Shown: piece after piece, positions 1 to 64,000 of the stretch | Position numbering within the stretch: the first letter of the stretch is position 1 | Layout: the number at the start of each line of letters is the position of its first letter | From: a virus | Taxonomy: Duplodnaviria; Heunggongvirae; Uroviricota; Caudoviricetes | IMG/VR virus record: IMGVR_UViG_3300042868_014220 | Strand: one strand, 5' to 3' | DNA: 64,000 nucleotides | The notes under the pieces: model-generated | What the model was told of the DNA's origin: nothing | What the model saw: only the letters and a program-made list of their open reading frames with translations | Database searches by the model: none | Translations under genes and position numbers: made by a program

Positions 1-821
1 GATTCATCAATTTTTCCTCTTGAGTATTCTCTTAATTTTTTAACAAACTCTCCAACTCCAACCAATTCATCAATCAAATCATTTTGATTTGGAAATGAAT
101 TTCTTAAATCATTAATATTAACTTGTCGGTCCTGAGCATCGTAAATCTCTTTAGTTCTATTTTCATCATTAACGTATAACGCCAATTTAGTATTATTTTT
201 TTTGTTAATGAAATAATATAAATTACCATTTACTGAATATCTTTGAAAAAAACCTGAATTGTCTTTTGCCGCGGTACACCATTTAGTATTAGCGCCATAA
301 TAACAAGAAGCGGCATGTGATTTTGGTTTAACAACCAAAACTTCATCATCTTCATATAATTTTTCAGCGTTGGCTTTGGCCTCTCTTTCTATATCCCCTT
401 CAGTTTTTCTACTATCAACAACTTTTATCAAGGTTTTTAAAAATACAATATTATCATATGAATTAATATCTTTTGGTGAATTTGCAATGTTTTCAACATT
501 AATACTTTCTCCATATTTTTCTTCAAAAACTTCCTTTGTCTTAAAAATATCTTCTGGTTTTATCTTATCATAATTTTCATGGAACCAAGGAACTACAGAA
601 CCTAAATTCTCTTGAATTGCATCTTGTTGTGACATATTAAGACCACCCTTTTCACCTGAAACCTGAGGGATTATTCTTTCAAGTATTTTTGCAATATAGT
701 CAACGTATTTATATCCTGTTGGGTCAACAGATAACATACGCTCCATAAATGGACCATCATATTCAAACCTCTGTTTAAGTCGTTTTAAAACGTCTTCTTT
801 TTTACCTTCAATTATAATCAC
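1..821 (-). CDS. Partial CDS (3' end outside window); paralog of the KYGSGTKWCT family. Likely GTG start near 821
   Basis: Minus-strand translation gives ...LVVKPKSHAASCYYGANTKWCTAAKDNSGFF..., matching conserved block of ORFs 2015-3514, 29564-30511, 42554-43576. Confidence 0.55.
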   Translation of the reverse strand, partial: MIIIEGKKEDVLKRLKQRFEYDGPFMERMLSVDPTGYKYVDYIAKILERIIPQVSGEKGGLNMSQQDAIQENLGSVVPWFHENYDKIKPEDIFKTKEVFEEKYGESINVENIANSPKDINSYDNIVFLKTLIKVVDSRKTEGDIEREAKANAEKLYEDDEVLVVKPKSHAASCYYGANTKWCTAAKDNSGFFQRYSVNGNLYYFINKKNNTKLALYVNDENRTKEIYDAQDRQVNINDLRNSFPNQNDLIDELVGVGEFVKKLREYSRGKIDE

Positions 822-986
822 GAGCAGTTTTTAATATAAATACCAGTTTTATTTGGAATTTCAATATTTATTCTTACCTTTGTATAACAAATCACGGGTG
901 GCTCCCTTAATAGTTAAGGCTGACCTTAAGCATCTGACGAAAGTCTATACAGGGGGTGAAAGTGATTTTTAAGTTCTTTAAATTAT

Positions 987-1377
987 GGGGGTATAATGGT
1001 ATTGATTGGCATTATTATTTATTTAGGGCACGTAGTGAGATGTTTCCTATCACTTTAATCTATGGTAATAAAAACTAAACGGCAACGTTTTAAACAAAAT
1101 GGCTCTAGTAGGTCTTGTTAAGCAAGATGAGCTTGTATCAGTAGCGTAAGCTTTGGTATATTCGGGTCGGGGAGACGTTAACCTAGGAACAGGAGTCTCT
1201 ATAGGGTGTGGTTTCTATCCTAAAAGAAACAAGTGGAGGATTAGTTCTCAGTAAACCGAACCACTTAAAAATAAGGGAATTGTGAATTTTGGAGTGTTAA
1301 CAAACACTATCCTAAACGTGTAGTCCTGATTATTTAGAGTGAACAAGACGAGATTTCGACTATCTCTACCTCCACCA
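987..1377 (+). ncRNA. ssrA: Candidate tmRNA (ssrA); encoded CCA at 1375-1377
   Basis: 5' GGGGGTA pairs with 3' TACCTCC (G3:U70 wobble, Ala identity); perfect T-arm GAGAT-TTCGACT-ATCTC; discriminator A + CCA; internal short tag-like ORF ending ..DELVSVA-TAA (~1102-1149); intrinsic terminator follows; smpB present at 53663-54097. Confidence 0.55.
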
Positions 1378-1380
1378 TTG

Positions 1381-1409
1381 AAAATGGGGTCTTAATTGAC
1401 CCCATTTTC
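1381..1409. terminator. Bidirectional intrinsic terminator hairpin (aaaatggggtcttaattgaccccatttt) with T-tract
   Basis: Perfect palindrome GGGGTC..GACCCC flanked by A/T runs. Confidence 0.6.
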
Positions 1410-1934
1410 TTTTATTAATTTTAACAAAAATTTAACATCTTGGTCTGACATATTATTTTTCATATAATTCATTGACCTTGAAATCCATTGTAAATTTCCT
1501 TTCTCATATCCTTTATTAGAGTCGATTCTGTCCAACGAGGCTGAAGTTATTGGGTCTTTTTTAATTTTTGAATACGAACTTAAAACTAAATTAATATTCA
1601 AGTAAGGACATTTACCTTCCTGTAATTCCCATAAATTTTTAAGGTCTTCAATTGTAATATCAACATTTTTATCTCTTTTTTTTATGTTACGAAAATGATA
1701 TTTAAATTTAGTATATTCATCTTTTCTGTTTCCTGAATGTTTTGATATATCATAAGTTTGTTTTTCTTTAGGAAGATTTTTAACATTATTTTTCCCGACA
1801 CAATATCTACTGCAAAAATTATCTCTATTTAATTTTTCATTTCTTCTAATTTCGGTGAGAGGTTTTTCAAAAATAACTCCACAATTTTTGCAAGTACATT
1901 CACCCATTTTATATTTTGTTGTTTTAATTCCCAT
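1392..1934 (-). CDS. HNH/zinc-finger-like putative homing endonuclease
   Basis: N-terminal CxxC..C.C cluster; C-terminal block SLDRIDSNKGYEKGNLQW resembling HNH_3-type motif. Confidence 0.5.
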   Translation of the reverse strand: MGIKTTKYKMGECTCKNCGVIFEKPLTEIRRNEKLNRDNFCSRYCVGKNNVKNLPKEKQTYDISKHSGNRKDEYTKFKYHFRNIKKRDKNVDITIEDLKNLWELQEGKCPYLNINLVLSSYSKIKKDPITSASLDRIDSNKGYEKGNLQWISRSMNYMKNNMSDQDVKFLLKLIKENGVN

Positions 1935-2014
1935 ATTGATAAATATATGGAGATGGGTAAAAAACTATGGAGGTGGATAAAAAATATTTATATGTTAATG
2001 GTATATTTATATAC

Positions 2015-3514
2015 ATGAGATTAACACCAATTCTTATACAAGAAGGTCGGAAAGAAGATTTACGTAAAAAATATTCATTTAAATTTAAAGAGTATCCTGA
2101 AACTTTGGATTTTATTTTTGGTATTTCGGATTTGGCAGATACTAATTTCAAATATGCTGACTTTGTATTAAGAGAGTTAGCTCCAAATGACGATGTAGAT
2201 GAGATTGAAGAGATTGTAGAACTTGTTAAAGATTTTGATAGATTCAAACAATCGTTAGAGGTTAAAGATATTAACCAATATGATTTGGAAAGTTTACAAA
2301 GGGCAATTAAAAAACACACAGAATCTTCCAAATCGCAATCAAATAAATTTGACCCATCTGATGTTAAAAAAATATACGAAGATGTTAATGTTTTAATTGT
2401 TAGACCATTAACTCATAAAGCCTCTTGTAAATATGGTTCTGGAACCAGATGGTGCACAACACAACAAGACCCAAATTATTTCTTTAATTATACAAAAGAA
2501 AAACGAGCATTATATTATATAATTCTTAAAAAATTTGATATAAATAATAAGTTTTACAAAATTGCAATCTATCTTGAACCAAATGATATTACTTGGTATG
2601 ACTCAACAGACCAAGTAATGACTGATAGGGAAATTGACGTTTTTAATTTAGGTGCTCCAAAGATAATACAAACAATCAAAGATGATTACACAAAATACCT
2701 ACATAATATGGCGGTAGGATTCTTTGAAAACTTGTTTAATCCTGCAGCTTATGAATATCTTGATATTAGTAGTGCGTTTGGTAATATTAACCATAAAGTA
2801 GGGATTGAATATTTACATGCCAGCATTATTCCTGACAAACCAGGGTATGCAAAAATGGATATGAATATTTCGGTTGATGAAGAAAATATTGCACAATATA
2901 CTGTTTTATTAAACTATGAAACAGGACAATTTATTTATTTTAATGTCGGTTTTGAAGATAACAACGAAATTAAACCTGATATTGATTTTAAATTTGATGA
3001 TTTGGTATTTAAATTCCAATTTGGACTACAAAGATACAATTTAGAATCAGACGAAGACCTTAAAAGATATTTTGAAGAATTGTGTTATGACATTACAAAA
3101 AATCTTATTCGGCCTATGAAAAAAGTTCGTAAATTCACTATGTTAATTCATGACGGAAATATAACTTGGACTCCAAACAGAAGTAGTTATGGTTTTACAT
3201 TTAAAGAAAATAAAGGTTTAATAAAAAAACTTGTTGATTATTTTGATTCAGGTTATGATAATGGAACCAAATTAGATTTCTTGGAATACATTGGATTATT
3301 AGATAAAAAAGTAATTAATGGAAAACCATATTACTCAAGAAAAGGTCAAAATGATTGGCATATTTCATCCAAATGGAGAGGTCAATATAGTGGTTTCTTT
3401 AACTCGGCAAAATTAGCTGGAATTATTGAATATACAAAAGATGGAAATCAGTTTATAATGAAACCAGGTCCAAATTTTGAAACGTTCAAATCAGGTGAAT
3501 TAAAAGCTCTTTAA
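2015..3514 (+). CDS. KYGSGTKWCT-family protein (unknown function); start probably ATG 2015 preceded by ATATTTATA motif
   Basis: Conserved block LIVRPLTHKASCKYGSGTRWCTTQQDPNYF shared with 3 paralogs. Confidence 0.6.
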   Translation: MRLTPILIQEGRKEDLRKKYSFKFKEYPETLDFIFGISDLADTNFKYADFVLRELAPNDDVDEIEEIVELVKDFDRFKQSLEVKDINQYDLESLQRAIKKHTESSKSQSNKFDPSDVKKIYEDVNVLIVRPLTHKASCKYGSGTRWCTTQQDPNYFFNYTKEKRALYYIILKKFDINNKFYKIAIYLEPNDITWYDSTDQVMTDREIDVFNLGAPKIIQTIKDDYTKYLHNMAVGFFENLFNPAAYEYLDISSAFGNINHKVGIEYLHASIIPDKPGYAKMDMNISVDEENIAQYTVLLNYETGQFIYFNVGFEDNNEIKPDIDFKFDDLVFKFQFGLQRYNLESDEDLKRYFEELCYDITKNLIRPMKKVRKFTMLIHDGNITWTPNRSSYGFTFKENKGLIKKLVDYFDSGYDNGTKLDFLEYIGLLDKKVINGKPYYSRKGQNDWHISSKWRGQYSGFFNSAKLAGIIEYTKDGNQFIMKPGPNFETFKSGELKAL

Positions 3515-3567
3515 AAATTTCTTATTTAAATTTGGTTTTATAACTAGGTTTACATTATCTTTACTCT

Positions 3568-4161
3568 ATGAAAGTAATATTTTTGGACCACGATGGAGTT
3601 ATCTGTTTGTCAGAAAATTGGGGTAGCAGATACAAAAAAGCTCATAAATGGATGACTTATGGTAATATTCAAGAATATTCTCCTGACGCATTGAATGAAC
3701 TAACTCGTCCAGTAAATGTTCGTTTTGACAATTTTGACAAAAAAGCAATTAAAGTTCTTAATGAAATTTTAGAAAAAACAGGAGCAGAAATTGTTGTATC
3801 ATCCGATTGGAAAAATTGGGCAACCGTTGAAGAAATGGGAGAATATTACGAATCTCAAGGTATTATCAAAAAACCAATTGCATTTACCGACACAAAACTT
3901 TTAGACAACTACGATAACTTTCCGTGGAATCGAGAATTAGACTTAGAACAAACTCGTAGTTTGGAAATTGCCGAATATCTAACTGCATATAAATCCATTC
4001 TTAAATGGGTTGCAATTGATGATTTAGATATGTCACTGAGAAGAACTGAAGATGGTGAGTATAGTTGGGGGTTAAATAACTTTGTTCACACACCAAAAAG
4101 TAATCAGGGAATTAAACAATCAGGAATTAAAGAAAAAATAATTAAATTCTTAAATGATTAA
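3568..4161 (+). CDS. HAD-superfamily phosphatase-like protein
   Basis: N-terminal motif I FLDHDGV (DxDG), downstream VVSSDW; TTATCTTT promoter-like element immediately upstream. Confidence 0.55.
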   Translation: MKVIFLDHDGVICLSENWGSRYKKAHKWMTYGNIQEYSPDALNELTRPVNVRFDNFDKKAIKVLNEILEKTGAEIVVSSDWKNWATVEEMGEYYESQGIIKKPIAFTDTKLLDNYDNFPWNRELDLEQTRSLEIAEYLTAYKSILKWVAIDDLDMSLRRTEDGEYSWGLNNFVHTPKSNQGIKQSGIKEKIIKFLND

Positions 4162-4331
4162 TGTTATGAAAAAAATCAAAACCATCATTAATTCTTTTAT
4201 TGAGAAAAGAAAAAGAATAAATTTTAACAGAGAAATGAAAAGAATAGAATCTAAAGAAAATTTAGAATCACACTAATATTACACAAAAACATATAATAAA
4301 ATGAAAAAAACACTATGTCCAAACAGGATTA

Positions 4332-4787
4332 TTGAATTTAAAAAAGGATGATATAATATCTTTTGACCATAGAATAACAAACTCTAGTGGTTCAGGTACT
4401 GTCAATGTATCTTATGTTGATTCCTTAGGAAATGTAACCAATATTAAAACAATCACATACAATTCCGCAAATAATAATACGGTAACAGATACTGTTAAAG
4501 TAAATAATTCTAAGAGGGTTAGAGTTAGGTTTGAATTCACTAAATTGGGTGGTAATAATACTGCAAGATTTGAATTAAGTTCATTTAGTGCTGTTGGTTT
4601 AGTTCCACTACCAATTAAACCCACTATTCAAAGACCCAAACAACAAGTTGAAGTCATTGAAGATGAAATTTTAATATACAACATATTTGGAGTGTGTGTT
4701 TATGAAGGATATCTTTCAGACTTTTATAAAATTGGAGAAAAGGGTCAAATGTATTTCACAAACAAAAAGAAATTTATTGTTTATTAA
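4332..4787 (+). CDS. Hypothetical protein (start uncertain, possibly TTG)
   Basis: Long ORF, Asn/Thr-rich beta-like sequence. Confidence 0.45.
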   Translation: MNLKKDDIISFDHRITNSSGSGTVNVSYVDSLGNVTNIKTITYNSANNNTVTDTVKVNNSKRVRVRFEFTKLGGNNTARFELSSFSAVGLVPLPIKPTIQRPKQQVEVIEDEILIYNIFGVCVYEGYLSDFYKIGEKGQMYFTNKKKFIVY

Positions 4788-4865
4788 TTATTGATATTTC
4801 CATTTAAAACATAAAACCAACTTATAGTTGGTTTTTTTTTATTTAAATATAACTATTTATTATGT

Positions 4866-5957
4866 ATGAGTAGTCAATCAAAAATAATTAAAGATATTTT
4901 ATCCACATATGATACTATATTAGAGAATAAAAAAATATCTGAAGCAACTGATGTATATGACAATGTTGATTTTAAAGACAATATTGTTAAAAATAGTACT
5001 CCATCAAGGGATAATATTAATACATCTCTTTTACAAGATGTTCAAACTGCTGCAAAAAACGCTGGTGTTAAAGTTGATATCACAACTGCAGTTTCAGGTC
5101 ATGACAAGGGTACGAGACATGAATCAGGTAATGCTGTGGATATATCACAAATTAACGGTAAAAAAGTAAGTCTATCAAATAGAACAGATGCCGATAAATT
5201 AGTTGCTGAGTTAGTTAAAATGGGGTATGTTAAAAATTCTGAATCAGGTAATCCTAAAGCAGTATTAACCTTTGGATTTAAAAACCATAATGACCACGTA
5301 CACATATCAAATACATCAGGAAGTTCATCGTCAGGAAAATCATCATCAGGAAAGACATCGTCAAGTACAACATCTGGAAGTACTGAATATAATCCATATA
5401 ATTATATTCAAAATATAGGTAAAGACTTATTAAATACCAATATAGGTAAATCATTGGTAAATGCAACTGGTTTAAGTGAAGGAAAGGTATATTCATCATT
5501 TGGTAAAAATTACATAACAAGAAATGGTGAAGTTATAATCCCAAAAGACGATAATAAAAAAATTAAAAGTCCTGTTTCAGGTGTTATTACAACATTTTTT
5601 TACAATAGTAATTGTAGTAATCAATTATTCATTAAATTTAAAGTCGACAACAACGATTTTTATTTAGAATATTGTGGATTAAAATCTATCTCAGTTAGAA
5701 GAGGAGAAACTGTTAATCAAGGAGATTTAATAGGTACATCAGACGACGACATTAGAGTTACATTATATGGTTCTAATGGTAATAAAAAATATATTGACAC
5801 TAGATTAGAATCTAAAGAAAATAAACCTAAAAATTATACTGACAATAGTGATTTAAATAATGGGTTATATACTTCGGCGTATAGAAAAATCAGGGATACT
5901 TGGTTTAAAAAAGATAATGTACAAGAAAATATAGATAGAATTAAAGGTCTATTATAA
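4866..5957 (+). CDS. Peptidoglycan hydrolase: M15 (VanY/L-Ala-D-Glu peptidase-like) N-domain plus M23/LytM-like C-domain
   Basis: SGHDKGTRHESGNAVDIS resembles the SxHxxGxAxD zinc-binding motif of M15 peptidases; C-terminal PVSGVITT..GDLIG M23-like; Ser-rich linker. Confidence 0.65.
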   Translation: MSSQSKIIKDILSTYDTILENKKISEATDVYDNVDFKDNIVKNSTPSRDNINTSLLQDVQTAAKNAGVKVDITTAVSGHDKGTRHESGNAVDISQINGKKVSLSNRTDADKLVAELVKMGYVKNSESGNPKAVLTFGFKNHNDHVHISNTSGSSSSGKSSSGKTSSSTTSGSTEYNPYNYIQNIGKDLLNTNIGKSLVNATGLSEGKVYSSFGKNYITRNGEVIIPKDDNKKIKSPVSGVITTFFYNSNCSNQLFIKFKVDNNDFYLEYCGLKSISVRRGETVNQGDLIGTSDDDIRVTLYGSNGNKKYIDTRLESKENKPKNYTDNSDLNNGLYTSAYRKIRDTWFKKDNVQENIDRIKGLL

Positions 5958-5959
5958 CA

Positions 5960-5996
5960 AAAAAACCCACAATAATGTGGGTTTTGTTTTTTAAGG
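5960..5996. terminator. Hairpin aaacccacaataatgtgggttt with T-run
   Basis: Inverted repeat CCCACA..TGTGGG followed by TTTTGTTTTTT. Confidence 0.5.
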
Positions 5997-6005
5997 ACTA
6001 TAGAA

Positions 6006-6173
6006 ATGTTATTTAACTTCTACAGAATCAACAACAACTTTTGTTGAATCAGATACCACTAAAGTAGAATCACATGATGTTGAATCGCATGAAGTACCTT
6101 TTTCACAGGTTGATGTTGAGCTTCCACATGAAGCTAATGCTACGATTGCTAATAACGCTACGATTTTTCTCAT
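6006..6173 (-). CDS. Small lipoprotein (55 aa), not in supplied ORF track
   Basis: Minus-strand translation MRKIVALLAIVALASCGSST... (signal peptide + lipobox LASC). Confidence 0.4.
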
Positions 6174-6260
6174 AATTGTTTGTATTTTGTTTGTTAATAT
6201 TTTGAATTATAAATATAAACAAAGATATGTGTTTTGTCAATTTTCTGTAAAAAAATATAT

Positions 6261-7517
6261 TTAAAATAACCAAGAATTTACCTCAGATAACGACTTAAGA
6301 GTAACTTCATCCAACGACTTTAAAATATCCTCAACATTGTTTGGGTCTACACCACCGATTGACATTCTAAACCATCCAGGATTCTCTTTTGAACCAAAGT
6401 ATTCAAATGGGACAACACCGATACTACACTCATCTATTAAGAATTTAGTATACGATTCCATTGATGGAAATGACACCGATTCCCCAAAGTAAATTGAGAT
6501 GTATATTCCTCCTTCAGGTCTTTGACAGTCAATACGGAATCCTTTATTTTTTAATCCATCAATCTTATCACAAATTTTAGTTGTGATATCAGAATATTGT
6601 TTGGTTTTTGTTTTCACAAAGTTAACCGTCTCATCATAATCGTTTAAATACTTTGCAACGGCGTTTTGCTCAGGTTTTGGAGCCCAAGCCCCAATGTGTG
6701 AGAGAACCTCTGTCATCTTACCTATAATGTACTGAGGACCGAATACCCAACCCACCCTAACACCTGTTGCACATAATGATTTTGAAACACCGTCAACGCA
6801 AATTAAGTATTCACGAATTTCAGGGCATAATGTTAATGGATGAACAAATAAACCGTCAACAGTAATGTCGGAATAAATTTGGTCAAAGAACAAATAACAA
6901 GGTCTTTCATTATCACCCCTACGTTTGTTTTCCTTAACAATTACCTCACAAATACCTTTTAATGTTTCGGGGTTAATTACACGTCCTGTTGGATTCTGAG
7001 GAGAACAAATACATACCATATTCAATGACGTGATATTCTCTTCAATATCTTGAACTGTAGGAAAGAATGAGTTCTCAGGTTTACATTCAATGGGAATGGT
7101 ATTCACACTGTGAAGAAATGAGTAGTGATTGTTATTCCAAGATGGAACAGGATAAAGAACGATGTCACCAAACTCAACAATTGATTTATAGATTGTGTAG
7201 ATTAACGGACGAACGCCAGCCCCAATCAATATCTCATTCTCGTTGTAATCAATACCTTGTCTTTTTTTAAGGTATTCACTGACCGATTGTCTTAGATTCA
7301 ATTGTCCTGACGATAATGGATAATTTGTTAAATTTTCGTTGTAAGATTCTATGATTAACTCTTTAAGTTTTTTGGGAATTGGGTTTATGTTTGAATCAAA
7401 ATCACCAATGGTTAAGTTTTGAACTTTTCTTGTTTTTGAGATTTCCTTAATTTTTTGTGAGATTTTGATGATTTCAGAACCCACAATATTGGTTCCTACT
7501 AATGATAATTTTCGCAT
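6261..7517 (-). CDS. PLP-dependent aminotransferase (class I/II fold)
   Basis: SKSLCATGVRVGW (PLP-lysine motif SKxxxxxGxRxG), overall aminotransferase-like. Confidence 0.75.
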   Translation of the reverse strand: MRKLSLVGTNIVGSEIIKISQKIKEISKTRKVQNLTIGDFDSNINPIPKKLKELIIESYNENLTNYPLSSGQLNLRQSVSEYLKKRQGIDYNENEILIGAGVRPLIYTIYKSIVEFGDIVLYPVPSWNNNHYSFLHSVNTIPIECKPENSFFPTVQDIEENITSLNMVCICSPQNPTGRVINPETLKGICEVIVKENKRRGDNERPCYLFFDQIYSDITVDGLFVHPLTLCPEIREYLICVDGVSKSLCATGVRVGWVFGPQYIIGKMTEVLSHIGAWAPKPEQNAVAKYLNDYDETVNFVKTKTKQYSDITTKICDKIDGLKNKGFRIDCQRPEGGIYISIYFGESVSFPSMESYTKFLIDECSIGVVPFEYFGSKENPGWFRMSIGGVDPNNVEDILKSLDEVTLKSLSEVNSWLF

Positions 7518-7560
7518 GTATTAAATATATATTTTTAAATTCTGTTTGTCAATTTTTTTG

Positions 7561-7644
7561 CGGAAGGTGAGGGGTTCGAACCCTCGCATCATTTATAGAT
7601 GTACGGTTTAGCAAACCGCTGCGTTACCACTCTGCCAACCTTCC
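7561..7644 (-). tRNA. tRNA-Ser (GCT), type II
   Basis: 7-bp acceptor GGAAGGT/ACCTTCC, T-arm GAGGG-TTCGAAC-CCCTC, anticodon loop TTGCTAA, long variable arm. Confidence 0.65.
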
Positions 7645-7704
7645 TTGTATTATTACTGTTCCAAAATGAATAAAAAAATAGAGTTTTGGAACACTAATAA
7701 TTTT

Positions 7705-8181
7705 TTATCTTATTTTCCAGGCTCCGTTGATGTGTTTCTTCATTTGTTTACCATCGGCAAGGTTTCCGATTACAACACCATCTTTAATGGTAAACGCATG
7801 GCGATTAACAGTAACAATATAGGTCCCTACAGGATATCTTTTAATAAATGAACCCGTGGTTGTCCTCCTAAGAGTTTTCATACCTTTTACGGTTACATAA
7901 TATAACATTGTATTATGTTCTTCGGTAACGATTTCAATACTTTTACCGTTAATTTGTTCGTTGTTTTTAGATAACAAGTTTATTGTGCTTGCAAATCTAT
8001 AAACACCTTTTTTATTGTTTCTACAGAATTTTTCTTTTGTGAATTTGTGTGCAGAATCATAATCCATATCAGCTGCGGTTGCGATTGCTCTTACAACACA
8101 ATCATTATCTTCAGATTTTGCAATTACAGATTCTGATATTCCTTTGATTACTTCTCTTGATGATATATATCCCTTATTCAT
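7705..8181 (-). CDS. Hypothetical protein
   Basis: Protein-like ORF between tRNA-Ser and ferritin gene. Confidence 0.5.
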   Translation of the reverse strand: MNKGYISSREVIKGISESVIAKSEDNDCVVRAIATAADMDYDSAHKFTKEKFCRNNKKGVYRFASTINLLSKNNEQINGKSIEIVTEEHNTMLYYVTVKGMKTLRRTTTGSFIKRYPVGTYIVTVNRHAFTIKDGVVIGNLADGKQMKKHINGAWKIR

Positions 8182-8269
8182 GGTACAAAGATAAAGAAAA
8201 GATTTTAAACCGCAAAAAAAAATCCCACCGAATACTCAGAGGGATTTTACTTTAATGTATTTGTGTAGA

Positions 8270-8857
8270 TTAAAAATAAGTTTGCTCAAAGTATAAAACT
8301 TGGAATTTGTCAGTTTTACTTATAAGATTGGATGCATTGATTAAATCATTGTATTCAACTACGGCATCTTTTTGAATTTCTCTTAATTCTTGTAAAAAGT
8401 CAAAAGTTGTGATATCATCAGAAAAAACGGTATGAGAATCTTGATTGTATGCTTTCATTAAACTTAATTCCATTGTATATGCACCATATACGATTTCAAT
8501 TAAACCTGTGAATGTATGTTTTGGATTTGCAGCTGGAATTTGGGGGATAATGTTAAACCCTGTCATATAATCTTCAATTTTCTTTGCGTGGGTTAATTCA
8601 TCCAACGCTTCACTTTCAAAGAATGCTCCTGCTTTTTTGTAATTAGCATCGTTACACCAATTAGCTGCCGCTCTATAGAAATAATGTGCGGTATATTCAT
8701 CTTTAATTCTATCAGTTAATAGTTTAACTGTTTTGTCCGATAATACATATAACTTAGGTTCTTTAGATGAACTTAGTTTATTTTCACCAGACTTTTGTTC
8801 ATTCAACTTAATAGCTTTGAACAATTGGTCTCTTGTCATTGTGATTTTGTCTTCCAT
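8270..8857 (-). CDS. Ferritin-like iron-storage protein
   Basis: EYTAHYFYRAAANWC ... EALDELTHAKKIEDYM ... FDFLQELREIQKD pattern matches the bacterial ferritin di-iron site layout. Confidence 0.7.
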   Translation of the reverse strand: MEDKITMTRDQLFKAIKLNEQKSGENKLSSSKEPKLYVLSDKTVKLLTDRIKDEYTAHYFYRAAANWCNDANYKKAGAFFESEALDELTHAKKIEDYMTGFNIIPQIPAANPKHTFTGLIEIVYGAYTMELSLMKAYNQDSHTVFSDDITTFDFLQELREIQKDAVVEYNDLINASNLISKTDKFQVLYFEQTYF

Positions 8858-8890
8858 AACTATAAATACTACGAGTAATGAAAAAAATTG

Positions 8891-8962
8891 TAGCGACGGA
8901 AGGAATCGAACCTTCGACTTCTCGGATATGAGCCAAGTGTTCTTCCACTGAACTACATCGCC
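8891..8962 (-). tRNA. tRNA-Met (CAT)
   Basis: Cloverleaf parsed manually; anticodon loop CTCATAT; T-loop TTCGATT. Confidence 0.75.
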
Positions 8963-8969
8963 ATTTTTG

Positions 8970-9041
8970 TGGTTTTGAAAGGACTCGAACCCTCACTAAA
9001 AAATCCGTAATTTTACGTGCTATCCGTTACACCACAAAACC
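8970..9041 (-). tRNA. tRNA-Arg (ACG)
   Basis: Anticodon loop TTACGGA; T-arm GAGGG-TTCGAGT-CCTTT. Confidence 0.7.
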
Positions 9042-9045
9042 ATTG

Positions 9046-9117
9046 TTATCCCTTAAGGATTCGAACCTCAATTCATTGGCCCAAAACCAATTGTCCTGCC
9101 AATTAGACGAAGGGATA
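9046..9117 (-). tRNA. tRNA-Gln (TTG)
   Basis: Acceptor TATCCCT/AGGGATA; anticodon loop TTTTGGG. Confidence 0.75.
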
Positions 9118-9124
9118 ATTTTTG

Positions 9125-9206
9125 TGGGAGCAGTAGGACTCGAACCTACGAACTCAAAAGAGGGGACATTTACAGTGTCCTGCCATTGCCGCTAGACGAT
9201 ACTCCC
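9125..9206 (-). tRNA. tRNA-Tyr (GTA), type II (bacterial-type long variable arm)
   Basis: Acceptor GGGAGTA/TGCTCCC; anticodon stem-loop GGACA-CTGTAAA-TGTCC; 13-nt variable arm. Confidence 0.75.
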
Positions 9207-9279
9207 AAATAAGTTAAACTAACACCCTGACTCCTTTCGAACTTTGGGGGCTCGTATCATTCATTCTGTGTTAGTTTTG

Positions 9280-9352
9280 CACGCCTGATAGGAATCGAAC
9301 CTATAACACCTGGTTTTGGAGACCAGTGCTCTACCAATTGAGCTACAGACGC
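9280..9352 (-). tRNA. tRNA-Trp (CCA)
   Basis: Anticodon stem-loop CTGGT-CTCCAAA-ACCAG; canonical D-arm TAGCTCAATTGGTAGAGC. Confidence 0.8.
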
Positions 9353-9359
9353 GTATTTG

Positions 9360-9431
9360 AGGTCGGTACAGGAATTGAACCTGTGTAGATAGTTTTGCAG
9401 ACTACCGCCTAAACCACTCGACCAACCGACC
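9360..9431 (-). tRNA. tRNA-Cys (GCA), U73 discriminator
   Basis: Perfect acceptor GGTCGGT/ACCGACC; anticodon loop CTGCAAA. Confidence 0.7.
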
Positions 9432-9437
9432 TTATTG

Positions 9438-9512
9438 TGACCCCGCCAGGATTCGAACCTGGGACTCCCTAGTTAAAAGCTAGGTGCTCTAAACCAACTG
9501 AGCTACGAAGTC
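9438..9512 (-). tRNA. tRNA-Lys (TTT)
   Basis: Anticodon stem-loop CCTAG-CTTTTAA-CTAGG. Confidence 0.8.
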
Positions 9513-9518
9513 AAATTG

Positions 9519-9590
9519 TTGTCACGATAGGATTTGAACCTATGACCGCTTCCGTATCAGGGAAGAACTCTACCGCTGAGTTACGTGACA
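9519..9590 (-). tRNA. tRNA-Ile (GAT)
   Basis: Anticodon stem-loop CTTCC-CTGATAC-GGAAG. Confidence 0.8.
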
Positions 9591-9721
9591 ATTTATTAAA
9601 ATCAATTGTGGGTTTCCATTTCCACTCCGACAACTTCAGTCAATGTGATTTGTGGTAGTGTACCTCTACCTTAGACACTTCGGAACGACCCACTGTATGT
9701 GGTCTGTCGTTAATTGATTAG

Positions 9722-9803
9722 TGGTTAGAACAGGATTCGAACCTGTGACAATACAACCTTTACAGGGTGACATAACCTCTTTGCCATTACGTATTACCTA
9801 ACC
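9722..9803 (-). tRNA. Type II tRNA, anticodon probably GTA (second Tyr-like) with imperfect anticodon stem
   Basis: Acceptor GGTTAGG/TCTAACC, T-arm ACAGG-TTCGAAT-CCTGT, loop CTGTAAA, long variable region. Confidence 0.45.
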
Positions 9804-9808
9804 ATTTG

Positions 9809-9892
9809 CGGAAGCGAAGGGAATCGAACCCCCAATACGTTGCAGTACTACTTGTTTTCAAGACAAGCTCCTCGTCCATTCGGACCACTTCC
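9809..9892 (-). tRNA. tRNA-Ser (TGA), type II
   Basis: Anticodon stem-loop CTTGT-CTTGAAA-ACAAG; long variable arm. Confidence 0.75.
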
Positions 9893-9898
9893 AATTTG

Positions 9899-9974
9899 GG
9901 TGACTAACGGGAGTCGAACCCGTGACCTCTTGAACCACAATCAAGTGCTCTAAACCAACTGAGCTATAGCCAAC
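9899..9974 (-). tRNA. tRNA-His (GTG) with encoded G-1
   Basis: Anticodon stem-loop CTTGA-TTGTGGT-TCAAG; extra 5' G opposite C73. Confidence 0.75.
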
Positions 9975-9980
9975 ATGTTT

Positions 9981-10073
9981 GCTGATTAAAAAGGATTCGA
10001 ACCTTAATCCTACTCCCTATTGTCTTCGGTTAAGAATATCGTCGGGTGGAGTGCTCCATTACACTATAATCAA
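9981..10073 (-). tRNA. Atypical elongated tRNA-like gene (93 nt) with ~20-nt insert in anticodon/variable region
   Basis: Acceptor TTGATTA/TAATCAG, D-arm GTGT-AATGGA-GCAC, T-loop TTCGAAT intact; no canonical anticodon arm found. Confidence 0.35.
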
Positions 10074-10122
10074 TCGGATGCTTCGAATCATCCATTCTCA
10101 AGGTAATTAATCTTGAGTTTTG

Positions 10123-10232
10123 CAGTCAGGACAGGATTCGAACCTGTATGTGATTTGACATGCTTTTTTATAATGCTTCCTAAATCACTTATCCGCCTTC
10201 AGTTTTTGCGTCTACCATTCCGCCACCTAACT
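10123..10232 (-). tRNA. tRNA-Leu-like gene with ~27-nt insertion (110 nt)
   Basis: Acceptor AGTTAGG/CCTGACT, Leu-type D-arm TGGCGGAATGGTAGACGC, T-arm ACAGG-TTCGAAT-CCTGT; internal GTGATTT...AAATCAC hairpin. Confidence 0.4.
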
Positions 10233-10293
10233 AAATTCTAATTCTATACAGTCACAACATGGGACCCTATGAATTAGTAACAGTCTCACCTCG

Positions 10294-10384
10294 TAGTCAG
10301 TAGAGGATTCGAACCTCCCATCTATGTGGCTACCGTATTTGTGGTGACTCGAACACCGCCTCTAAGACTGACCAACATCCGACT
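10294..10384 (-). other. tRNA-like element with two T-arm modules (double-T-arm), no anticodon arm
   Basis: Acceptor AGTCGGA/ACTGACT; hairpins GGTG-TTCGAGT-CACC and GGAGG-TTCGAAT-CCTCT. Confidence 0.35.
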
Positions 10385-10511
10385 ATTTTGAAAAGATATA
10401 TGGTGTCGCTCCACAGCCTCTACAACCTAAGGATTTTGCTCAGAAGGGATATTATCCGCTCCGTACTTATCCGAGTTGCTAACCCTGTCCTTTCGAGACA
10501 GATATCTTTTG

Positions 10512-10584
10512 TGGTACGAACTGGAATCGAACCAGTGGCACAAGGATTTTCAGTCCTTTGCTCTACCTACTGAGCTACCATACC
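10512..10584 (-). tRNA. tRNA-Phe (GAA)
   Basis: Anticodon stem-loop AAGGA-CTGAAAA-TCCTT; D-arm TAGCTCAGTAGGTAGAGC. Confidence 0.8.
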
Positions 10585-10591
10585 ATTTTTG

Positions 10592-10663
10592 TAGCCCCTA
10601 CGGGAATCGAACCCGTCTTTCTAGAATGAAAATCTAACGTCCTAACCGATAGACGAAAGGGCC
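10592..10663 (-). tRNA. tRNA-Glu (TTC)
   Basis: Acceptor GGCCCTT/AAGGGCC... anticodon loop TTTTCAT. Confidence 0.7.
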
Positions 10664-10797
10664 AAATTGACTTTACCTTACAAAGTCTAAGTAGGTTTAG
10701 TTGCGGTCTCTCCTACCTGATGAAGGCTCTTTTTGTGATTAATCATCACAGGCACGTTATTCATCATTTTAACACGAAGCCAACGTGTTGCTCATCG

Positions 10798-10863
10798 TAG
10801 TCAATACAGGATTCGAACCTGCCCTTGGTAATTACTCCCGTGGTGCCGCTCCACTAATTGACT
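10798..10863 (-). other. Short (66 nt) degenerate tRNA-like element
   Basis: Acceptor AGTCAAT/ATTGACT, D-arm GTGG-AGCGGCA-CCAC, T-arm GCAGG-TTCGAAT-CCTGT; anticodon arm absent. Confidence 0.3.
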
Positions 10864-10891
10864 TCTCCAAGATAATTAGTCTTGAAGATTG

Positions 10892-10966
10892 TAGTCCCTG
10901 TAGGATTCGAACCTACGACCTATTGTTTGTAAGACAACCGCTCTAAACCAACTGAGCTAAGGGACT
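10892..10966 (-). tRNA. tRNA-Val (TAC)
   Basis: Anticodon stem-loop GTTGT-CTTACAA-ACAAT; perfect acceptor AGTCCCT/AGGGACT. Confidence 0.8.
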
Positions 10967-11039
10967 GTTTTTTCTAATATGTCAAAGAACCATTTTCTAA
11001 ATCAACGATACAAAGGTAATGTTATTTTCGATATAAACA

Positions 11040-11080
11040 AAAAAACCCCAAACTTTATTTACAAGTTCGGGGTTTTTATA
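11040..11080. terminator. Intrinsic terminator hairpin (aaaaccccaaacttt...aagttcggggttttt)
   Basis: GC-rich inverted repeat CCCCGAACTT/AAGTTCGGGG-like with T-run. Confidence 0.5.
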
Positions 11081-11279
11081 TTTTATTATTTCTAACTAAT
11101 TTTAACCTATTGTATTTACCGAACTCCAATTTCGCACATTGCGATACCAGCTACAAACTTCTTGTTGCTTAATAAACGACGACTTATGTTCCATTGATGT
11201 TCTCATTTTCTAATAATTATAACAATAATAGGAAAAGTTTCTTATTTGTCAAATATATTTTTCAGAGTATTTATAAAAG

Positions 11280-11702
11280 ATGAGAAATTTAAGACAAATT
11301 ATTAAAGAGGAATTATTATTAGAGAAAAAAATTGGTCAGATTAGAGCCTCTCTTGAAATTGCGTTTTTATTTGATGTTATTAGAACAACTCATGCACATA
11401 TTAGAACGACTAGAACAGGTATTGAAAATTACGAAAAAAGAGATATTGGAAATGACGAAATCAATGAACTTATTAATATGTCAAAAAGTGAAATTGCTGA
11501 AAAAATAGCAATGAGAGAAATTGTTCATGAACAAGACTTTGTAATAAAATCTTTAAGATGGCAGTTGGCATTAGCAATTAGAGCTATTCACGTAGATGGA
11601 ACTTATTGGGAATTACTTGTTAAGACTGTTTTCAGAGAATCCAAAGATAATCCATTTAAAGTTGGTGAGGGTCAATTAGTCATTTATTTAGATTTTAGAT
11701 AA
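11280..11702 (+). CDS. Hypothetical protein with N-terminal IIKEEL motif variant
   Basis: Promoter-like TTATTTGTCAAAT upstream; protein-like ORF. Confidence 0.5.
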   Translation: MRNLRQIIKEELLLEKKIGQIRASLEIAFLFDVIRTTHAHIRTTRTGIENYEKRDIGNDEINELINMSKSEIAEKIAMREIVHEQDFVIKSLRWQLALAIRAIHVDGTYWELLVKTVFRESKDNPFKVGEGQLVIYLDFR

Positions 11703-11890
11703 AAAAAGGATAACACTTGTATCTGAATCGTTCCCGTGTTACCCTTGGTACCCATGTGATTAAGCTTGTGTATCTGAATCGTTCTCCTCAATCACAGTAC
11801 AAAGATACAACAAAATTCCGAACCACAAAATTTATTCTATAATTTTTTTAATTGTCTTTAATGAATTGATTACTATCTTCTATTTATAGG

Positions 11891-12907
11891 TTGATGAAAA
11901 AAATTTTATTTATTCTAAAACAAAGAAACATCTATTCAAATGGCGTTTATTCAAACGTTGACAGTGGATTACAAAACTCGGCGAGATTTGTAAATGATAT
12001 GTTGGTTAAAAACAAAGTTGACTCTACACTAGTACAAGTGGTAGATAATAACGAAATCGACAAATATTGTACTATACACAAACCTGATGTTGTAATCATT
12101 GAAGCAATTTGGGTTGTTCCAAGTAAATTTGAGGTTTTAAAGAAACTACACCCGAATATCACTTGGATAATTAGATTACATTCTGAGTTACCATTTTTGG
12201 CAAACGAAGGTGTTGCAATGGAATGGTTAAAAGAATATGTAAAATACGATAACGTATTTATCGGTTCAAATTCAATTTATTTGATTGATGCCTTGTCTCC
12301 GTATTTGGGAACCAACATCATCTATCTACCAAATTATTATAAAGTAACAAGTAAAGAATCTGTAATAAAGGAAAATAATTATGGTGAGATAAATGTTGGA
12401 ATCTTTGGAGCAATAAGACCAATGAAAAATGCATTAACCCAAGCGGTTGCTGCAATCAATTATGCTAATATGAATAATCTAAAATTAAGATTACATATAA
12501 ACACGGCAAGAGTTGAACAAAAGGGTGAAAACGTATTGAAAAATTTAAGAGCTTTGTTTGTTGATACAAGACACGAATTAGTTGAACATGCATGGTTGAA
12601 ACATGAGGATTTTGTTAAATTGGTTGGGACAATGGATATCTGTTTACAAGTATCAATATCCGAAACCTACAATATTGTTGCTGCCGATGTAGTTAATCAA
12701 AGAGTTCCTGTTGTAACCACAGATGAAATTCCATTTGTTAATAGTTTTAGTTCTGTTAATTCTAACAAAAATGTTGAAAACATTATCTACACTATGAAGT
12801 TTAATCTAAGATTCAAAACTGTGTTAACCATCTTAAATAAGTTCTATTTGTTTGTAAATTCAAAAAGAGCTAAAATGGTTTGGATGAATTTCATCCATAA
12901 TTTTTAG
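11891..12907 (+). CDS. Hypothetical protein (338 aa)
   Basis: Long ORF; no motif recognised with confidence. Confidence 0.5.
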   Translation: MMKKILFILKQRNIYSNGVYSNVDSGLQNSARFVNDMLVKNKVDSTLVQVVDNNEIDKYCTIHKPDVVIIEAIWVVPSKFEVLKKLHPNITWIIRLHSELPFLANEGVAMEWLKEYVKYDNVFIGSNSIYLIDALSPYLGTNIIYLPNYYKVTSKESVIKENNYGEINVGIFGAIRPMKNALTQAVAAINYANMNNLKLRLHINTARVEQKGENVLKNLRALFVDTRHELVEHAWLKHEDFVKLVGTMDICLQVSISETYNIVAADVVNQRVPVVTTDEIPFVNSFSSVNSNKNVENIIYTMKFNLRFKTVLTILNKFYLFVNSKRAKMVWMNFIHNF

Positions 12908-12988
12908 TACCTTGGGTCGGACTCGAACCGACACGACTTTCGCCACAAGTTCCTAAGACTTGAGTGTCTACCATTTCACCACCAAGGC
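12908..12988 (-). tRNA. tRNA-Leu (TAG), type II
   Basis: D-arm TGGTGAAATGGTAGACAC, anticodon stem-loop CAAGT-CTTAGGA-ACTTG, long variable arm. Confidence 0.75.
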
Positions 12989-12991
12989 ATT

Positions 12992-13083
12992 TCATTATCG
13001 CTTCAGCCACATCGGGAAAGACGCCTCCCCCGCGTTGTTTAAGTGTATATCTTGCGTCGTATCTCACTGAGCTACGATAATGA
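12992..13083 (-). other. tRNA-like element with 9-bp acceptor stem and non-canonical T-loop (possible pseudo-tRNA)
   Basis: TCATTATCG...CGATAATGA terminal helix; internal TAGCTCAGTGAGA D-arm-like segment. Confidence 0.3.
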
Positions 13084-13087
13084 TTTG

Positions 13088-13161
13088 TAGTCCCAGTAGG
13101 ACTCGAACCTACGACCTACGGTTTAGAAAACCGTTGCTCTATCCAGTTGAGCTATGGGACC
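13088..13161 (-). tRNA. tRNA-Arg (TCT)
   Basis: Anticodon stem-loop ACGGT-TTTCTAA-ACCGT. Confidence 0.8.
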
Positions 13162-13168
13162 ATTTTTG

Positions 13169-13248
13169 TACCTGGGGAGAGACTCGAACTCTCATTCACA
13201 AGGAACTGAGGCTTAAACCCAGCGTGTCTACCATTTCACCACCCAGGC
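13169..13248 (-). tRNA. tRNA-Leu (TAA), type II
   Basis: Anticodon stem-loop CTGGG-TTTAAGC-CTCAG; D-arm TGGTGAAATGGTAGACAC. Confidence 0.7.
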
Positions 13249-13250
13249 GA

Positions 13251-14024
13251 CTATAGTTTAAAACTCTCTTCAAACAATGTATGACTTTCGTTTTCTTCTG
13301 TATTCATTGTATGTAGAAGTAATATGGTTGAATTGTTAAAATTAAAAATAAACCTACCATCAGAACCTTCGTTGATTTCCCAACCACCAAAATGAGATTC
13401 TAATTCTCTATAACACCAATCTTCAATTCCTGCAGGAACAGCATCACCTGTTTCCTCAAATGAACCTTCAATATATCCAGAATCACCACCACCATTATAT
13501 GGTATAGTCAAAATACCATCTTCAGGAACTTCAATCTCTTTCATATCTGTTTCCATCCAACGCTCAAATCTTTCGATATCATCAGCAGCATCATATTCAA
13601 CTGAGTTTTCATTACCTCTACCATAATAAGAAAACCAATATACAACAGTAATTTCTCTATTAGGACAATCAATTTCAAGGTCAATTTTTTGATAATTTAC
13701 CATATCAATATCCACAAAATCTATTGATTCAAACTTACCTGATTTTATAACCTTGTCCATAATTTTTTGTAAAATTGGAGTTAGATTTTCAGGTATGTCT
13801 GCTCTATAGTTATTTTCAAAATGAGTAACGTATTTCCATTTAATATCATCTGATGTTAGTTCTTGTTGTTGAATATCTAATTCAAAACCTACCACACCAA
13901 CACTCATACCTAATGAACCAAGGTAGTTACATATCCTATTAAGATATTTTTTTTCGTCTAATGTTAAAATTCCATTCATAATTATAAATATCAGTCTTCT
14001 ATTTTCATTGTCCTTAGCATCCAC
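13251..14024 (-). CDS. Hypothetical acidic protein
   Basis: Protein-like ORF. Confidence 0.5.
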   Translation of the reverse strand: MDAKDNENRRLIFIIMNGILTLDEKKYLNRICNYLGSLGMSVGVVGFELDIQQQELTSDDIKWKYVTHFENNYRADIPENLTPILQKIMDKVIKSGKFESIDFVDIDMVNYQKIDLEIDCPNREITVVYWFSYYGRGNENSVEYDAADDIERFERWMETDMKEIEVPEDGILTIPYNGGGDSGYIEGSFEETGDAVPAGIEDWCYRELESHFGGWEINEGSDGRFIFNFNNSTILLLHTMNTEENESHTLFEESFKL

Positions 14025-14338
14025 TGAGGTCTTTTATTCTCTAATAAATTGTCAATCCACTCCTTTGCGGATGGGATATAGTTATTACAATCTTCTCTGA
14101 CGTGTTGTTCACCGACATAACGAGTGTAAACTATTTTCCCATCACTATTGGTAAATTCGGACCCAAATTTCTTCTCCATCTCAAAAATACCTTCACTATG
14201 GTGTCTAAACATTCTGTGTAAAGAATCCGCAATCCAACCTTTTGTTTCATCCAACCATTCGTGTAAATGGATGTAATCTTCAGGTTTTCCACCAAACTTT
14301 TTAACCGAACTTTTTGCGTGTATGTTAGGATGTGCCAT
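13991..14338 (-). CDS. Hypothetical His-rich protein
   Basis: ORF; possible metal-binding His residues. Confidence 0.45.
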   Translation of the reverse strand: MAHPNIHAKSSVKKFGGKPEDYIHLHEWLDETKGWIADSLHRMFRHHSEGIFEMEKKFGSEFTNSDGKIVYTRYVGEQHVREDCNNYIPSAKEWIDNLLENKRPQWMLRTMKIED

Positions 14339-14345
14339 AGTTTAT

Positions 14346-14801
14346 TTAATAATCTTTTCCTTTGTGAAGTAAGTAAGTTGCGTAATATTTTAAGTCCGTT
14401 CCTTGATAATAAATTACAACATAATAATCTAAATCTCCTGAGGGAATATAATTAATCCATATCTTGTCTCCGCACTCATTCACAGCTGAAATTAATCTTA
14501 AACAATCACGAGTACTATCTTCATCCCACTCTTCAATAATTGAAAACTTCATAACAATACCTGCCCTTGTCTTTGAAAACGTAAATGAAGAGTCAGTTAG
14601 GTTAACGTGAAAGTGGTCATATTCCCATTTAGTTTTTTTCTTCGGTTTTCTAATCTTAACATTTTCTGCATCTTCAATCATTTTTTTTGAATTTTTGAAT
14701 TGGTATCTGTATATGGAATCCGCTTCTAAATTCTGACCATTTGCTTCGGACAATCCGAAGATAAATAGGAACATAAGTCCTATGATAAATTTTAACTTCA
14801 T
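14346..14801 (-). CDS. Secreted/lipoprotein-like hypothetical (start set at MKLKFIIGLMFLF signal peptide)
   Basis: Upstream part of track ORF overlaps tRNA-Ala; internal Met followed by hydrophobic signal. Confidence 0.5.
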   Translation of the reverse strand: MKLKFIIGLMFLFIFGLSEANGQNLEADSIYRYQFKNSKKMIEDAENVKIRKPKKKTKWEYDHFHVNLTDSSFTFSKTRAGIVMKFSIIEEWDEDSTRDCLRLISAVNECGDKIWINYIPSGDLDYYVVIYYQGTDLKYYATYLLHKGKDY

Positions 14802-14815
14802 ATTATTTTTTTTTG

Positions 14816-14890
14816 TGGAGACAATGGGTATCGAACCCACCTCAAAAACATTGCAAGTGTTTTTCGCCAAGCCTTGGTACATTTGCCCCC
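14816..14890 (-). tRNA. tRNA-Ala (TGC) with G3:U70
   Basis: Acceptor GGGGGCA/TGTCTCC with G3-U70 wobble; anticodon stem-loop AAACA-CTTGCAA-TGTTT; atypical D-arm. Confidence 0.6.
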
Positions 14891-15077
14891 GTTGTTTCTT
14901 AAATGGAATCGCCATTTGTTGCTTTGTAAATTGCAATAACCAAACCAACCACCCAACCAACAATAACTAAAGTGATTAGGACATCTTTCATTGATAATTT
15001 TCTTAACATATTCATACTATTTTTTTATTTAGGTCACAAAGATACTATAAAATTCTTAATTACCAAATTTATTTTTG

Positions 15078-15160
15078 AGCCTCCTGACGGATTCGAACCG
15101 CCGCGTCCTTACGAAACCTGATTACAAGTCAGGTGCAATCAACCACTATGCGAAGGAGGC
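15078..15160 (-). tRNA. Type II-length tRNA with apparent anticodon TGT (Thr) - identity ambiguous
   Basis: Acceptor GCCTCCT/AGGAGGC, anticodon stem-loop CCTGA-CTTGTAA-TCAGG, ~14-nt variable arm, T-arm GGCGG-TTCGAAT-CCGTC. Confidence 0.45.
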
Positions 15161-15169
15161 ATGTTTTGG

Positions 15170-15241
15170 CGGTCTATGCGGGAGTCGAACCCGCCTCACT
15201 ACCGTGACAAGGTAGCATCCTAGCCGATGAACGAATAGACC
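15170..15241 (-). tRNA. tRNA-Asp (GTC), CCA encoded (15167-15169)
   Basis: Anticodon stem-loop CTACC-TTGTCAC-GGTAG; acceptor GGTCTAT/ATAGACC. Confidence 0.75.
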
Positions 15242-15464
15242 AAATTTCCCCACCCTGAGATTATGGATGAGTGGATTTTAACGGTTTAGTTTTCTTAAAA
15301 ACAAACACATTAGTGTCTTACCACATGAAACTATAAATCAACACTACTGGGAGGAATTGTGTCAGTTCCTTGGTCCCAAGACCCCCTCTGTAAAATCGTG
15401 GAGGGCTACAACTACATCATTGTTAAGAAACGATGCCAAATCTGTGAGTATCTCTTACTCATTG

Positions 15465-15538
15465 AGCGAGTAGTCGGTCTCGAACCGACCCTATTTCACA
15501 TTGGAAGTGTGATGCCATACCAACTAGGCGATACTCGC
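15465..15538 (-). tRNA. tRNA-Gly (TCC)
   Basis: Acceptor GCGAGTA/TACTCGC; anticodon stem-loop TCACA-CTTCCAA-TGTGA. Confidence 0.7.
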
Positions 15539-15973
15539 AATTTTTAATTTAAAATGTAAATCTCTATGACAATTAGAACACAAAATATCACACTTATCAA
15601 TTTCATTTAATATTTTTGTCTTATTTCCTCTCCTAATTAAAGTAGAAACATCAATATCTTTTTCCTCAGGATTTCTGTGATGAAAATCTAAAACCCAATA
15701 TCTATTCTCACCACACACCTCACATTTTAATGTTTTTTTATAATCCGTAAACCATTCAATTATTGATTGTGTAAATACTTTTGCTTTATCAATATATTTT
15801 TTTTTATTTTTTTCATAGTGTTTTTTTCTATAATCACTTTGACATTTTCTACAGATATGTTGAAACATTTTTTCTTTTCTATCATATCTCGATGCGAAAT
15901 GGATATCATCCAACGGCAATTCTAACTCACATTTAGGACATATTTTTATTTTCATATCTATAAATACTTCCAA
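15524..15973 (-). CDS. HNH homing endonuclease
   Basis: Zn-finger CPKC...CRKC plus LDFHHRNPEEK...CSNCHRDLH HNH motif. Confidence 0.75.
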   Translation of the reverse strand: MEVFIDMKIKICPKCELELPLDDIHFASRYDRKEKMFQHICRKCQSDYRKKHYEKNKKKYIDKAKVFTQSIIEWFTDYKKTLKCEVCGENRYWVLDFHHRNPEEKDIDVSTLIRRGNKTKILNEIDKCDILCSNCHRDLHFKLKIASIA

Positions 15974-16006
15974 ATTATAAAAAAACTTGGAAGTGTTAAT
16001 TATTTG

Positions 16007-16090
16007 CTGGCACGGTAGGATTCGAACCTACGGTGTGGTTGCCCAGTCAGGTTAACAGCCTGATGCTCTCGGCCTCTAAGCGACGTACCA
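16007..16090 (-). tRNA. Type II-length tRNA with apparent anticodon GTT (Asn) - identity ambiguous
   Basis: Acceptor TGGTACG/CGTGCCA, anticodon stem-loop TCAGG-CTGTTAA-CCTGA, ~14-nt variable region. Confidence 0.45.
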
Positions 16091-16097
16091 ATATTTG

Positions 16098-16170
16098 TCG
16101 AAAGTGTTAGATTCGAACTACGCCCCAACCTCCCAAAGGTTATGTGCTACCTGACTACACCACACTCTCG
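16098..16170 (-). tRNA. tRNA-Pro (TGG), weak T-stem
   Basis: Anticodon stem-loop TAACC-TTTGGGA-GGTTG; T-loop TTCGAAT. Confidence 0.55.
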
Positions 16171-16419
16171 AGTTAATTTTCCAATATTTCAAAGAACACT
16201 ACAAAGATAACAATTAAAACCATATAAAACAAAAAACCCCAAACTTTTTATGTTCAGGGTTTCTAATTTTTGGCTTTTATATTTCCGTTATTTTAGGTCT
16301 GAACATTTGCATAGATTCCCTGTACCGTCATTTGTCGGTGCTAAAGTCGCTCTATCAAGTGTATTCAAACTTTTCATAATGTCTTTATAAATATAACCAA
16401 TTATTTAAAAAAGTCAACC

Positions 16420-16683
16420 TTAAACGTATTTTTCAAACATTTTTTCCAAAGTTTTTTCTTCTTCAGGTATTAATCGGTAATAACAACCCGCTAATTTACT
16501 CATTTTTTCAAGGAACATACTTTCCATTAGTCCCATTTTTTTAGATTCTGAAGCTTCAACTAAAGGTTTGCTTAAGTAACCGTGAAATACTAATTCATCG
16601 ATGAGTTCATCGATTTCTTGTTTGTTACATGCTGATACGAAATCATCCACATCAACCTCAATGTAATTGTTAAATTCTGGCAT
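16420..16683 (-). CDS. Hypothetical protein
   Basis: ORF. Confidence 0.5.
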   Translation of the reverse strand: MPEFNNYIEVDVDDFVSACNKQEIDELIDELVFHGYLSKPLVEASESKKMGLMESMFLEKMSKLAGCYYRLIPEEEKTLEKMFEKYV

Positions 16684-16747
16684 ATTTTTATTTAATTTTA
16701 TTTTACAATAATATGGATAAATTTTTTGTTTTCCAAATTTTATTCAT

Positions 16748-17002
16748 TTATTTCTTTTTAAATTGTTCAAACCATTCTTTTATATAATCTGATATGTATG
16801 AATTTTGATTAACAGAATATTCAAATGAATCAATTTTATCTTTTAATTCTTCTGTAAATACTTCTATATCACTATACATCATTTGTTCTTGCCATTCAGC
16901 ACCAGCTTTAAAATCTGCAATTGGATATTCTTTTTCAACACCCATTGGATATTGCATTTTTACATAGTATTTAGCAGCCTCTTCTATTGTTTCTTCTTTC
17001 AT
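16748..17002 (-). CDS. ETIEEAA-domain protein (tandem paralog 1)
   Basis: MKEETIEEAAKYY...EQFKKK; paralogous to 17005-17235 and C-terminus of 17238-18137. Confidence 0.55.
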   Translation of the reverse strand: MKEETIEEAAKYYVKMQYPMGVEKEYPIADFKAGAEWQEQMMYSDIEVFTEELKDKIDSFEYSVNQNSYISDYIKEWFEQFKKK

Positions 17003-17004
17003 AA

Positions 17005-17235
17005 CTATTTCTTTTTATATTGTTGGATATGAGATTTATCTAATTTGTTTACTGAGTATTTTTGTGCAAATCTTAACATATCTTCCTCACTATACATTCT
17101 TTCTGCTTGCCATTTAGTACCTTTAATAAATCCTAATTTAAAAGGTCTAATATCTTTTTTTGATATAATAGGATTTTCTTTTTGAAAATTATTAAACAAT
17201 CTTTCAGCAGCCTCTTCTATTGTTTCTTCTTTCAT
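17005..17235 (-). CDS. ETIEEAA-domain protein (tandem paralog 2)
   Basis: MKEETIEEAAERLF...QQYKKK. Confidence 0.55.
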   Translation of the reverse strand: MKEETIEEAAERLFNNFQKENPIISKKDIRPFKLGFIKGTKWQAERMYSEEDMLRFAQKYSVNKLDKSHIQQYKKK

Positions 17236-17237
17236 AA

Positions 17238-18137
17238 TTATTTCTTTTTAAATTGTTCAAACCATTTATTAAATACTCCTATAAGAATATTATTTCTACC
17301 CATAGCATAAGCATCTTTAGCTATTACTTCAACTTCTTCCTCACTATACATTCTTTCTTTTTGCCAATTAGTACCTTCTAAAAACATATCTTTCCAATAT
17401 TCACTATCTTGCGGTGGATGGTATGGATACTTTTCATATAATAATTTAGTAGCCGCTTCTTCAATTGTTTCTTGTAAAGGTTCACAATCACAAGTTATAG
17501 TATGACCACAATAACATTTAATTTGTTTTTCTTGTGGAACCACAGCACTTATTCTTGTACCACTTAACTGATAAAACTCAGAGACTTGTAATAAGTAACC
17601 GGCTTGTTCTGATGTTAAGTTTTCAAATCTTATATGTTTATTGTGAAACAGAACATCTATAGTGGCTTTATCATTTATTACAATATCTTTGCAAGGATTA
17701 GGTTCTTCTTGTGGAATGATGATTTTGTAACCTAAATTCATCGGTTCTTCTAAATCAAATCCCCAATTACTATTTGGAATAGAGTCAATATTAATTGTAT
17801 CACAACTTGGATTCTTTACAAACCATTCTAAATATTCTTCATCAATCTCTTGAACACCATCTTTGATAAGGTCTGGGTCTGTTGTTAAAATGATTTTTTT
17901 ATCAAAACTTTGTGGCTGTAATAACAATCCATTTTTTGGATGATGTTTAATTATTTTTTTAGTATTAACTTGAACAAACCAATCTCCTCCTTTAATTTCT
18001 TCATCAGAAGTGATGTAGATGTGAAATCCTTTAAATTCCCCGTATCTAATTTTTTCTATAATGGAAAAGTGTAATCCATTTTTTGACTCGAATATACCTG
18101 TTGGTTTATCTGTTGGTATTAAATGTATGTTTTTCAT
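17238..18137 (-). CDS. Hypothetical protein with C-terminal ETIEEAA domain (paralog 3)
   Basis: C-terminus ...QETIEEAATKLLYEKYPY...WFEQFKKK. Confidence 0.55.
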   Translation of the reverse strand: MKNIHLIPTDKPTGIFESKNGLHFSIIEKIRYGEFKGFHIYITSDEEIKGGDWFVQVNTKKIIKHHPKNGLLLQPQSFDKKIILTTDPDLIKDGVQEIDEEYLEWFVKNPSCDTINIDSIPNSNWGFDLEEPMNLGYKIIIPQEEPNPCKDIVINDKATIDVLFHNKHIRFENLTSEQAGYLLQVSEFYQLSGTRISAVVPQEKQIKCYCGHTITCDCEPLQETIEEAATKLLYEKYPYHPPQDSEYWKDMFLEGTNWQKERMYSEEEVEVIAKDAYAMGRNNILIGVFNKWFEQFKKK

Positions 18138-18198
18138 ATTAAATTATTGTTTAGCAAAGATACATTCTTTATTTTTATCCACCAAATTTATTTTATTG

Positions 18199-18288
18199 TA
18201 GTCAGGACAGGATTCGAACCTATAATCCGTTCTATCACCGTTTCTAGGGGATTCGAACCCCGATAGATAGGACAACCGTCACCTGACT
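18199..18288 (-). other. tRNA-like element with two T-arm modules (double-T-arm), shares acceptor AGTCAGG/CCTGACT with Leu-like genes
   Basis: Hairpins CGGGG-TTCGAAT-CCCCT and ATAGG-TTCGAAT-CCTGT; no D-arm or anticodon arm. Confidence 0.35.
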
Positions 18289-18294
18289 ATATTT

Positions 18295-18558
18295 TTACGT
18301 TACAATTGTGTTATGAATTTCATTGAAGGTGTATCTCTTTTTTACATATTCCACATCCTCCTTAAAAATATCCTCCACTGTTTTTATTTTTTTGTAAATC
18401 TCAGGACACATATACTTTTTACCCAAAGAATGACCTTCAACTAAATTCCAAGATTTTTCTCTAGACCACCAACTTTTAAATTTCCATTCATAGACGGAAT
18501 ATTGATAACAATTGGCTATGGTGTTATCGACAATCGTTAATTTATATATTTTATCCAT
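18295..18558 (-). CDS. Hypothetical protein
   Basis: ORF. Confidence 0.45.
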   Translation of the reverse strand: MDKIYKLTIVDNTIANCYQYSVYEWKFKSWWSREKSWNLVEGHSLGKKYMCPEIYKKIKTVEDIFKEDVEYVKKRYTFNEIHNTIVT

Positions 18559-18572
18559 ATTTTTCTTTTTTG

Positions 18573-18702
18573 CAGTCAGGACAGGACTCGAACCTGTATA
18601 TCAACCTCTGCGACAGAGCAATTCTTATTATATGGTGCGACCCATTTTTATTATTGTTGTAGTTGACTATCTCTGTAGCGTCTACCATTCCGCCACCTGA
18701 CT
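18573..18702 (-). tRNA. tRNA-Leu-like gene carrying ~43-nt insertion in anticodon loop region (130 nt)
   Basis: Acceptor AGTCAGG/CCTGACT, Leu-type D-arm TGGCGGAATGGTAGACGC, anticodon stem ACAGAG/CTCTGT enclosing 43 nt, variable arm, T-arm ACAGG-TTCGAGT-CCTGT. Confidence 0.45.
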
Positions 18703-18850
18703 ATGTTATTTTATAACTTTAACGTATTGTGTATGAAACCAATGAGGTTCGTTTCTATGTACGTAAAAGCCGTAAAGTAATAATGATGTAAAAAATATCA
18801 TCAATACAACAACTTTTAATTTATCTTTTGTGTCTGTTTTCATAATACTT

Positions 18851-19069
18851 TTAATAGGTTTTAAGTTTGATTGTATCTCCCTCAAAATATTGTTTACTTG
18901 AAAAGATTACACCTGTTTGTGTTGTATCTTGTAAGTTTTTCACCTCGTATTTGTATTGACCGTCACTAACGGTTTGACAACACAATACTAAAAATAATTT
19001 AATTGCTATTATTGTTTTCATTTGTGAGTACAAAAGTAACACTATTAAATCAATTTTCCAAATGGTCAA
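18851..19069 (-). CDS. Small secreted hypothetical protein
   Basis: Short ORF with hydrophobic N-terminus. Confidence 0.35.
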   Translation of the reverse strand: MTIWKIDLIVLLLYSQMKTIIAIKLFLVLCCQTVSDGQYKYEVKNLQDTTQTGVIFSSKQYFEGDTIKLKTY

Positions 19070-19105
19070 AAAAAAAACTCTTAAAAAGAGTTTTTATTTA
19101 ATATT

Positions 19106-19699
19106 TTACCAAGTCCTACATGCCCAATATCTTGGTTTCCATCTTGGACCAGGAGTATCACATTTCATACGAGCTCTAAATGATTTTCTTCTTGCAGGGT
19201 TATTCTTTTTAATTGTCATTCTTTCACCGTGAGCGGATTTTCCACCAAAACCAAAGTTTACCTTAACAACCTTACCTTTATCATTTTTAACATATACCTT
19301 GGATTTCTTAACATCACCTTGCATTATTTTTCCCAATTGGACTTTTCTACCCTGATATTCCGCCTCAGTCAATAAGTCACCAACAACAAAGTTGGTCTCT
19401 TCCACCGAACCAAATTCATCCTCATATAAAGTTTCATTTTTGGGTTTAATACCCTTCTTCTTCATATTGATGGCAATTGCCGCTTGTTGTGCGGGACTTG
19501 AAGCTTCATCTGTTTCTCCAACAGATTCTTTTTTAACACAATTTGGATATTTTTTACCAAACATAGTTTTCATTCCCTTTTGAGTATAACCTTTCCAACA
19601 AGCTTCAGTGATTTCAGTTTCCTTACCTTTTTGTTCTTGGAGAACACGATTAACCAAATTAATTAAATCAGATTCAGTTAGTTTTATTATTTTTCCCAT
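19106..19699 (-). CDS. Hypothetical protein with N-terminal KLTESDL motif and basic Cys/Trp C-terminus
   Basis: MGKIIKLTESDLINLVNRVLQEQ... Confidence 0.55.
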   Translation of the reverse strand: MGKIIKLTESDLINLVNRVLQEQKGKETEITEACWKGYTQKGMKTMFGKKYPNCVKKESVGETDEASSPAQQAAIAINMKKKGIKPKNETLYEDEFGSVEETNFVVGDLLTEAEYQGRKVQLGKIMQGDVKKSKVYVKNDKGKVVKVNFGFGGKSAHGERMTIKKNNPARRKSFRARMKCDTPGPRWKPRYWACRTW

Positions 19700-19737
19700 A
19701 AAATTGTTATTTAATAATAAATATCCTGATTAGATAA

Positions 19738-20046
19738 TTATAACTCTACTCCGTCTCTAATCTCTTCAACTATATTTGATTTACGTTGTTGTATCATCAT
19801 TAATAACTTATCAAGATTTTCGGATTCCTCAATGGTATATTCATTTTCTATCTTGTAAATTTGACCATCATTACCATCTAAATGTAATATGATACCTTTT
19901 GTTGTTGTAATCGTTGGAGAATAATATTCTACAAGATTTTTTGTATCCATCACGGTGGTCCCACCACACGATTGAACTTCTCCTTTGTTTACACTACCAT
20001 ACTTGGTAAAATGTATGTATTTTGACCCTGGTTTAAAATTTGACAT
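19738..20046 (-). CDS. Hypothetical protein (start trimmed to MMSNFKPG)
   Basis: ORF; upstream extension overlaps next gene. Confidence 0.45.
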   Translation of the reverse strand: MSNFKPGSKYIHFTKYGSVNKGEVQSCGGTTVMDTKNLVEYYSPTITTTKGIILHLDGNDGQIYKIENEYTIEESENLDKLLMMIQQRKSNIVEEIRDGVEL

Positions 20047-20050
20047 CATA

Positions 20051-20319
20051 TTATTTATCTGTTTTATGTATTGAATTTTTGCAATTTCCTTTGTGTGTTC
20101 CCCAAGCACTATTAGTCCCTCCATTTACCTCAATATACTCACAACCGTCTAATGTGTAATTTTGGTAATATCTCTCGTATAGTTCAATAGACGTATCAAG
20201 TTCCTTAATCTCAATTGGTTTTGACACCGTGTTATCATTCTTGTCTTTTTTATCACCGATAAAATCATCACAACTATACATGAGGATTAAAACCGATAGA
20301 ATCATTATTCCGTATTTCA
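20051..20319 (-). CDS. Small lipoprotein (start trimmed to MKYGIMILSVLILMYSC)
   Basis: Signal peptide with lipobox; track ORF N-extension is antisense of tRNA-like element. Confidence 0.5.
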
Positions 20320-20334
20320 TATTTTCTTTATTTG

Positions 20335-20411
20335 TGGGCCTAGAGGGATTTGAACCCCCGTGTAACCAGCTACGCTTTCTACGCATTATGAGTGCGAGGC
20401 GATATAGGCCC
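20335..20411 (-). other. Degenerate tRNA-like element (intact acceptor and T-arm, possible CAT anticodon loop, D-arm missing)
   Basis: Acceptor GGGCCTA/TAGGCCC, T-arm GGGGG-TTCAAAT-CCCTC. Confidence 0.3.
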
Positions 20412-20623
20412 AATTGGATATCACCAAATTACCAAATCACCACTGATGTTATCCCAATCATCTTCAAGGAAGTGTGGTGGTTCGTTTTCTAAACCATCCA
20501 TTAATGTCACATCCCATTCTTTCATTTCTTCTAACTCTTCAAAGTTGTAAGAAAACTTTTCAATTTTAATTGTTGGGTCGTTTTTCATTTTAATTTAAGT
20601 TGTTTTTAATTAAATATACAACA

Positions 20624-20899
20624 TTAAGGTTCCATTAAACCTTTATCAATTAATTGTTTCTCATATTTCTGACACTTAAGACAAGTTTCAAAATGAACAC
20701 AAGAAGAACACATATCAAAGTAAACTGTATCTCTTCCTGATGGAACAATCACAGTTTCAATTTTAGGTGTTGGTGTTTCTGTTGGATTAAGTTTGGTATA
20801 TAAGTATTCACCAATAAATGAAGAAAACATAAATAGAGCACATAGAAGTGCTGTAACAATTACCATTCCCAATGTTTGTTTGTGGTTTAAATCTTTCAT
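20624..20899 (-). CDS. Small membrane protein with Cys cluster
   Basis: TM helix then CSSCVHFETCLKC. Confidence 0.45.
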   Translation of the reverse strand: MKDLNHKQTLGMVIVTALLCALFMFSSFIGEYLYTKLNPTETPTPKIETVIVPSGRDTVYFDMCSSCVHFETCLKCQKYEKQLIDKGLMEP

Positions 20900-21104
20900 C
20901 TTATTTAATACTTCTCATTTTACCCTCAATCCTCATCATTTTCTCTTGAATATCTTGTAATGCTTGCATCATAGCAAGTTGATTTTCAATTGTCATTTCA
21001 GTTATGTCACTTGAACCAATCTTCAAGTGTTCTCTTGTCTTATCAATGTTTTCCGATAAATTTTTCATAGTGCAAATATATGATTAAAAAATGTAATTCC
21101 AAAT

Positions 21105-21515
21105 TTAATTTACGGTATGAACCCATTGAACCCTAACACAGTTTTGAGGTAATCTGTTAATGTGTCGGTAATTGTTAATGTAACCCATCATATTGGCACT
21201 CCCAATAGCATTTGCAGAGTGAACAACAACCTCAACAACAGGACTTCCATCCATCCATTTCTCTACCAACCATTTCGTGCAATCCATACCCGTCTTTTCG
21301 GTAATGTTGTTATAATCTAAGGTGTAATTCTCATACACATTTTTATGCCATTCCGCCATTGCAGTGTCGCCCAAGTCGTGGTCCAAAGAAATTAATTCAA
21401 TATTCTCCAATCCAATTTCATTAATTTTATCTACGAACTCTTCGTAGTTTCTAACAACAACCCAATCTTTATCAATCGGAGTGCGAACATCATCTAAGTA
21501 TATTTTGTATTTCAT
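21105..21515 (-). CDS. Hypothetical; receiver-domain-like (LDHDLG) protein
   Basis: MKYKIYLDDVRTP...LISLDHDLGDT pattern. Confidence 0.45.
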   Translation of the reverse strand: MKYKIYLDDVRTPIDKDWVVVRNYEEFVDKINEIGLENIELISLDHDLGDTAMAEWHKNVYENYTLDYNNITEKTGMDCTKWLVEKWMDGSPVVEVVVHSANAIGSANMMGYINNYRHINRLPQNCVRVQWVHTVN

Positions 21516-21516
21516 A

Positions 21517-21918
21517 TTATTTTTCTTTAACTATTTCAATTAATTTTTTAAGACAAGCAAGTTCTGCTTCTTCGTAAGTATTATAAGTTTCTTCAGAATA
21601 GATGTAAGTATTTTTGTCTAAATAAATAATAGAGTACATCCACTTTTTAGTATCATTTTTTCTATTTGCACTAATACCTACATCATTTAATAAATCATGT
21701 TTTTCTCTAAACCATCTAAATGCTTGTTGGTAAAGTGGTGTTGAAATGGTAAACATAGAACCAATGTTATAAAATTCATCAAGTGAATCATATTGTTTAT
21801 CGTCAGCAAACTTCCAATCTTTTCCATTTAGTGTGTAATAATATCCAAAACATTGTTCATCAAATCCAAGTTCTTTTAACGCTAACGCTTGTTCGTAAGG
21901 TATAAATTCTTTATTCAT
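21517..21918 (-). CDS. Hypothetical protein
   Basis: ORF. Confidence 0.5.
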   Translation of the reverse strand: MNKEFIPYEQALALKELGFDEQCFGYYYTLNGKDWKFADDKQYDSLDEFYNIGSMFTISTPLYQQAFRWFREKHDLLNDVGISANRKNDTKKWMYSIIYLDKNTYIYSEETYNTYEEAELACLKKLIEIVKEK

Positions 21919-21987
21919 GCCACAAATGTAATAAAATTTTTTGGTTTTGGAATTAAAATTGACTATTCTTCTAAAAAAATTAAGAAG

Positions 21988-22473
21988 ATGAGTGGAGTAT
22001 TAGTGTTGAATTATGATTATACACCCCTAAATATAACTTCTACAAGGAGGGGTTTTATACTTGTAGATAAAGGTAAGGCTGAGATTATCAAGTCAGATGA
22101 AACACCTATTGCAGGTGGATATAATAACTATGTTAGACCATTAATCATCAGGTTGTTGAGTTACATAAAATTCCATACCCGACTTATCAGAGTTAATAGG
22201 TCAAGAATTTATAAAAGAGATAATCACCAATGCGTATATTGTGATTCAAAGAAACAATTAACCTTGGACCACGTTATCCCTAAGTCTAGGGGTGGTAGTA
22301 ATGATTGGACTAACTTGGTAACCTGTTGTTTTAAATGTAACCTTAAAAAAGGTAATAGAACTCCTGAAGAAGCAAAGATGACAATGAGTGTAAAACCATT
22401 TGTCCCATCATTATTAAATGATAACGGAGCATTAAATAAAATTTGGAACGATTATCAAAACTCATTTGTATAA
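21988..22473 (+). CDS. HNH endonuclease (start trimmed to MSGVLVL)
   Basis: CVYCDSKKQLTLDHVIPKSRGGSNDWTNLVTCCFKCNLKKGNR canonical HNH. Confidence 0.75.
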   Translation: MSGVLVLNYDYTPLNITSTRRGFILVDKGKAEIIKSDETPIAGGYNNYVRPLIIRLLSYIKFHTRLIRVNRSRIYKRDNHQCVYCDSKKQLTLDHVIPKSRGGSNDWTNLVTCCFKCNLKKGNRTPEEAKMTMSVKPFVPSLLNDNGALNKIWNDYQNSFV

Positions 22474-22513
22474 TTGAAAATAAATGATTAAACTTATAAA
22501 AAATATATAATAT

Positions 22514-22819
22514 ATGGAAAATTACGTAACCCCAGAGGAGCAAGGACGACCAGACCAACCTCAAGATTTATTAAACGCATCAATGTTATTTGCAAGAGCA
22601 TTGGGATTAATCTTCAAAGAAGATGAAGGTATTGTTGTTGATGTTAAAGGTGATGTCAAATTAGCTGACGATGTTAAAAAAGTAATCGTGTTCAAACAAA
22701 ACGACCAAATTCACATTTTTAAATGTGAAGAAGATGTAGAAGAAGGTATGATGGTTAACTTAGGTCCAAATCCTGATGAAACACCTGAAATGCCAGAAAC
22801 ACCACAAACTGAACAATAA
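22514..22819 (+). CDS. Small acidic protein
   Basis: Asp/Glu-rich ORF. Confidence 0.45.
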   Translation: MENYVTPEEQGRPDQPQDLLNASMLFARALGLIFKEDEGIVVDVKGDVKLADDVKKVIVFKQNDQIHIFKCEEDVEEGMMVNLGPNPDETPEMPETPQTEQ

Positions 22820-22872
22820 TTTTGTCAGTTTAAAATCTTTCAACTATATTTGCACCAACAAAAAAGAATAAT

Positions 22873-23553
22873 ATGAATTACGGAAAAGAATTTCAATCGT
22901 TTTACACAGGACATTTAGGTAAACCATCATCACATTTAGATTACTTTGCAAAAAGTATTGAATCATCAATGACTCCATATATTTTGGAAGAAAGGGAAAT
23001 GAGGGTTACTCAAATGGATATCTTCTCAAGATTAATGAGAGACAGACTATTATGGGTCGCAGGACCTGTCAATGATAATATGTCCACTATCGTTCAAGCT
23101 CAGTTAATGTTCTTGGATTCAACGGATAAAGCGGACATTACAATGCACATTGACTCTCCTGGTGGAAGTGTTAAATCGGGTTTGTCTATGGTTGATGTTA
23201 TGGAGTATATCTCTTGTGATATCAGGACTGTTAACACGGGTATGGCGGCTTCAATGGGTTCAGTACTATTAGGTGCAGGTACCAAAGGAAAACGTTCATC
23301 TCTGAAGTTCTCACGAACAATGTTACACCAATCATCAGGCGGTGCTGAGGGTAACATCCAAGACGCTCGTATTAGCTTCATAGAGTGGGAGAAAATTAAC
23401 AAAACTCTGTTTGATTTGTTGGGTTCTTATTGTAACAAAACTGCAGAACAAGTTATGGAAGATGCGTCTCGTGATTTGTGGTTGGATTCTAGCGAGGCAT
23501 TGACCTACGGAATTATTGACGAAATTGTTAAAACAAAAAAGAAGGGTAATTAA
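22873..23553 (+). CDS. clpP: ClpP-family serine protease
   Basis: GMAASMGS (Ser), MLHQSSGG (His), overall ClpP alignment. Confidence 0.8.
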   Translation: MNYGKEFQSFYTGHLGKPSSHLDYFAKSIESSMTPYILEEREMRVTQMDIFSRLMRDRLLWVAGPVNDNMSTIVQAQLMFLDSTDKADITMHIDSPGGSVKSGLSMVDVMEYISCDIRTVNTGMAASMGSVLLGAGTKGKRSSLKFSRTMLHQSSGGAEGNIQDARISFIEWEKINKTLFDLLGSYCNKTAEQVMEDASRDLWLDSSEALTYGIIDEIVKTKKKGN

Positions 23554-23614
23554 CCCTTCTTTTCCGAGATTTGGACACCCCCTTTTGTTTTATTTCTCGT
23601 TTATATTCAAGAAC

Positions 23615-23650
23615 TTTCGTTCTTAGAATCTCTTTGGAACCTTCAGTTAT
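23615..23650. terminator. Hairpin cagttacataactg-type terminator between convergent genes
   Basis: Inverted repeat followed by T-run. Confidence 0.4.
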
Positions 23651-24303
23651 GTAACTGAGGGTTTTATTTTTTCGGCAACTTTTTCTGCATTATCGGTAAA
23701 TTTACCGACTAACGAACAAATTGTATTCTCTAATCCTTTTTCTAAACCACCGACAAATTCAATGTTACGTATAACATCTGCCATAGTATTTCTAATTAAA
23801 TCGTAACCAGGAGCAGAAAACCCTTTTTCTTCTTGTATCGTTTTTACAATACTTTCAACAATACCACCAGCAACTAATTTTGTCATTAACTTACAATCAC
23901 TAAATGATTTAATAATATCAGATGGTCTTGAAGTTAAATATGATACTAGAAAATTTCTAATATAACCCTGATTTAGTCCAACTCCACCTAATATTTTTTC
24001 AATAAATGGTTCTACTAAAGTTTGTGTTACATTACCAAACGCTCCACCAAATAATGATTTTAAAATTGAGCTAAAGTCTATTTCAAGTAATAATCCATTT
24101 TTTTCCAAAAATGACATTTCTTGTAAGAATTTAATGCTTAATTTTAGTTTTTTATCGTCAGATAAATTATTAAAATCCTCAACACTTTTTACGTTTTCTA
24201 TAATCATAGAAAGTCTGTTTTTGATTAAAGTTTCTTCAATCAATTTTTTTTCTTTTCTTTCTTTGGTCTCAATCAAGGACTTTTTTATTTTTTTATCTAA
24301 CAT
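23647..24303 (-). CDS. Hypothetical protein
   Basis: ORF. Confidence 0.5.
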   Translation of the reverse strand: MLDKKIKKSLIETKERKEKKLIEETLIKNRLSMIIENVKSVEDFNNLSDDKKLKLSIKFLQEMSFLEKNGLLLEIDFSSILKSLFGGAFGNVTQTLVEPFIEKILGGVGLNQGYIRNFLVSYLTSRPSDIIKSFSDCKLMTKLVAGGIVESIVKTIQEEKGFSAPGYDLIRNTMADVIRNIEFVGGLEKGLENTICSLVGKFTDNAEKVAEKIKPSVT

Positions 24304-24322
24304 AATTAAATGTGTTATATTA

Positions 24323-25357
24323 TTATAATGCCCACTTATCTTTTTTAGCTGGTGTTGCAGAAGAATCGGGTGTTCCTGAATCTGTTGTAGGTGTAACCGC
24401 TGGTGTTTGTAATTTAGCGATTTTACCTTTAGTAATACCTAAATCATTATAATTAAGATTATTAGTAATACAAGCCTTAACAGCTATCTTCCAATTTTGT
24501 AACACTGCATTATCAACATAAGCCTTTCTTTCTTTGGAAACACTATATTTTTCGATAATATCTCTACAAGTTTTTCTATCACGATAATTGTTAGTTTTTA
24601 CTAATTGATTAAGTTCTTTAATTAAAACATCTATATCAATTGATTGTATTGGTTTAACTAATTTGTAACTTACCTTGAAATCCTCAGGGTAATCGTCCAT
24701 TAAGTCAAGACTTATATATTTATCCGCTTCAGCAGGATTTAATTTACCTCCAATATCTTGCCAACCTGCATTTAGATATGTTTTGATTATATTTTTCTGT
24801 TGAGGACTTTGAGTTTGTCTTAATCCAGTTTTTTTCCAAATAAAATAATCAGTGAATATAATATCTTTAAACTTATCTTCGGTTTTAAGATTAACTTTCT
24901 CCCATTCTTTTTTTGCTAATTGGTCGGCAGTTGGTTCTTCTTTTTTATATAATGGTTCAGGACCCTTATTATAAAAATTAATTAAATCATCAACACTTTT
25001 TTGTTGTTGAGGTGTTAATTTCGGTACCTCTTTACTATTTTGACCTATGTTATCACATTTCCAGTTACCACTAGCACTTCCATCGGTAAAACTGTATGTC
25101 ATGTCAGCAAAAAAATCAACGGTTTTATTTGGGTCTTTAGCACTTGCTTTACGATAATATGACTTACCTGTTGATTGACTTTTTCTCAATGAACCATTAG
25201 TTAAACATCCCGCGGCAATAGCACTTTTAAGTTTTGTTATATCAAGGTCTTCTGTTGCAGCAACTTCTTGTTCAACAATAATTGGACGATTATTTTTCAT
25301 CTTAGAATGCATTTCCAAGATACTTTTAGCTTCTTCAGTCGTAATTTTAAATCTCAT
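24323..25357 (-). CDS. Hypothetical protein (N-terminal ITTEEAKSIL motif)
   Basis: ORF. Confidence 0.5.
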   Translation of the reverse strand: MRFKITTEEAKSILEMHSKMKNNRPIIVEQEVAATEDLDITKLKSAIAAGCLTNGSLRKSQSTGKSYYRKASAKDPNKTVDFFADMTYSFTDGSASGNWKCDNIGQNSKEVPKLTPQQQKSVDDLINFYNKGPEPLYKKEEPTADQLAKKEWEKVNLKTEDKFKDIIFTDYFIWKKTGLRQTQSPQQKNIIKTYLNAGWQDIGGKLNPAEADKYISLDLMDDYPEDFKVSYKLVKPIQSIDIDVLIKELNQLVKTNNYRDRKTCRDIIEKYSVSKERKAYVDNAVLQNWKIAVKACITNNLNYNDLGITKGKIAKLQTPAVTPTTDSGTPDSSATPAKKDKWAL

Positions 25358-25359
25358 TT

Positions 25360-26439
25360 TTAAATTTGGTTAGGGTCTTTATCTTCAATTTCTACACTGT
25401 CAGGGTCTACAACAGGTTTAGGTTTAGTTTTACATATTATATCAACATCTGCATCTGTGAAAAAAGTTCTTCCTGATTCTCTCAATTTTGTATCGGTATT
25501 TGAACCATATTTACCATCAACAACTAATCCTAAACATGCCTGTACTTTACCAATTGGACCAGATGGGTCTGTCATACACCCTTTCTTATAAGGATTACAA
25601 TTTGATTTCCATCTTTGTTCTGGGTTAGGTTTTGGTTTAGGGTTAGGTTTTTTTTCTCCAGTTAAATCACTATCATCTATTTGCTCACTTAATTTTTTTT
25701 TTACGATTGACTCGGCAATAAAAGAAACTTTAGAACCTTGACATGAAACCCTCTTACCTGTTGATGTCCCGTCAGATTTCTTAACTCTGCCGTCAGCAAA
25801 TACTTGATATTGACCGCCTGATGTACCTTTAATTAAAATGTATACATAATTGTTTGCGTTTTTACGAACTGTTTGGTCAACATTACCATCGGAATCAAAA
25901 ATACAAGGATAATTCTTCTTAAACCAGTTAATATTTTTTTGTTCTGTACTATTAACTGCTAATTTAGACTCTTTGTCAGTCTTATATTTCATAGCTGAAA
26001 ATGTTTCCATTAATTCTGCTAACTCTTCGTCAGACAATTCTTCAACAAGTTGAGTTGCAAAATCGCCATATCCCGCATCTTCAAATTCTTTTTTAACATT
26101 ACATAAGTCATCATAATTACCTTTAATCATTTTGGATGCTTGACTTCTCCATAATGAATCGTCTGTACCACCCATAAAACCAAGTGTTTCATAGTTAAAT
26201 GACCTGTTGAATGCGGATGCAATTGCTGCGGCATCTACTGTACCTTCAGCTTCTGCACGACCACTACATCCATTTAATATTTTTTGAACTGATATTTCAG
26301 TTTTAGTGTCAATACTATCTTCTTTAAGTAGCGATTTAAGTTTTTGTTCATTTTCCGTTAAAGTATTTGAAGGGTCGTATCCCATCATTAACTTAGCTCT
26401 TTTTAAGGCCTCTTTAGGGCTGTATTTAGGTTGTATCAT
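25360..26439 (-). CDS. Hypothetical protein
   Basis: ORF. Confidence 0.5.
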   Translation of the reverse strand: MIQPKYSPKEALKRAKLMMGYDPSNTLTENEQKLKSLLKEDSIDTKTEISVQKILNGCSGRAEAEGTVDAAAIASAFNRSFNYETLGFMGGTDDSLWRSQASKMIKGNYDDLCNVKKEFEDAGYGDFATQLVEELSDEELAELMETFSAMKYKTDKESKLAVNSTEQKNINWFKKNYPCIFDSDGNVDQTVRKNANNYVYILIKGTSGGQYQVFADGRVKKSDGTSTGKRVSCQGSKVSFIAESIVKKKLSEQIDDSDLTGEKKPNPKPKPNPEQRWKSNCNPYKKGCMTDPSGPIGKVQACLGLVVDGKYGSNTDTKLRESGRTFFTDADVDIICKTKPKPVVDPDSVEIEDKDPNQI

Positions 26440-26470
26440 AGTCTTTTTTTTTTATATAAATATATCGTTA

Positions 26471-26710
26471 TTACCAAATTGTATTTGCAGGTCCTCTAGT
26501 TAAACCTGTTTCCCATTTCTCACCCGCCTTACCTAACATATTTCCAGGCCCTCTTGTTATCTTATATGAATCCGCCCATTTAGGAACACTACTTGTACTA
26601 CCCCCTCCTGATGGTGCCGCAGCAGCATCTTGTTCACCCATTTCTTCTTTAGACACTCTACTTGAAAGTTTATCAAAAAGGTTAATAAGATAATCTACGT
26701 CTAAATTCAT
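26471..26710 (-). CDS. Small hypothetical protein
   Basis: ORF. Confidence 0.4.
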   Translation of the reverse strand: MNLDVDYLINLFDKLSSRVSKEEMGEQDAAAAPSGGGSTSSVPKWADSYKITRGPGNMLGKAGEKWETGLTRGPANTIW

Positions 26711-26751
26711 AGTTATAAATATTTTAGTATTTGGAAAAAAACTATTTATGT

Positions 26752-27057
26752 TTAATACAATTCAGGTTTTGGTAATGATTTTGGATTTATTTCGTAATAT
26801 TCATTTAAAAACGAAACAAGCTCATCTTCATCCAATTCTATTTTAAGTTCTTCATCAAAAACTTCATCGTCGTCAAATTCATCGTCATAAAATCCAAAGA
26901 TTTCTGATTCAAGAACGAATCCGTATTCTTCGGTGATTGAATAGTCAATGTTATCAGTTCTAAGAACGTCATCCTCATCATCAAATGTTCTAAAGGATAC
27001 TTCAAGTATATTTGACTCAGAGTTCAAAAAATACGATACAATTTCTTTAATTTCCAT
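26752..27057 (-). CDS. Highly acidic small protein (DNA-mimic candidate)
   Basis: Runs of D/E: FGFYDDEFDDDEVFDEEL. Confidence 0.5.
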   Translation of the reverse strand: MEIKEIVSYFLNSESNILEVSFRTFDDEDDVLRTDNIDYSITEEYGFVLESEIFGFYDDEFDDDEVFDEELKIELDEDELVSFLNEYYEINPKSLPKPELY

Positions 27058-27104
27058 AGTGTTTAATTTAATAACAAATATTTGGAAAACTTGTAAAAAC
27101 CAAA

Positions 27105-27150
27105 AACGGCATAAAAAAACCCCTAATTTTTTGTTAGGGGTTTTTCTTTA
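27105..27150. terminator. Intrinsic terminator aaaaaaacccctaattttttgttaggggttttt
   Basis: CCCCTAA/TTAGGGG stem plus T-run. Confidence 0.55.
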
Positions 27151-28527
27151 ATTATATTTTTTGAATCTATTAAACATTTCGTTAATCTTGTTCTTTTGAA
27201 GAATAAGTGATTCTTTCAAATCCTCATCAACTTCTTCAAAATCATCTTCTTCGTCTAATTCACTTTCGTATGAGAATTCTTGGTATGGTCCTGCTTTACC
27301 AGGTCCATCACTATCAAAGTCAAACGCTTTTTTCATATCACCATAAATTCCTTGAACACCTGAAACATCTATTTCGTCCAATTCTTCTTCTAACTCATCG
27401 TCAGCCCAAGCAGATTCCATTGTTTCATAATTTTTTTCAGGTTCATAACCATACATATCATCTTCATTTACGTTATAACCACTATTTGGACCACCTGAAA
27501 CAAAATCAAATGCTGGTTCTTCACTATCGACATCCATATCATCTGCGTTTCCGCCTTGTTCATCAAGTTCTACTTCATCTCTTAAACTCTTAATGAAATC
27601 TTCAACACTTTTCTTACCCAATGCATAAGATTCACCTTCATCTTCACCTTTAAAACTATACATACTTCCACTTTCAGGATATTTGTGTTCGTCTCCAAAT
27701 TCAATTTCAGCGTGACGAGCAGGTGATTTATATTTGTATTTATTTCCTTTAACTAAATCGTTAACATCAATTTCATCCATTTCACTACTTTGAATGTCCT
27801 CAAATCCATCATCTTCATTATCAGGGTCTTCCATATCATCATCAGTATATGATGACTCATAATCCATAAAATCATCATCACTACTTGGGAAATCCATATC
27901 ATTATCTTCTTTGTATAATTTTTTATGACTTCCTTCAAAAGTTCCGTAGTCGTTTCCGCCACCTTCAACGTAATCAAAATCACCTTTTTTCAGGTTTAAA
28001 TCTCTTACACTATAGATGTCATCTAAATGACCTGTTTCTTCTTCCATTTTTCCTGAACCACATTGTTCGCAAACATCTTCTTTCATAGTACCGCCACATT
28101 GTTCACACATTTCGGAACCTTCCACGTATTCTTCTTCCATTTTTCCTGAACCACATTGTTCGCAAATACCTTCATACATTTCACCACCACACTCACACAT
28201 ATTACCTTCCTCAAGATATGATTCTTCCATATGTCCGTAATTACATTCGGTACACATACCATCCATAATCATTGCACCACAATCATCACAAACTTCTTTC
28301 ATTTCAACTTGTTCGTTGATTCCCATATTGGTGTATTTTTTAACTTCACCTTTGTTGTTAACAACCATACCATCTTTATCACTTATGTCATCATAAACAT
28401 ATAATGGTTGAGTGTTTGATACCTGTGGTTGCATTGTTTGGTATCCGTTATAAACGCTTTTGTGTTGGTTCAAAATATCTGACTTTTCAGTTGGAGATAA
28501 TTGACCTAATCCGAAATATCCTCTCAT
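27148..28527 (-). CDS. Extremely acidic protein with four tandem CxxC..CxxC zinc-ribbon-like repeats
   Basis: CDDCGAMIMDGMCTEC / CECGGEMYEGICEQCGSGKMEEE / CEQCGGTMKEDVCEQCGSGKMEEE; underlying ~36-bp DNA direct repeats at 28037 and 28131. Confidence 0.55.
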   Translation of the reverse strand: MRGYFGLGQLSPTEKSDILNQHKSVYNGYQTMQPQVSNTQPLYVYDDISDKDGMVVNNKGEVKKYTNMGINEQVEMKEVCDDCGAMIMDGMCTECNYGHMEESYLEEGNMCECGGEMYEGICEQCGSGKMEEEYVEGSEMCEQCGGTMKEDVCEQCGSGKMEEETGHLDDIYSVRDLNLKKGDFDYVEGGGNDYGTFEGSHKKLYKEDNDMDFPSSDDDFMDYESSYTDDDMEDPDNEDDGFEDIQSSEMDEIDVNDLVKGNKYKYKSPARHAEIEFGDEHKYPESGSMYSFKGEDEGESYALGKKSVEDFIKSLRDEVELDEQGGNADDMDVDSEEPAFDFVSGGPNSGYNVNEDDMYGYEPEKNYETMESAWADDELEEELDEIDVSGVQGIYGDMKKAFDFDSDGPGKAGPYQEFSYESELDEEDDFEEVDEDLKESLILQKNKINEMFNRFKKYN

Positions 28528-28602
28528 AGTTTTTTATTTATAAATATCCATAAAAAACCATTTTTATTTGACACACGAAAAAATAAGATTTATCTTTATC
28601 CT

Positions 28603-28860
28603 ATGGGTTTAATAGAAGATTATAATATTGATGAAATTGCCGATGGTGCAATATTATTGGACGGACTTGAAGAAGCAATTATTGGTGTTGTTGAAGAGTT
28701 TGGAAATGGTCCAAGAGTTTTATATTCTAAAAACAAAGTTTTGGATATTCTCTCTAAAAGAGATGGTATGACTTGGTCTGAGGCTGAAGAATTTTATGAT
28801 TTCAATATTTTGGGACTTTATGCTGGAGAACAAAATCCAGTTTTTTTAATTACAGAATAA
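28603..28860 (+). CDS. Small hypothetical protein
   Basis: ORF, TTATCTTTATCCT immediately upstream. Confidence 0.45.
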   Translation: MGLIEDYNIDEIADGAILLDGLEEAIIGVVEEFGNGPRVLYSKNKVLDILSKRDGMTWSEAEEFYDFNILGLYAGEQNPVFLITE

Positions 28861-28876
28861 TGCATATCTTTGACCC

Positions 28877-29551
28877 ATGATTAAGATAGATAAAGATTTC
28901 AAAGGTGATGTGTGGATTTTTTCTGACCCCCACTATAACCACACAAACATTTGTCGTGGTATTACCAACTGGCGTTTACTTAACGGAGAAATTCCAGTTG
29001 ACCAAACTCGTGATTTCCCGAGCTTAGAAAAGATGAACTCATCAATTGTTAACAACATCAACGAAGTTGTTATGCAGGATGACATTTTAATTTGTCTTGG
29101 TGATTGGAGTTTTGGTGGTTTTGAATCTATTAGAGAATTTTGGGATAGAATTGTTTGTAAAAACATTCACTTAATTTTTGGAAACCACGACCATCACATT
29201 GAAAACAACAGACAAGGTTGTCAGGGTTTATTTAAGAGTGTATCTCACTACAACACATTAAAGATTGGTGAATACACATTCCGTTTGATGCACTACCCAA
29301 TCAGTTCTTGGGACGGTTTAAATAAAGGTGTTATGCATCTTCACGGACACTGTCATCTTCCAACCAACTTAAGATTTGGTAAGGGACAAAGAATGGACGT
29401 TGGAATGGATGGTCACCCTGAGTTCCGACCATACCACATTGTTCGTGAAGTGGTTCCTTTGTTAAAGAACAGACCAAAAGTATCCGAAATGGATAATGAC
29501 CACCACACAGATGAAATCACAGGTAGAGAAAAAGATAATAAATTTTTATAA
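28877..29551 (+). CDS. Calcineurin-like metallophosphoesterase
   Basis: GDWSFGG, GNHDHH, LHGHCH motifs. Confidence 0.7.
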   Translation: MIKIDKDFKGDVWIFSDPHYNHTNICRGITNWRLLNGEIPVDQTRDFPSLEKMNSSIVNNINEVVMQDDILICLGDWSFGGFESIREFWDRIVCKNIHLIFGNHDHHIENNRQGCQGLFKSVSHYNTLKIGEYTFRLMHYPISSWDGLNKGVMHLHGHCHLPTNLRFGKGQRMDVGMDGHPEFRPYHIVREVVPLLKNRPKVSEMDNDHHTDEITGREKDNKFL

Positions 29552-29563
29552 AAATAAAAAAAA

Positions 29564-30511
29564 ATGTCAAGAATAGATAAATTAAAAGAACAACATCCTG
29601 AACTCAATGTCAGTGTAATTGATTTGTTGTCTAAAGTAGACCCAACAGATTCATACAAATACACCGAATTTTTGGTTAAAAAACTTAAATCGTGGTATGG
29701 TAATACCACCATAGAAAAAACTCATATTGCTATGGGTATTGAATTGGTTGGTGAAGAAAATACAAAAATTTTAAATGAGTTTGAGATTCATTCAAAGGCG
29801 GGTAGAATTAAGAAAAATGATATAAGTCAACATAAAGATTTTGGTTCATTGTCAGAGTCAGTTAAAGAAGCTGAGGAAATCGTTAAGTTGAAAGAAGCGG
29901 AAAAACAAACTGTCAAATTGATGGATACCGATGAATATTGTATTGTAATTCCGTTGAGCTATGAAGCATCCAAAATTTATGGGTCAGGTACTAAATGGTG
30001 CACTACTCAAGAAAGACATTGGTATGATTATATAGATAAATACAAATTAATTTACATCATTAATAAAATAACTAACACAAAATACGCGGTTTCAAGAAGA
30101 AAAAATGACGATACCAAAATTCAGGCGTGGTTAGATAATGATAATGAAGTTAGTCCTTTTCTATTACCACTATCACCAGAGGTTATGACAATCATTACCG
30201 ATGAGGTTAAAAAGAATGAATGTGTTAAAGATTTAATAAAGGAGGAAAAATCAGTTGGTTTTAAACCTTCCGCAAATAATATAACTCAATATATTACGAA
30301 ATATCTTAGTAATTCAAATTATGGTTCAAGTGAGTATGGTATGAATATTAACATGCTTCAAGACCTACTACAATATAGTCATAATCCATTCGGAGGAGGT
30401 GCTGGTGGTAATGTATACAACAGTTCGGTTGATTTAGCAACTGAAAGTGAAGAATCTGACGATGAAATGTATAGTGAAGATGACAATGATTTAACTAACT
30501 ATGTCTTGTAA
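29564..30511 (+). CDS. KYGSGTKWCT-family protein
   Basis: MSRIDKLKEQHPELNVSVIDLL N-terminus and IVIPLSYEASKIYGSGTKWCTTQERHWYDY. Confidence 0.6.
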   Translation: MSRIDKLKEQHPELNVSVIDLLSKVDPTDSYKYTEFLVKKLKSWYGNTTIEKTHIAMGIELVGEENTKILNEFEIHSKAGRIKKNDISQHKDFGSLSESVKEAEEIVKLKEAEKQTVKLMDTDEYCIVIPLSYEASKIYGSGTKWCTTQERHWYDYIDKYKLIYIINKITNTKYAVSRRKNDDTKIQAWLDNDNEVSPFLLPLSPEVMTIITDEVKKNECVKDLIKEEKSVGFKPSANNITQYITKYLSNSNYGSSEYGMNINMLQDLLQYSHNPFGGGAGGNVYNSSVDLATESEESDDEMYSEDDNDLTNYVL

Positions 30512-30695
30512 AGAATGTCCTTGGAAAGTTAAAAATAGTCATAATGATATGATTGTGGGATTTTCAATTAAAACTGATAAACCCCACAATTGTCATATGA
30601 CTGATAACGGAGGAAAAAACCTTTGGAATGTAAAAGAAAAAACAAAATGTAATGGAAGAAAAGAATACGAGAAATCTCTTGGTGTTTCAAAATAA
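30501..30695 (+). CDS. Small Cys/His protein
   Basis: CKECPW...HNCH. Confidence 0.35.
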   Translation: MSCKECPWKVKNSHNDMIVGFSIKTDKPHNCHMTDNGGKNLWNVKEKTKCNGRKEYEKSLGVSK

Positions 30696-30713
30696 AACAC
30701 TTATCTTTGTAGT

Positions 30714-31103
30714 ATGAAAAAACTATTCCTACTTCGTGGTCTTCCTGGTTCAGGTAAAACTACGTTATCCGAACAATTAGGAGGTTCTCATTTTGAAACC
30801 GATAAATACTTTATAGATGAACACGGAAATTATAATTTTGATGGTTCTAAATTAAAAATGGCTCACAAATGGTGTCAATTGCGTGTTGAGCATTCTATGG
30901 AAGACAATATTGATAAAATTGTGGTCTCTAACACATTCACCCAAGAATGGGAAATGGATACTTACTATGAGTTGGCCAAACAATATGGTTACACAGTGTT
31001 CAGTATCATAGTAGAAAACAGACACGGAGGAATAAATCAACACGGAGTTCCTGAAGACAAACTCCAACAAATGTCAGACCGATTCGAGATTAAATTAAAA
31101 TAA
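30714..31103 (+). CDS. P-loop kinase, polynucleotide-kinase-like
   Basis: Walker A GLPGSGKTT; TAtcTTTG promoter element 4 nt upstream of ATG. Confidence 0.6.
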   Translation: MKKLFLLRGLPGSGKTTLSEQLGGSHFETDKYFIDEHGNYNFDGSKLKMAHKWCQLRVEHSMEDNIDKIVVSNTFTQEWEMDTYYELAKQYGYTVFSIIVENRHGGINQHGVPEDKLQQMSDRFEIKLK

Positions 31104-31108
31104 CAAAA

Positions 31109-31336
31109 ATGCAAACCCTTATATTCAACACCGCAACAAAAAAAGTTAACCTCTTAAACGGACCAAGAGGTAATGCTCAAGTTTTAGAAACTTTTGAAAA
31201 TGTATCCACAGTTAAAGTGGAAGTAAATCATTACGAAATAATGCAAAAATTATCAACAGATGAAGAAGCAAAAAGTGTTCCCGTAATGAGAGTTCCAATT
31301 TCACAAACAAATATGATTTTAATCCATGAAAAATAA
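31109..31336 (+). CDS. Small hypothetical protein
   Basis: ORF. Confidence 0.4.
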   Translation: MQTLIFNTATKKVNLLNGPRGNAQVLETFENVSTVKVEVNHYEIMQKLSTDEEAKSVPVMRVPISQTNMILIHEK

Positions 31337-31547
31337 ATTATCAAACTTTTTAATCGCATTAGTCATTGGTATTCTTGCGATGGAAATGTCACGATTGGCA
31401 TTTCACTTAATGAATCAATCAGACTCATTACTATTTTATTTAGGTCTTTCAATAATTGCCATAGAAATTTTTGTTGGCGGTTGGTATCTTGTTAAATTCT
31501 TAAATAAGAAATTCCCAACAGAAAAAAATGATGAAGAATCAAAATAA
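31326..31547 (+). CDS. Small two-TM membrane protein
   Basis: Two hydrophobic helices. Confidence 0.45.
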   Translation: MKNKLSNFLIALVIGILAMEMSRLAFHLMNQSDSLLFYLGLSIIAIEIFVGGWYLVKFLNKKFPTEKNDEESK

Positions 31548-31583
31548 ATCACTATCTTTGTAATCAATTAAAAAAAAATATAT

Positions 31584-32432
31584 ATGTCAAGTTTTAAATT
31601 AGCGTTAGGAGCAGTAGTTGCAATTGCAATGTCTCTATTATTATTCAACTCATGTGAGCGTATTGACGCAGGTCACGTAGGAGTTAAGGTCAATCTTTAT
31701 GGTACAGGTAAAGGTGTGGGTGATGTTACGGAATGTACAGGTATAGTTTTCTATAACCCTTTATCAACCCGTATTTACGAATTCCCGACGTTTATGCAAC
31801 ATAAGGAGTATATCAAAACAGAAGATGCTGATAACTCGTTTGTTGTAAACTCAAAGGATGGTAGTGAATTTCACGTAGCACCAATCATCAACTATTCAGT
31901 TCAACGTGAAAAAGTTCCGTTTATCTTTGGAAAATATCGTAGGACATTGGAGTCAATTGAAGAAGGATTTTTAAAGACAACTATCTATGACGCGTTCCGT
32001 ATGACGGCAAACTCATACACGGCAGAAGAACTTATCTCAAATCGTCAAATATTTGAAACTAAAGTAAGAGCTAAATTGGATTCGGATTTACTTAAGGAGG
32101 GTTTTATAATTAGTCAATTAACCTCAAACTTAGGATACCCTGAAACGTTCAAGAAAGCGATTGAAGCTAAGAACAACGCGGTTCAACAATCTTTAACGGC
32201 TGAAAATCAAGTTAAGACGGCTGAGGCACAAGCAAAAATCAAAGTGGCAACCGCTGAAGGTAACGCACAAGCAATGTTGGCAACCGCAAAGGCTGAGGCA
32301 GAATCTTACAGATTGAAACAATCCGCAATCACACCGATGTTATTACAACAAATGTGGATTGAGAAGTGGGATGGGGCGATGCCGACTACACAACTTGGTT
32401 CAGGAACCAATATGATGTATAACGTGAAGTAA
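31584..32432 (+). CDS. SPFH/band-7 (prohibitin/HflKC-like) lipoprotein
   Basis: Lipobox LFNSC; band-7 core and Ala-rich coiled C-terminus AEAQAKIKVATAEGNAQA. Confidence 0.65.
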   Translation: MSSFKLALGAVVAIAMSLLLFNSCERIDAGHVGVKVNLYGTGKGVGDVTECTGIVFYNPLSTRIYEFPTFMQHKEYIKTEDADNSFVVNSKDGSEFHVAPIINYSVQREKVPFIFGKYRRTLESIEEGFLKTTIYDAFRMTANSYTAEELISNRQIFETKVRAKLDSDLLKEGFIISQLTSNLGYPETFKKAIEAKNNAVQQSLTAENQVKTAEAQAKIKVATAEGNAQAMLATAKAEAESYRLKQSAITPMLLQQMWIEKWDGAMPTTQLGSGTNMMYNVK

Positions 32433-32512
32433 AACAACTAAAACTATGATAAAAATCCTCATCTTAATCAGTGGGGATTTTTTTATTCCATAATTTTTAT
32501 TATATTTGCATC

Positions 32513-33724
32513 GTGAATCAATTTTTATACACATTAGAACAATACTCAAGGACTGGCCATCTATTCAAACAAGACCATCCTACACTACCATTGTCTATAT
32601 GGAACTACACACCTGAAGTTCAATATGGTCAGTCGTGGGATGAGGTTACTTTGCAGTGTCGTGGATTGGTTACCGATAATGAAGGTAATATTGTTGCTCG
32701 TCCATTCAAAAAATTCTTCAACATAGAAGAAGGTAAACATACTCCAACTGAAGAGTTTGATGTGTTTGAAAAAATGGATGGTTCATTGGGTATTCTTTTT
32801 TATTATGAAGGTGAATTGTTAACTGATGAGGAAAGATATAACATATGGTTTAATAACAATTACGAAACAGGTATGGAAAGGTTCTTTGACCCAAATAAAC
32901 TACCAGAATTTGATAATCCATATTATAAACCAACACCAAAAACAAAAGGTGAATGGATATTTGCAAGTCGTGGTTCATTTACTTCGGACCAATCAAAAAA
33001 AGGTCGAGAATTACTTGAAAAGTATAACTACCAAAGATTGGATACTAACTACACTTATTTGTTTGAAATAATCTTCACCAAAAATAGAATAGTTGTGGAT
33101 TATGGTGATATGGAAGATTTGGTATTACTTGGAATGATACATACCAAAACTGGATATGAGGTTGATATACATTTGGGTAATGATAGAGATATCAGGTTTA
33201 AAAACTTGGTAAGAAATCTTGGATTTAACATCGTTAAAAAATATGATGGTATAAAGGATTACAACGCCTTAAAAGAAATGGTGGAAAACAATGCTGAAGG
33301 GTTTGTTGTTCTATTTTCTAATGGGGATAGAATGAAAGTTAAAGGTGAAGAGTATATTCGTCTTCACAAAATAATGACAAATATATCAACCACTGGTGTA
33401 TGGGAAATGCTGTCTTCAGGTGGTGATATTAACGAACACTTAAAAGATGTTCCTGACGAATTTTATCAAAAAGTTAAACAATATGCAGACAATTTGAAAT
33501 ACGCTTATTTTCAAGTATCAGAGCATTGTGGAAAATCTCACGATTATTTCCGTTATGGAAAATATGGTGATAGGGAAATTGAACCAACAAAGAAAGAATT
33601 TGCGGAGCATGTTATGAAATATTGTCATCCTCCATATCGTGCGGTGATGTTTGCAATGTGGGATGGAAAACCATATGAAAAGATTATTTGGCAAATAATT
33701 AAACCTGAATTTAAAAAACTTTAA
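32513..33724 (+). CDS. ATP-dependent RNA ligase-family nucleotidyltransferase (GTG start after TATATTTG promoter)
   Basis: Motif I KMDGS (KxDG), motif IV EGFVV, motif V KVKGEEYIRLHK. Confidence 0.65.
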   Translation: MNQFLYTLEQYSRTGHLFKQDHPTLPLSIWNYTPEVQYGQSWDEVTLQCRGLVTDNEGNIVARPFKKFFNIEEGKHTPTEEFDVFEKMDGSLGILFYYEGELLTDEERYNIWFNNNYETGMERFFDPNKLPEFDNPYYKPTPKTKGEWIFASRGSFTSDQSKKGRELLEKYNYQRLDTNYTYLFEIIFTKNRIVVDYGDMEDLVLLGMIHTKTGYEVDIHLGNDRDIRFKNLVRNLGFNIVKKYDGIKDYNALKEMVENNAEGFVVLFSNGDRMKVKGEEYIRLHKIMTNISTTGVWEMLSSGGDINEHLKDVPDEFYQKVKQYADNLKYAYFQVSEHCGKSHDYFRYGKYGDREIEPTKKEFAEHVMKYCHPPYRAVMFAMWDGKPYEKIIWQIIKPEFKKL

Positions 33725-33726
33725 CA

Positions 33727-33930
33727 ATGGATAAAAAATTAAAACAAATCTATGATAAAAATATGAATACTAGCTTTGTATTAGATAAAGAAGGGGTATT
33801 TAAATCAATAGAAGAATCATATAATTTGGGGACAAAAGAAGTTTTAGATTGGTTATCTAAAATGGATTACTTATCGGATAATATTGATTATATTATTGAT
33901 GAATGGAATAATAGAAAGGGTAAATCATGA
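33727..33930 (+). CDS. Small hypothetical protein
   Basis: ORF. Confidence 0.4.
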   Translation: MDKKLKQIYDKNMNTSFVLDKEGVFKSIEESYNLGTKEVLDWLSKMDYLSDNIDYIIDEWNNRKGKS

Positions 33931-34121
33931 CAAACGAAAAACATTTAGAAGAAATCTTAATGGACGCTCACAAGTTAAAAATTAAAAACGAAGTTTTTGA
34001 CTTGGTAGATGAAATCTCCAAAAAAAATCCTACAATGTCAATGGTCGATTTATTTGATTTGGCACTAAAAACAATAAAAAACAATGGAATTATTAGCAAC
34101 ACATCCAGTCAAGAAATCTGA
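33927..34121 (+). CDS. Small hypothetical protein
   Basis: ORF. Confidence 0.4.
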   Translation: MTNEKHLEEILMDAHKLKIKNEVFDLVDEISKKNPTMSMVDLFDLALKTIKNNGIISNTSSQEI

Positions 34122-34485
34122 TTTAGGGTTTCACGGAAATTTATTTGGGGGGAAACTTTTATCTTGGGTTGATGCAGCCGTTGCAGCTTATGCAATGGAG
34201 AAATGTCATACCCAAAACATGATTACAATTGCAATTGATGAATGTGTATTCAAAAAACCTGCAAAGGAAAAACAATTGGTTAAAATCTATGCTGAGATGA
34301 CCAGAGTTGGGAACACCTCCGCAACATTTAAGATTGAGGCAAGAGCTTTCAATGTTTTTAGAGGTGATGAGGTCGTTTTATTGGCAACAAAGATGACATT
34401 TGTTAGAGTAGATGAAGAAGGGGTTCCAATACCCATCTCCGAACAAGTTAAAAGATTATTTAAAATACCTGAATCAAAATTATAA
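34084..34485 (+). CDS. Hotdog-fold acyl-CoA thioesterase
   Basis: HGNLFGGKLLSWVDAAVAAYAME typical 4HBT/YbgC-like. Confidence 0.65.
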   Translation: MELLATHPVKKSDLGFHGNLFGGKLLSWVDAAVAAYAMEKCHTQNMITIAIDECVFKKPAKEKQLVKIYAEMTRVGNTSATFKIEARAFNVFRGDEVVLLATKMTFVRVDEEGVPIPISEQVKRLFKIPESKL

Positions 34486-34487
34486 TA

Positions 34488-34688
34488 ATGAAACGAACAA
34501 TATCATCAGAAGAATTTGAAGAAGCTTACATTAAGTATGCTTGTGATGAAGTATCTCATAATACTATGACGAGAGGAGAGTTTTTAAAGAAGATTGAGAT
34601 AGATAAACAATTTTCTAATAGATTCTTTCCCGATTATTTAGAAAATACTTTTGATTGGTCTTATAATAATGAAAGTGAAATTAAATGA
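34488..34688 (+). CDS. Small hypothetical protein
   Basis: ORF. Confidence 0.4.
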   Translation: MKRTISSEEFEEAYIKYACDEVSHNTMTRGEFLKKIEIDKQFSNRFFPDYLENTFDWSYNNESEIK

Positions 34689-34707
34689 TGAATAAAAAAG
34701 AAGACAG

Positions 34708-35334
34708 ATGAATAAAATACAAGTAACACAACCAACATTTCTAATCAATTTAGATAATCCAACAGAAACTAGTTATGTACCTATGGAAGGTAATTGGAAA
34801 ACAATCACATCTCAAACATACCTAAATGGGTTTCCTGAAATAAAGGATGATGAGATTCTTTATGTCTATAAAAATAATAGAGGTTATATCTATAAAAATA
34901 ATATAGGTTATATTGCAATAAGTACAAATAACGAAAAATATAATCAGATTATTGATGATGTTTATAAATCTTATATAAAATCATTTTTTGAAGGACAATT
35001 AAAAGAAAATTATATATCAAGTGGTTATGATTTTGACGATTACTATACAGCTATAATGGATGTTCAAAATTTTTTAGGATTGCCTGGACCAATATCTCAA
35101 AAAGAATTCATCAACAAAATCAAAACAGATGGGGATTTTTCTAAGGAGTGGGGACTAAAGATTGAGGAAAGAGAGTTGAGTTTGGAAGAGAGAACAAAAT
35201 ATAAAAAGAAAAGAGACGGTATCGTTCGTACTTTTGCATCGTATACTCACCAAATGTTAGACGGTTCAAATATCCCAACCAAACTAATCACAATAACATA
35301 TAAAAACGAAACAATAGAAAGTTATGAAAATTAA
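34708..35334 (+). CDS. Truncated ThyA-derived paralog (no catalytic residues)
   Basis: KEFINKIKTDGDFSKEWG...RELSLEER...NIPTKLITITYKNETIESYEN aligns to insertion segments of thyA 36420-37559. Confidence 0.55.
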   Translation: MNKIQVTQPTFLINLDNPTETSYVPMEGNWKTITSQTYLNGFPEIKDDEILYVYKNNRGYIYKNNIGYIAISTNNEKYNQIIDDVYKSYIKSFFEGQLKENYISSGYDFDDYYTAIMDVQNFLGLPGPISQKEFINKIKTDGDFSKEWGLKIEERELSLEERTKYKKKRDGIVRTFASYTHQMLDGSNIPTKLITITYKNETIESYEN

Positions 35335-35536
35335 TAGACCAAAAGATGGTGACTATAGATATAAAACTAAGTTTTTATGGTTCCCTAAAAGATTTGATGG
35401 CGGGTGGTATTGGTTAGAAATTGTAACCATTAGACAAGTATATTTTTATTATGGACTAATCCCAGGATGGTATAATGTGTGTTTGTCAAACCCAGAATCA
35501 GGTCTCCCAATAAGTATTGACCCCATTAAAAAATAG
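35324..35536 (+). CDS. Small hypothetical protein
   Basis: ORF starting in ATAGAAAGTTATGAA context. Confidence 0.4.
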   Translation: MKINRPKDGDYRYKTKFLWFPKRFDGGWYWLEIVTIRQVYFYYGLIPGWYNVCLSNPESGLPISIDPIKK

Positions 35537-35542
35537 AAAGTT

Positions 35543-35872
35543 ATGAATAAAGAACAACAAGAATTGGTGGGTGATGTTTATAAGAACTATGAAAAATGGT
35601 GGAAATCTTACTCTCCAGGTGGTGCTCCAATACCACTATCAAAAGAAAAATTCATCAACAAATGTAAAAACGATACAGAGTTCTCTGGAAGGTGGGGATT
35701 AAAGATTGAAGAACGAGAATTAGATATGATGGAAAGATGGAAGATAGCCGACCTAACACCTAATATGGAAGAATTTGATTTTGCTAATTATATGTGCGAC
35801 AAACACAATATCCCAACCAAACTAATCACAATAACATACAACAACAAAACAATAGAAAGTTATGAAAATTAA
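35543..35872 (+). CDS. Truncated ThyA-derived paralog 2
   Basis: DVYKNYEKWW...EKFINKCKNDTEFSGRWGLKIEERELD...NIPTKLITITYNNKTIESYEN. Confidence 0.55.
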   Translation: MNKEQQELVGDVYKNYEKWWKSYSPGGAPIPLSKEKFINKCKNDTEFSGRWGLKIEERELDMMERWKIADLTPNMEEFDFANYMCDKHNIPTKLITITYNNKTIESYEN

Positions 35873-36059
35873 AATAGATGGAGGTGATTTACTAAGACAT
35901 ATGATGTTTTGGGGTGAAAAGACAGATGATGACTGTATTAAAATGGCAACTAATGATGAAGGTGAATTAAATGCTGAACAAGCTCTTATTAATATGTTGG
36001 AGAGAGATAATGCAGTAGAATTCAATAAGGAAGTTATTGAAGGATTAATGAATCTTTAA
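35862..36059 (+). CDS. Small hypothetical protein
   Basis: ORF. Confidence 0.4.
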   Translation: MKIKIDGGDLLRHMMFWGEKTDDDCIKMATNDEGELNAEQALINMLERDNAVEFNKEVIEGLMNL

Positions 36060-36150
36060 AAAAATATGAATAAATTAGATAAACCCCAACCACCTGCACC
36101 ACCAAAAGATAGAATCTATATAGAATCTTCTTGGTTAGAAACCATAACAT

Positions 36151-36423
36151 TTGGGTTATACAAAACTAAAAAATACCATAGAAAAGATGAACAAATTAGA
36201 TAAACAAGATTTAACTTCAGGTATAATTTACGTACCATATATAATTGAAACAACATCAACTTCAATTAACAACACTACTGTATGGTATAAAAATAAATGG
36301 AAAAATCTATGGTTAAAGATAAAGTTCTTCTTTAAAAAACCTGACGAGTTAAAACGATTTGAAAAATACTCTAAAAAATTAATAGACCCAAAATTTTACC
36401 AAGAAATAAAAATTACAAAATGA
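36151..36423 (+). CDS. Small hypothetical protein
   Basis: ORF. Confidence 0.4.
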   Translation: MGYTKLKNTIEKMNKLDKQDLTSGIIYVPYIIETTSTSINNTTVWYKNKWKNLWLKIKFFFKKPDELKRFEKYSKKLIDPKFYQEIKITK

Positions 36424-37559
36424 ACAACCTAGATAAACAATACACAGACCTACTCCAAGACATATTGGATAATGGTGTAACTAAAAAAGATAGAACAGGA
36501 ACTGGTACAATAAGTGTATTCGGTAGACAAATACGTCATAAAATGAGTGATGGTTTTCCATTACTTACAACTAAGAAGATGCCATTCAAAACAATTGTAA
36601 CTGAATTGTTATGGTTTTTAAGAGGTGATACAAACATTAAGTATTTGGTTGATAATAACTGTCATATTTGGGATGGTGATGCTTATAAGAATTATTGTAA
36701 GCACTTTATGGATGAATACTTAGAAAAAAATAAATTAGGTGAGTCTTATAGAAATAGTTTAAGACCATATCCAATAGAAAAATTCATCAACAAAATCAAA
36801 ACAGATGATGAGTTTGCTAAACAGTGGGGTGAATTAGGTCCAATTTATGGTAAGCAATGGAGAAAATGGACTAAAAAGAAAATGTATCTATCAACAGATG
36901 GTTCATATGAGAATATCTACGATGAAGCTGACCAAACTGTTATTGACCAAATATCAATTCTAATTAACGACCTTAAAACAAATCCAGATTCAAGACGATT
37001 AATGGTTAATGCTTGGAATGTAGGTGAATTAGACCAAATGGTGCTTCCTCCTTGTCATTATGGATTTCAGGTTTATACAAGAGAGTTGAGTTTAGATGAG
37101 AGAGTACAGTTATTAGGAGTAGAAAAAATCAACACAACTGACGCTGGTTATTATGAACATAGCTACGCTAAATTAAAAGTAGATGAAGAGAATATTCCAA
37201 CCAGAGCAATCTCTTTAATGTTCAATCAACGTTCAGTAGATACATTCTTAGGTTTACCATTCAACATAGCATCATACGGATTATTGTTAGAAATCATTGC
37301 TAAAACAGTTAATATGGTTCCCGATGAATTAATTGGTAATTTAGGAGACATACATCTTTACCTTAACCATATTGAACAAGCAAAGGAACAAATTGGTAGA
37401 GAACCATTTGAGTTATCTAAGTTAGTAATAAATTCAGGTAATGAAAACTGGCATTTGTTAGACATAGATGAAATTATTAATACCTTTAATACCGATATTA
37501 CATTTAAAGTAGATGGTTATCAGTCCCACCCCACAATTAAAGCACCATTAAGTAATTAA
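36420..37559 (+). CDS. thyA: Thymidylate synthase (ThyA) with two large lineage-specific insertions
   Basis: GTGTISVFGRQIRH, ELGPIYGKQWRKW, LPPCHYGFQVY (Cys nucleophile), LGLPFNIASY, C-terminus HPTIKAPLSN. Confidence 0.85.
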   Translation: MNNLDKQYTDLLQDILDNGVTKKDRTGTGTISVFGRQIRHKMSDGFPLLTTKKMPFKTIVTELLWFLRGDTNIKYLVDNNCHIWDGDAYKNYCKHFMDEYLEKNKLGESYRNSLRPYPIEKFINKIKTDDEFAKQWGELGPIYGKQWRKWTKKKMYLSTDGSYENIYDEADQTVIDQISILINDLKTNPDSRRLMVNAWNVGELDQMVLPPCHYGFQVYTRELSLDERVQLLGVEKINTTDAGYYEHSYAKLKVDEENIPTRAISLMFNQRSVDTFLGLPFNIASYGLLLEIIAKTVNMVPDELIGNLGDIHLYLNHIEQAKEQIGREPFELSKLVINSGNENWHLLDIDEIINTFNTDITFKVDGYQSHPTIKAPLSN

Positions 37560-37562
37560 ATT

Positions 37563-38186
37563 ATGAAATTAAATTCAAATATTCCATCCTTTAAAGGATT
37601 TGTTAAAAAGTCTTATTTTACTAAAAATGAAGAAGACGCAAACGATTATTATGGTGTTTATGTTTTTGGCATTCAATCTTGTGGTGGTCAAATACTTACC
37701 TTTCACGTTATGACTGACACTGGTATGTTGAGAAGTAGAGTACCCTTATCCGAAATCTACACAAAAATTCCGACAAATGATATCCCCTTCAACTTCAAAC
37801 AATTGTGGGATTGTTTCAGTGAAAACGTTTCTGTTATTGAATATGATTTTTTAGCGTTTCACAGAGCTCAGATAGTATTAAGAGACGGAACAAAAGTTTG
37901 GGGTACATATATGTTTACCGTTGATTGGTATAATAATCCATATAGTGATGAACCATCTGATTATAAATGTGGACATATATTTGAATCAGATGAGGGGTAT
38001 TTGTTGTGTCAACCAAATAATAGACTTTTTTGGAGGGATAGTAATTGGGTAACCAAATCACTACCTGAAGATTTAAAACAATTTAAAGTTGATACAGAAA
38101 TTATATCAGTTGAAAATCAATCTGATAGGTGGGTAACTGAAGATAGTAATTCGTTTTACTATGATATTAAAAATAATAATGTATAG
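37563..38186 (+). CDS. Hypothetical protein encoded by putative inserted cassette at thyA 3' end
   Basis: Flanked by synonymous duplicate of thyA last 14 codons (37518-37559 vs 38187-38230). Confidence 0.5.
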   Translation: MKLNSNIPSFKGFVKKSYFTKNEEDANDYYGVYVFGIQSCGGQILTFHVMTDTGMLRSRVPLSEIYTKIPTNDIPFNFKQLWDCFSENVSVIEYDFLAFHRAQIVLRDGTKVWGTYMFTVDWYNNPYSDEPSDYKCGHIFESDEGYLLCQPNNRLFWRDSNWVTKSLPEDLKQFKVDTEIISVENQSDRWVTEDSNSFYYDIKNNNV

Positions 38187-38572
38187 AATTATCAATCACA
38201 CCCAACAATCAAGGCACCATTAAGTAACTAAAAGATAATGTTTAGTTAATATGTATGTTAATCCCACACCATACTTATTAAAAATCGGTAAATTATCTAC
38301 ATACTATACATTATATTATTAATTACAAGTCCAAGTAAAGAACCATTATCTGGTGTTAAAATTGAATTGGTCGGCACAAATAAAACATACTATACTAATC
38401 TAAAAGGACAGGTATCAATTCCGTATAATTCTAATATTAGTTTGAGTTACATATCCTATAGAACAAAAATAATAAACAAGGATAGTATAAAACCTTTTAT
38501 TATATTAACGCCTAGATAAAAAATATGAAATTAAGTTTGGAACATTCCAAACTTTTTTTGTATATTCGCATT

Positions 38573-38920
38573 ATGGAAATTAAGAAAATTACATATAAAG
38601 AAGTTGAACATGAGTTTTTTAAATTAAAACCTGATTTGTTAGATGAATTTGCAACTTATTATGGTTGTTTTATTAAAGAAGAATTGGTCGGTATTGTTTC
38701 ATATGTGGAACATCCTGCAGTAATTTATCTTTGTCACGCTTATGTTAAAGAAGAACATAGAAGTAAAGGTATCTATAAATTATTGTGGCATTACAGGGAT
38801 TCTAAAATTGCTAAAACTGAGAAAGTGGTATATGCTCACTGCAATGTTGATAGTTTGAAATATTTCATCAACAACGGATACAATATTGATAAAGCCCTAT
38901 TTAAAGTAGTAAAAAGATAA
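38573..38920 (+). CDS. GNAT-family N-acetyltransferase
   Basis: VKEEHRSKGIYKLL (R-x-x-G-x-G/A-like motif A). Confidence 0.5.
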   Translation: MEIKKITYKEVEHEFFKLKPDLLDEFATYYGCFIKEELVGIVSYVEHPAVIYLCHAYVKEEHRSKGIYKLLWHYRDSKIAKTEKVVYAHCNVDSLKYFINNGYNIDKALFKVVKR

Positions 38921-38924
38921 TACT

Positions 38925-39119
38925 ATGTTTAGGGTTTTAATTTTGATGTTATTAATAAGTTCGTGTGAAAAAGACGACTTTATTGGTAATAGTGTTGAAC
39001 CTATAAAGGTTACTAAATCAAATAAAATATATTATAGAAAAAGAAAATTTAGGTTATTTAAGGGAAAGACATATAAAGTTGCAAAATATCCACGGAAAAC
39101 TTCCTCATTAAACGATTAA
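38925..39119 (+). CDS. Small lipoprotein-like protein
   Basis: LLISSC lipobox. Confidence 0.4.
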   Translation: MFRVLILMLLISSCEKDDFIGNSVEPIKVTKSNKIYYRKRKFRLFKGKTYKVAKYPRKTSSLND

Positions 39120-39708
39120 CCTTTTCCAATTCAATTTCCATATCTTTAGAGTCCATATATTTCATAACTCCTTGAATCATTTTGTTTTTGGATTCATCTG
39201 CCATTTCTAAAATCTCTTGGAATGTATCATTATCTTCTTCATCTTCACCATAATATCTTTCAATCCATTCTTTACCTGAATATAAAAATGGTGCTGATTC
39301 GAACATATTAACAGGGCTAGCTTCCCTTAATTTCATTAAAAATTTTCTTAAAAATCTCCAATCAAAATTTTCAAATATTTCAGGATTGTCACTAAAGAAA
39401 TTATATTCTGTAGATAACGTATTTGTCTTAGCCTCTTCAATAGGTTTTGGTTCCTCTTTAATCCATCTATCAGTTGCACTTAATAACCCCAACGTACTTC
39501 CGTTATCCCAATCAACAGTAATTATTTCACTATCAACCTCAAATGGGTCTCTAGTTGTACGAGATACGGTTCCAGTAGTGCCCATTGGGACTGATGTTTC
39601 TCCATCCATATGAAGACACATAACCCTATCACCTTTTGTTAATTTTGGATTTAACTCTTTTCTTGGTTTACTCATAACAATAAATATCTTTAGTATATTT
39701 ATTATCAT
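39058..39708 (-). CDS. Hypothetical protein
   Basis: ORF. Confidence 0.5.
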   Translation of the reverse strand: MIINILKIFIVMSKPRKELNPKLTKGDRVMCLHMDGETSVPMGTTGTVSRTTRDPFEVDSEIITVDWDNGSTLGLLSATDRWIKEEPKPIEEAKTNTLSTEYNFFSDNPEIFENFDWRFLRKFLMKLREASPVNMFESAPFLYSGKEWIERYYGEDEEDNDTFQEILEMADESKNKMIQGVMKYMDSKDMEIELEKVNRLMRKFSVDILQLYMSFP

Positions 39709-40326
39709 ATGGATTTTTTAATTAACGAATCTCAACTAAGAATTATCTTACAAGAACAAGACCAGTCTAAGATGACTGATTATATGAAAGAATTATATTC
39801 TTATACAAGTAATCTTGTTGTTAAGGCTAAAAAAAGTTTTGGACTTAATCTAAAGTTTCTTTTGACTTGGGGAACATCTGTTGGTGGTTTGGTTATGCCG
39901 TTGGACGCATATATTCGTACAGGTAGATTTGATTTAACTGAAGAACAGTCGTCTTTAATATTGTTTGGTGTTGCTTGTGCTTATTTCTATGAGAATAGTA
40001 AAGCATTTAAAACAATCTTAGTTAAAATAAAAGAGGAGGGATTAGAGGAAACTTTCAAAGAAGTTTTAATTAAATCTAAAAACCTAAAAGACTCTTTCTT
40101 AAAATTCTTATCGTCAATAAATTCGACATTAGGTTCATCTTCAGATTTATTAGCTTATTCATTTTTAATTCCTATTATTGGTGATATTTTATCTGCAAGT
40201 ACTGATGGTGATTTACAAACAACCGCAATGACAATTGCCAAGAGATTGGTTGCTTCAGGTGTTGTAGTTGTTGGACAAGTTGTTTTAACACAGTTAATTA
40301 AAAAGATTATTAAGAAGTTTTCTTAA
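39709..40326 (+). CDS. Membrane protein with N-terminal INESQL motif
   Basis: MDFLINESQLRIIL; several TM segments. Confidence 0.5.
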   Translation: MDFLINESQLRIILQEQDQSKMTDYMKELYSYTSNLVVKAKKSFGLNLKFLLTWGTSVGGLVMPLDAYIRTGRFDLTEEQSSLILFGVACAYFYENSKAFKTILVKIKEEGLEETFKEVLIKSKNLKDSFLKFLSSINSTLGSSSDLLAYSFLIPIIGDILSASTDGDLQTTAMTIAKRLVASGVVVVGQVVLTQLIKKIIKKFS

Positions 40327-41068
40327 ACATATTTTCCGAGAAATCGTCTCGGAAATAGTCACCATTTGCTTCAGTTTCCATTCCTTCTACGCTACTAATC
40401 CAATAAAATGGATTATAGTAAATTTCAGTATCTTCAATCTTTAAACTTGGTTCTAAAACACGAAATATTATGTCTTGTAATTTATTCAAAAATGACTCCG
40501 AATATTGTAATTTTTCGTTAAATACTTCTGCAAATTTATCAACCATTTTCATATCTAATTCAACGGGATTACCTTCTATTTTGATATTAGATAAACTATA
40601 ACTAAGATATATGTTAATATATTGGTCGGAATCCACTTCATAAAAATTAATTCCTTTTTGAGGTTTAAATGAAATGTTTGCTCCAACACTAAAACGGTTT
40701 GTGTGTATTTCGTTATTTGTTACTGTAATATATTTTACATTCTCGTTTAACGCACGAATAGTCTCATCACAATCTTCAGGATTAATATATACCCCATCTT
40801 TAGGTACGGGTCTTCCGTCCACTAAAATATGTTCCATATACACAATTGGTTCTCCAACATATTTTGATATGTTTCGTATTATCTTTGAAATGTCTCGATT
40901 AAATTTATCTACAGAAAAAGATTGTCCTTTTTTTGGTAGAACAACATTAACAGTAAAATCAATTATAGTGTCATCAAGTTCAACTGAAACAAATTGATAT
41001 TCAAAACCATCTTCAAAATATGGTTTGTACATTAAAAACTTCTTAACTATTTTGAATATTCTTTCCAT
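40310..41068 (-). CDS. Hypothetical protein
   Basis: ORF. Confidence 0.5.
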   Translation of the reverse strand: MERIFKIVKKFLMYKPYFEDGFEYQFVSVELDDTIIDFTVNVVLPKKGQSFSVDKFNRDISKIIRNISKYVGEPIVYMEHILVDGRPVPKDGVYINPEDCDETIRALNENVKYITVTNNEIHTNRFSVGANISFKPQKGINFYEVDSDQYINIYLSYSLSNIKIEGNPVELDMKMVDKFAEVFNEKLQYSESFLNKLQDIIFRVLEPSLKIEDTEIYYNPFYWISSVEGMETEANGDYFRDDFSENMFKKTS

Positions 41069-42057
41069 TAAGCAAGTTCAAGAATTCTACTTATAACTAT
41101 TTCAACCTTTTTAGGTGATAATCTATGTTTTGAGGGGTTCCTTTCAAACCATTTTCTAATTACCTCTTCCAATGGTTTACGTTCTTTTTTTGCTCTTCTT
41201 TTAAAACCAGCAATTTGAGCACCTAATTCATGTTTTTGGGTATAATATTTAAAAGGGTCTTTTGGTTCTCTTTTAGGGATATAATCTCCTCTGTCATATT
41301 GGATAATATGTTCCACTTCATGACGAATCAACTCATTAAGTTCGTAATAAAGTTCTTCCAATAATTCTCGGTCTAAATGAGGATTTGAAATTATCTCTAT
41401 TTCAATATAACCCTCTTCATCATAATAACCACCATCAACATCCACAGTATCTATTTCATCACTCAATTCCAATTTTAATTGAATTGTAAAGTTAGTCTCT
41501 AAGACAGGGAACTCATACGTCATCCCTTTATTGATATCTTCAGGTAATATAAATTCTCCTTCTTTTTGGTATTTGAATACTGACATAACATCTTTAACCA
41601 ATTGTCTTGTCATACTATCATATTTACCTTCGACGATTAAACTTTCATTCATATAATTGGATTTACTAAGATTATTAACAATTCTGGTGCAAGTAACGTG
41701 ATTATCAACCTCAAAGTATTTTAAGAAAGTTCTCAACATAGTACTAATATTAGAAGTTATTAAATAAAAAGTTGTATCTGTATTTACAATTTTGTAATCG
41801 TTTGTTTTTAATACTTCAAATTGAGCATTAAGAAGTTTACGAGCAAAGTCAGTATTAACATCTTCTAAAAATAGAGTATATTCAACAAAGTCTGTCCATT
41901 CACCTACGGATATCATTGGTTTAATCCCTGTTAATTCAACTTTGACCGTAAGTGTAATGGGATGGTTCATCCCACTACCAAATGGACTTTGAATCTCAAA
42001 AGAATGATTTTTTAAGAAATGATTTATTTTTTCTATTGGGAAATCTATTTGGTTCAT
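41068..42057 (-). CDS. Hypothetical protein with HEVEH motif
   Basis: IRHEVEHIIQ. Confidence 0.5.
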   Translation of the reverse strand: MNQIDFPIEKINHFLKNHSFEIQSPFGSGMNHPITLTVKVELTGIKPMISVGEWTDFVEYTLFLEDVNTDFARKLLNAQFEVLKTNDYKIVNTDTTFYLITSNISTMLRTFLKYFEVDNHVTCTRIVNNLSKSNYMNESLIVEGKYDSMTRQLVKDVMSVFKYQKEGEFILPEDINKGMTYEFPVLETNFTIQLKLELSDEIDTVDVDGGYYDEEGYIEIEIISNPHLDRELLEELYYELNELIRHEVEHIIQYDRGDYIPKREPKDPFKYYTQKHELGAQIAGFKRRAKKERKPLEEVIRKWFERNPSKHRLSPKKVEIVISRILELA

Positions 42058-42494
42058 CTATTATAAATACTTGAAAATGGAATTGATAACCCTACACCAT
42101 ACCTAAAACCTTCAGAATAATTTAAACCGAGACAAAAATCCACACCACTCTTATTTTTTGTAACCATTCTTATTGGGAAAATCTTTAACCAAATATCGGG
42201 AACCGTCTCAATACCATTGATATTCTTCTTGACAAATCCTCCACCCATTATACTATATGTGTTTTTTTTATTAACATAGGTAAAACCCATCCGATTCACA
42301 ATAACACTTGGGGTTATGTAAATAAACGGTTGTAGACTACTTGTCGTATAGGTTCCTCCGACATACCATCCGAGTTGTTTGAAGTTATATGAAGTAACTA
42401 AAGCCTGTTGGTTGGGGACATACATAATATCTGTTTGTTGTGCATTGACAATAACATATAAAAATAGTAAGATTGATGTTATTAAACTTTTCAT
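42054..42494 (-). CDS. Secreted outer-membrane beta-barrel-like protein
   Basis: Signal peptide MKSLITSILLFLYVIVNAQQ; alternating beta pattern, C-terminal aromatic. Confidence 0.5.
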   Translation of the reverse strand: MKSLITSILLFLYVIVNAQQTDIMYVPNQQALVTSYNFKQLGWYVGGTYTTSSLQPFIYITPSVIVNRMGFTYVNKKNTYSIMGGGFVKKNINGIETVPDIWLKIFPIRMVTKNKSGVDFCLGLNYSEGFRYGVGLSIPFSSIYNR

Positions 42495-42553
42495 AAAACA
42501 AAGATATAAATATTATTTGATATAATGAAAAAATAAATTTATAATTACAAAAT

Positions 42554-43576
42554 ATGTCACGAATAGAAGAATTAAAAAAACAAAATCCATCATTCTCGGT
42601 CAATTATATTGACATAATTAACAATATATTGCCCAAAAGTATCTATACTGAAATGGCGGTTAATTTACTTAAGAATGACAACTTAAATCGTAAAAATAAT
42701 CAGGAGAGAAAAGACCTTATTAGTGAGTTAGTCAATCAATATAAGGTAGATGAGAAAATACTTGAACCTATGTCATTTATGGAAGTTCATAACACTTTTA
42801 GAACTGTAGCGGATTATTTTGGATATGATAACTTTAAAACAATACAGAAATTTGCAGAATTAAATGATAGAAAATTAATTGAAAATAATGATTTAACATC
42901 ATATAAAAACTTTAAAGAACTTGAACTTCAGATTTCATTATCAGGTTTAAAGGTAATTGATAAAGAATTGGAAAAACAAATACTAAGATTATATGAAACT
43001 GATGAATGGTTGGTAATGAAACCTTTATCTTATTTATCATCATTAAAGTACGGTGCAAGTACTAAATGGTGTACCGCGGCAGATAACAATCCTGAGTATT
43101 TTTACAAATATGTTAAAAGAGGTATTTTAATATATGTGATTAATAAAAAAACAGGTGATAGGGTTGCAGCTTTTAAAACTACTGATACAGGTGAATATGA
43201 TAAAGAAACGTCATTTTGGAATATTACAGACCAAAGGATTGATTCTATGGAAAGTGGTCTATCTTATGAGGTTATGAACGTAATTAGAAATGAATTTACA
43301 AACAATCTAATATCTAATTGGAATATTTTAGATGACAAAGAAAGAAATAGACAGATTTTATGGTTAGAGAATGATTATTATAAATCTAAAAGAGGGAGAC
43401 TTACTATTTTACAAGAGGAAGATGAAATAGCGCCACCAAGGGATGTTAGATTTGAAATATTAACACCTATGGATATTAGTCATGATGTAGTTGAAGACCT
43501 TTACGAAACTTTTGGTGGTGGCTCTGGTGGAATGGTGGTGTTTAACGAGGATAGCGAACCTCAGACATCACAATAA
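42554..43576 (+). CDS. KYGSGTKWCT-family protein
   Basis: MSRIEELKKQNPSFSVNYIDIIN; LVMKPLSYLSSLKYGASTKWCTAADNNPEYF. Confidence 0.6.
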   Translation: MSRIEELKKQNPSFSVNYIDIINNILPKSIYTEMAVNLLKNDNLNRKNNQERKDLISELVNQYKVDEKILEPMSFMEVHNTFRTVADYFGYDNFKTIQKFAELNDRKLIENNDLTSYKNFKELELQISLSGLKVIDKELEKQILRLYETDEWLVMKPLSYLSSLKYGASTKWCTAADNNPEYFYKYVKRGILIYVINKKTGDRVAAFKTTDTGEYDKETSFWNITDQRIDSMESGLSYEVMNVIRNEFTNNLISNWNILDDKERNRQILWLENDYYKSKRGRLTILQEEDEIAPPRDVRFEILTPMDISHDVVEDLYETFGGGSGGMVVFNEDSEPQTSQ

Positions 43577-43613
43577 TGGCTTTTTATTCCAATAAATAGT
43601 CTATATTTGTGAC

Positions 43614-43808
43614 ATGAAAACACTGTTAATAATTTTTCTATTTGTATTACGAATTGTGATAGGACTTAAAGTAATGTTTTGGTTAATTCAGGAATACAAA
43701 TATCCTGATGACCATACATTTCTTGAGATAGAATTCTACTTAGTGTTATTATTACTTGATATTTGGATAACAAAATATAGTAGTATTGAACCTCCTCCTC
43801 AAGAATAG
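43614..43808 (+). CDS. Small membrane protein
   Basis: Two hydrophobic segments. Confidence 0.4.
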   Translation: MKTLLIIFLFVLRIVIGLKVMFWLIQEYKYPDDHTFLEIEFYLVLLLLDIWITKYSSIEPPPQE

Positions 43809-43848
43809 CTTTCCATATTAAAACATATTTATAATAAAACACATAATT

Positions 43849-44649
43849 ATGTTATTGAAAATTGGGTCTAAGGGTAAAGACGTAAAAAAAATCCAAGAAA
43901 AATTAAAACTTAAAACTGATGGAAAATTTGGTGATGATACTTTTGAAGCTGTTAAAAAATGGCAATCTGAAAATGGGTTAGAACCTGATGGTCTCGTTGG
44001 AGAGATTGATTGGTACATAATGTTTCGTAATGAGGTTTCTTCCGTAAAAGGTTTAAATCTTAATAAATTAAAAGGTAATATTCCTGATATTGTCTTGTCT
44101 CAAATTCCTGAAACTGCCAAAAAATTTAAGATTACAACCAACTTAAGATTAGCTCATTTCTTATCTCAATGTGCTCACGAATCTGGCGGTTTTAAAGCGG
44201 TTAGTGAAAATCTTAATTATTCGGTAGAAGGACTTAAAGATATTTTTGGAAAATACTTTCCTGGTAATTTATCTGAATCATACGCTCGTCAACCACAAAA
44301 AATTGCAAATAAAGTTTATGGTGATAGAATGGGTAATGGACCAGAATCCTCAGGAGATGGATTTAAATTTAGAGGTAGAGGTTATATCCAATTAACAGGA
44401 AAATCAAATTATACCAAATTTGGAAAATTCATCGGTGAGGATACAATTGGTAATCCTGATTTGGTTGCCAGCAAATATCCATTAGCTTCTGCAGCATTTT
44501 TCTTTGATTCAAACAATATTTGGGAAACTTGTGATAAAGGTTCTGATGTATCAACAATCACTTCAGTTACCAGAAGAATTAATGGAGGAACCAACGGATT
44601 GGAAGATAGAATAAAATATTTCAACAAATACTACAAATTATTATCGTAA
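43849..44649 (+). CDS. Endolysin: peptidoglycan-binding domain + GH19 (chitinase-like) catalytic domain
   Basis: GSKGKDVKKIQEKL..DGKFGDDTFEAVKKWQ; HFLSQCAHESGGF...GRGYIQLTGKSNY. Confidence 0.75.
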   Translation: MLLKIGSKGKDVKKIQEKLKLKTDGKFGDDTFEAVKKWQSENGLEPDGLVGEIDWYIMFRNEVSSVKGLNLNKLKGNIPDIVLSQIPETAKKFKITTNLRLAHFLSQCAHESGGFKAVSENLNYSVEGLKDIFGKYFPGNLSESYARQPQKIANKVYGDRMGNGPESSGDGFKFRGRGYIQLTGKSNYTKFGKFIGEDTIGNPDLVASKYPLASAAFFFDSNNIWETCDKGSDVSTITSVTRRINGGTNGLEDRIKYFNKYYKLLS

Positions 44650-45065
44650 TGGAAGAGTCAGAAGTAATGTATAATAGCGAATTTTTACCAAGTGTTAAAA
44701 TTGCTGTAGTGTTTGAAAATAATCCACAATATGAAACATTAAAAGAATATTTTGATGAATATGGTTACGGGTTTATGGTACCAGGTAATAATATGGTAAT
44801 TATTGATGGCGAACAACTGGTTAATGGTCTTGGTCCTGAAGCATTAAAATTTATTGAAGCTCATGAAATATCTCACGTCATTATGGGTCACGATGGTCCA
44901 AGAAATGAAGATGAGGAATTGGATGCAGATTTGGGAGCATACATTCTATTATCAAAGTCAGGTAATACGGATTCAATTAAAACTTTATTGAAACAATTTA
45001 AAAATAGGCATGGGGTAAGATTCAGTAAAAAACTTTTAGATAGGGTAACACATTACTTCAATTAA
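44649..45065 (+). CDS. Putative zinc metalloprotease (HExxH)
   Basis: IEAHEISHVIMGHDG. Confidence 0.5.
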   Translation: MEESEVMYNSEFLPSVKIAVVFENNPQYETLKEYFDEYGYGFMVPGNNMVIIDGEQLVNGLGPEALKFIEAHEISHVIMGHDGPRNEDEELDADLGAYILLSKSGNTDSIKTLLKQFKNRHGVRFSKKLLDRVTHYFN

Positions 45066-45154
45066 GATATGTTATATCATTTTATAAAAGACCTGTTAAT
45101 TTATTTTGACAGGTCTTATTTTTTTATTATCTTTGTATTCTAAATTTAAATAAA

Positions 45155-45397
45155 ATGGCATCAACAAGTAAACATTACGGAGACGTAAATAAGTGGATAG
45201 AAAGAGTTATTGATTCATGCACCACTCCATTGCAGGAGTGTTCTGTAAGAAGATTGATTAGATTGTTTGGAGAAGATTTGGAACGAAGTGGTGAGATTGA
45301 TAATGCCACAATAAGCTATATGCAAAGTGCTTTAAGATATAGGTTAGATGAGAAAAAGTATTCACGAATAGAAAAGGAATTAGAAAATGGAAATTAA
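45155..45397 (+). CDS. Small hypothetical protein
   Basis: TTATCTTTG promoter element upstream. Confidence 0.45.
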   Translation: MASTSKHYGDVNKWIERVIDSCTTPLQECSVRRLIRLFGEDLERSGEIDNATISYMQSALRYRLDEKKYSRIEKELENGN

Positions 45398-45989
45398 ATT
45401 TGCTGATAGTTTTGGTGATAGTATCAAAACACTAATAAGACACAACACTTGGTGGTATAAAATATACGATTTATTTCGTTATGACTTACCACGATTTTTC
45501 AAAAACATTTGGAGATTTAGAAAAGCATTATGGAATCACTATTGGTTTGACCATCACGGAACTTTAATGTTCCTTGAAACAGGATTAACTCATATTTCCG
45601 ATACTCTTGAAAAACACGGAAATGAAATTGATGAACCTAGATTAAAAAAGGTTGCAGTCATGCGTAGAGCAATCCAAATAATTCAAAACTACAACAATGA
45701 CTTCCCATATATTGAGATGGCGGAGAAAGAACTTGGTGAGTTGGTCATTCGTGATTGGAAGTTTGAATCAGTTCCTGACAAACCAAATTTAAGTAGATTG
45801 GTTGATAATGAAACCGAAGAGGAAAGTGCACACAATCGTAAAGTTTATAAAAGAGCTCATGAAATTGAGGAACAAGAATGGAGTGAATTATTTGAAATCT
45901 TGAAGGGTCAGGATTATACCAAATTTGATAAAGATAAAGATTGGTATAAACAATTTGATGGTTCAGGATTAAAAGGTTGGTGGGATTGA
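45387..45989 (+). CDS. Hypothetical protein
   Basis: ORF. Confidence 0.5.
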   Translation: MEIKFADSFGDSIKTLIRHNTWWYKIYDLFRYDLPRFFKNIWRFRKALWNHYWFDHHGTLMFLETGLTHISDTLEKHGNEIDEPRLKKVAVMRRAIQIIQNYNNDFPYIEMAEKELGELVIRDWKFESVPDKPNLSRLVDNETEEESAHNRKVYKRAHEIEEQEWSELFEILKGQDYTKFDKDKDWYKQFDGSGLKGWWD

Positions 45990-46011
45990 TAAAAAGTATT
46001 ATATTTGCATT

Positions 46012-46686
46012 ATGAAAATTGTATTCATTTCAGACACGCACGGTAAACATAAGATTTTAACATCTAAAGCGTATAATAACATCTTGGGTGAAGGTTTTTG
46101 TTTGGTTCATGCGGGAGATTGTACCAATGTTGGTAAAACTCACGAAATTAAGGAATTCTTGGATTGGTTTTCAGATACACCATTCACACATAAAATATTC
46201 ATTGCAGGTAATCACGATTTTGGATTTGAAAAGAACCACGATATTGACCAAGAATATAAAGACAAAGGTGTTCATTATCTTTTTGATAGTTCAGTTGAAA
46301 TTGAGGGAATTAAGTTCTACGGAAGTCCGTGGCAACCTGAATTTTATGATTGGGCATTCAACCTACCAAGAGGTGAAAAACTAGCTGAAAAGTGGGCTAA
46401 AATCCCTGAGGATAGTGATATCGTAATTACACACGGACCAGCATACGGAATGGTTGATGCCACAATCCAAGGTACGAATGTTGGATGTCACGATTTATTC
46501 CACCGACTTATGAAAGTTCAACCAAAAATTCACGTTTGTGGACACATACATTGGTCTTACGGTCAAAAATCATTTAATGGTATTGAGTTCTTAAATGCGT
46601 CTACCTTAAATGAAAGATATGAATATGAGAACAAACCAATTGTAATTGAATTTAATCCTGAGACAAAAGAAATTGACTATTTATAA
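46012..46686 (+). CDS. Calcineurin-like metallophosphoesterase
   Basis: FISDTHG, GDCTNVG, GNHD motifs; TATATTTG immediately upstream. Confidence 0.7.
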   Translation: MKIVFISDTHGKHKILTSKAYNNILGEGFCLVHAGDCTNVGKTHEIKEFLDWFSDTPFTHKIFIAGNHDFGFEKNHDIDQEYKDKGVHYLFDSSVEIEGIKFYGSPWQPEFYDWAFNLPRGEKLAEKWAKIPEDSDIVITHGPAYGMVDATIQGTNVGCHDLFHRLMKVQPKIHVCGHIHWSYGQKSFNGIEFLNASTLNERYEYENKPIVIEFNPETKEIDYL

Positions 46687-46696
46687 TAAAAACGAC

Positions 46697-46969
46697 ATGG
46701 CAACAGAAAACGATAAAGTAATATTAGTCTGTGAGTGTAACTCAACAGAACACCAAATAGTTATGTTTCACAGTGATGATGAAGGTACACCAATATCTTA
46801 TATTTACATCCATTTAAATAAAAAACCATTTGTATGGAGATTGTATTATGGAATTAGATACATTTTCGGTAGACAATGTAAATTCGGTGCATTTGATGAG
46901 TTTATTTTCAACACAGATGATACCGAAAAGTTACAGGAGTTGGTTGATTATCTTAAAAAAGACAAGTAA
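46697..46969 (+). CDS. Small hypothetical protein (start trimmed to MATEND)
   Basis: ORF. Confidence 0.4.
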   Translation: MATENDKVILVCECNSTEHQIVMFHSDDEGTPISYIYIHLNKKPFVWRLYYGIRYIFGRQCKFGAFDEFIFNTDDTEKLQELVDYLKKDK

Positions 46970-47014
46970 TTTAAGGGTGATAAGAAATTATCACCTTTTT
47001 TTATATTTATTATT

Positions 47015-47662
47015 ATGGCAACAGAACAAAGTCGATTTTCAAAATTACCAAAAAAACAATTAGTTTTAATTGCTGAAAAATTGGTTGATGGAGATTTTCC
47101 TTCAGGAAATCCTTACCAAGACAATGATTATGATGAACATTATAAAGCATTGGAAAACATTGCAAGATTTTTTAACCTTGACGTAATGGATGAAGATGTC
47201 CAATTTTTCTCCAAGTTCCTTGAAATTAATGATAACCTCCTTTCAAAAATCTTTGGTGGTGATAAAAGTTTAACTGAAGAACTTATAATACCCATGGCAA
47301 GAACTTACGAATTACAATATAGTGTTTGGGGTTCTTGTACTTATGATGAATATTTAGCTCAAAATTTTGACGCTTACGATAAAAATTGGGTTGAAGACTC
47401 CGCAAGACAACAACAAAATGATGGAAATTTTGACCTTTATGATGGTAGAAATAGGGGTGAAACTATTTACGACAATTTTGAAATGTCGGACTATGAGTTT
47501 GGTTTTGTTATTGAACTTAATGATGATAGAACTAACGGCATTAGAGAATCAATATTAAAACACCTTGTTGTTGAAAATACATCAAAAGTTGTATCGTCGT
47601 TAGATAAAAAAACTTTATTGAAATTAAAAAGAATTATTGATTCAAGACTTTCGTCTCTTTGA
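47015..47662 (+). CDS. Acidic hypothetical protein
   Basis: ORF. Confidence 0.5.
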   Translation: MATEQSRFSKLPKKQLVLIAEKLVDGDFPSGNPYQDNDYDEHYKALENIARFFNLDVMDEDVQFFSKFLEINDNLLSKIFGGDKSLTEELIIPMARTYELQYSVWGSCTYDEYLAQNFDAYDKNWVEDSARQQQNDGNFDLYDGRNRGETIYDNFEMSDYEFGFVIELNDDRTNGIRESILKHLVVENTSKVVSSLDKKTLLKLKRIIDSRLSSL

Positions 47663-47875
47663 TTTTAAAGGTTTTTTACCATCGTTTACCAAATCACCCA
47701 ATGTTTTTTTCTTACCTGATGGTAATGGTTCAAATCCCTTCTTCCATTTATATTCAACAGAAATAGGTCCATTGGTAGTTATTTTTGAATCGTATTTCCA
47801 AATAGAAATCTCCTGTTCATCTTCATACACAACCTCCCATTTTGTTGGTTTCTCAGGAATATTTTGTTTCGCCAT
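47642..47875 (-). CDS. Small basic hypothetical protein
   Basis: More protein-like than overlapping + strand ORF. Confidence 0.4.
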   Translation of the reverse strand: MAKQNIPEKPTKWEVVYEDEQEISIWKYDSKITTNGPISVEYKWKKGFEPLPSGKKKTLGDLVNDGKKPLKSKRRKS

Positions 47876-47892
47876 GGTGCAAATATACGGAA

Positions 47893-49080
47893 TTAAGTAG
47901 AAGGGAAAAAATCTTTTTCAAAAGATTGTGCAATACCTCCTTTTATTTTGTACAACCAATCACCATAATTTATTTTTTGTTCAGTTCCTTTATTTGGAAA
48001 TACCACAATACCACCAATATTATAACTTAATAATTTTGAATCTTTCTCAGAACTTTTTACTTGGATTGGTACTTTAACCCCATTTAACTCAAGTATTAAG
48101 TCAGTTTGAAAAGTTATATCAACTAAGTTACCATAAGACGAAAAACTATGTATCTTTGATTCTGGTACGTTTTTATCAATTATTAACCATTTAATAAATT
48201 CATCCTCACTTTTGTCACCAGATTTTGTTGTTTTTTTAATCCTATTAATAATATTATTCAACGGGTCAATACCTAACATTTCAGTATCTTCGTCGTTTTG
48301 ATGGTGAAACGCTTCAATTATATCAAACTCAGCAAAACTCAAAGTTTCAGCAGAATTTGACACTTTATTTTTTTCGTGTTTATCTAAATGTTCAAATTCA
48401 GTGTAAAAATCTGAAATTGATTGTTGTTCAAAATATTTTAACAAAGCGTCACGAGCAGAACCTCTACCCAAATCACCATTAAGATATCTTTTGGTAATCA
48501 TTCTCGCCCAGTTAATTGTGTTGGTATTAATTTTATTTAAAATTGACCAAGTTTTTTTCTCACCATCAACTTCAACAAATCCAACAAATTTTTCAGTTGA
48601 TAATTCTCGTATTAAACTAAGTGCCTCTTCGTGGGTAGTCGATTGATTTATTCTATCTTCAAATTTGTGTGAGCTTGGACTATTTTTTGTGTTTTTTATA
48701 AAAAATTTCAAATCATTTGAATTCCTAATGACCCATTCTTGAGTTGGTTTATCAACAATTATTTTATAATCTTTTGAAGGTTTTAAAAATTTTTTTTTGG
48801 ATGTTTTCATTAAATTTAGATAAGCCTCAATACCCAACTCTTTAATTTTACTTTGATAGTGTTTTTGAAGACTGTCATAAATTAAAGAATCTTTATAAAA
48901 ATTTGTTTTGAAAATTTCAATAGCCTTTTCCAATTGTGATTGACTCAAAGTTCCTTTTCGTTCTAATTGAGCCTTTATACTATTCATAAAAACGTTTGAA
49001 CCTTTGTAATCACGAATCAATTGAAGCGTATCAAATTTCTCAACTTCTTCTTTAATAATTTTTCTGATTAAATCCTTCAT
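47893..49080 (-). CDS. Hypothetical protein (N-terminal IIKEEV motif); first gene of minus-strand operon
   Basis: ORF. Confidence 0.55.
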   Translation of the reverse strand: MKDLIRKIIKEEVEKFDTLQLIRDYKGSNVFMNSIKAQLERKGTLSQSQLEKAIEIFKTNFYKDSLIYDSLQKHYQSKIKELGIEAYLNLMKTSKKKFLKPSKDYKIIVDKPTQEWVIRNSNDLKFFIKNTKNSPSSHKFEDRINQSTTHEEALSLIRELSTEKFVGFVEVDGEKKTWSILNKINTNTINWARMITKRYLNGDLGRGSARDALLKYFEQQSISDFYTEFEHLDKHEKNKVSNSAETLSFAEFDIIEAFHHQNDEDTEMLGIDPLNNIINRIKKTTKSGDKSEDEFIKWLIIDKNVPESKIHSFSSYGNLVDITFQTDLILELNGVKVPIQVKSSEKDSKLLSYNIGGIVVFPNKGTEQKINYGDWLYKIKGGIAQSFEKDFFPST

Positions 49081-49112
49081 ATCATGATAAATACCACAGT
49101 AAAATAAAAATG

Positions 49113-49400
49113 TTAAGAATCCTCAGTTGGTTCCTCTAATTTCTTTTCTTTCTGAATTTGATTTACAATATAACCAGCAATTGCAAATTCAATACTAGCC
49201 CAAAGTGCAATGTCAGAAGCGGTAAGTTTATCGATATTAATTAACAAGAAATAAATCATACCCCATTGCCCAACAATAACTGCAATACCTGATTCAACTC
49301 TTTTTTTAGAAAAATAAGATTTCTCATTACTATATAGTTTAACGATTTCTTTAATAACCCATTTTAAATTTGTCCATCCTAAAAAATATTTTTTCTTCAT
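49113..49400 (-). CDS. Small membrane protein
   Basis: Hydrophobic segments. Confidence 0.45.
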   Translation of the reverse strand: MKKKYFLGWTNLKWVIKEIVKLYSNEKSYFSKKRVESGIAVIVGQWGMIYFLLINIDKLTASDIALWASIEFAIAGYIVNQIQKEKKLEEPTEDS

Positions 49401-49464
49401 AGTAATTTCTCTTTACTTATAAATATCTTGTAATAAAAAAAGGAAACATTTGTTTCCTTTATAA

Positions 49465-49707
49465 CTAACTTACTTTGACTATCTGAATTGTAATCCCCGC
49501 ACTCCCTGAAGATATATTATATCTGTTACCGACATTAGTGTTGATGAATCCGTAATCTTTAAATCTGAATATAACACATTCCTCGTTTTCAAACCAAGCA
49601 TGTATAGCATTTGTTGCATAATCAATATGTGGATGAGTAATTTTTTCCGCTCTCCAAGAACTCTTAAATTTTTCTTCTAATTCTTCAACACTTATATGTA
49701 TTAACAT
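49465..49707 (-). CDS. Small hypothetical protein
   Basis: ORF. Confidence 0.45.
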   Translation of the reverse strand: MLIHISVEELEEKFKSSWRAEKITHPHIDYATNAIHAWFENEECVIFRFKDYGFINTNVGNRYNISSGSAGITIQIVKVS

Positions 49708-49843
49708 TCTATTTGATATTTATAATTAAATCAGCCTCCCCACAATGATGGGGACTTTTAGGACCGTTATCGTTATGGTAACATTAAAAGGGGAAGTTCG
49801 CTACTATCCCCTTTTTTCATTTAAATAATAGTAAAAATTATGG

Positions 49844-50137
49844 TTATAACAAATAACCATCAATATATTTTTTGATAGTTCTTCTTAAAACTTCAGTCCC
49901 CAAATGTCGCCACTCATCCTCAATTTCACCATATATTTTTCCAACCAAATACTTTTTATTATGTTCGATGGTGTGTGACCTATCATCAACATACATTTGT
50001 TTTATTGGTTTTTTCATCCAGTCAAATTTGAATTCACTAACAGGAAAATTTCTCTTCAGGTGGTTCAATAATTCATCTGAAGTTTTTCCATCATATTTAG
50101 ATAGTATTTGTTTTTTTTCTTCTTCTGTGATATTCAT
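49844..50137 (-). CDS. Hypothetical protein (N-terminal ITEEEKKQIL motif)
   Basis: ORF. Confidence 0.5.
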   Translation of the reverse strand: MNITEEEKKQILSKYDGKTSDELLNHLKRNFPVSEFKFDWMKKPIKQMYVDDRSHTIEHNKKYLVGKIYGEIEDEWRHLGTEVLRRTIKKYIDGYLL

Positions 50138-50187
50138 AATAATAATAAATATAGTTGTATTTATTTAAAAAAATAGCAACAAATATA

Positions 50188-50340
50188 ATGGCAAAATTAG
50201 CAAAATCCAAAGGCTCAACAACAACTTCTATAAAAAGAGCTAAGAAAAAAATTTCAAGACCTGGCGTTCACGCTAAGACTAAAACTTCTAAAACTAAAAC
50301 CTCTAAGAATTACAAAAAACGTAATAGAGGACAGGGGTAA
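50188..50340 (+). CDS. Small lysine-rich basic protein
   Basis: MAKLAKSKGS...KTKTSKTKTSKNYKKRNRGQG. Confidence 0.4.
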   Translation: MAKLAKSKGSTTTSIKRAKKKISRPGVHAKTKTSKTKTSKNYKKRNRGQG

Positions 50341-50382
50341 TCTACATTTTTTTATATTTTTTCGTATACTATTGTTATTGTA

Positions 50383-50664
50383 ATGGATAATAAACGGAGA
50401 GTCTATCGCCTGTTGGAAGGATTTATTAACGAATCTAATAAAGAGTCTGTTGAAACTTGGTATGGTAAAGGTTCGGTTATTAAAATTCACAATATGACAT
50501 TCACTCAGAAAAAAAGCGTTGTCATTGAGATTGTTATTGTGTTGGGTGATGTAATATCGGAAGCCGTTATGGATGAGAGAATGGCAACTGTATTGGTTTC
50601 TGATGGGTTAGGATATTTCTTTCCTGAGTTATCTGTTCACCTAATTCATAGGTGGGATTCTTAA
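50383..50664 (+). CDS. Hypothetical protein
   Basis: ORF. Confidence 0.4.
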   Translation: MDNKRRVYRLLEGFINESNKESVETWYGKGSVIKIHNMTFTQKKSVVIEIVIVLGDVISEAVMDERMATVLVSDGLGYFFPELSVHLIHRWDS

Positions 50665-51278
50665 TTTCCTCTATTTGAAGATAGATACCCTGCAACTCTT
50701 TCTGAACGTATTTTTAAATATTCAATCTGCCCTTCTGTAAGTATTGTTGGGTCCAAGAAATCAACTCCAAGAGAACCCATTAGTTTTCCCGTTCCAAAGT
50801 CAAATAAACCAACCATATAAGTCGCCTTTGCACCTGTTGCTTCAGCTCCTGGTTTTAAACCATAAGTTGCAACGGTTTCATTATCATAATCTGAAATTCC
50901 TATGAATTTTGAATTCATAATCTCAGCAAAACATCTTGAATATAATGATATTGGAATATTGGTAAAAACAGTTGATACTGGTAATATTCCTGGTCCGTCT
51001 ACTTCATAAACTACCGAGAATTTTTGCATTGATTTATTTGAATGTAAAAAATGACCTCCATTATGGAATTGAGTAATCCAAACTCTGTCTCCACCTATTT
51101 TTTGTAAAACTTCTTCAATTTCTGTTGTTATTTTTTCAATTGAGAAAAGTTCAATAACCATTTCGTCTTTAGGTTTAGTTAATTTTTTCTTAACCCATAA
51201 TAGTACAACAGGTCCAAACAATGCGGTAATTAGCGCTACCAATACACTACCAAATATTTCCATCATATGCTGATTCAT
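50661..51278 (-). CDS. Hypothetical membrane-anchored protein
   Basis: N-terminal TM helix. Confidence 0.5.
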   Translation of the reverse strand: MNQHMMEIFGSVLVALITALFGPVVLLWVKKKLTKPKDEMVIELFSIEKITTEIEEVLQKIGGDRVWITQFHNGGHFLHSNKSMQKFSVVYEVDGPGILPVSTVFTNIPISLYSRCFAEIMNSKFIGISDYDNETVATYGLKPGAEATGAKATYMVGLFDFGTGKLMGSLGVDFLDPTILTEGQIEYLKIRSERVAGYLSSNRGN

Positions 51279-51356
51279 TTACCTTTTAATTTAACATATA
51301 AATACTAAAAAATACTAAAAGATGAAATATTAAAATAAATTAATTTAGTGTTAGTT

Positions 51357-51668
51357 CTATGAAAAATCCACACAACACTCAAAACCTAATAAAGATTCTA
51401 ATAAGTTTGTAACATTAAGTGTTTGTAAAGTTTGAGAATAACCCTCATTAAGACTTGTTCCCCTTTTTAATGAAATAAATAATGTATACGAAAATGGTTC
51501 CCATTTATTGTCGTCAGTTAACTGACTTGTTTCCAACGCTTTAAATTCAGTTATTGTTAACCCACTAAACGAAATATCCAATGCAGATTGAACTACTTTT
51601 TTTAATCTATTTTCGTCCATGTCATATCTGAATTTAATACCACAGAATAGACATGTTTTTTCTTCCAC
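51357..51668 (-). CDS. Small hypothetical protein
   Basis: ORF. Confidence 0.4.
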   Translation of the reverse strand: MEEKTCLFCGIKFRYDMDENRLKKVVQSALDISFSGLTITEFKALETSQLTDDNKWEPFSYTLFISLKRGTSLNEGYSQTLQTLNVTNLLESLLGFECCVDFS

Positions 51669-52012
51669 TCCGATGGAGCAATAATGGATAATGAATATCC
51701 ACCATCCAAATCCTCATATAAGTGATATATTTCACCTATAAGAGGCTCAAATTTATATTTGGACTCGTATATCCTCTGAGTAATTAAAAACGATTTCTGA
51801 AGGGTTTCTGCTTGTTCTACAATCTCTTTGTATCTTCTATCAAAAACTTTATTTACTTTATCAAGACCATTTTTCTTGAATGTGGTTAAATCGGTTGGTT
51901 TTATAGATGGTGAACCGACATTACTACCGTATGGAAGTAATCCAGGATTGTCCGCAACGTTATCAGGTTTCTTGTTAGTCATAAAAAAAAATGTCCCACT
52001 ATTGTGAGACAT
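51602..52012 (-). CDS. Hypothetical protein
   Basis: ORF. Confidence 0.45.
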   Translation of the reverse strand: MSHNSGTFFFMTNKKPDNVADNPGLLPYGSNVGSPSIKPTDLTTFKKNGLDKVNKVFDRRYKEIVEQAETLQKSFLITQRIYESKYKFEPLIGEIYHLYEDLDGGYSLSIIAPSEWKKKHVYSVVLNSDMTWTKID

Positions 52013-52044
52013 TAATTATAATCTTTAAAAATTAAAAAACAACA

Positions 52045-52545
52045 TTAGTGTCCTTTAATCATGTTAATTCCGTGTTTCAAGAACTCTTTTGCTCTTGGTG
52101 AAATGTGTTTCATCGAATACACTTTTTCAATATCTTTAACAAGTTCCTCCCCGTGTTCATTCTCTTTATAAAGTTCAATAATTTTATCCATAGCAGAACC
52201 ACACTCTTTTTTGGTTTCATCAAAGTAGTTGTAAGGCTTAAATGATTTCAAGTGATTCATAATCTCACTTGCCAAGTGTTCACCACCATCAGAAACTTTA
52301 TTATGCATTCTAAGGGTTTTCAATAACTCTAATTTATCTACCAAACCATTAATACCTCTAGGTCTAATTTGTACACCTTCAATATAATCTTCGGCATCAT
52401 CATCACCAACAATTTCCTCTAAAGATTTTACGTTTCCACCATGGCAGAATTTACGGTCATCTTCTTTTGTTTCGGATTCTTCTATAAGATAAAGTTTTTT
52501 AATTGATTCTTTATCGCTTTCAGTAAGTTGAAATCTTTTTCCCAT
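52045..52545 (-). CDS. Hypothetical protein (N-terminal QLTESDKESI motif)
   Basis: ORF. Confidence 0.5.
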   Translation of the reverse strand: MGKRFQLTESDKESIKKLYLIEESETKEDDRKFCHGGNVKSLEEIVGDDDAEDYIEGVQIRPRGINGLVDKLELLKTLRMHNKVSDGGEHLASEIMNHLKSFKPYNYFDETKKECGSAMDKIIELYKENEHGEELVKDIEKVYSMKHISPRAKEFLKHGINMIKGH

Positions 52546-52587
52546 ACATATAAATATACAGAGTCTAAGTTAGTTAGGGGTTTCTTG

Positions 52588-52785
52588 TTAAAATAATTTT
52601 TGTGTATCGTTATACAATTTTTTCATCGTTGATTCGATAACATTGATTCTTCGTTGGTCTTCGTCACTAACTTCAAAGTTTTTTGCTTTAATCAATCTCA
52701 CTTCTTCTTGAAGTCTTTGATATCTCAAAAGCATATCGTCATACAATTTTGCTTTTTCTTGTTGGTTTAAATGTTGAGCTCCCAT
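52588..52785 (-). CDS. Small coiled-coil protein
   Basis: ORF. Confidence 0.4.
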   Translation of the reverse strand: MGAQHLNQQEKAKLYDDMLLRYQRLQEEVRLIKAKNFEVSDEDQRRINVIESTMKKLYNDTQKLF

Positions 52786-52833
52786 AATTTCTTTTTCTAA
52801 AAATAATATAACTTTTAGGATTATAAATAGTCT

Positions 52834-53028
52834 TTAGTTTTTATTAGTATCTTTCCACTCTAACCAAAATCCGATTCCAACTATTAAATTCATGCCAACA
52901 GATATTAATATTTCATAAATGTCTTTATAGATATTCATGGTTAAATGAATATGACCAACAATCCAAAAAGGTATTGATAAGTTAGATGCAATCCATTTTA
53001 TAGTATATTTTAAGAATTCCATGACCAT
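52834..53028 (-). CDS. Small membrane protein
   Basis: ORF. Confidence 0.35.
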   Translation of the reverse strand: MVMEFLKYTIKWIASNLSIPFWIVGHIHLTMNIYKDIYEILISVGMNLIVGIGFWLEWKDTNKN

Positions 53029-53279
53029 TGATAACCTAAGACATAATCTCTATTATGTTTTAATGTTGTAAATTTTTCTATTCTATTTGTTAAATCATAA
53101 CCAAGTGTGTCATCATAATCACTTTTTTTGGCATCATATTTAATAATAAATCTTGGACAATCACCATCATACGCTGACAATATATCATAAGATATCTCAA
53201 CTATTGGGTATTTGTGGACACCGTCAATATTCAAATAAGTCTCTATTAATTTTTTAACTTGTTCGGGTGTTTTTCTCAT
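53010..53279 (-). CDS. Small hypothetical protein
   Basis: ORF. Confidence 0.4.
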   Translation of the reverse strand: MRKTPEQVKKLIETYLNIDGVHKYPIVEISYDILSAYDGDCPRFIIKYDAKKSDYDDTLGYDLTNRIEKFTTLKHNRDYVLGYQWSWNS

Positions 53280-53651
53280 TTAAGCATCGAGAGTTTTAAC
53301 TGGTAATTCAAAATTTTCCGTAAACCATTTTTTAAATGGTTCATACCACATTTCATTAAAATATCCATTCAATATCTTTTCATATTCATATTCAACAGAT
53401 ACCATTGGACAAGAAACTTTTATTTGATTATCGGGATAAAAATATTCACAATCATACCATCTAAAACACGTATCTTCATCACCATAATCTCCAATATAAA
53501 ATTCAACTCTGGTTTCATCGTCATAGTTTTCACCAGTTTCATCATCATATTCTGTAGGATTTGTGGAGTTTATGTTATCAACGGGAAATAAAACATTAAT
53601 ATACTCAATAATGGCGGTTTCCAATTTAGATTCAGTGATGATATACTTCAT
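53280..53651 (-). CDS. Hypothetical protein (N-terminal IITESKL motif)
   Basis: ORF. Confidence 0.5.
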   Translation of the reverse strand: MKYIITESKLETAIIEYINVLFPVDNINSTNPTEYDDETGENYDDETRVEFYIGDYGDEDTCFRWYDCEYFYPDNQIKVSCPMVSVEYEYEKILNGYFNEMWYEPFKKWFTENFELPVKTLDA

Positions 53652-53662
53652 ACCTTTAAATA

Positions 53663-54097
53663 TTAGGAATTTTGGTTAATTTCCCTGTCAATATCCCTCT
53701 TTTTCATCGTTTCCCTTTTATCATACAGGTTTTTACCCTTTGCAAGAGCTATTTCGACCTTAATTAGACCCTTTTCGTTGAGAAATACTCTATATGGGAC
53801 AATGGTTAACCCTTTAATCAATTCCTTCTGTAAACGAGACAATTCTCGTCTTTTTAGTAAAATTTTACGGTCTTGATTGGATTTATGGGTATAATCTGAC
53901 AATATTTCACTAATATTAGCGTTTTTTAGGTATAATTCACCATCAATAAAGGTACAAAACGCTTCAGATATTGACATTTTACCATTACGAATTGATTTCA
54001 CTTCGGAACCCATCAATACAATACCACCAACTTCAGTACGGATGAATTGATATTCAAACTTGGCTTTCTTATTTATTATATTAACTTGACTATTCAT
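53663..54097 (-). CDS. smpB: SsrA-binding protein SmpB
   Basis: KKAKFEY...GIVLMGSEVKSIRNGKMSISEAF...TIVPYRVFLNEKGLIKVEIALAKGKNLYDKRETMKKRD matches SmpB conserved blocks. Confidence 0.75.
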   Translation of the reverse strand: MNSQVNIINKKAKFEYQFIRTEVGGIVLMGSEVKSIRNGKMSISEAFCTFIDGELYLKNANISEILSDYTHKSNQDRKILLKRRELSRLQKELIKGLTIVPYRVFLNEKGLIKVEIALAKGKNLYDKRETMKKRDIDREINQNS

Positions 54098-54149
54098 AGT
54101 GCAAATATAATAAAAAAACTCTCAAGGTGTTGAGAGTTTTAAATATTTT

Positions 54150-54710
54150 TTAAGCAATATTTGTATCAATTGGTTTTGGTTTTGGAGATGCACCTGCTAA
54201 ATATCCGTCGGCTACTTTAGCCAACAATGGACCAGTTCCCCATTTTTTAAGTCCTTGCATTCTTGATAGTTTGTAAAGACCGACATCATTCTTTAATCCA
54301 TTAACAATGTCCGTATAATATCCTAATTTCAAAGTTTCGCATGTTGCTTTAATCCCATCTTCCATTGACCGATAGTTTTTAACTCCTTTACTATTAAAGT
54401 TTGTTGTTCCTGACATTTTTTTAGTTGTATTAAATGGGTTGAATTTTGCGGTTGCTCCTTCAGCTTGTCTCCAAGCATACATAAATGACATATTACCTTT
54501 AGTTGGTTGAGCACCAAGACATTGTAATACCTTCTTATAAAACTCATCATCAGATGTTGTTTTAGATTGGACTTTATCATCCAATTTTTTTGAGTCCAAA
54601 TCTATTTTTTTTGAATTCAAGTCTGATGAGTTACCACCCATTGTCATTTTTAAAATGTTACTAAGCAATTTTGCTAAATCTTGTTCATTAAGTCGTATAA
54701 CTCTTTTCAT
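54150..54710 (-). CDS. Hypothetical protein (N-terminal IRLNEQDL motif)
   Basis: ORF. Confidence 0.5.
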   Translation of the reverse strand: MKRVIRLNEQDLAKLLSNILKMTMGGNSSDLNSKKIDLDSKKLDDKVQSKTTSDDEFYKKVLQCLGAQPTKGNMSFMYAWRQAEGATAKFNPFNTTKKMSGTTNFNSKGVKNYRSMEDGIKATCETLKLGYYTDIVNGLKNDVGLYKLSRMQGLKKWGTGPLLAKVADGYLAGASPKPKPIDTNIA

Positions 54711-54719
54711 ATACTAATC

Positions 54720-55061
54720 TTATTTTCCTAATTTACCTAACATACAACTAGGTAATGCAGTATTTTTTGAATCGGTAACACCAACCATGTACCACATGGT
54801 ACCTGATTGTTTTAATGTTCCTTTTGAATTTACGGAACACATTTTCATCCCTGCAAAGTTTTGCGGAGATTGTGTCGGTTTATTAATTGGAGCTGACACT
54901 TGTTCATCAATTGAATATTGATGAACTAATGGTTTTAAATCACCAAGTTTTGAATTTGTTAATTTATTGAAATTTTCGGTAATAACTTTTATTCCACCTG
55001 TATGTTGTTCACGAATACTATTTTTTTCCTCTTCAGTTAAATTATTTAATATGTGTTTCAT
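54720..55061 (-). CDS. Hypothetical protein (N-terminal LTEEEKNSI motif)
   Basis: ORF. Confidence 0.5.
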   Translation of the reverse strand: MKHILNNLTEEEKNSIREQHTGGIKVITENFNKLTNSKLGDLKPLVHQYSIDEQVSAPINKPTQSPQNFAGMKMCSVNSKGTLKQSGTMWYMVGVTDSKNTALPSCMLGKLGK

Positions 55062-55091
55062 AAAATTTGTTTATTATAAATATAAGATAAA

Positions 55092-56465
55092 TTAAATTTC
55101 GCCAAGTTCTGACTGTAATGTTTCACTATCAGGTATATTCTTGGATTTTAATATTTCCGCCATTTTTTTTGCAGTATATCTATCCATCTTACCTACTGAT
55201 GACGTTAATTTATTTTCTTCTTGAAATTTAGTTAATTGTGATTGCGTTTCAGGACCGAACTTACCGTCCACACCGAATTTAGGTAAAGTATATCCTAACT
55301 TAATTAATGCATTTTGGAATTTAGTAACGTCATTATTTTCCGTATATACTCCTGATTCTCCTTCATATCCTGCAACCTCTTCTGCCATAAAATCTAACGA
55401 TTCTTTTGATGTTTCATCAGGATTTAAATCTTCCATGTTATCCAAAGCATTATAATCAATTGACCCATCATCCAACACAACATCAGATAATCTTTTTATA
55501 AATAAAGGTACCAAAACACTATATCCTCTTCTCATCCAAGGTGCTCCAATTGCGTTTTTAACAAATGTCTCAACAGGAACCGCAGTTTGCCAAGTTCTAT
55601 TACCACCTTTAAATAAAATTTTTACACCAGTATCTGTAACTTCTTCAATTGTTCCAGTCATTGCCTTTCCTGAAGGTCCTATATACCTATATGGTTTACC
55701 CTTAACAAATCCCATTCTTCTTAAGAAGAATGAACCTTTTTGTATTTTAGGTATTTTACTTAAAAATGAAGTTAATGCTTTTTTACCTCCCGCTCTCATA
55801 CCAGTCATTATTGCAGCCTTTGGAGTTATTTTTGAAAGTAATGCAGTGACTCTTGTAGAAAATTTTGAAACGTATCCTGATATTTTAGTCCCAAATTTGC
55901 CTAAAATCTTTTTGGCTAATGGAGATTTTAACGCTTTCCCAATTAAATTTGGAATTGCACCTAATATAAATTTTAAACTTTTACCGATAATACCCAAACC
56001 TTTAACCACAACTTTTGAAGTTAAACCTACACCTGTTTTTACCGCTCTTTTAAGTGGTATAGAAATTGCTTGTAATGGTCCAGGTAATATAACAAAAGCA
56101 AAGGTAATTGCTGCCATTAAATATAAAGAATCTTTTTCCTCATCTCCTTTAAATTGTGCCTCAATGATATAACTAACAGCGTTTAAAACATCAACAACCG
56201 CACCACTTCCAGGTATTACAAAATCTAATCCTGCAGATAAAACGTCAGCTCCAGCGTGTAAAATATCACTAAGTGTCCATCCTTCATTTAATAATGTTTC
56301 TTCACCTGTTTCAGTATAATATGCTTTACCTTCATAAACAACATATTTACCATCAGACGTGAATTTACATTCCATTAATTTTTGTAATGGTTTTTTATCT
56401 TCGACCAATAGTCCATACATTTTTAATATATCGTTTCTATCTGATTCAGTAATTATAAATCTCAT
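55092..56465 (-). CDS. Membrane protein with N-terminal IITESD motif and C-terminal peptidoglycan-binding domain
   Basis: C-terminus DVTKFQNALIKLGY...VDGKFGPETQSQLTKFQ; central hydrophobic region. Confidence 0.55.
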   Translation of the reverse strand: MRFIITESDRNDILKMYGLLVEDKKPLQKLMECKFTSDGKYVVYEGKAYYTETGEETLLNEGWTLSDILHAGADVLSAGLDFVIPGSGAVVDVLNAVSYIIEAQFKGDEEKDSLYLMAAITFAFVILPGPLQAISIPLKRAVKTGVGLTSKVVVKGLGIIGKSLKFILGAIPNLIGKALKSPLAKKILGKFGTKISGYVSKFSTRVTALLSKITPKAAIMTGMRAGGKKALTSFLSKIPKIQKGSFFLRRMGFVKGKPYRYIGPSGKAMTGTIEEVTDTGVKILFKGGNRTWQTAVPVETFVKNAIGAPWMRRGYSVLVPLFIKRLSDVVLDDGSIDYNALDNMEDLNPDETSKESLDFMAEEVAGYEGESGVYTENNDVTKFQNALIKLGYTLPKFGVDGKFGPETQSQLTKFQEENKLTSSVGKMDRYTAKKMAEILKSKNIPDSETLQSELGEI

Positions 56466-56486
56466 GTACTTATAAATATCATAAAC

Positions 56487-56522
56487 AATAAAAAACCCAT
56501 CCTTGTGAGACGAGGTTAATCA
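56487..56522. terminator. Conserved intergenic terminator module copy 1
   Basis: aaaaaacccatccttgtgagacgaggttaatcattt. Confidence 0.45.
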
Positions 56523-56923
56523 TTTACGTCTTTAACGTTAGCATCAATATTTCCGTCAACAGATGTTATTGAGAAATTAAGTCCAACATATACCAAAAGT
56601 TTAGACATTGTTCCTCTCATATTACTAAAATAATTAAAACCATAAGCATTATCCGCCATTTCAGTGGTAATCTCATCTTCACCATTCCATCCATTATCAA
56701 ACAATGGTTTAGAATCCATTATAACATTAACATCAAAATCTAAAAATCTTTCACCGATACGATAAGGACCGATTTTACGTGTGGTATAAACTTCTTTAAC
56801 ATAATTTGTTTTGAATTCCAAAACAAACGGATAGGTTGAGGGCATCATAGTATCCCAAAGCTTAGATAATACTTTTGTGTGGTCAGCAACCACATCTTCT
56901 TCCTTAAAATCTTTCCGTGACAT
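56516..56923 (-). CDS. Hypothetical protein
   Basis: ORF. Confidence 0.5.
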   Translation of the reverse strand: MSRKDFKEEDVVADHTKVLSKLWDTMMPSTYPFVLEFKTNYVKEVYTTRKIGPYRIGERFLDFDVNVIMDSKPLFDNGWNGEDEITTEMADNAYGFNYFSNMRGTMSKLLVYVGLNFSITSVDGNIDANVKDVND

Positions 56924-56949
56924 AATCTATAAATACAATAATTTTAATC

Positions 56950-57864
56950 TTACACAATTCGTGTGTTGTTATTTTGTTTTGTATCTTGGTAAGCCAACTG
57001 ATTTATTTTGTTTATCATAATATTAATATCTTGATAACCACTCAAAGCCCAACAACATAAAACCCAATAAATTTGACCATCATATTTTTCTTTTTTAATA
57101 TATGGTATTAACATTTCTTTAGTTATGTTTTCTCCTGGCTTTAAATTAAAAAGTTTTCTAATTGCCATAATATTAGACATTTTTTCAGTTTCTTTACAAG
57201 CATAATTTGGATTGTTTTCTTCTTGACTTTTAGCGGTTCTTAACCAAGTAAATAAAGTGAATTCATCTATTCCATATTTTTTTGATACTTTTCTAATATT
57301 AACCCAAAATTTACTTAAAGCTTCATAACTAACTTCAAAATCTTTTGGTGTCATTTTTTTTGTCCCATCTTTAACAAATACATCACCAATTTTAACAGAT
57401 GGATTTAATGGTTTAATTTTGTAAAGAGTATGTTGAATTTCGTGAACTAATGTCGTTAATGGTTGTTCATCATTTTTAGAACAATTAACGAAAAGTTTAG
57501 TTGGTTGCGTATCAATAACATATGCGAATGTATTTTTAGTTGAATCACTAGATGCAGTTACATTATCATAGTAAACCAAATTAATTGCATTTATTGCGTT
57601 AATATATTTTTTAAATAAATCATCTACAGTAATTCCATCAATTTTATTATCAACACCAACACCCCAATTTTTCTTAAATTTAGACTTAGTAATAGGACTT
57701 GATAACCATTGAATCCAATAATCTTTTGCTTGTTTAAGATAACTTATCCATTTTGATTTACAGAATGGACCAACTCTTGCAACATTATTTGAGCTCTTAC
57801 CTGAGATTGTAGTTTGTTCTGTTAAAATTTTTGAAAGTTGAGATTCTGTTATGATAAATTCCAT
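56950..57864 (-). CDS. Hypothetical protein with IITESQL N-terminus and HEIQH motif
   Basis: MEFIITESQLSKIL; LVHEIQHTLY. Confidence 0.5.
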   Translation of the reverse strand: MEFIITESQLSKILTEQTTISGKSSNNVARVGPFCKSKWISYLKQAKDYWIQWLSSPITKSKFKKNWGVGVDNKIDGITVDDLFKKYINAINAINLVYYDNVTASSDSTKNTFAYVIDTQPTKLFVNCSKNDEQPLTTLVHEIQHTLYKIKPLNPSVKIGDVFVKDGTKKMTPKDFEVSYEALSKFWVNIRKVSKKYGIDEFTLFTWLRTAKSQEENNPNYACKETEKMSNIMAIRKLFNLKPGENITKEMLIPYIKKEKYDGQIYWVLCCWALSGYQDINIMINKINQLAYQDTKQNNNTRIV

Positions 57865-57885
57865 ATCATTATAAATACAAAGATA

Positions 57886-57927
57886 AACAAAAAACCCCAT
57901 CCTTAAGACGGGGTTAGTGATTTAAGA
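57886..57927. terminator. Conserved intergenic terminator module copy 2
   Basis: aaaaaaccccatccttaagacggggttagtgattt. Confidence 0.5.
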
Positions 57928-58206
57928 TTTTATCATCGCGTCGATAAACAATATTGTATTTTCAACTTTACTCCAATTTTCTTCTCGGATTGCGGACTTT
58001 AACATTCGTCTAACATATTCAATTTTATTTACAACTTCACCTGATAAATCTCCTGACGAATCATCAAGATGAACGTATTCATCATCCTTTAAATCATCAT
58101 ATAAATTTTTAATATCTCTACCACCGTATACTCTGTCATTTTCATTGATTACTTTTTTAACAATTCTTGTTAAATCATCTTCCGTTAATTTTATAACTTT
58201 TTTCAT
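57922..58206 (-). CDS. Small protein with KLTEDDL N-terminus
   Basis: MKKVIKLTEDDLTRIVKKVINEND. Confidence 0.5.
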   Translation of the reverse strand: MKKVIKLTEDDLTRIVKKVINENDRVYGGRDIKNLYDDLKDDEYVHLDDSSGDLSGEVVNKIEYVRRMLKSAIREENWSKVENTILFIDAMIKS

Positions 58207-58212
58207 ATTTTT

Positions 58213-59052
58213 TTATTTTTTTAAAATTAAGAATTCATAATAATATTTACCTGATTCACCTTTCCATTCGTCTTCTCGTTTCAAGTTGGGGTAAAGGTTT
58301 TCTATGTTTTTTTCAATTCTATCATCTAATTCTTTTCTATTAATGTCGGACCATACTAGTGTCATACCTGCTATTTTGGTTTCACCTGTTGAGTATGATA
58401 CTTTAAACACATTATTGGTGTATGAGAAAACCACACTACTCTCATCTATTGATGTACCACCACTTGTTTTAGATTTTACCTTGTTTCTAAATTCGTCAAG
58501 GGTGGTTCCTTCTATAGTTTCAGGTACGTTTGGTTGTGATTGTGAATTTTTTGAAACTATAAAAAATGCCTGTATATATTCCTCATTTGTTCCTTTTACT
58601 TTATAAATGGATGGTCCAATTACCCTTATTTGACTTGGAGTTACTTTGAAAAGTGCCTGTAATCTATCAATTAAACCATTGGTATTATCTTTAAAACGGT
58701 TTTTATAATCAGCACCAATAGCACCTCTAGATGTAAATCCAATATCAGGATTGTTAGTGTCTGAAACTAAAGTAACAGTTCCGTCGGTAATAATTTTTTT
58801 ACCACTAACATATGATGAAACTTTGATATCGGTAATTCTATAACTTCCACTCTTTAATTTTTTACTTACTCTATCTTCCAAATCATCGGATAAATTCTTA
58901 GAACTTAATATACCGTGTACTAAATCCCAATTAGTTTCCCCTGGATATGGTTGTTCTCCTCTGATTGAAACAGTCTCGCTTGACTGTTCATTTAACCCGT
59001 ATAAACTACGAATTGATTTTTTTTCTTCTTCCGTTAGAATAAATTTTCCCAT
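58213..59052 (-). CDS. Hypothetical protein (N-terminal ILTEEEKKSI motif)
   Basis: ORF. Confidence 0.5.
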   Translation of the reverse strand: MGKFILTEEEKKSIRSLYGLNEQSSETVSIRGEQPYPGETNWDLVHGILSSKNLSDDLEDRVSKKLKSGSYRITDIKVSSYVSGKKIITDGTVTLVSDTNNPDIGFTSRGAIGADYKNRFKDNTNGLIDRLQALFKVTPSQIRVIGPSIYKVKGTNEEYIQAFFIVSKNSQSQPNVPETIEGTTLDEFRNKVKSKTSGGTSIDESSVVFSYTNNVFKVSYSTGETKIAGMTLVWSDINRKELDDRIEKNIENLYPNLKREDEWKGESGKYYYEFLILKK

Positions 59053-59074
59053 ATCATTATAAATACCTCATAAA

Positions 59075-59113
59075 ACAAAAAACCCCATCCTTTTGAGACG
59101 GGGTTAGTGATTA
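59075..59113. terminator. Conserved intergenic terminator module copy 3
   Basis: aaaaaccccatccttttgagacggggttagtgatt. Confidence 0.5.
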
Positions 59114-59539
59114 AATTACTTCAATGGAGTTAATCTTATCTCCTTGTTGGATTTGGTCAATCACATCAAGTCCTTCAACAACTTTACCGAAACAGGTATG
59201 GTTTCCGTCCAAGTGTTGTGTTCCTTGTCTGTTATGACAGATGAAGAACTGAGAACCACCAGTGTTTCTTCCTGCGTGAGCCATAGATAGAATACCTTTG
59301 TCGTGGAATTGTTTTGGTGCGGTTACTTCACATTCGATGGTATAACCTGGTCCACCATTACCAAGTCCATTTGGGCATCCACCCTGAACTACGAAATTTG
59401 GAATAACTCTGTGGAAATTTAATCCATCATAGAATTTTTTTTCAATTAAACTTTTGAAATTGTTTGTTGCGATTGGCGTCTCGTCATACAACTCGGCAAC
59501 CATATCACCTTTGCTTGTAGAAATTTTTACTTTACTCAT
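59111..59539 (-). CDS. Cyclophilin-type peptidyl-prolyl cis-trans isomerase
   Basis: HRVIPNFVVQGGCPNGLGNGGPGY...SMAHAGRNTGGSQFFI. Confidence 0.8.
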   Translation of the reverse strand: MSKVKISTSKGDMVAELYDETPIATNNFKSLIEKKFYDGLNFHRVIPNFVVQGGCPNGLGNGGPGYTIECEVTAPKQFHDKGILSMAHAGRNTGGSQFFICHNRQGTQHLDGNHTCFGKVVEGLDVIDQIQQGDKINSIEVI

Positions 59540-59566
59540 AAATATATTTTCAACAAGTATAAGAAA

Positions 59567-59944
59567 TTAATTTTTAAAATCCAACACAAATCTTATATCA
59601 AAACTAGCACCAAATAAATTAGTTTTATACCCTAACATTTTATTTACGGTATGTAAATCATTAACTAAATTATTTTTTTCAGTATAAAACCCATTTAAAA
59701 CACAATCGTCCATATCCGCAATATGTAAAATTGCCAAACCTCCACCAGTAGAAAGAAATCTTTTTTGACAACGATTAACAAACATTATATCTGCCCACGA
59801 TGCTTTAAGATAAAAATTAACTCTAATACTGATTCTATCAATATCATCTTTAGTAACTTTTAAAGCTTCAATTCCTGAGATGAAATCATACTTTGGAACG
59901 ATTACCAAATTAATTACCTTCTCGTAAGTTTTATTTAAATCCAT
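59567..59944 (-). CDS. Hypothetical protein
   Basis: ORF. Confidence 0.45.
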   Translation of the reverse strand: MDLNKTYEKVINLVIVPKYDFISGIEALKVTKDDIDRISIRVNFYLKASWADIMFVNRCQKRFLSTGGGLAILHIADMDDCVLNGFYTEKNNLVNDLHTVNKMLGYKTNLFGASFDIRFVLDFKN

Positions 59945-59946
59945 AA

Positions 59947-60285
59947 TTAAAAAGGTCCACCGAAAGGTCCACCAAAATTTGCAATTAACTCACCATCAAC
60001 TCCATAAACTTGAAACTGAACACTTCTAAGTTTTATTCCAAAATATTTTGAAAGAGATTGTATATGATTGTCAACTAAATAGTGTGGGTCAAAATTGTAT
60101 TTATACATATTAAATTTATTTATTTCGGGGTCATTAAGATAAATGTTGACATACATATCGTAACCTTGGAAAAAAAGATTTTTTTCAAGTGAGACAATAT
60201 CAATATGGTCCACCATTGGATAAACCGATTTTAATATATCCGAATTAATTATTTTTGAAAACGCGGAAATTAATTTATCATCCAT
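59947..60285 (-). CDS. Hypothetical protein
   Basis: ORF. Confidence 0.45.
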   Translation of the reverse strand: MDDKLISAFSKIINSDILKSVYPMVDHIDIVSLEKNLFFQGYDMYVNIYLNDPEINKFNMYKYNFDPHYLVDNHIQSLSKYFGIKLRSVQFQVYGVDGELIANFGGPFGGPF

Positions 60286-60286
60286 A

Positions 60287-60553
60287 TTAATATCTATTTT
60301 TTAAAAATACATATACTACTTCAGGTATTTTTGTACATACATGCATTTCTCCTTTGTCATTTTTACAATCAATATATGGTAATTCTTTGATTATTTTTTT
60401 TAGTTCTCTAGGCCCGTTTTTCAACCTATTAACAATATAATCTCTGTTATATAATTTTTGGGAGTCGTATATCTCTTCATTGATTATTCTTTCAACCAAT
60501 GAAATCATTTGTGATTCTGTTAATCTTAATACTTTTGATTTACGTTTTTCCAT
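60287..60553 (-). CDS. Small protein with LTESQM N-terminus
   Basis: MEKRKSKVLRLTESQMISLVERIINEE. Confidence 0.5.
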   Translation of the reverse strand: MEKRKSKVLRLTESQMISLVERIINEEIYDSQKLYNRDYIVNRLKNGPRELKKIIKELPYIDCKNDKGEMHVCTKIPEVVYVFLKNRY

Positions 60554-60584
60554 ATTTAAAGTCCTTTAGATTATAAATACTTTG

Positions 60585-60773
60585 TTATTTAATAATCTTC
60601 CAAACTTTATCAATTGGAGCACCGAGCATATCGTCAAACATTCCAACTATAAAATCTCCGTCAATCTCAAAGACAATCTCTTCTTCTGGGTTATCAAATT
60701 CTTCTTCGTCAGTGATTTTGTATTCAAAATCCTCAATGTAAATTGTCTGCACCATAGTTATATATTGTTCCAA
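60585..60773 (-). CDS. Small acidic protein
   Basis: More protein-like than overlapping + ORF. Confidence 0.35.
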   Translation of the reverse strand: MEQYITMVQTIYIEDFEYKITDEEEFDNPEEEIVFEIDGDFIVGMFDDMLGAPIDKVWKIIK

Positions 60774-60978
60774 AATTATTTATTTTTTCAATCATCTTAA
60801 CGATTGTTTCATCGCTTTCTGTGACTCTATAGGTTATTGATGAGCCAAATCCCATTGTAATGTAAGTATAAGATTCCTTAGAATTAATGGAATCAACTTC
60901 TTCAATACTTTGAATGTAATTTGGATTTAGGTAAAGAGATTTACCGTCTTGTTTTGTTAATTTTATAAAATTTTTCAT
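60733..60978 (-). CDS. Small hypothetical protein
   Basis: ORF. Confidence 0.4.
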   Translation of the reverse strand: MKNFIKLTKQDGKSLYLNPNYIQSIEEVDSINSKESYTYITMGFGSSITYRVTESDETIVKMIEKINNFGTIYNYGADNLH

Positions 60979-60979
60979 A

Positions 60980-61426
60980 TTAGTTTACTGTTAAGTTTTC
61001 AATTATTACAAATCCAAGTAATCCTTCAATGTAGTTAACAACTTCTTCTTCAGAACAATCTTCAATTCGTTTCATTGACATTCTATTGATATCTTCATAT
61101 TCGGATACAGGTATTACTTTTAAGTCCTCAAGAACTTTGAGGTTTTTTAATTCAATGGCATACTTATCCATCGTATCATCAAAGACAACATTACAACCCA
61201 GTAAAGTTTTTCTGTGATTATCGTAATAATCGGGATGAAGTAATCCTTCAAGTGCTGGATACATTGTAATTGTATCTGCACCACCTCTTAAAGAGTTTAT
61301 CCTAATTTGTAATGAAATCTGTGTGAATTTCTCCAGTAATGTTTTGTTCCATTTCAATTGTAATCCGACTTCAGGTTCACTGGTTTCTTTCCAACCCATA
61401 AAGTCCCATTTAATTATATTTTCCAT
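60980..61426 (-). CDS. Hypothetical protein
   Basis: ORF. Confidence 0.45.
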   Translation of the reverse strand: MENIIKWDFMGWKETSEPEVGLQLKWNKTLLEKFTQISLQIRINSLRGGADTITMYPALEGLLHPDYYDNHRKTLLGCNVVFDDTMDKYAIELKNLKVLEDLKVIPVSEYEDINRMSMKRIEDCSEEEVVNYIEGLLGFVIIENLTVN

Positions 61427-61432
61427 ATTATA

Positions 61433-61687
61433 TTATACTACATCATTTACAGGATAATCGTGTGCAATCTTAAACCATTTACTCACAACCTCAAATAAAA
61501 TCTTATCAATAAAGACCCTACCAAATTTTTTACCTAACTCATCTTTAACAACATCGGAAACAAATATGGTTCCACTTTTAATGTCGTATAAGAAAAACTC
61601 ATTGTGCCAAGTTTGTTCCGTCTTATTGTAATAAAGATAGGGAAAACTAAACTTATTCTCAATAAACTTTATAATTTCTTTCTTCAT
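61433..61687 (-). CDS. Small hypothetical protein
   Basis: ORF. Confidence 0.4.
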   Translation of the reverse strand: MKKEIIKFIENKFSFPYLYYNKTEQTWHNEFFLYDIKSGTIFVSDVVKDELGKKFGRVFIDKILFEVVSKWFKIAHDYPVNDVV

Positions 61688-61731
61688 TTAAGCAAATATA
61701 GACAAATTTTTTGGAATAAAAAAAACCCCTC

Positions 61732-61932
61732 TTATAAAGAAGGGGTTGGCTGTGATTTGTCAATACTTGATATGAGATAGTAAAAATCTCCTTTGTATTT
61801 AATAAACTGTTTGATTGGAGTTTCAGTTGGTGGTGTTGTCATCCACGTTTCAACTAAACCTTTACCCTCCATAGGTTTCATAACGATTTTTCTGTCTGAA
61901 AAACGAATTGCTCTTGTTAGTGTATTTTCCAT
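61732..61932 (-). CDS. Small hypothetical protein
   Basis: ORF. Confidence 0.35.
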   Translation of the reverse strand: MENTLTRAIRFSDRKIVMKPMEGKGLVETWMTTPPTETPIKQFIKYKGDFYYLISSIDKSQPTPSL

Positions 61933-61975
61933 ATCCCTAATTTAAGTTAATTTGAGAGTTTATAAAGATAAACCC

Positions 61976-62254
61976 TTATAATTTTCGTTTATCTATAAGT
62001 TCTGCGTCTTTAAAAGAATTTAAAGATATAAATTCGTTATTTAAATGGTCAATAATCGTTTGCATTAGTTCATAATCTTTAATCTCTCCTTCGTCTTCAC
62101 ATAATTTAACACAAAGGGATATTCCACCTGCAAACATATGAGCCATATCGTTAAGGGATAGTTTTTGTTGTTCTTTGGGATATGTAATATACAATCCCAT
62201 CAAACCTGTATCTTCTTTTGGTTCTATTGTAATGGTTAAACTTAATGAGCTCAT
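61976..62254 (-). CDS. Small hypothetical protein
   Basis: ORF. Confidence 0.4.
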   Translation of the reverse strand: MSSLSLTITIEPKEDTGLMGLYITYPKEQQKLSLNDMAHMFAGGISLCVKLCEDEGEIKDYELMQTIIDHLNNEFISLNSFKDAELIDKRKL

Positions 62255-62386
62255 CTTTTCATTCTATATTAGATGAAAAAGAATCAAAAGTCAAACCATC
62301 GTTTAATTTATTAAATGTTTCTTATCCATTAATAGGAACCTTGTTAACCTCACCTTATCAACAAGTAAGTTATATTGATTATTCAA

Positions 62387-64000
62387 CTAGTCTTTTATAA
62401 ATTTGGAATAGAATCTTAATCCACTTTTCTTAACCAATTGGATGATATAAAATCCTTTTTGTAATTCTTCGGTATTAATTTTTATTAATTCCCCGTTAAA
62501 TTGACTCAAATCTATTTCTTGGATAGTTTTTCCTTGAATATCGGTAATTAAGATTGTTTCATAAGTTTGTAATTGTCCTTGAATTAGTAAATTCAAATTT
62601 TTTTGATTTGGATTAGGGTACAAAGCCTTTATACCAGTTTGGGTATTGCTGTGCTCTAATTGTACAATATTACTAAAGGTAATTAATCCACTATTTTCTG
62701 TAATTCTGAGTTGGTAATAGGTTGAATTATAAGCCAGATGTTGTGTGTTTATAAATTCATAGTGTGTCAATGAATTGGTGTTATTTAATGCCGTGATATC
62801 ACCTATCGGATTAAAATTGAAACCATCATAAGAAATCATAATCTCATATTTATCGATGTCACTTTCATCGGCAACCTGCCACTCAATATAATGATGATTC
62901 ATTACTTGATAGGCTTCAAAAGAAATTAATTTGACGGGTAAAGGAATACAAAACGGAGTTAAAATAAAGGTGTCTCTAATGGTTTGGCAAATGTTATTTT
63001 CTATTTGCCACACAAGACTGTAAGTTCTTAGTGAATCCCCTGTGAAGGTGGCATTAGGATTGTGAATATCACTGATAGTGCCTCCCGAACCGCTTATAAT
63101 AATCCATGTGCCCTTAGAATTTCCGTTTGTTGATTGTGCATTTAATTGACAAGACCCACAGTGAGTATCAGAATCTGATGCAGATGAAATGTGTCGGTCA
63201 ATAATGGACGAAACAATGAATAATCCATTGGTTGTACCCGCACCTCCTCTCGTAGCTCCATTCGCTATAAATTCTGTTAATGCTGCAGAAGTAGTAGTAC
63301 CATTTACACCACCATTTGCTATTCTTGTTGGGCTCCCGTTTGAGATAGAAATAGTTCCACCGCCACCTCCACCTCCTGGACCTTCTGCTTCGTTACTAGT
63401 TATTAATTGATTACCTCCATTACCGCCATTTGTAAATAAGTTTAAAGTGTTTGCTATTGTGCCATCAACGCTTAATAAGACTGTACCACCACCGCCACCA
63501 CCACCAGGAGCATCATTGTGTCCCGCCGTTGTATTGGGTGAGTTTCCTCCACTTGAGGTAATAACGCCACTTCCTGATAAATTACCATAGCAAAGAATCA
63601 AAACTATTCCACCCCCGTGGCCACCTCTTGTTGCTGCCGAATTATTACCATCACCTGCACCTCCTCCGCCTCCAAAAAATGTTCTAGTATTGCTAAAAAC
63701 CAAAGGCCTTCCACCATAGCCACCCGAATTTCTTCTCCAATCTCCACCCCAAAGACTATTACCAGGTGCGGTTATTATTGCATCTCTATTAGCCCCAGAA
63801 TAAGTATATCCCCCTCTACCTCCTCCAGATGAAGTATTTGTTGAAAATGTACCTCCTTCCAAATTCCATGCGGTTGTCCAATTAATTGGTCCGTTGTCCG
63901 GATTTCCTAGTCCGTTCCAAGCAGATACAACCCCACCATTTGCACCACCCCCACCACCAGCATTGTGAGAATTACCCCCTCCCCCTCCATTTGCAGGAGC
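62387..64000 (-). CDS. Partial CDS (N-terminus outside window): glycine-rich repeat protein with Bacteroidota T9SS C-terminal sorting domain
   Basis: Reading frame open to window edge; GGGGG/NGGNGG repeats; C-terminus ...LYPNPNQKNLNLLIQ...ITDIQGKTIQEIDL...LQKGFYIIQLVKKSGLRFYSKFIKD typical of the Por-secretion CTD. Confidence 0.6.
   Translation of the reverse strand, partial: APANGGGGGNSHNAGGGGGANGGVVSAWNGLGNPDNGPINWTTAWNLEGGTFSTNTSSGGGRGGYTYSGANRDAIITAPGNSLWGGDWRRNSGGYGGRPLVFSNTRTFFGGGGGAGDGNNSAATRGGHGGGIVLILCYGNLSGSGVITSSGGNSPNTTAGHNDAPGGGGGGGTVLLSVDGTIANTLNLFTNGGNGGNQLITSNEAEGPGGGGGGGTISISNGSPTRIANGGVNGTTTSAALTEFIANGATRGGAGTTNGLFIVSSIIDRHISSASDSDTHCGSCQLNAQSTNGNSKGTWIIISGSGGTISDIHNPNATFTGDSLRTYSLVWQIENNICQTIRDTFILTPFCIPLPVKLISFEAYQVMNHHYIEWQVADESDIDKYEIMISYDGFNFNPIGDITALNNTNSLTHYEFINTQHLAYNSTYYQLRITENSGLITFSNIVQLEHSNTQTGIKALYPNPNQKNLNLLIQGQLQTYETILITDIQGKTIQEIDLSQFNGELIKINTEELQKGFYIIQLVKKSGLRFYSKFIKD

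Follow-up and report, generated by a model that had tools for sequence, protein, structure and literature searches.

How does a tailed phage come to carry the end of its thymidylate synthase gene a second time, behind the neighbouring gene? The question was raised by a stretch of 64,000 nucleotides of the IMG/VR virus record IMGVR_UViG_3300042868_014220 (Caudoviricetes), the whole of which is referred to here as the window; coordinates are those of this stretch and all features described lie on its + strand. A first-pass annotation had noticed that the last 14 codons of thyA recur after a downstream open reading frame, and had read the arrangement as the footprint of a mobile insertion of the homing endonuclease type.

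Results

The 3' end of thyA occurs twice

The thyA gene of the window (36420–37559) encodes an intact thymidylate synthase of 379 aa, which matches Pfam PF00303 (Thymidylat_synt, E = 2e-95) over positions 1–265 of 266, belongs to a family of long, insert-bearing phage thymidylate synthases (phrog_160 match) and shares 57–75% amino acid identity with its counterparts at 80 IMG/VR loci; at least 586 thyA loci of the family are on record. Its functional final 14 codons (tail copy 1, 37518–37559, TATCAGTCCCACCCCACAATTAAAGCACCATTAAGTAATTAA) encode YQSHPTIKAPLSN followed by the stop, and the same peptide and stop are read from tail copy 2 (38190–38231, TATCAATCACACCCAACAATCAAGGCACCATTAAGTAACTAA), a non-functional stump of the thyA type termed B below, with a stop codon ahead of it and without a start codon. 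The recurrence itself is therefore as first described, whilst the interval originally given for the second copy, 38187–38230, was 1–3 nt off, positions 38187–38189 being an extra AAT. An independent repeat search of the window recovered the pair (D4, spacing 672), and the repeat is not a product of chance, since the 24-nt core of the tail, allowing ≤3 mismatches, was found at two sites only, compared with 0.00 expected from 100 shuffles. The thyA tail is also the best-conserved nucleotide stretch beside a hypervariable region.

The two copies are identical at 36 of 42 nucleotides, with a longest identical run of 14 nt, and re-alignment upheld the earlier observation that the six differences are all synonymous changes at third codon positions. 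The probability that six random substitutions would spare the tail peptide is 3.8e-5, whilst pairs of thyA alleles with an identical tail peptide are on average 6.1 nt apart, compared with 6 for the copies in the window. The view that the silent changes are a recoding against re-cleavage is not supported by this comparison, the number of changes matching the allelic mean and both copies having the GCA-CCA (IKAPLSN) form that is typical of endonuclease-free loci. A protective recoding of copy 1 through rare G/C-ending codons (CAG TCC CAC CCC) was likewise rejected, given that minority codons are equally frequent in the two copies (three in each). Judged from these alignments, the six silent differences look like ordinary divergence of orthologous thyA alleles, not special recoding.

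The gene between the two tails

Tail copy 1 is connected to ORF207 (37563–38186) by TAA-ATT-ATG, as in the relatives of type A described below; the junction is identical in L123, L009 and L124–L130, and in L131–L133 the thyA tail also directly adjoins ORF207, at a slightly different spacing. The initial description of the 207-aa product as having no recognisable motif holds for Pfam, NCBIfam and PDB (including a profile search of PDB), where no match and no nuclease or DNA-binding domain was found, but the protein is a member of phrog_3704 (E = 1e-39), a search at E ≤ 1e-5 gave 2112 homologues, 114 phage records contain a homologue, and it shares 99% amino acid identity with the L122 protein and 95% with those of L123–L130. 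The family has cyanophage and pelagiphage branches. By these homology searches ORF207 is a widely conserved phage gene, neither an orphan nor cargo of the endonuclease type as had been proposed, and within its clade it normally follows thyA with no second tail. The labels attached to its family, "PurM" and "ferredoxin", appear unsupported, as no domain match backs them. AlphaFold prediction with 25 close homologues gave no usable structure (mean pLDDT 37).

Tail copy 2 lies in frame with ORF207, past its TAG. This stop is native, the same one being present in L130. The V-stop-N ahead of copy 2 had also been considered as the 'VEN' of thyA, with the TAG as a mutated Glu codon, a reading that was dropped because L130 has the identical native end, with the ORF207 TAG lying within the overlapping start of the lipoprotein gene. 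Read-through of the TAG into copy 2 likewise finds no support, there being no suppressor among the 23 tRNAs of the window.

Two gene orders meet at a microhomology joint

Two gene orders were found among the relatives. Type A has the order thyA-ORF207-small lipoprotein gene, with ORF207 directly after thyA and no downstream tail in L123, L131, L132 and L133, and with a 57-aa ORF between thyA and ORF207, again without a downstream tail, in L122. The gene after ORF207 in L122, L123 and L130 encodes 66 aa and starts with ATGATTAGAATT, and in all three ORF207 overlaps this start. Type B has the order thyA-(ORF74)-GNAT-lipoprotein gene. The GNAT gene directly follows thyA at 11 loci (L085–L089, L091, L102, L104, L105, L107 and L115), its start lying 3–4 nt past the thyA stop in type-B relatives, whilst L084 has the order ORF74-GNAT-lipoprotein gene. 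The window is type A to the left of a joint behind ORF207 and type B to the right of it.

The last type-A sequence in the window is a 12-nt stub (38179–38190, ATGTATAGAATT) that overlaps the end of ORF207 and aligns to ATGATTAGAATT as codons 1–4 of the lipoprotein gene of type A. A chimeric mini-ORF of 14 codons occupies 38179–38223. The window tracks L130, L122 and L123 through AGAATT (38190) and the thyA tails of L086, L088 and L107 from AATTATCA (38187) on, and the recombination joint is a 4-nt microhomology, AATT, common to both parental types (38187–38190, alignment A1), where codon 4 of the lipoprotein gene on the A side meets, on the B side, the Tyr codon 14 codons before the thyA stop. 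In AT-rich DNA a microhomology of 4 nt is weak evidence for any one joining pathway. Both stubs, the 12 nt of lipoprotein-gene start and the 42 nt of thyA tail, also occur within a complete gene; the joint combines partial duplication with little homology, and its two sides continue collinearly in different relatives (L122, L123 and L130 on the left; thyA tails, then L084, on the right). A right edge of this kind, an arbitrary break four codons into a lipoprotein gene, does not fit the discrete mobile cassette that was first suggested.

Beyond tail copy 2 the window has a 3-codon ORF and then a degenerate copy of a 74-aa ORF (ORF74, 38253–38519) that is intact in L084 and here has its N-terminal part broken by stops. 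These are followed by a terminator-like hairpin with a T run behind it (38533–38554), a GNAT acetyltransferase gene (38573–38920, Pfam PF00583) and a complete small lipoprotein-like gene of 64 aa (38925–39119), which is homologous to L122 2901–3101 and L084 3390–3581 and corresponds in intact form to the 12-nt stub; its product is a putative lipoprotein, judged by an L-I-S-S-C motif. A sigma-70 promoter scan gave no enrichment relative to shuffled sequence. Nucleotide identity to L084 is 89–96% over 38282–38880, both for the ORF74 region from 38282 on and for the interval as a whole, and 93–96% for the GNAT gene, dropping to 62–82% past 38880. On the left, 37518–38190 is 90–92% identical to L009, L122 and L123, compared with 73–78% for the thyA bodies, and the unit shared with L009 and L123 at ~90% begins exactly at the Tyr codon. 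All backbone matches in the collections are only 73–82% identical, neither parent being present there, and the A and B parents are for this reason reconstructed from mosaics. The comparison of related loci that the first-pass annotation had called for did yield thyA loci without a second tail, whilst exact-pattern scans of viral and metagenome collections found neither the joint (AGAATT directly followed by ATCAA) nor an empty-site allele.

Tail stumps and GIY-YIG genes at related loci

A same-strand stump of the thyA tail lies downstream of thyA at 13 of 83 related loci, a count that is silent on stump conservation as the search needed the last seven residues nearly intact; no stump was found upstream or on the opposite strand at any of the 83. 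Of 746 ORFs tested for downstream stumps, positives were confined to thyA (13 loci) and to three ORFs from a single paralogue family. The set takes in two cultured Flavobacterium phages, immuto 2-6A and 3-5A, in whose complete genomes the same kind of stump is present, and thyA-tail scars are stacked in L042 and L054. The edges of the stumps fall 42–48 nt before the stop in L006, L009 and the window alike, but over all loci they range from 24 to >63 nt with no single cut point.

The homing endonuclease architecture that was first proposed for the window does exist in its relatives. L009 and L124–L130 have thyA, then an I-TevI-like GIY-YIG gene and then the displaced tail, with a similar arrangement in L006, and the GIY-YIG gene between the two thyA ends is sometimes in frame with the stump. 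The L009 endonuclease meets TIGR01453 and has I-TevI zinc-finger and DNA-binding domains; the GIY-YIG enzymes of the relatives include an L009/L124 type and an L096/L108 type. By contrast with these loci, the window contains no endonuclease of the families tested, tblastn with the L009 and L006 endonucleases giving no match in its 64 kb. A match of the L009 endonuclease C-terminus to the thyA of L054 was discarded, being carried almost wholly by the shared tail. Among 90 non-redundant loci, nine have a GIY-YIG gene directly 3' of thyA, and an altered IKAPLSN tail (IK[M/F/L]PLSN as opposed to IKAPLSN) was found at eight of these nine compared with five of the 81 without such a gene (Fisher p = 1.4e-7). 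IKAPLSN is encoded by both window copies and by L123, and IK[M/F/L]PLSN by the thyA ends of L009, L033, L046 and L006.

Discussion

Origin of the second tail

We consider it likely that the second thyA tail is the scar of an uneven recombination between two related phages, a reading of which the anatomy of the locus, both parental arrangements, the joint and the difference statistics are the demonstrated part. Two collinear related genomes that differed in the gene after thyA would have recombined by an unequal, illegitimate crossover, in which codon 4 of the A lipoprotein gene became joined through AATT to the Tyr codon of the B thyA. The product would have kept the complete thyA and ORF207 of A and acquired ORF74, GNAT and everything beyond from B, combining both parents in one step and leaving as useless remnants the 12-nt lipoprotein-gene start and the 42-nt thyA tail. 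Copy 1 would then be the tail of A's thyA and copy 2 that of B's, and the differences between them would be silent because selection had preserved the protein encoded by each allele in its respective lineage. The event was probably recent, because the stump still reads perfectly and has had little time to decay.

As a trigger we tentatively suggest a double-strand break made by an endonuclease in the 3' end of thyA, the likely source being the I-TevI-like GIY-YIG homing endonucleases that adjoin thyA in many relatives; this is plausible because these genes accompany thyA alleles with altered tails. Since the window has no endonuclease gene of the tested families, we infer both the break and its cause. 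Repair would have relied on homology within thyA at the left side and on microhomology alone at the right, since the two phages do not match in the genes that follow. More speculatively still, the last ~15 codons of thyA might be a recurrent, endonuclease-cut landing pad in these aquatic Bacteroidota phages, where a break repaired from a phage with other downstream genes would place a new block behind thyA and shift the old tail downstream as a scar, repeated events would build stacked arrays as in L042 and L054, and scars, acting later as homology arms, could render the blocks portable.

Among other explanations, an autonomous cassette of the homing endonuclease type, consisting of ORF207 and a recoded terminus that protects the new junction, would account for the geometry noted by the first-pass annotation, which is real: the functional thyA finishes with the terminus of one allele, and another terminus, displaced, is found past the next gene. 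True endonuclease versions of it occur in L009 and L006, and the ~90% unit common to L009 and L123 starts at exactly the Tyr codon. We nevertheless regard it as very unlikely, given that ORF207 lacks a nuclease or DNA-binding domain, belongs to a family of >2000 proteins and follows thyA in its clade without a second tail, that the right edge holds 12 nt of a neighbouring gene and a 4-nt microhomology, and that the silent changes match ordinary divergence of alleles, with both copies of the endonuclease-free IKAPLSN type. Campbell-type homologous integration of a circle of tail and ORF207, by a single crossover in the conserved thyA tail, as has been proposed for repeat-flanked cassettes of T4-type phages, would produce the direct repeats that flank ORF207 and would be favoured by a tail so well conserved beside a hypervariable region; gene fragments in phage endonuclease islands have indeed been suggested as recombination substrates (PMC10055350). 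Such a crossover would not, however, leave 12 nt of lipoprotein-gene start before copy 2, and with at most 14 identical nucleotides in a row between the copies it seems highly improbable as the origin. That the joint did not turn up elsewhere in the viral and metagenome collections gives this explanation no support. A crossover of the Campbell type could still mobilise the structure after it had arisen.

Three further explanations are, in our view, barely credible. A tandem duplication within one genome, with later divergence of its copies, agrees with a direct repeat at a spacing of 672 nt, but a non-coding copy would change at all codon positions, which six synonymous changes out of six contradict (P = 3.8e-5), and the collinear homologues of the two sides of the joint lie in different relatives. 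If copy 2 were instead functional, as a regulatory or translation-initiation element of the gene that follows or as a read-through extension of ORF207, its frame would be as observed, and in type-B phages a thyA tail does stand immediately 5' of the next start codon. Against this, what follows copy 2 is the 3-codon ORF and the disrupted ORF74, there is no suppressor tRNA and no Rfam match, and at none of 80 IMG/VR ORF207 loci was a tail copy found 3' of ORF207 other than as the end of a complete thyA. The joining of two co-occurring phage genomes during assembly could explain why the scans found the joint nowhere else; a graph misjoin, however, needs a long shared k-mer where the joint shares 4 nt and the tails at most 14 nt in one run, a misjoin at the tail would leave a single copy, and the same kind of stump exists in the complete cultured phages immuto 2-6A and 3-5A.

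Read as a recombination scar, the locus is a preserved, untrimmed intermediate of phage mosaic evolution in which gene orders, joint and microhomology can be read directly, and it corrects the idea of ORF207 as a mobile nuclease. The phage appears to have gained a gene block whilst retaining thymidylate synthase function. Its relatives offer a natural data set on homing endonucleases and gene gain when downstream genomes mismatch, with the IKAPLSN and IK[M/F/L]PLSN tails as a concrete candidate target site; a landing pad, if it exists, would resemble an integron as a site of gene capture, but with homing endonucleases as the driving force in place of an integrase.

Comparison with known systems

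A close likeness, in which a host gene is kept whole by an incoming in-frame 3' end, with the native end duplicated downstream and differences that can be silent, is seen in the mobile endonuclease ORFs (mORFs) of fungal mitochondria. In atp6 of Allomyces macrogynus and in atp6, atp9, cox2 and nad3 of Glomus these elements supply a C-terminus of foreign origin, and the native C-terminus is displaced (PMC3630166). The likeness is full in L009, L124–L130 and L006, where a GIY-YIG gene lies between both thyA ends, whereas the intervening gene of the window is not an endonuclease, its right edge is a microhomology joint in a neighbouring gene, and the setting is a phage and not an organelle. The HEG-islands of phage ICP1 contain fragments of essential genes (PMC10055350). 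As with these islands and with intronless homing, endonuclease genes of the relatives adjoin an essential, conserved gene that borders a variable region, carrier alleles among the relatives have altered tails as a putative target-site polymorphism, and gene fragments lie at exchange boundaries; unlike them, the window locus has no endonuclease gene, cleavage of thyA by the relatives' enzymes is putative, and every scar is a thyA tail, with stacking of scars in some cases (L042, L054).

Phage T4 provides two parallels, the intronless homing of its free-standing homing endonucleases and I-TevI with the intron of td, its thymidylate synthase gene. In the relatives, likewise, a phage thymidylate synthase gene is accompanied by GIY-YIG enzymes whose zinc finger and DNA-binding domain are of the I-TevI type, but the thyA of the window is uninterrupted, with no Rfam match to a group I intron or other RNA family at E ≤ 1 in 36000–39200, and the relatives' enzymes are free-standing, downstream and absent from the window. 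Integration of e14 and phage 21 into the 3' end of icd in E. coli supplies a replacement terminus and resembles the present case in that new 3' end, in mostly silent differences and in a displaced native end. It differs in that the locus has no integrase and no identical att core: between thyA and GNAT there is no recombinase, only ORF207 and the degenerate ORF74, the repeats have 6 mismatches over 42 positions, and a single ordinary gene makes up the inserted unit. According to the Hendrix model, the joints of phage mosaics arise by illegitimate recombination, and the locus agrees with such joints in having a new junction at or near a gene boundary of related genomes, little or no homology and untrimmed partial duplications; it differs from them in that the untrimmed intermediate has been kept, the parental orders can be read from relatives and the same gene end has been struck repeatedly. 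On this reading the second thyA tail is a known type of scar at a new locus.

Results

The thyA gene of the window (36420-37559) encodes a full-length thymidylate synthase (Pfam E=2e-95). As the first-pass annotation had reported, its last 14 codons (copy 1, 37518-37559) recur behind the following ORF, here ORF207 (207 aa, 37563-38186); the repeat (copy 2), which starts at a Tyr codon, lies at 38190-38231 and the original placement at 38187-38230 was 1-3 nt off. The two copies are identical at 36/42 nt, and all six differences are synonymous as claimed, falling at third codon positions and leaving the same peptide, YQSHPTIKAPLSN-stop (P=3.8e-5 for six random substitutions sparing it). The duplication is far beyond chance, with a 24-nt core search (≤3 mismatches) returning the two tail sites only against 0.00 expected, and a repeat search recovered the pair independently. 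Across 96 thyA alleles the tail peptide was strongly conserved, and allele pairs with identical tail peptides differed by 6.1 nt on average. Since the window copies are as divergent as any orthologue pair and contain three minority codons each, the special recoding of one copy that had been proposed is unneeded. Copy 2 carries no damaging change.

ORF207 had been described as lacking a recognisable motif, and Pfam, NCBIfam and PDB indeed gave no match, but it is not an orphan since it matches phrog_3704 (E=1e-39). Homologues occur in 114 phage records from cyanomyoviruses, pelagiphages and Flavobacterium phages, with 2112 at E≤1e-5 in a large protein collection. GenBank labels the family ‘phosphoribosylaminoimidazole synthetase/PurM’, and RefSeq and PHROGs call it ‘ferredoxin’; from the sequences these labels look unsupported, and no PurM, ferredoxin or other domain was detected in the family by the Pfam, NCBIfam and PDB searches. 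Domain and family searches gave no nuclease indication for ORF207, and a structure prediction from close homologues was unusable (pLDDT 37).

Related phage loci (L-numbers) fell into two gene orders. Type A (thyA, ORF207, lipoprotein gene) was defined from the closest ORF207 homologues. ORF207 lies directly 3' of thyA in L123 (TAA ATT ATG) and, with slightly different spacing, in L131-L133; in L122, whose ORF207 is 99% identical (amino acid) to that of the window, a 57-aa ORF separates the two genes, whilst L009 and L124-L130 have the order thyA, endonuclease gene, stump (a remnant of the displaced thyA tail), ORF207. In L122, L123 and L130 a 66-aa lipoprotein-like gene (ATGATTAGAATT...) comes next, its start codon overlapped by the end of ORF207. 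In type B a GNAT acetyltransferase gene and a lipoprotein gene follow thyA, sometimes with a 74-aa ORF (ORF74) intervening. The GNAT gene begins 3-4 nt past the thyA stop in 11 loci, an endonuclease gene lies between the two in L096 and L108, and L084, a close relative for the GNAT region, has ORF74, GNAT, the lipoprotein gene and then the remainder. At 1021-2756 of L084 lie a thymidylate synthase gene of another, short type (276 aa; NF002495 at 323 bits, just below the 327-bit cut-off) and, following it at the same position, an I-TevI-like endonuclease gene, indicating that thyA itself has been swapped between lineages.

The left part of the window locus, thyA and ORF207, is in type-A order, with 90-92% identity to L009, L122 and L123 over 37518-38190, against only 73-78% for the thyA bodies. 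ORF207 ends at its native TAG, as in L130, and overlaps a stub of the type-A lipoprotein gene comprising its first four codons (ATGTATAGAATT, 38179-38190). At the joint, AATT (38187-38190), the alignment passes from type-A to thyA-tail homology; this exact joint was not found in viral or metagenome collections. Beyond copy 2 come a 21-nt spacer, a disrupted ORF74 (38253-38519; intact in L084 at 2760-2984), a terminator-like hairpin (38533-38554), GNAT (38573-38920) and a complete lipoprotein gene (38925-39119). Identity to L084 is 89-96% over 38282-38880 and 62-82% beyond it. The ORF74 N-terminus is broken by a stop after 8 codons and ~40 extra nt, the rest being 89-96% identical to L084, so that by sequence it is probably a fresh pseudogene.

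Tail stumps are also found in relatives. The nearest cultured phages, the Flavobacterium phages vB_FspM_immuto (thyA ~72% nucleotide identity), include 2-6A and 3-5A, each with a differing small ORF after thyA and then a stump. A second tail copy, located 206-1663 bp downstream and in the same orientation, was present in 13 of 83 thyA loci (80 IMG/VR contigs plus the window and immuto); L054 had two such copies, and no locus had one upstream or on the opposite strand. In a control using the 746 ORFs of ≥100 aa in the thyA loci, only thyA (13 loci) and, within a single paralogue family, three further ORFs had a copy of their own tail downstream. Stumps are 24 to >63 nt long and on the right always end with the stop codon, whilst the genes enclosed are mutually unrelated (small ORFs, a metallophosphoesterase, a PEP-synthase-like gene and, in L006 and L009, GIY-YIG homing endonuclease genes). 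Separately, an AT-rich motif, ATATTTATA(T/A)TAAA, recurs just 5' of the next gene in many loci (e.g. L006, L008, L012, L042, L051, L069 and L081-L083), after thyA stops and stumps and before endonuclease genes, and is a possible phage promoter; in the window, no instance was seen behind copy 2.

The L009 endonuclease scored 79 bits against TIGR01453 (cut-off 56) and has an I-TevI zinc finger, NUMOD3 and an I-TevI DNA-binding domain. Related enzymes are encoded directly 3' of thyA in L033, L046, L051/L053, L072, L080, L096 and L108, and directly 5' in L036/L037 and L074. Across 90 non-redundant loci, the thyA tail was altered (IK[M/F/L]PLSN, IKADLSN or IYFPLSN) in 8/9 with an adjacent endonuclease gene and 5/81 without (Fisher p=1.4e-7), a correlation of the pattern expected if these enzymes target IKAPLSN-encoding DNA and carriers are protected. 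The L009 endonuclease gene is fused to its stump at an N-Y-K/Q microhomology, and in L006, L009 and the window alike the stump edge is 42-48 nt ahead of the stop.

Other repeats and inserts were observed around thyA. Two window ORFs upstream (34708-35334 and 35543-35872), of a family ending ‘TIESYEN’, have a common 66-nt 3' end (95% identity), their remaining parts being far more diverged, and flank a 70-aa ORF (35324-35536); L006 has a similar arrangement at 2525-3561. The layout is that of the thyA tail repeat, apart from the second copy being an entire paralogue. The 208-aa upstream ORF is collinear with thyA over two stretches (34957-35325 against 36678-37247; residues 84-149 with ThyA 87-137, E=1e-8; 147-206 with 213-276, E=2e-5), including one perfect 25-nt run and skipping the catalytic region; these conserved ORFs upstream of thyA thus look like partial paralogues derived from it. 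A ~48-aa module (..YTPEER.ELLK.AMG...GGG.SEYYE.YKI..) is inserted in frame between ‘QIGR’ and ‘EPF’ in the thyA of L009 (940-2241) and L054 (3989-5251), and forms the free-standing 57-aa ORF between thyA and ORF207 in L122 (2114-2287).

Discussion

The simplest reading of these alignments is that the window locus arose by one unequal, illegitimate crossover between type-A and type-B parents, which would have joined A just past ORF207 to B 14 codons ahead of its thyA stop. Copy 1 would then be the thyA tail of parent A and copy 2 that of parent B, and the six silent differences would reflect two orthologous alleles of a strongly conserved tail peptide. The undamaged stump suggests that the event was probably recent. 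We infer that an I-TevI-like enzyme initiated it by a double-strand break within the 3' end of thyA; the left end would have been mended through thyA homology and the right end through microhomology alone, because the downstream genes of the parents differed. The microhomology fusion in L009 and the shared 42-48-nt stump edges support such break repair. It is possible, though rather unlikely, that the thyA tail serves as a landing pad where repeated cutting builds up arrays of genes separated by scars (L042, L054).

The first-pass annotation, whose observation is confirmed and whose interpretation is supported in part, had instead seen the footprint of a mobile, homing-endonuclease-type cassette. 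The family assignment of ORF207 (phrog_3704) contradicts an autonomous cassette in which this ORF would be the nuclease, as do the normal adjacency of thyA and ORF207 and the arbitrary right edge. Nor would a circular cassette, integrated through a homologous single crossover, have left the 12-nt stub of the lipoprotein gene. All six changes being silent does not fit an in-place duplication with later drift, and neither do the different ancestries of the two flanks.

That copy 2 is functional is not supported: none of 80 ORF207 loci, complete-thyA ends aside, has a tail copy 3' of ORF207, there was no Rfam match, and the 23 tRNA genes of the window, clustered on the minus strand at 7560-16170, include no suppressor. 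An assembly chimera is unlikely given that just 4 nt are common to both sides at the joint and that the same kind of stump occurs in the cultured immuto phages.

We found no earlier description of a thyA-tail scar locus in the literature searched. Its closest analogue is the mobile endonuclease ORFs of fungal mitochondria. These supply atp6, atp9, cox2 or nad3 with a foreign C-terminus while the native one persists downstream, and the two sometimes differ only by silent changes (PMC3630166). In phages, the boundaries of genetic exchange have been reported to harbour endonuclease genes, with fragments of essential genes nearby that have been suggested to be recombination substrates (PMC10055350). 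The window locus resembles these cases as a further example of such a scar, but differs from the mitochondrial one in that an ordinary gene, rather than an endonuclease gene, lies between the two tails.

Follow-up and report, generated by a model that had tools for sequence, protein, structure and literature searches.

N-terminal leaders on unrelated proteins of a bS21-encoding huge phage, a candidate expansion of T4-like capsid-targeting propeptides

The window, the whole 64,000-nt stretch of viral DNA analysed here, contains an array of 31 co-oriented genes at 47.6-62.3 kb, and genes in this array and elsewhere encode proteins with unrelated bodies and similar first residues. What is such a repeated N-terminal sequence for? 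A preliminary description took it for a T4-style capsid-targeting leader cleaved under the (L/I)xE rule. In T4, this rule (L/I-X-E), the 10-aa capsid-targeting sequence (CTS) and the diversity of the internal proteins (Ips) have been described (PMC9026906, PMC3012670, PMC12373910). The core of that idea stood in all in-silico tests run, given a gp21-family protease in the lineage, aligned (L/I)xE sites, the point at which conservation of the class-A leaders ends and leader exchange at xE/Q; its choice of ClpP as the processing protease is probably wrong, and its single 10-aa motif did not hold. With a probability of about 0.58, we read the leader system as T4-like capsid-targeting propeptides, greatly expanded, in a bS21-phage lineage. 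The window comes from one of the huge phages of freshwater Bacteroidetes that encode bS21, and the head-gene layout of leader-bearing relatives is that described for bS21 phages (PMC9723584). No cultured relatives were found by megablast or tblastn among 50,697 phage records.

A family of N-terminal leaders

A recurrent N-terminal leader was present on all 15 ORFs for which it had been proposed (Table 1), but only about four of them (19106, 57922, 60287 and the degenerate 54150) conform fully to the single consensus given at the time, the rest belonging to other classes. T-E, supposedly common to all, is lacking altogether from 47893 and 11280, and the supposed 10-aa motif is instead a family of 7-28-aa leaders. 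Four sequence classes occur in the window: class A, with the consensus MKK(I/V)I(R/K)LTESDLxRIVKRVIxE; class A', MK(I/Y)IITES(Q/K); class B, M..(F/L)I(I/L)(T/S)EEEKxxIxxxY/H...(L/I)xE; and class D, M..L(I/R)(R/K)xIIKEE. Two further classes, C and E, were seen in relatives. Gene 56950, whose start was previously placed at 57900, truly begins with the ATG at 57864 (MEFIITESQ), and a TATTTAT motif precedes this codon by 13 nt.

Leaders occupy strictly the N terminus, and selection acts on them as peptides. Within residues 1-15 of the window ORFs, the loose regex [ILVF][TSN]E[SEDQN] was enriched 4.9-fold relative to the remainder of the proteins (binomial p = 8e-7). In a scan of every six-frame ORF of the window and of one relative with HMMs for the two main types of leader, significant matches, all of them training sequences bar one new N-terminal member (L002:642), fell at ORF starts only, with no internal leader match in ~76,000 residues. 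The related loci, ~1 Mb in all, gave 326 leader HMM matches, of which 321 started at an ATG. The strict class-A leader is encoded by 77 distinct DNA versions, and in these Leu, Ser, Thr and Arg are specified by four to five synonymous codons with no change of residue.

Table 1. Leader genes, leaderless neighbours and repeat cassettes of the window (genes are named in the text by their lower coordinate)
Feature	Coordinates	Strand	Sequence	Evidence	Remarks
Probable class-D leader gene, 140 aa	11280..11702	+	MRNLRQIIKEE/L	class-D regex fit	TATTTAT 12 nt upstream; weakest member, outside the cluster in unbiased N-terminal clustering
Class-A leader gene, 197 aa	19106..19699	-	MGKIIKLTESDLINLVNRVLQE/QKG	HMM A, E=2e-7	Body with CWKGYTQKGMKT motif and matches to phrog_7595 and phrog_9737; same body with same leader also in P0001, P0002, P0010
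Canonical ClpP	22873..23553	+		Pfam CLP_protease, 187 bits	
Class-B leader gene, 344 aa	24323..25357	-	MRFKITTEEAKSILEMHSKMKNNRPIIVE/Q	HMM B, E=5e-8	
Class-A' leader gene, 205 aa	39709..40326	+	MDFLINESQLRIILQE/Q	HMM A, E=6e-7	TATTTAT 13 nt upstream
Class-D leader gene, 395 aa	47893..49080	-	MKDLIRKIIKEE/V	class-D regex fit	TATTTAT 13 nt upstream; joins leader super-cluster in unbiased N-terminal clustering
Membrane protein without leader, 95 aa	49113..49400	-		tblastn	Matches at 13 loci, ~-0.8 kb from protease gene
Short class-B leader gene, 97 aa	49844..50137	-	MNITEEEKKQILSKY	HMM B, E=6e-7	TATTTAT 14 nt upstream
Class-B leader gene, 166 aa	52045..52545	-	MGKRFQLTESDKESIKKLYLIE/E	HMM B, E=2e-6	TATTTAT 11 nt upstream
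Class-A' leader gene, 123 aa	53280..53651	-	MKYIITESKLETAIIE/Y	HMM A, E=3e-7	
SmpB homologue, leaderless passenger in array	53663..54097	-		Pfam SmpB, 4e-44	
Degenerate class-A leader gene, 186 aa	54150..54710	-	MKRVIRLNEQDLAKLLSNILKM	HMM A, E=6e-6	MKKVIRLTEQDL at this position in near-identical strain L194
Class-B leader gene, 113 aa	54720..55061	-	MKHILNNLTEEEKNSIRE/QH	HMM B, E=1e-7	180-aa version at same position in strain L194
Class-B leader gene, 457 aa	55092..56465	-	MRFIITESDRNDILKMYGLLVE/D	HMM B, E=8e-7	Hydrophobic middle region; C-terminal PG_binding_1 domain (Pfam, 7e-10); homologue with leader, 69% identity, on a 321-kb IMG/VR contig
Third, more diverged cassette copy, upstream of 55092	56466..56514	-		terminator scan, alignment, repeat family D1	
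Strain-variable segment, leader genes 58213, 57922, 57864	56939..59057	-		blastn, L194 vs window	
Class-A' leader gene, 304 aa from ATG 57864	56950..57864	-	MEFIITESQLSKILTE/Q		Body a zincin-fold HExxH metallopeptidase
Second terminator-promoter cassette copy, upstream of start 57864	57865..57915	-		terminator scan, alignment, repeat family D1	
Class-A leader gene, 94 aa	57922..58206	-	MKKVIKLTEDDLTRIVKKVINE/NDR	HMM A at first ATG, E=3e-8	Leader-coding part 58141-58206; no promoter of its own, start 6 nt past stop of 58213; exact protein copies on 22+ metagenome contigs
Class-B leader gene, 279 aa	58213..59052	-	MGKFILTEEEKKSIRSLYGLNE/Q	HMM B, E=7e-8	Missing in 97%-identical strain L194
Composite terminator-promoter cassette, upstream of 58213	59053..59105	-	AACCCCGTCTCAAAAGGATGGGGTTTTTTG...GTATTTATAATGAT-ATG	terminator scan, cassette alignment, repeat family D1	
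Cyclophilin-type prolyl isomerase, leaderless passenger in array	59111..59539	-		Pfam Pro_isomerase, 2e-41	
Class-A leader gene, 88 aa	60287..60553	-	MEKRKSKVLRLTESQMISLVERIINE/E	HMM A, E=1e-7	TATTTAT 26 nt upstream

Promoters, terminators and strain variation

The array is not the single operon that had been described: 20 terminator-like hairpins were counted in it against 5.5 ± 3.1 expected, and at least six minus-strand intergenic hairpins are each followed by a promoter-like motif. Of the 15 window leader genes, 11 have TATTTAT upstream, and the remaining four begin 2-11 nt past a co-oriented gene. Among 80 head loci, the same motif was found within 45 nt upstream of the genes for the protease (99%), bS21 (97%), the post-MCP protein (94%) and the scaffold (82%), and it is absent from the window's 28.6-38.9 kb cluster, which contains thymidylate synthase. 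This common promoter motif suggests that the leader genes are co-regulated with the head genes. The SmpB and cyclophilin identities assigned earlier to two genes of the array, and that of ClpP outside it, were confirmed by Pfam. In relatives' head modules (L155 gene map), the portal and bS21 genes flank a homologue (62% identity) of the leaderless membrane protein 49113.

The strain-variable segment is missing from the otherwise 97%-identical metagenome contig L194, and L194 matches the 59053 and 57865 cassettes alike over 55 nt, a match that brackets this three-gene indel. The locus is thus hypervariable, as are the T-even ip loci. Such repeated terminator-promoter cassettes, directly upstream of leader genes, would be expected if the leader had no function as a peptide, either because promoter, start region and first codons are homology arms of PeSL-like recombination kept similar by gene conversion, or, with the A-rich MKK start in mind, because selection for translation initiation favours an AT-rich 5' coding region where hosts lack Shine-Dalgarno sequences. 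PeSLs mediate shuffling of this kind in T4-type phages (PMC2839356, PMC4122927). This explanation, the least likely of those considered, is largely refuted by the codon analysis, in which codons vary freely and residues do not. Against it also stand the upstream DNA, unconserved beyond the TATTTAT core among most leader genes, the internal leader copies far from any promoter and the peptide-level ending common to distinct leader classes.

Leader ends, head-protein cleavage sites and the protease

The long class-A leader has two candidate cleavage sites, LTE9 and VIxE22, and its conservation stops abruptly at E22 of V-I-x-E, a residue present in 157 of 179 sequences and lying outside the search pattern used to collect them. 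Leaders of classes B, C, D and E are likewise terminated by (L/I)-x-E. Within residues 4-30, [LI]xE occurs in 99% of leader proteins and in 44% of other proteins and, since it is this common at non-leader N-termini of an E/I/L-rich proteome, a match to the (L/I)xE rule alone is weak evidence.

Loci with identical leaders encode TerL, portal, bS21 (on the reverse strand), a gp21 homologue, scaffold and MCP. As no head module lies within the 64-kb window, the gp21 homologue is known only from these relatives; it is a T4 gp21-type prohead protease (E=1e-19, 31% identity) with invariant LNHP and SSRG.GS motifs. In the MCP alignment, T4 gp23 LTE65/A66 is opposite L-I-N-E/A, with invariant E and A columns, and this site is of the same tripeptide type as the class-A leader end V-I-x-E. 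LIE9 of T4 gp21 aligned with I-L-V-E in the gp21 homologues. In the syntenic post-MCP protein, the N-terminal extensions vary but close in every case with (I/L)xE/A(T/N)S, and many of them are class-D leaders. These alignments indicate that cleavage specificity is probably shared with T4 and that the relatives' gp21 homologue is a plausible leader-processing enzyme, more so than ClpP, which had been put forward for this role and is a canonical ClpP outside any head module. ClpP is probably unrelated to the leader.

A connection with Clp would take another form if the leader served as an N-terminal degron, or as an adaptor tag, recognised by Clp machinery that the phage itself encodes, for timed destruction or unfolding; we consider this very unlikely. 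Besides the canonical ClpP, a gene for a 671-aa double-AAA+ ClpB/C-like ATPase lies just beyond the window start, one for a UVR-domain protein also lies just outside the window, and the Met-basic-basic-hydrophobic-hydrophobic start bears a loose resemblance to published ClpX N-terminal recognition motifs. A Clp tag would leave unexplained the sharp (L/I)xE boundary and its agreement with the junctions in the MCP and post-MCP proteins, the class-D leaders on syntenic head-module proteins and the late head-type promoter, and the degradation of dozens of late proteins has no obvious rationale.

The 13 residues that follow the first (L/I)xE in class A are strongly conserved, and a T4-like 10-aa CTS does not need them. 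Internal copies of the helix without Met occur in multi-module database proteins (P0131, P0145, P0155 and P0256), so that the helix could be a binding module instead of a removable signal. Both observations would suit a docking or oligomerisation module that stays uncleaved, a strand plus a helix tethering many accessory proteins to one partner, be it the scaffold, another virion part, a membrane or a phage-made assembly, with no requirement for injection. The hydrophobic spacing, as read from the sequence, is coiled-coil-like; the strand-to-helix junction at L-T-E-S-D-L resembles that of ribbon-helix-helix (RHH) proteins; and leader genes are not enriched beside head genes (5-9 in 80 protease-chosen loci, 916 kb). 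We nevertheless regard such a module as unlikely, given that conservation ends exactly at the (L/I)xE matching the aligned MCP maturation site, that at least five unrelated leader sequences have only the ending in common, that leaders are exchanged exactly at xE/Q, that no RHH or other Pfam match was found on the leader and that polyprotein processing explains the internal copies equally well. In an AF2 model, in line with the capsid-targeting reading, the leader is a detached low-confidence helix, and residues 15-29 form a low-confidence stretch before the folded body.

Modularity, spread and proposed cargo

In the related loci, 219 unique leader proteins fell into at least 169 unrelated body clusters. 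A metagenomic profile search (E<=1e-3) found the leader in 7,714 clusters at 50% identity, with the match starting at residue 1 in nearly all. Leaders also change on related bodies: members of the HExxH family carry A', A or B, the exchange point being exactly xE/Q, and leaders of class D or A are found in the RYMFFSNL family. The strict class-A pattern was found in 101 IMG/VR stretches and in none of 185,579 GTDB bacterial and archaeal genomes; the leader is virus-specific. Domains on the leader-protein bodies include PG_binding_1 (three times), M23, SLT, OmpA and a sigma-70/ECF factor, which would fit ejected proteins.

As a capsid-targeting propeptide, the leader would comprise a short strand-like stretch and a basic amphipathic helix with a/d-spaced hydrophobics (for example, MKKIIRL-TESDLTRIVKRVIKE), and during prohead assembly it would bring the protein that follows it to the coiled-coil scaffolding core and dock it there. 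The gp21-type prohead protease of the lineage would cut after Glu in (L/I)-x-E, removing the class-A leader at V-I-x-E22, with L-T-E9 as a possible second site, and using an L-T-E9-type site as the sole one in the short class A'. Cargo proteins, once mature, would remain in the head and be ejected together with the DNA. We infer each of these steps, docking, cleavage, packaging and injection. Cargo genes would be small, fast-evolving, individually promoted late genes in hyperplastic islands, the window array being one, and would be shuffled via the repeated cassettes. Recognisable candidates are proteins that bind or degrade peptidoglycan, a zincin protease and a sigma factor of the ECF type, and many other cargo proteins are probably host-takeover or anti-defence effectors, by analogy with T-even internal proteins.

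The implied number of leader species per genome is large (at least 15 in 64 kb), and so large a cargo counts against the capsid-targeting reading, as do the lack of leader-gene enrichment beside head genes, the conserved residues past LTE9 and the internal helix copies. The median pI was 5.9 for leader-protein bodies and 5.5 for other proteins; whereas T4 Ips are basic, the bodies here are not unusually so.

Leader classes, position and spread

At about 30% G+C, the window consists of densely packed small ORFs, with 31 minus-strand genes between 47.6 and 62.3 kb (the array). The recurrent N-terminal peptide pointed out in the preliminary description was present on all 15 ORFs named there, and a loose form of the motif was 4.9-fold more common in residues 1-15 than in the rest of the proteins (p = 8e-7). 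The single consensus proposed for it was too narrow, as the named genes split into class A, MKK(I/V)I(R/K)LTESDLxRIVKRVIxE, class A', MK(I/Y)IITESQ, class B, ..FI(I/L)(T/S)EEEKxRILxMH....(L/I)xE, and class D, ..LIRKIIKEE. The annotated start of the gene for the 304-aa HExxH protein, 57900, was wrong and the true start is 57864. When all six-frame ORFs of the window and one relative were searched with HMMs built for the two principal leader types, significant matches fell at ORF starts and none internally, these matches being the training sequences except for one new N-terminal member, L002:642. About 1 Mb of related loci contained 251 class-A and 75 class-B matches, with an ATG start in 321 of the 326. 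Unbiased clustering of N-termini, from which pairs with homologous bodies were left out, yielded one super-family of 393 proteins and two further classes confined to relatives of the window, class C (NRFRQLLESxMGNVKPLIxE) and class E (MNRSYSKIRHIQESNxxLExRxLNEQ).

Beyond these loci, 7,714 proteins among 1.84 billion cluster representatives matched the leader profile at E<=1e-3, nearly all aligning from residue 1. A strict 20-codon degenerate class-A pattern was found in 101 IMG/VR stretches, many on contigs of 100-321 kb, and had no match in 185,579 bacterial and archaeal species genomes. The 321-kb IMG/VR contig carries a 69%-identical homologue of the 457-aa window protein with more leader genes around it; no second copy of the 279-aa window protein was found in IMG/VR. 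The window phage itself occurs in JGI samples 3300042458, 3300042564, 3300046002 and 3300046028. Among 77 distinct DNA versions of class A, the codons for Leu, Ser, Thr and Arg vary freely while the residues are fixed, so selection acts on the peptide and not on RNA or DNA.

The leader is exchanged as a module. The 219 unique leader proteins fall into 169 body clusters without mutual similarity, several of which mix A and B leaders; one short leader on unrelated mature parts, a feature of the T4 capsid-targeting sequence (CTS), was thus found both in these clusters and in the 15 window genes. The HExxH protein gave 329 homologue matches whose N-termini are one of three leaders, MKILIKESQYKVLLEQ (class A'), MKKIVKLTESDLTNIIKRVIIEQ (class A) or ..ISQEEKNRILEMHSSKKSVISEQ (class B), and the alignment converges exactly at xE-Q whichever leader is present. 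Similarly, the syntenic RYMFFSNL family (~155 aa) has a class-D leader on 20 variants and a class-A leader on two. Pfam searches with 148 leader-protein bodies matched PG_binding_1 three times and M23, SLT, OmpA and sigma-70/ECF once each, with a few weak others. The sigma factor, of ECF type and encoded in a related locus, has a short A' leader, MKIIITESQ, and would be an injected transcription factor if it is packaged. In a few database proteins the class-A helix core recurs at internal positions. Six of these (P0127, P0131, P0135, P0145, P0155 and P0256) have 2-3 copies, the internal ones lacking Met, and such proteins might serve as modules for multivalent binding or be cargo in polyprotein form.

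Conservation in class A is near-absolute from M1 to E22 and gone at residue 23, and E22 of V-I-x-E, which lay outside the search pattern, is present in 157 of 179 class-A leaders. Judged from the residue pattern, class A would begin with KIIRL, which is strand-like, and T-E-S-D, which caps the helix, followed by a predicted amphipathic basic helix with hydrophobic residues in a/d-type positions 12, 15, 16, 19 and 20. The AF2 model of the 304-aa protein (pLDDT 79) has a detached, low-confidence leader helix, a low-confidence segment at 15-29 and then a well-folded body; a single-sequence AF2 model of the 279-aa protein (pLDDT 41) was of no use. A strand followed by a helix recalls the ribbon-helix-helix domain, which comprises a strand, helix A, a turn and helix B over ~45 aa. 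This candidate was rejected, as the Pfam matches of the 148 leader proteins include no such family and conservation ends after the first helix. Export signals did not fit the leader either. Sec, Tat and lipoprotein signals share a basic n-region and a hydrophobic h-region of 7-15 residues, with twin arginines in Tat signals and a lipobox cysteine in lipoproteins. The leader is charged and amphipathic (LTESDLTRIVKRVIKE) and has no hydrophobic run, and genuine signal peptides formed a cluster separate from the leaders in the N-terminus clustering.

Features of the window and of related metagenome loci (L-handles), with coordinates
Feature	Location	Strand	Remarks
bS21-like ORFs	L031:9588-9773; L075:1394-1582; L155:9233-9424	-	61-63 aa, in portal-protease gap; assigned by appearance, without profile search
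Class C/E genes	L002:4115-4459, 13792-14484, 15591-15971; L042:1496-1945
ECF-type sigma factor	L033:2357-2932		A' leader
phrog_17056-domain paralogues	1-746; 1967-3514; 29564-30511; 42554-43576		three or four in window
phrog_17056 domain behind class-A leader	L031:11077-12222		directly downstream of prohead protease gene
Terminator-promoter cassettes	59053-59105; 57865-57915; 56466-56514		upstream of 58213, 57864 and 55092
ClpP	22873-23553
ClpB/ClpC-like ATPase	L192:7016-9031		671 aa, double AAA+; just beyond window start, ~10 kb from ClpP
UVR-domain protein	L192:9226-9618		just beyond window start
SmpB homologue	53663-54097
tRNA genes	7560-16170	-	23 genes, small ORFs between
Cluster with thymidylate synthase	28603-38920	+	thymidylate synthase at 36420-37559
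Glycine-rich protein	62387-63862; L195:688-3030		T9SS C-terminal sorting domain; 780 aa in full contig
Small genes replacing glycine-rich protein	L194:1-8300		many with A or A' leaders
Probable endolysin	43849-44649		TATTTAT present, leader absent
Tandem small paralogues	16748-17002; 17005-17235		both start MKEETIEEAA

Phage lineage and its prohead protease

Local phmmer searches with T4 proteins as queries found homologues of gp17, gp20, gp21 and gp23 in leader-carrying loci. Gene order in these relatives is TerL, portal, an opposite-strand bS21-like ORF, a protease resembling gp21 (for example L042:472-1173), a coiled-coil scaffold of 458-511 aa (for example L075:5256-6632) and the MCP. The bS21-encoding huge phages of freshwater Bacteroidetes are described with the same layout and genomes of up to 331 kb (PMC9723584), and the portal/bS21-like/protease arrangement identifies the lineage with those phages. 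The 64-kb window has no head module and no bS21 gene, and the gp21 homologue is known from relatives' contigs, on five of which (L031, L042, L046, L060 and L075) identical leaders lie next to the gp21-type protease gene. No such gene came to light in the window's own genome, read over the 64 kb and 10-kb flanks, or in the 321-kb relative, the related-locus scan having covered the 80 nearest among at least 594 proteases. Many window proteins have homologues of 40-80% identity in these leader-carrying loci, and a 95-aa window membrane protein has one inside the head module of relatives. In L042, L046, L060 and L075, one class-E gene also lies between the protease and scaffold genes.

T4 gp21 and the lineage protease share 31% identity, and the LNHP and SSRG.GS motifs are invariant. 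The T4 enzyme recognises L/I-X-E and cleaves behind the Glu, and internal proteins enter the prohead core by means of a CTS of 10 residues (PMC9026906). LIE9 of T4 gp21 itself aligns with I-L-V-E of the lineage protease. The maturation site of T4 gp23, L-T-E65/A66, aligns with L-I-N-E/A of the lineage MCPs, where the E and A columns are invariant, and a syntenic post-MCP protein has N-terminal extensions of variable length, many of them class-D leaders, that always end in (I/L)xE/A(T/N)S. Taken together, the gp23 site, gp21 LIE9 and the post-MCP junction suggest, at the level of aligned residues, that the lineage protease has kept (L/I)-x-E specificity. Leaders of every class end in this gp21 motif, as the T4 CTS does, and the boundary is sharp, the next residue usually being Q, N, S or E. 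In residues 4-30, [LI]xE occurs in 99% of leader proteins vs 44% of others, although it is frequent in this proteome.

ClpP, which the preliminary description had put forward as the processing enzyme, has a canonical identity (CLP_protease, 187 bits). Its proposed role as the prohead protease is unlikely: a prohead protease gene would be embedded between the portal and the scaffold/MCP genes, but neither portal nor MCP lies next to ClpP, there is a Clp ATPase gene in the vicinity and the head modules of relatives use the gp21 homologue. The idea that leader genes sit in head modules was also rejected. Their first cases, on L031, L042 and L075, reflect the choice of loci, and such genes are rare in 80 protease-selected head loci, the nearest among at least 594 proteases.

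Shared promoter motif, cassettes and strain-level turnover

In 28 of 117 window ORFs the ATG is preceded, at a distance of 11-26 nt, by the sequence aTATTTATa, vs 8 in the control orientation. TATTTAT precedes 11 of the 15 leader genes, and the remaining four start 2-11 nt behind a co-oriented gene. The same motif is shared with head genes: in the same 80 head loci it stands upstream of the protease (99%), bS21 (97%), the post-MCP protein (94%), p243, a conserved 243-aa head-module ORF (91%), and the scaffold (82%), and in these 80 loci it is not found before genes predicted to be co-transcribed with them. The plus-strand cluster with thymidylate synthase at 28.6-38.9 kb has no TATTTAT and presumably belongs to a different temporal class.

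The array contains 20 terminator-like hairpins vs 5.5 expected, and three copies of a composite terminator-promoter cassette. Promoter/terminator stem-loop cassettes, PeSLs, shuffle the hyperplastic regions of T4-type phages (PMC2839356, PMC4122927). L194, the metagenome contig of a 97%-identical strain, is missing precisely the three genes that two of the cassettes enclose, so that the indel is bracketed by cassettes as expected of PeSLs, with a promoter type unlike that of T4 PeSLs. It also has a 180-aa version of a fourth leader gene and a different leader-gene array past the window end; location in hypervariable loci, another feature of T4 CTS genes, was thus found in the comparison of L194 with the window. 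The indel and cassettes parallel both PeSL shuffling and the hypervariable T-even ip loci (PMC3012670, PMC12373910). In both PeSLs and the window cassettes, a GC-rich hairpin terminator is followed by a promoter, the unit is repeated upstream of small variable genes, and whole genes lying between cassettes set near-identical strains apart. The T4 PeSL promoter is sigma-70-like and early, whereas that of the window cassette is TATTTAT, presumably late, and there are only three clear copies in the window. The array is bordered by the gene for a glycine-rich protein, which is replaced in L194 by further small genes.

Proposed capsid targeting, its alternatives and neighbouring genes

The most economical reading of these observations is a T4-like capsid-targeting propeptide system that has diversified into several classes, with dozens of cargo genes per genome. 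The leader would dock on the scaffold and then be cleaved, and the cargo would reside in the capsid and subsequently be injected. The likeness to the T-even system (IPI, IPII, IPIII, Alt) is broad. In both, unrelated, fast-evolving small proteins have nothing in common but the leader, whose last residues are (L/I)-x-E, the motif cleaved by gp21. Part of the cargo has enzymatic domains directed at the host, and the loci are hypervariable with strain-level gene gain and loss (PMC9026906, PMC3012670, PMC12373910). The protease, MCP, portal and TerL of the lineage belong to the families of T4 gp21, gp23, gp20 and gp17, respectively. With the T4 CTS, MKTYQEFIAE, the leader consensuses share only M-K and I-x-E, which makes the leader a functional analogue from outside that sequence family. 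The T-evens have one CTS, whereas this lineage has at least five or six leader classes, and its main class, unlike the T4 CTS, extends over 22 aa and has a conserved basic helix as well as two candidate sites. Another difference is one of scale: the 64 kb contain at least 15 leader genes and metagenomes ~7,700 protein clusters, vs about 10 known Ips in the T-evens. Unlike T-even internal proteins, the bodies are not notably basic and occasionally contain internal leader copies. The host is a Bacteroidetes and the genomes are ~200-330 kb, again unlike the T-evens, and packaging and cleavage are here predictions.

A modified form of the same principle is known from phiKZ-like phages, in which the diverged gp21-type proteases phiKZ gp175 and SPN3US gp245 trim tens of proteins inside the head, cutting behind the Glu of a motif of three residues (PMC9026906, PMC7411985). 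Both systems have many paralogous or unrelated ejected proteins, candidates in the present case, some of which are cut internally into several fragments in phiKZ-like phages. There the motif is (S/A/G)-x-E and the propeptides are long with no common recognisable tag, whereas here the tag is conserved and the motif is (L/I)-x-E.

Several observations sit less easily with capsid targeting: head genes have no excess of leader genes next to them, [LI]xE is common across this proteome, the helix is conserved past the first possible cut, internal copies exist, and no head module was seen in the window. A slight chance is left that the tag acts as a Clp degron. It is improbable, in our estimation, that the tag is instead a general interchangeable address code of at least five classes, routing hundreds of accessory proteins to a destination new to phages, candidates for which are the phage Clp unfoldase/protease, acting as a timer, or an assembly that the phage builds inside the cell; proteins with internal copies would then be multi-address proteins.

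While the principle is known from the T-even phages (CTS and gp21), this leader family, with its classes, scale and host range, appears undescribed, since it has no Pfam model, no literature match for its peptide strings and no cultured relative. Pfam and PHROGs searches of the motif proteins and their neighbours returned almost nothing, and the leader is not a known domain. Among 50,697 phage records, megablast of the region and tblastn of the 23-aa leader and the 457-aa protein matched PG-binding domains only and found no cultured relative. A full-text literature search returned no relevant paper with LTESDL, RLTESD, LTESQL or IRLTES, and a keyword search returned the T4, phiKZ and SPN3US systems only. 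The bS21 phages of Chen et al. 2022 share the head layout, the freshwater metagenome origin and genomes of up to ~320-330 kb, and the matched passages of that paper describe no N-terminal leader family (PMC9723584).

If the tag does load capsids, a simple sequence rule would give the injected-protein arsenal of abundant uncultured huge phages straight from metagenomes, thousands of protein families including proteases, cell-wall enzymes and a sigma factor. The few known T-even leader-tagged internal proteins are specific inhibitors of host restriction systems, and the leader set would therefore be a rich source of candidate effectors for anti-defence and host takeover in Bacteroidetes. The T4 CTS principle would be ancient and capable of great expansion, and phage capsid engineering would gain new short tags for loading cargo, together with the protease that matches them. 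The annotation desert of small ORFs in huge phages would likewise become a testable functional class, thousands of anonymous ORFs being candidate injected effectors.

Other genes in and around the window were also recorded. The SmpB and cyclophilin identities in the array were upheld, and ARAGORN found no tmRNA gene in the 64 kb. The 23 tRNA genes cover most amino acids. ClpP, the ClpB/ClpC-like ATPase and the UVR-domain protein would make up a complete phage-borne Clp system. In the probable endolysin, the N-terminus is PG_binding_1-like and the Glyco_hydro_19 match was ascribed to the ORF by inference. A Pfam summary of the wider window, not resolved by ORF, lists metallophosphoesterases, an AAA_33 kinase, Band_7/SPFH, 4HBT thioesterase, T4-type RNA ligase, HAD_SAK_2 and cREC_REC RNA-repair-type domains, ferritin, GNAT and HNH.

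Follow-up and report, generated by a model that had tools for sequence, protein, structure and literature searches.

Most bacterial tmRNAs encode tags of about 10-11 residues with an LAA end, the Bacteroidota tag being about GENNYALAA. In work on the E. coli partner protein, the C-terminal basic tail of SmpB with its D-K-R motif was found to be required for tagging, and two of its aromatic residues, Y24 and H136, touch the decoding centre. Carriage of both SmpB and tmRNA by a phage is already known, as it was reported for huge phages (Al-Shayeb 2020, PMC7162821); the description there is one sentence long and holds no analysis of tag, linkage or promoters. Earlier catalogues list phage ssrA only, in Bxz1-like mycobacteriophages, phage G and, as a TLD-only form, DS6A (PMC4131195), and the roles proposed for phage ssrA are upkeep of the hijacked translation machinery and tagging of proteins (PMC4131195, PMC9004378). 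In Melnitz-type phages the tmRNA is in two pieces and is accompanied by a glutamine riboswitch (PMC9004378). For the Bxz1 group, Bacillus phage G, DS6A, Melnitz and the pelagimyophages a phage ssrA is described, while no phage SmpB has been reported. To this picture the locus described here adds a linked cassette, dedicated promoters, a long clade-specific tag and the blindness of ARAGORN to its tmRNA family.

We analysed a stretch of 64,000 nucleotides, hereafter the window, in which smpB lies at 53663..54097 on the minus strand as an ATG-to-stop ORF encoding an SsrA-binding protein of 144 aa with an intact tail (..GKNLYDKRETMKKRDIDREINQNS). The original prediction had recognized the gene by conserved SmpB blocks, and all of them (KKAKFEY, GIVLMGSEVKSIRNGK and TIVPYRVF...IALAKGKNLYDKR) are present in the translated ORF. 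Both profile searches that it had proposed gave matches well above their cutoffs: PF01668 (Pfam) with E=4.3e-44 and 150.4 bits against a cutoff of 27, covering profile positions 3-139 of 143, and TIGR00086 (NCBI) with 152.8 bits against an equivalog cutoff of 119.1, covering positions 3-141 of 144. NF003843 scored 151.8 bits (cutoff 130). Solved SmpB chains align with the product end to end, the tail ..GKNLYDKRETMKKRDIDREI included, the best of them being 7ljp with 126.8 bits. The protein thus belongs at the equivalog level to the same family as its counterparts in the bacterial systems of E. coli and Thermus thermophilus (7ljp, 5zey, 1j1h, 6q98), shares their DKR tail and belongs to the length class of Thermus SmpB (144 aa). 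Within the tail, 17 phage SmpBs show little or no variation at D126-K127-R128, K132, D135 and R138. By coordinate ranges (6q98_5, query 7-135 = chain 15-146), Y16 and Y125 of the window protein correspond to E. coli Y24 and H136, and Y16 is near-invariant across the SmpBs of the phage clade. Judged from its sequence, the ORF is a genuine and intact smpB at the equivalog level, and its occurrence by chance is impossible. The PHROGs family that it matches, phrog_6791, is labelled there as of unknown function. Against the four closest relatives the dN/dS of smpB is 0.07-0.13 with dS saturated; the value of about 0.1 points to purifying selection.

The original prediction had placed a tmRNA candidate 52 kb away from smpB. 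This candidate proved to be real: Rfam RF00023 matches at full length (model 1-374 of 374, 65.8 bits vs. a gathering threshold of 47) a one-piece ssrA at 987..1377 on the plus strand, 52.3 kb from smpB. Like bacterial tmRNA, it is one-piece and has the G3·U70 pair, an internal tag ORF with its resume codon, and a CCA end. The acceptor stem reads GGGGGUA/UACCUCC, in which G3·U70 is the alanine identity pair, and the CCA is encoded in the window. The G3·U pair is unchanged in every complete homologue and acceptor positions 4-7 covary, while the encoded CCA is missing from some relatives. In an RNAalifold consensus of 17 homologues, compensatory changes occur in 26 of the 73 predicted pairs; the program models no pseudoknots, and the central part of the molecule (PK1-PK4) is poorly aligned by Rfam, with low posteriors. 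Directly after the CCA end, at 1381..1416 (+), there is a terminator-like hairpin (AAAUGGGGUC..GACCCCAUUU) followed by a T-run, with an equivalent hairpin and T-run 3′ of the tmRNA in relatives. The tmRNA gene therefore appears complete, since it has an acceptor stem with alanine identity, a tag ORF, a CCA end and a terminator.

The tag frame, as read from the Rfam alignment and the homologues, runs over 1081..1149 (+) from the resume codon GGC through 22 codons to a TAA stop and would give (A)GNVLNKMALVGLVKQDELVSVA. The GGC at 1081-1083 aligns to the consensus resume codon with a high posterior. This frame is uninterrupted over 21-22 codons, and its stop is kept, in every one of 28 distinct homologues taken from viral contigs, whereas the +1 frame closes after three codons in each of the 28. 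Changes at third positions of the tag frame exceed those at the other two (80 vs. 38 and 32), and the single indel among these homologues is an in-frame one of 3 nt. With 22 residues the window tag is unusually long, and it has a C-terminus ...VSVA rather than the classical LAA. These homologues were recovered from viral contigs with a degenerate pattern for the tRNA-like domain, whose matches are mostly unrelated phage tmRNAs with tags of the ANDDF..AA type; the exact 3′-end pattern of the window tmRNA had zero matches in viral contigs. The 3-kb flanks of 80 Bacteroidota smpB loci contained no host tmRNA. ARAGORN reported 23 tRNAs and no tmRNA in the window and, of 39 homologue regions with their flanks, recognized a tmRNA in just 2; the same tag frame is called by it in L012, L013 and L219, the last being the L012 contig. 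As the family is nearly invisible to ARAGORN and the phage tmRNA surveys in PMC7162821 and PMC9004378 were made with this program, phage trans-translation is probably under-counted.

SmpB relatives with 42-80% identity were found on 41 IMG/VR viral loci, on contigs of up to 322 kb. In 30 of the 41, smpB has a homologue of the window tmRNA (75-84% nucleotide identity) at a distance of 0.46-2.3 kb, and 29 of these 30 are downstream of smpB on the opposite strand, so that the two genes converge. As in the window, a tmRNA within 10 kb is missing from the closest SmpB relatives (L007, L008, L009 and L022 with 76-80% identity, and L015 with 67%). Since most relatives have smpB next to ssrA and in convergent orientation, the 52-kb gap represents a derived rearrangement, in which an ancestral smpB-ssrA cassette was split in the sub-lineage of the window. 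With the genes this far apart, the window itself shows no sign of their co-regulation. The conserved linkage is the strongest comparative evidence for a joint function of the two genes. A whole clade of environmental phages of about 320 kb has kept a linked smpB-ssrA cassette under selection and with promoters of the host type, which argues that ribosome rescue is a real need in infection and not an annotation curiosity.

According to the original prediction, smpB sits inside a long co-directional operon of unknown proteins. The array itself is there: co-directional minus-strand genes, mostly ORFans, begin at about 49.1 kb, continue past 63.8 kb and include smpB, and the next downstream gene begins 11 nt past its stop. 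Membership in a single operon did not hold up as well, as smpB is preceded by a hairpin and a promoter of its own. The upstream gene (54150..54710) is separated from smpB by a terminator-like hairpin with an 11-bp stem followed by a T-run at 54115..54140 (-), and TATATTTG at 54102..54109 (-), ending 4 nt before the smpB ATG, matches the box TAnnTTTG, the -7 promoter consensus of Bacteroidota. The arrangement TAnnTTTG-N4/5-ATG occurs 12 times in the window vs. 3.5 +/- 1.7 times in shuffled sequences (maximum 9), and 11 of the 12 sites precede ORFs of at least 55 aa. Of 23 viral relatives, 18 have the same order of hairpin, T-run, TTAT(A/C)TTTG, 4 nt and ATG before smpB, although their hairpins differ in sequence. 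Because a terminator-like hairpin and a host-type promoter box precede the gene, smpB most likely heads its own transcription unit, with a predicted leaderless or near-leaderless mRNA. In relatives where the tmRNA adjoins smpB, the tmRNA has a promoter of the same type, and 14 nt separate the end of this promoter from the mature 5′ end.

The original prediction had further proposed that the two genes form a complete trans-translation module carried by a virus. Both parts are borne out, as SmpB and a full tmRNA are present in the window and the viral nature of the carrier is supported by its relatives and context. We consider it highly probable that the gene is a functional smpB of a jumbo phage of about 320 kb, with a host most likely in the Bacteroidota, and that together with the phage's own tmRNA it provides virus-encoded ribosome rescue. 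By analogy with the established bacterial pathway, the host RNA polymerase would read smpB from the TAnnTTTG promoter into a (near-)leaderless mRNA, and the protein would bind and stabilize the tRNA-like domain of the phage tmRNA. Host AlaRS would charge the tmRNA through G3·U70, and EF-Tu would carry the complex to ribosomes that are stalled on truncated mRNAs with an empty A site, where the SmpB tail would probe and occupy the vacant mRNA channel. Translation would then restart at GGC and add A-GNVLNKMALVGLVKQDELVSVA, after which termination would release the ribosome for recycling. The hydrophobic ...V-A (or A-A) end is a probable degron for Clp-type proteases, possibly the phage ClpP acting with a host unfoldase. 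The benefit to the phage would be that ribosomes stay available while decay of host mRNA, or defence nucleases that cut mRNA and tRNA, create non-stop complexes; such a benefit fits the co-resident array of 23 tRNA genes and the T4 Rnl1-type RNA ligase, which together with the phosphoesterases could mend cut tRNAs. A ClpP of cellular type belongs to the same phage context. SmpB and tmRNA act 1:1, and tmRNA is unstable without SmpB, so that a phage making extra tmRNA plausibly needs extra SmpB as well.

Two further features of the window bear on the fate of tagged proteins and on the expression of the tmRNA. A ClpP homologue of 226 aa is encoded at 22873..23553 (+) and matches PF00574 with 187 bits. 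On the NCBIfam ClpP model PRK14514 it reaches 236.5 bits over the full length, below the equivalog cutoff of 361, and the cutoff of TIGR00493 is likewise missed (182.2 vs. 308.6 bits), which marks the protein by sequence comparison as a diverged member of the ClpP family of cellular type. Its PHROG label, prohead protease, is the less likely assignment, as prohead models score 67-75 bits vs. 236 for cellular ClpP. Relatives with 75-90% identity are found on at least 600 stretches of viral contigs; no ClpX was seen in the 64-kb window. ClpP is a candidate protease for the tagged proteins, tied to the system by co-residence. The second feature, at 852..968 (+), is a predicted promoter (TTTG at 852-855, a spacing of 19 nt and TACCTTTG at 875-882) with a structured leader RNA that runs into the tmRNA. 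The leader proper covers about 80 nt (889..968), with stem P1 formed by 889-895/962-968. Over the 115 nt that precede the tmRNA (872..986), phages with only about 60% SmpB identity show 89-93% identity, and a 30-nt core is found exactly in 68 viral contigs. In 41 distinct copies, changes on both sides occur in 6 of 7 P1 pairs and in one variable hairpin, while the core is invariant. The leader is followed by the tmRNA in 37 of 66 assessable loci and by same-strand tRNA genes in 22 of the 66. A search against Rfam at E<=1 gave no match for the leader and only a chance miRNA match upstream of the tmRNA; to our reading, its core motifs and stem topology fit neither the hammerhead nor the pistol ribozyme. 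In being a structured RNA element joined to a tmRNA transcript the leader resembles the Melnitz arrangement; in Melnitz and the pelagimyophages, however, the tmRNA is two-piece with a 3′ glutamine riboswitch, whereas the window has a one-piece tmRNA, an SmpB of its own and a 5′ leader unmatched in Rfam.

From these elements one may imagine a repurposed trans-translation, in which the clade-specific tag of 21-22 residues would send the products of stalled ribosomes to a phage-controlled fate, e.g., the phage's own ClpP, and thereby recycle host proteins or neutralize the effects of host nucleases of abortive infection, while the leader RNA at 889-968 would govern expression of the tmRNA and of tRNA arrays as a sensor or processing element. 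We regard this extension as speculative and rather unlikely. What phages do with tagged proteins can be approached through three testable features, namely the tag, which is long and conserved, the ClpP encoded in the same window and the leader RNA.

Ribosome rescue by the phage's own pair has to be weighed against the idea that SmpB is not mainly paired with the phage tmRNA, and serves the host tmRNA or acts as a moonlighting regulator instead. In the sub-lineage of the window smpB and ssrA are indeed unlinked, and one report (PMC7270562) describes separate regulatory roles of SmpB in some bacteria. Further, by tblastn we found smpB in the 636-735-kb genomes LR756501-04 and in all Prevotella Lak megaphages, in records that leave the gene unannotated. 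These phages resemble the carrier of the window in having a phage-borne smpB, very large genomes rich in tRNA and translation genes and a likely Bacteroidota host. Their SmpBs, however, are only 43-50% identical to that of the window and are not united with it in a single clade (all-phage monophyly in 1 of 200 bootstraps); they have no Rfam tmRNA within 6 kb of smpB, and the arrangement of hairpin and promoter is not present there. Against such an independent role stand the tight linkage of smpB and ssrA in 30 of 41 related loci and the fact that the window still holds both genes. We therefore think it improbable.

A decoy function, in which phage SmpB with or without the tmRNA would titrate host tmRNA, SmpB or ribosomes and so shut down host trans-translation, as has been proposed for the TLD-only tmRNA of mycobacteriophage DS6A, is slightly less probable again. 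A TLD-only phage tmRNA reportedly inhibits the endogenous tmRNA (PMC4131195; PMC11915505), and the phage tag is unlike the typical short tags. A decoy would need neither the SmpB tail nor a tag; the tail residues for productive rescue are conserved, the tmRNA is of full length, and the tag ORF is open in 28 of 28 homologues and evolves in a coding-like manner.

We also asked what kind of replicon carries the locus. About 40 ORFs of the 64-kb window were compared with Pfam and PHROGs, and none of them was a capsid, portal, terminase or tail gene. Most ORFs are ORFans or belong to PHROG-only families with no assigned function. An array of 23 tRNA genes, called by ARAGORN, extends over 7560..16170 (-), and Rfam adds a further tRNA at 20335..20411. 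Recognizable products include a T4 Rnl1-type RNA ligase, an endolysin of the GH19/PG-binding type, an HNH endonuclease and two metallophosphoesterases, as well as ThyA, an M23 peptidase, an SPFH protein, a PG-binding protein and a protein with a T9SS C-terminal sorting domain. Compared as DNA with 50,697 phage records, an 8-kb part of the window gave a single 128-bp patch inside smpB, and no DNA match to the window was obtained in records of cellular type. The missing structural genes, together with a ClpP, a ThyA and an aminotransferase of cellular type, could be read as signs that the window comes from a small cellular genome, or from a giant plasmid-like element, with smpB and ssrA among its natural genes, and large putative plasmids with similar translation gene sets have been described (Al-Shayeb et al., PMC7162821). 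We consider this very improbable. Viral contigs in IMG/VR, reaching 322-326 kb, bear relatives of three window genes, namely smpB, the tmRNA and ClpP, and several independent contigs with ClpP relatives have nearly equal lengths of 317-326 kb. The tRNA array is of the one-of-each kind, the gene content is mostly ORFan or PHROG-only, and the ligase, the endolysin and the HNH endonuclease also argue for a virus. In a scan limited to patterns, covering 185,579 species genomes, none of the cellular SmpBs among the matches listed exceeded 55% identity. From relatives and gene content, with no structural hallmark in the window, we infer a jumbo phage of roughly 320 kb as the carrier.

This phage most likely infects Bacteroidota, to which the affinity of SmpB, the T9SS domain and the TAnnTTTG promoter boxes all point. 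For cellular SmpBs we scanned one genome per species with patterns derived from the phage SmpB alignment, a search that is biased by this choice. The best 80 matches listed come nearly all from Bacteroidota (Flavobacteriales, Cytophagales, Bacteroidales, Saprospiraceae and Chitinophagaceae) and are 42-55% identical to the window protein; non-Bacteroidota SmpBs in the PDB are 41-46% identical. Relative to the bacterial system, then, the window version is phage-encoded, its SmpB is 41-55% identical to cellular ones and its 22-residue tag ends in ...VSVA. The phylogeny called for in the original prediction, in order to tell a host-derived from a divergent gene, was built by neighbour-joining from 78 sequences and 141 columns, SmpB being too short for a firm tree. 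The window-clade viral SmpBs group in one bipartition with weak support (66 of 200 bootstraps). A single clade of all phage SmpBs, with those of the Lak and LR7565xx megaphages included, appeared in 1 of 200 bootstraps and was rejected.

The composition of smpB (GC 0.32, GC3 0.30) is the same as that of the phage, the window having a GC content of 0.314, i.e., about 31%. Because GC and GC3 match the phage and the dN/dS is 0.07-0.13, smpB is old in the lineage and ameliorated, and a recent capture from the host is excluded on these grounds. The view of smpB as a recently captured passenger with no phage role has in its favour that the nearest cellular relatives among the matches listed are from the probable host phylum, and it is effectively refuted by a best cellular identity of 55% among these matches, the phage-like GC and GC3, retention across a deep phage clade (42-80% identity) at a dN/dS of about 0.1, the conserved phage-type promoter architecture and the tie to a phage tmRNA.

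In public metagenome assemblies the identical SmpB sequence was found in 48 blocks, whose neighbouring sequences are identical too. Beyond these, more than 120 clusters (formed at 90% identity) of SmpBs with 70-98% identity to that of the window were obtained, nearly all exactly 144 aa long and on contigs of up to 319 kb. At one of the related viral loci, L015, a GOLLD RNA is located immediately upstream of smpB.

Directly 5′ of the window tmRNA (ssrA) lies a promoter with a structured leader RNA (852..968, + strand), the promoter being laid out as TTTG, 19 nt and TACCTTTG. A further copy of both elements was found in the comparison locus L012 (6953..7066), and the leader RNA is also present in 68 IMG/VR contigs (L185-L245). 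In the window and the IMG/VR copies this ~80-nt structured RNA is near-invariant in sequence, and no match to it was obtained in Rfam. The core is invariant, while covariation was detected in the closing stem (P1) and one hairpin. The element is located just upstream of tmRNA in 37 of 66 loci and of tRNA genes and arrays in 22 of 66. We regard it as a candidate new RNA motif, which may be regulatory, processing or catalytic.

The Rfam score of the tmRNA itself (987..1377) was well over threshold. ARAGORN (-m) found only 2 of the 39 homologous regions of this tmRNA family in viral loci, so phage tmRNA surveys based on this program would overlook the family. Unlike the window tmRNA, which encodes its terminal CCA, several homologues (L011, L014, L019, L024, L036) do not encode it, ending for example in ...CCACTT or ...CCACAA; those RNAs would therefore need a CCA-adding enzyme.

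In one relative (L015, IMGVR_UViG_3300047550_004400) a GOLLD RNA (RF02032, 320.9 bits; 5774..6182, + strand) is placed immediately 5′ of smpB (6246..6671); no GOLLD RNA was found in the window. In the megaphages L100 (LR756501), L102 (Lak-C1) and L104 (LR756502), smpB lies at most 6 kb from tRNA arrays, and no Rfam tmRNA was detected near it. These three records are entirely without annotation.

The window also encodes a cellular-type ClpP homologue (22873..23553, + strand; PF00574, 187 bits), which scored 236 bits, under the equivalog cutoff, with the ClpP model PRK14514 and only 67-75 bits with prohead-protease models. At least 600 stretches of viral contigs carry relatives at 75-90% identity, and ClpP accompanies the leader-RNA core on at least eight contigs. 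No ClpX was seen within the 64-kb window. This ClpP could act as a protease for tmRNA-tagged proteins. Furthermore, 23 tRNAs (ARAGORN; 7560..16170, - strand) and a weak additional one (Rfam, 34.6 bits; 20335..20411, - strand), together with a T4 Rnl1-type RNA ligase (32471..33724, +) and two metallophosphoesterases (28877..29551 and 46012..46686, +), may work as a set that supplies and repairs tRNAs in the face of anticodon nucleases from the host.

TAnnTTTG is the consensus of the Bacteroidota -7 promoter box. At 12 window sites (vs. 3.5 expected) it ends exactly 4, occasionally 5, nt 5′ of ATG, often preceded by a terminator-like hairpin. Examples include genes at 7705..8181, 20901..21068, 42054..42494, 47642..47875, 53663..54097 (smpB) and 61433..61687 on the minus strand, and both metallophosphoesterase genes on the plus strand. 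Such spacing implies a predicted class of phage promoters for host RNAP that would yield leaderless mRNAs.

At 62387..63862 (- strand) the window codes for a protein bearing a T9SS C-terminal sorting domain (Por_Secre_tail, E=1.3e-10), as does locus L001 at 1..1711. This phage-encoded domain is a Bacteroidota-specific secretion signal and serves as an indicator of the host. Finally, profiles of 264-318 residues match the 379-aa thymidylate synthase (36420..37559, + strand) piecewise, in two or three blocks, a pattern that points to an inserted segment of about 40-100 residues.
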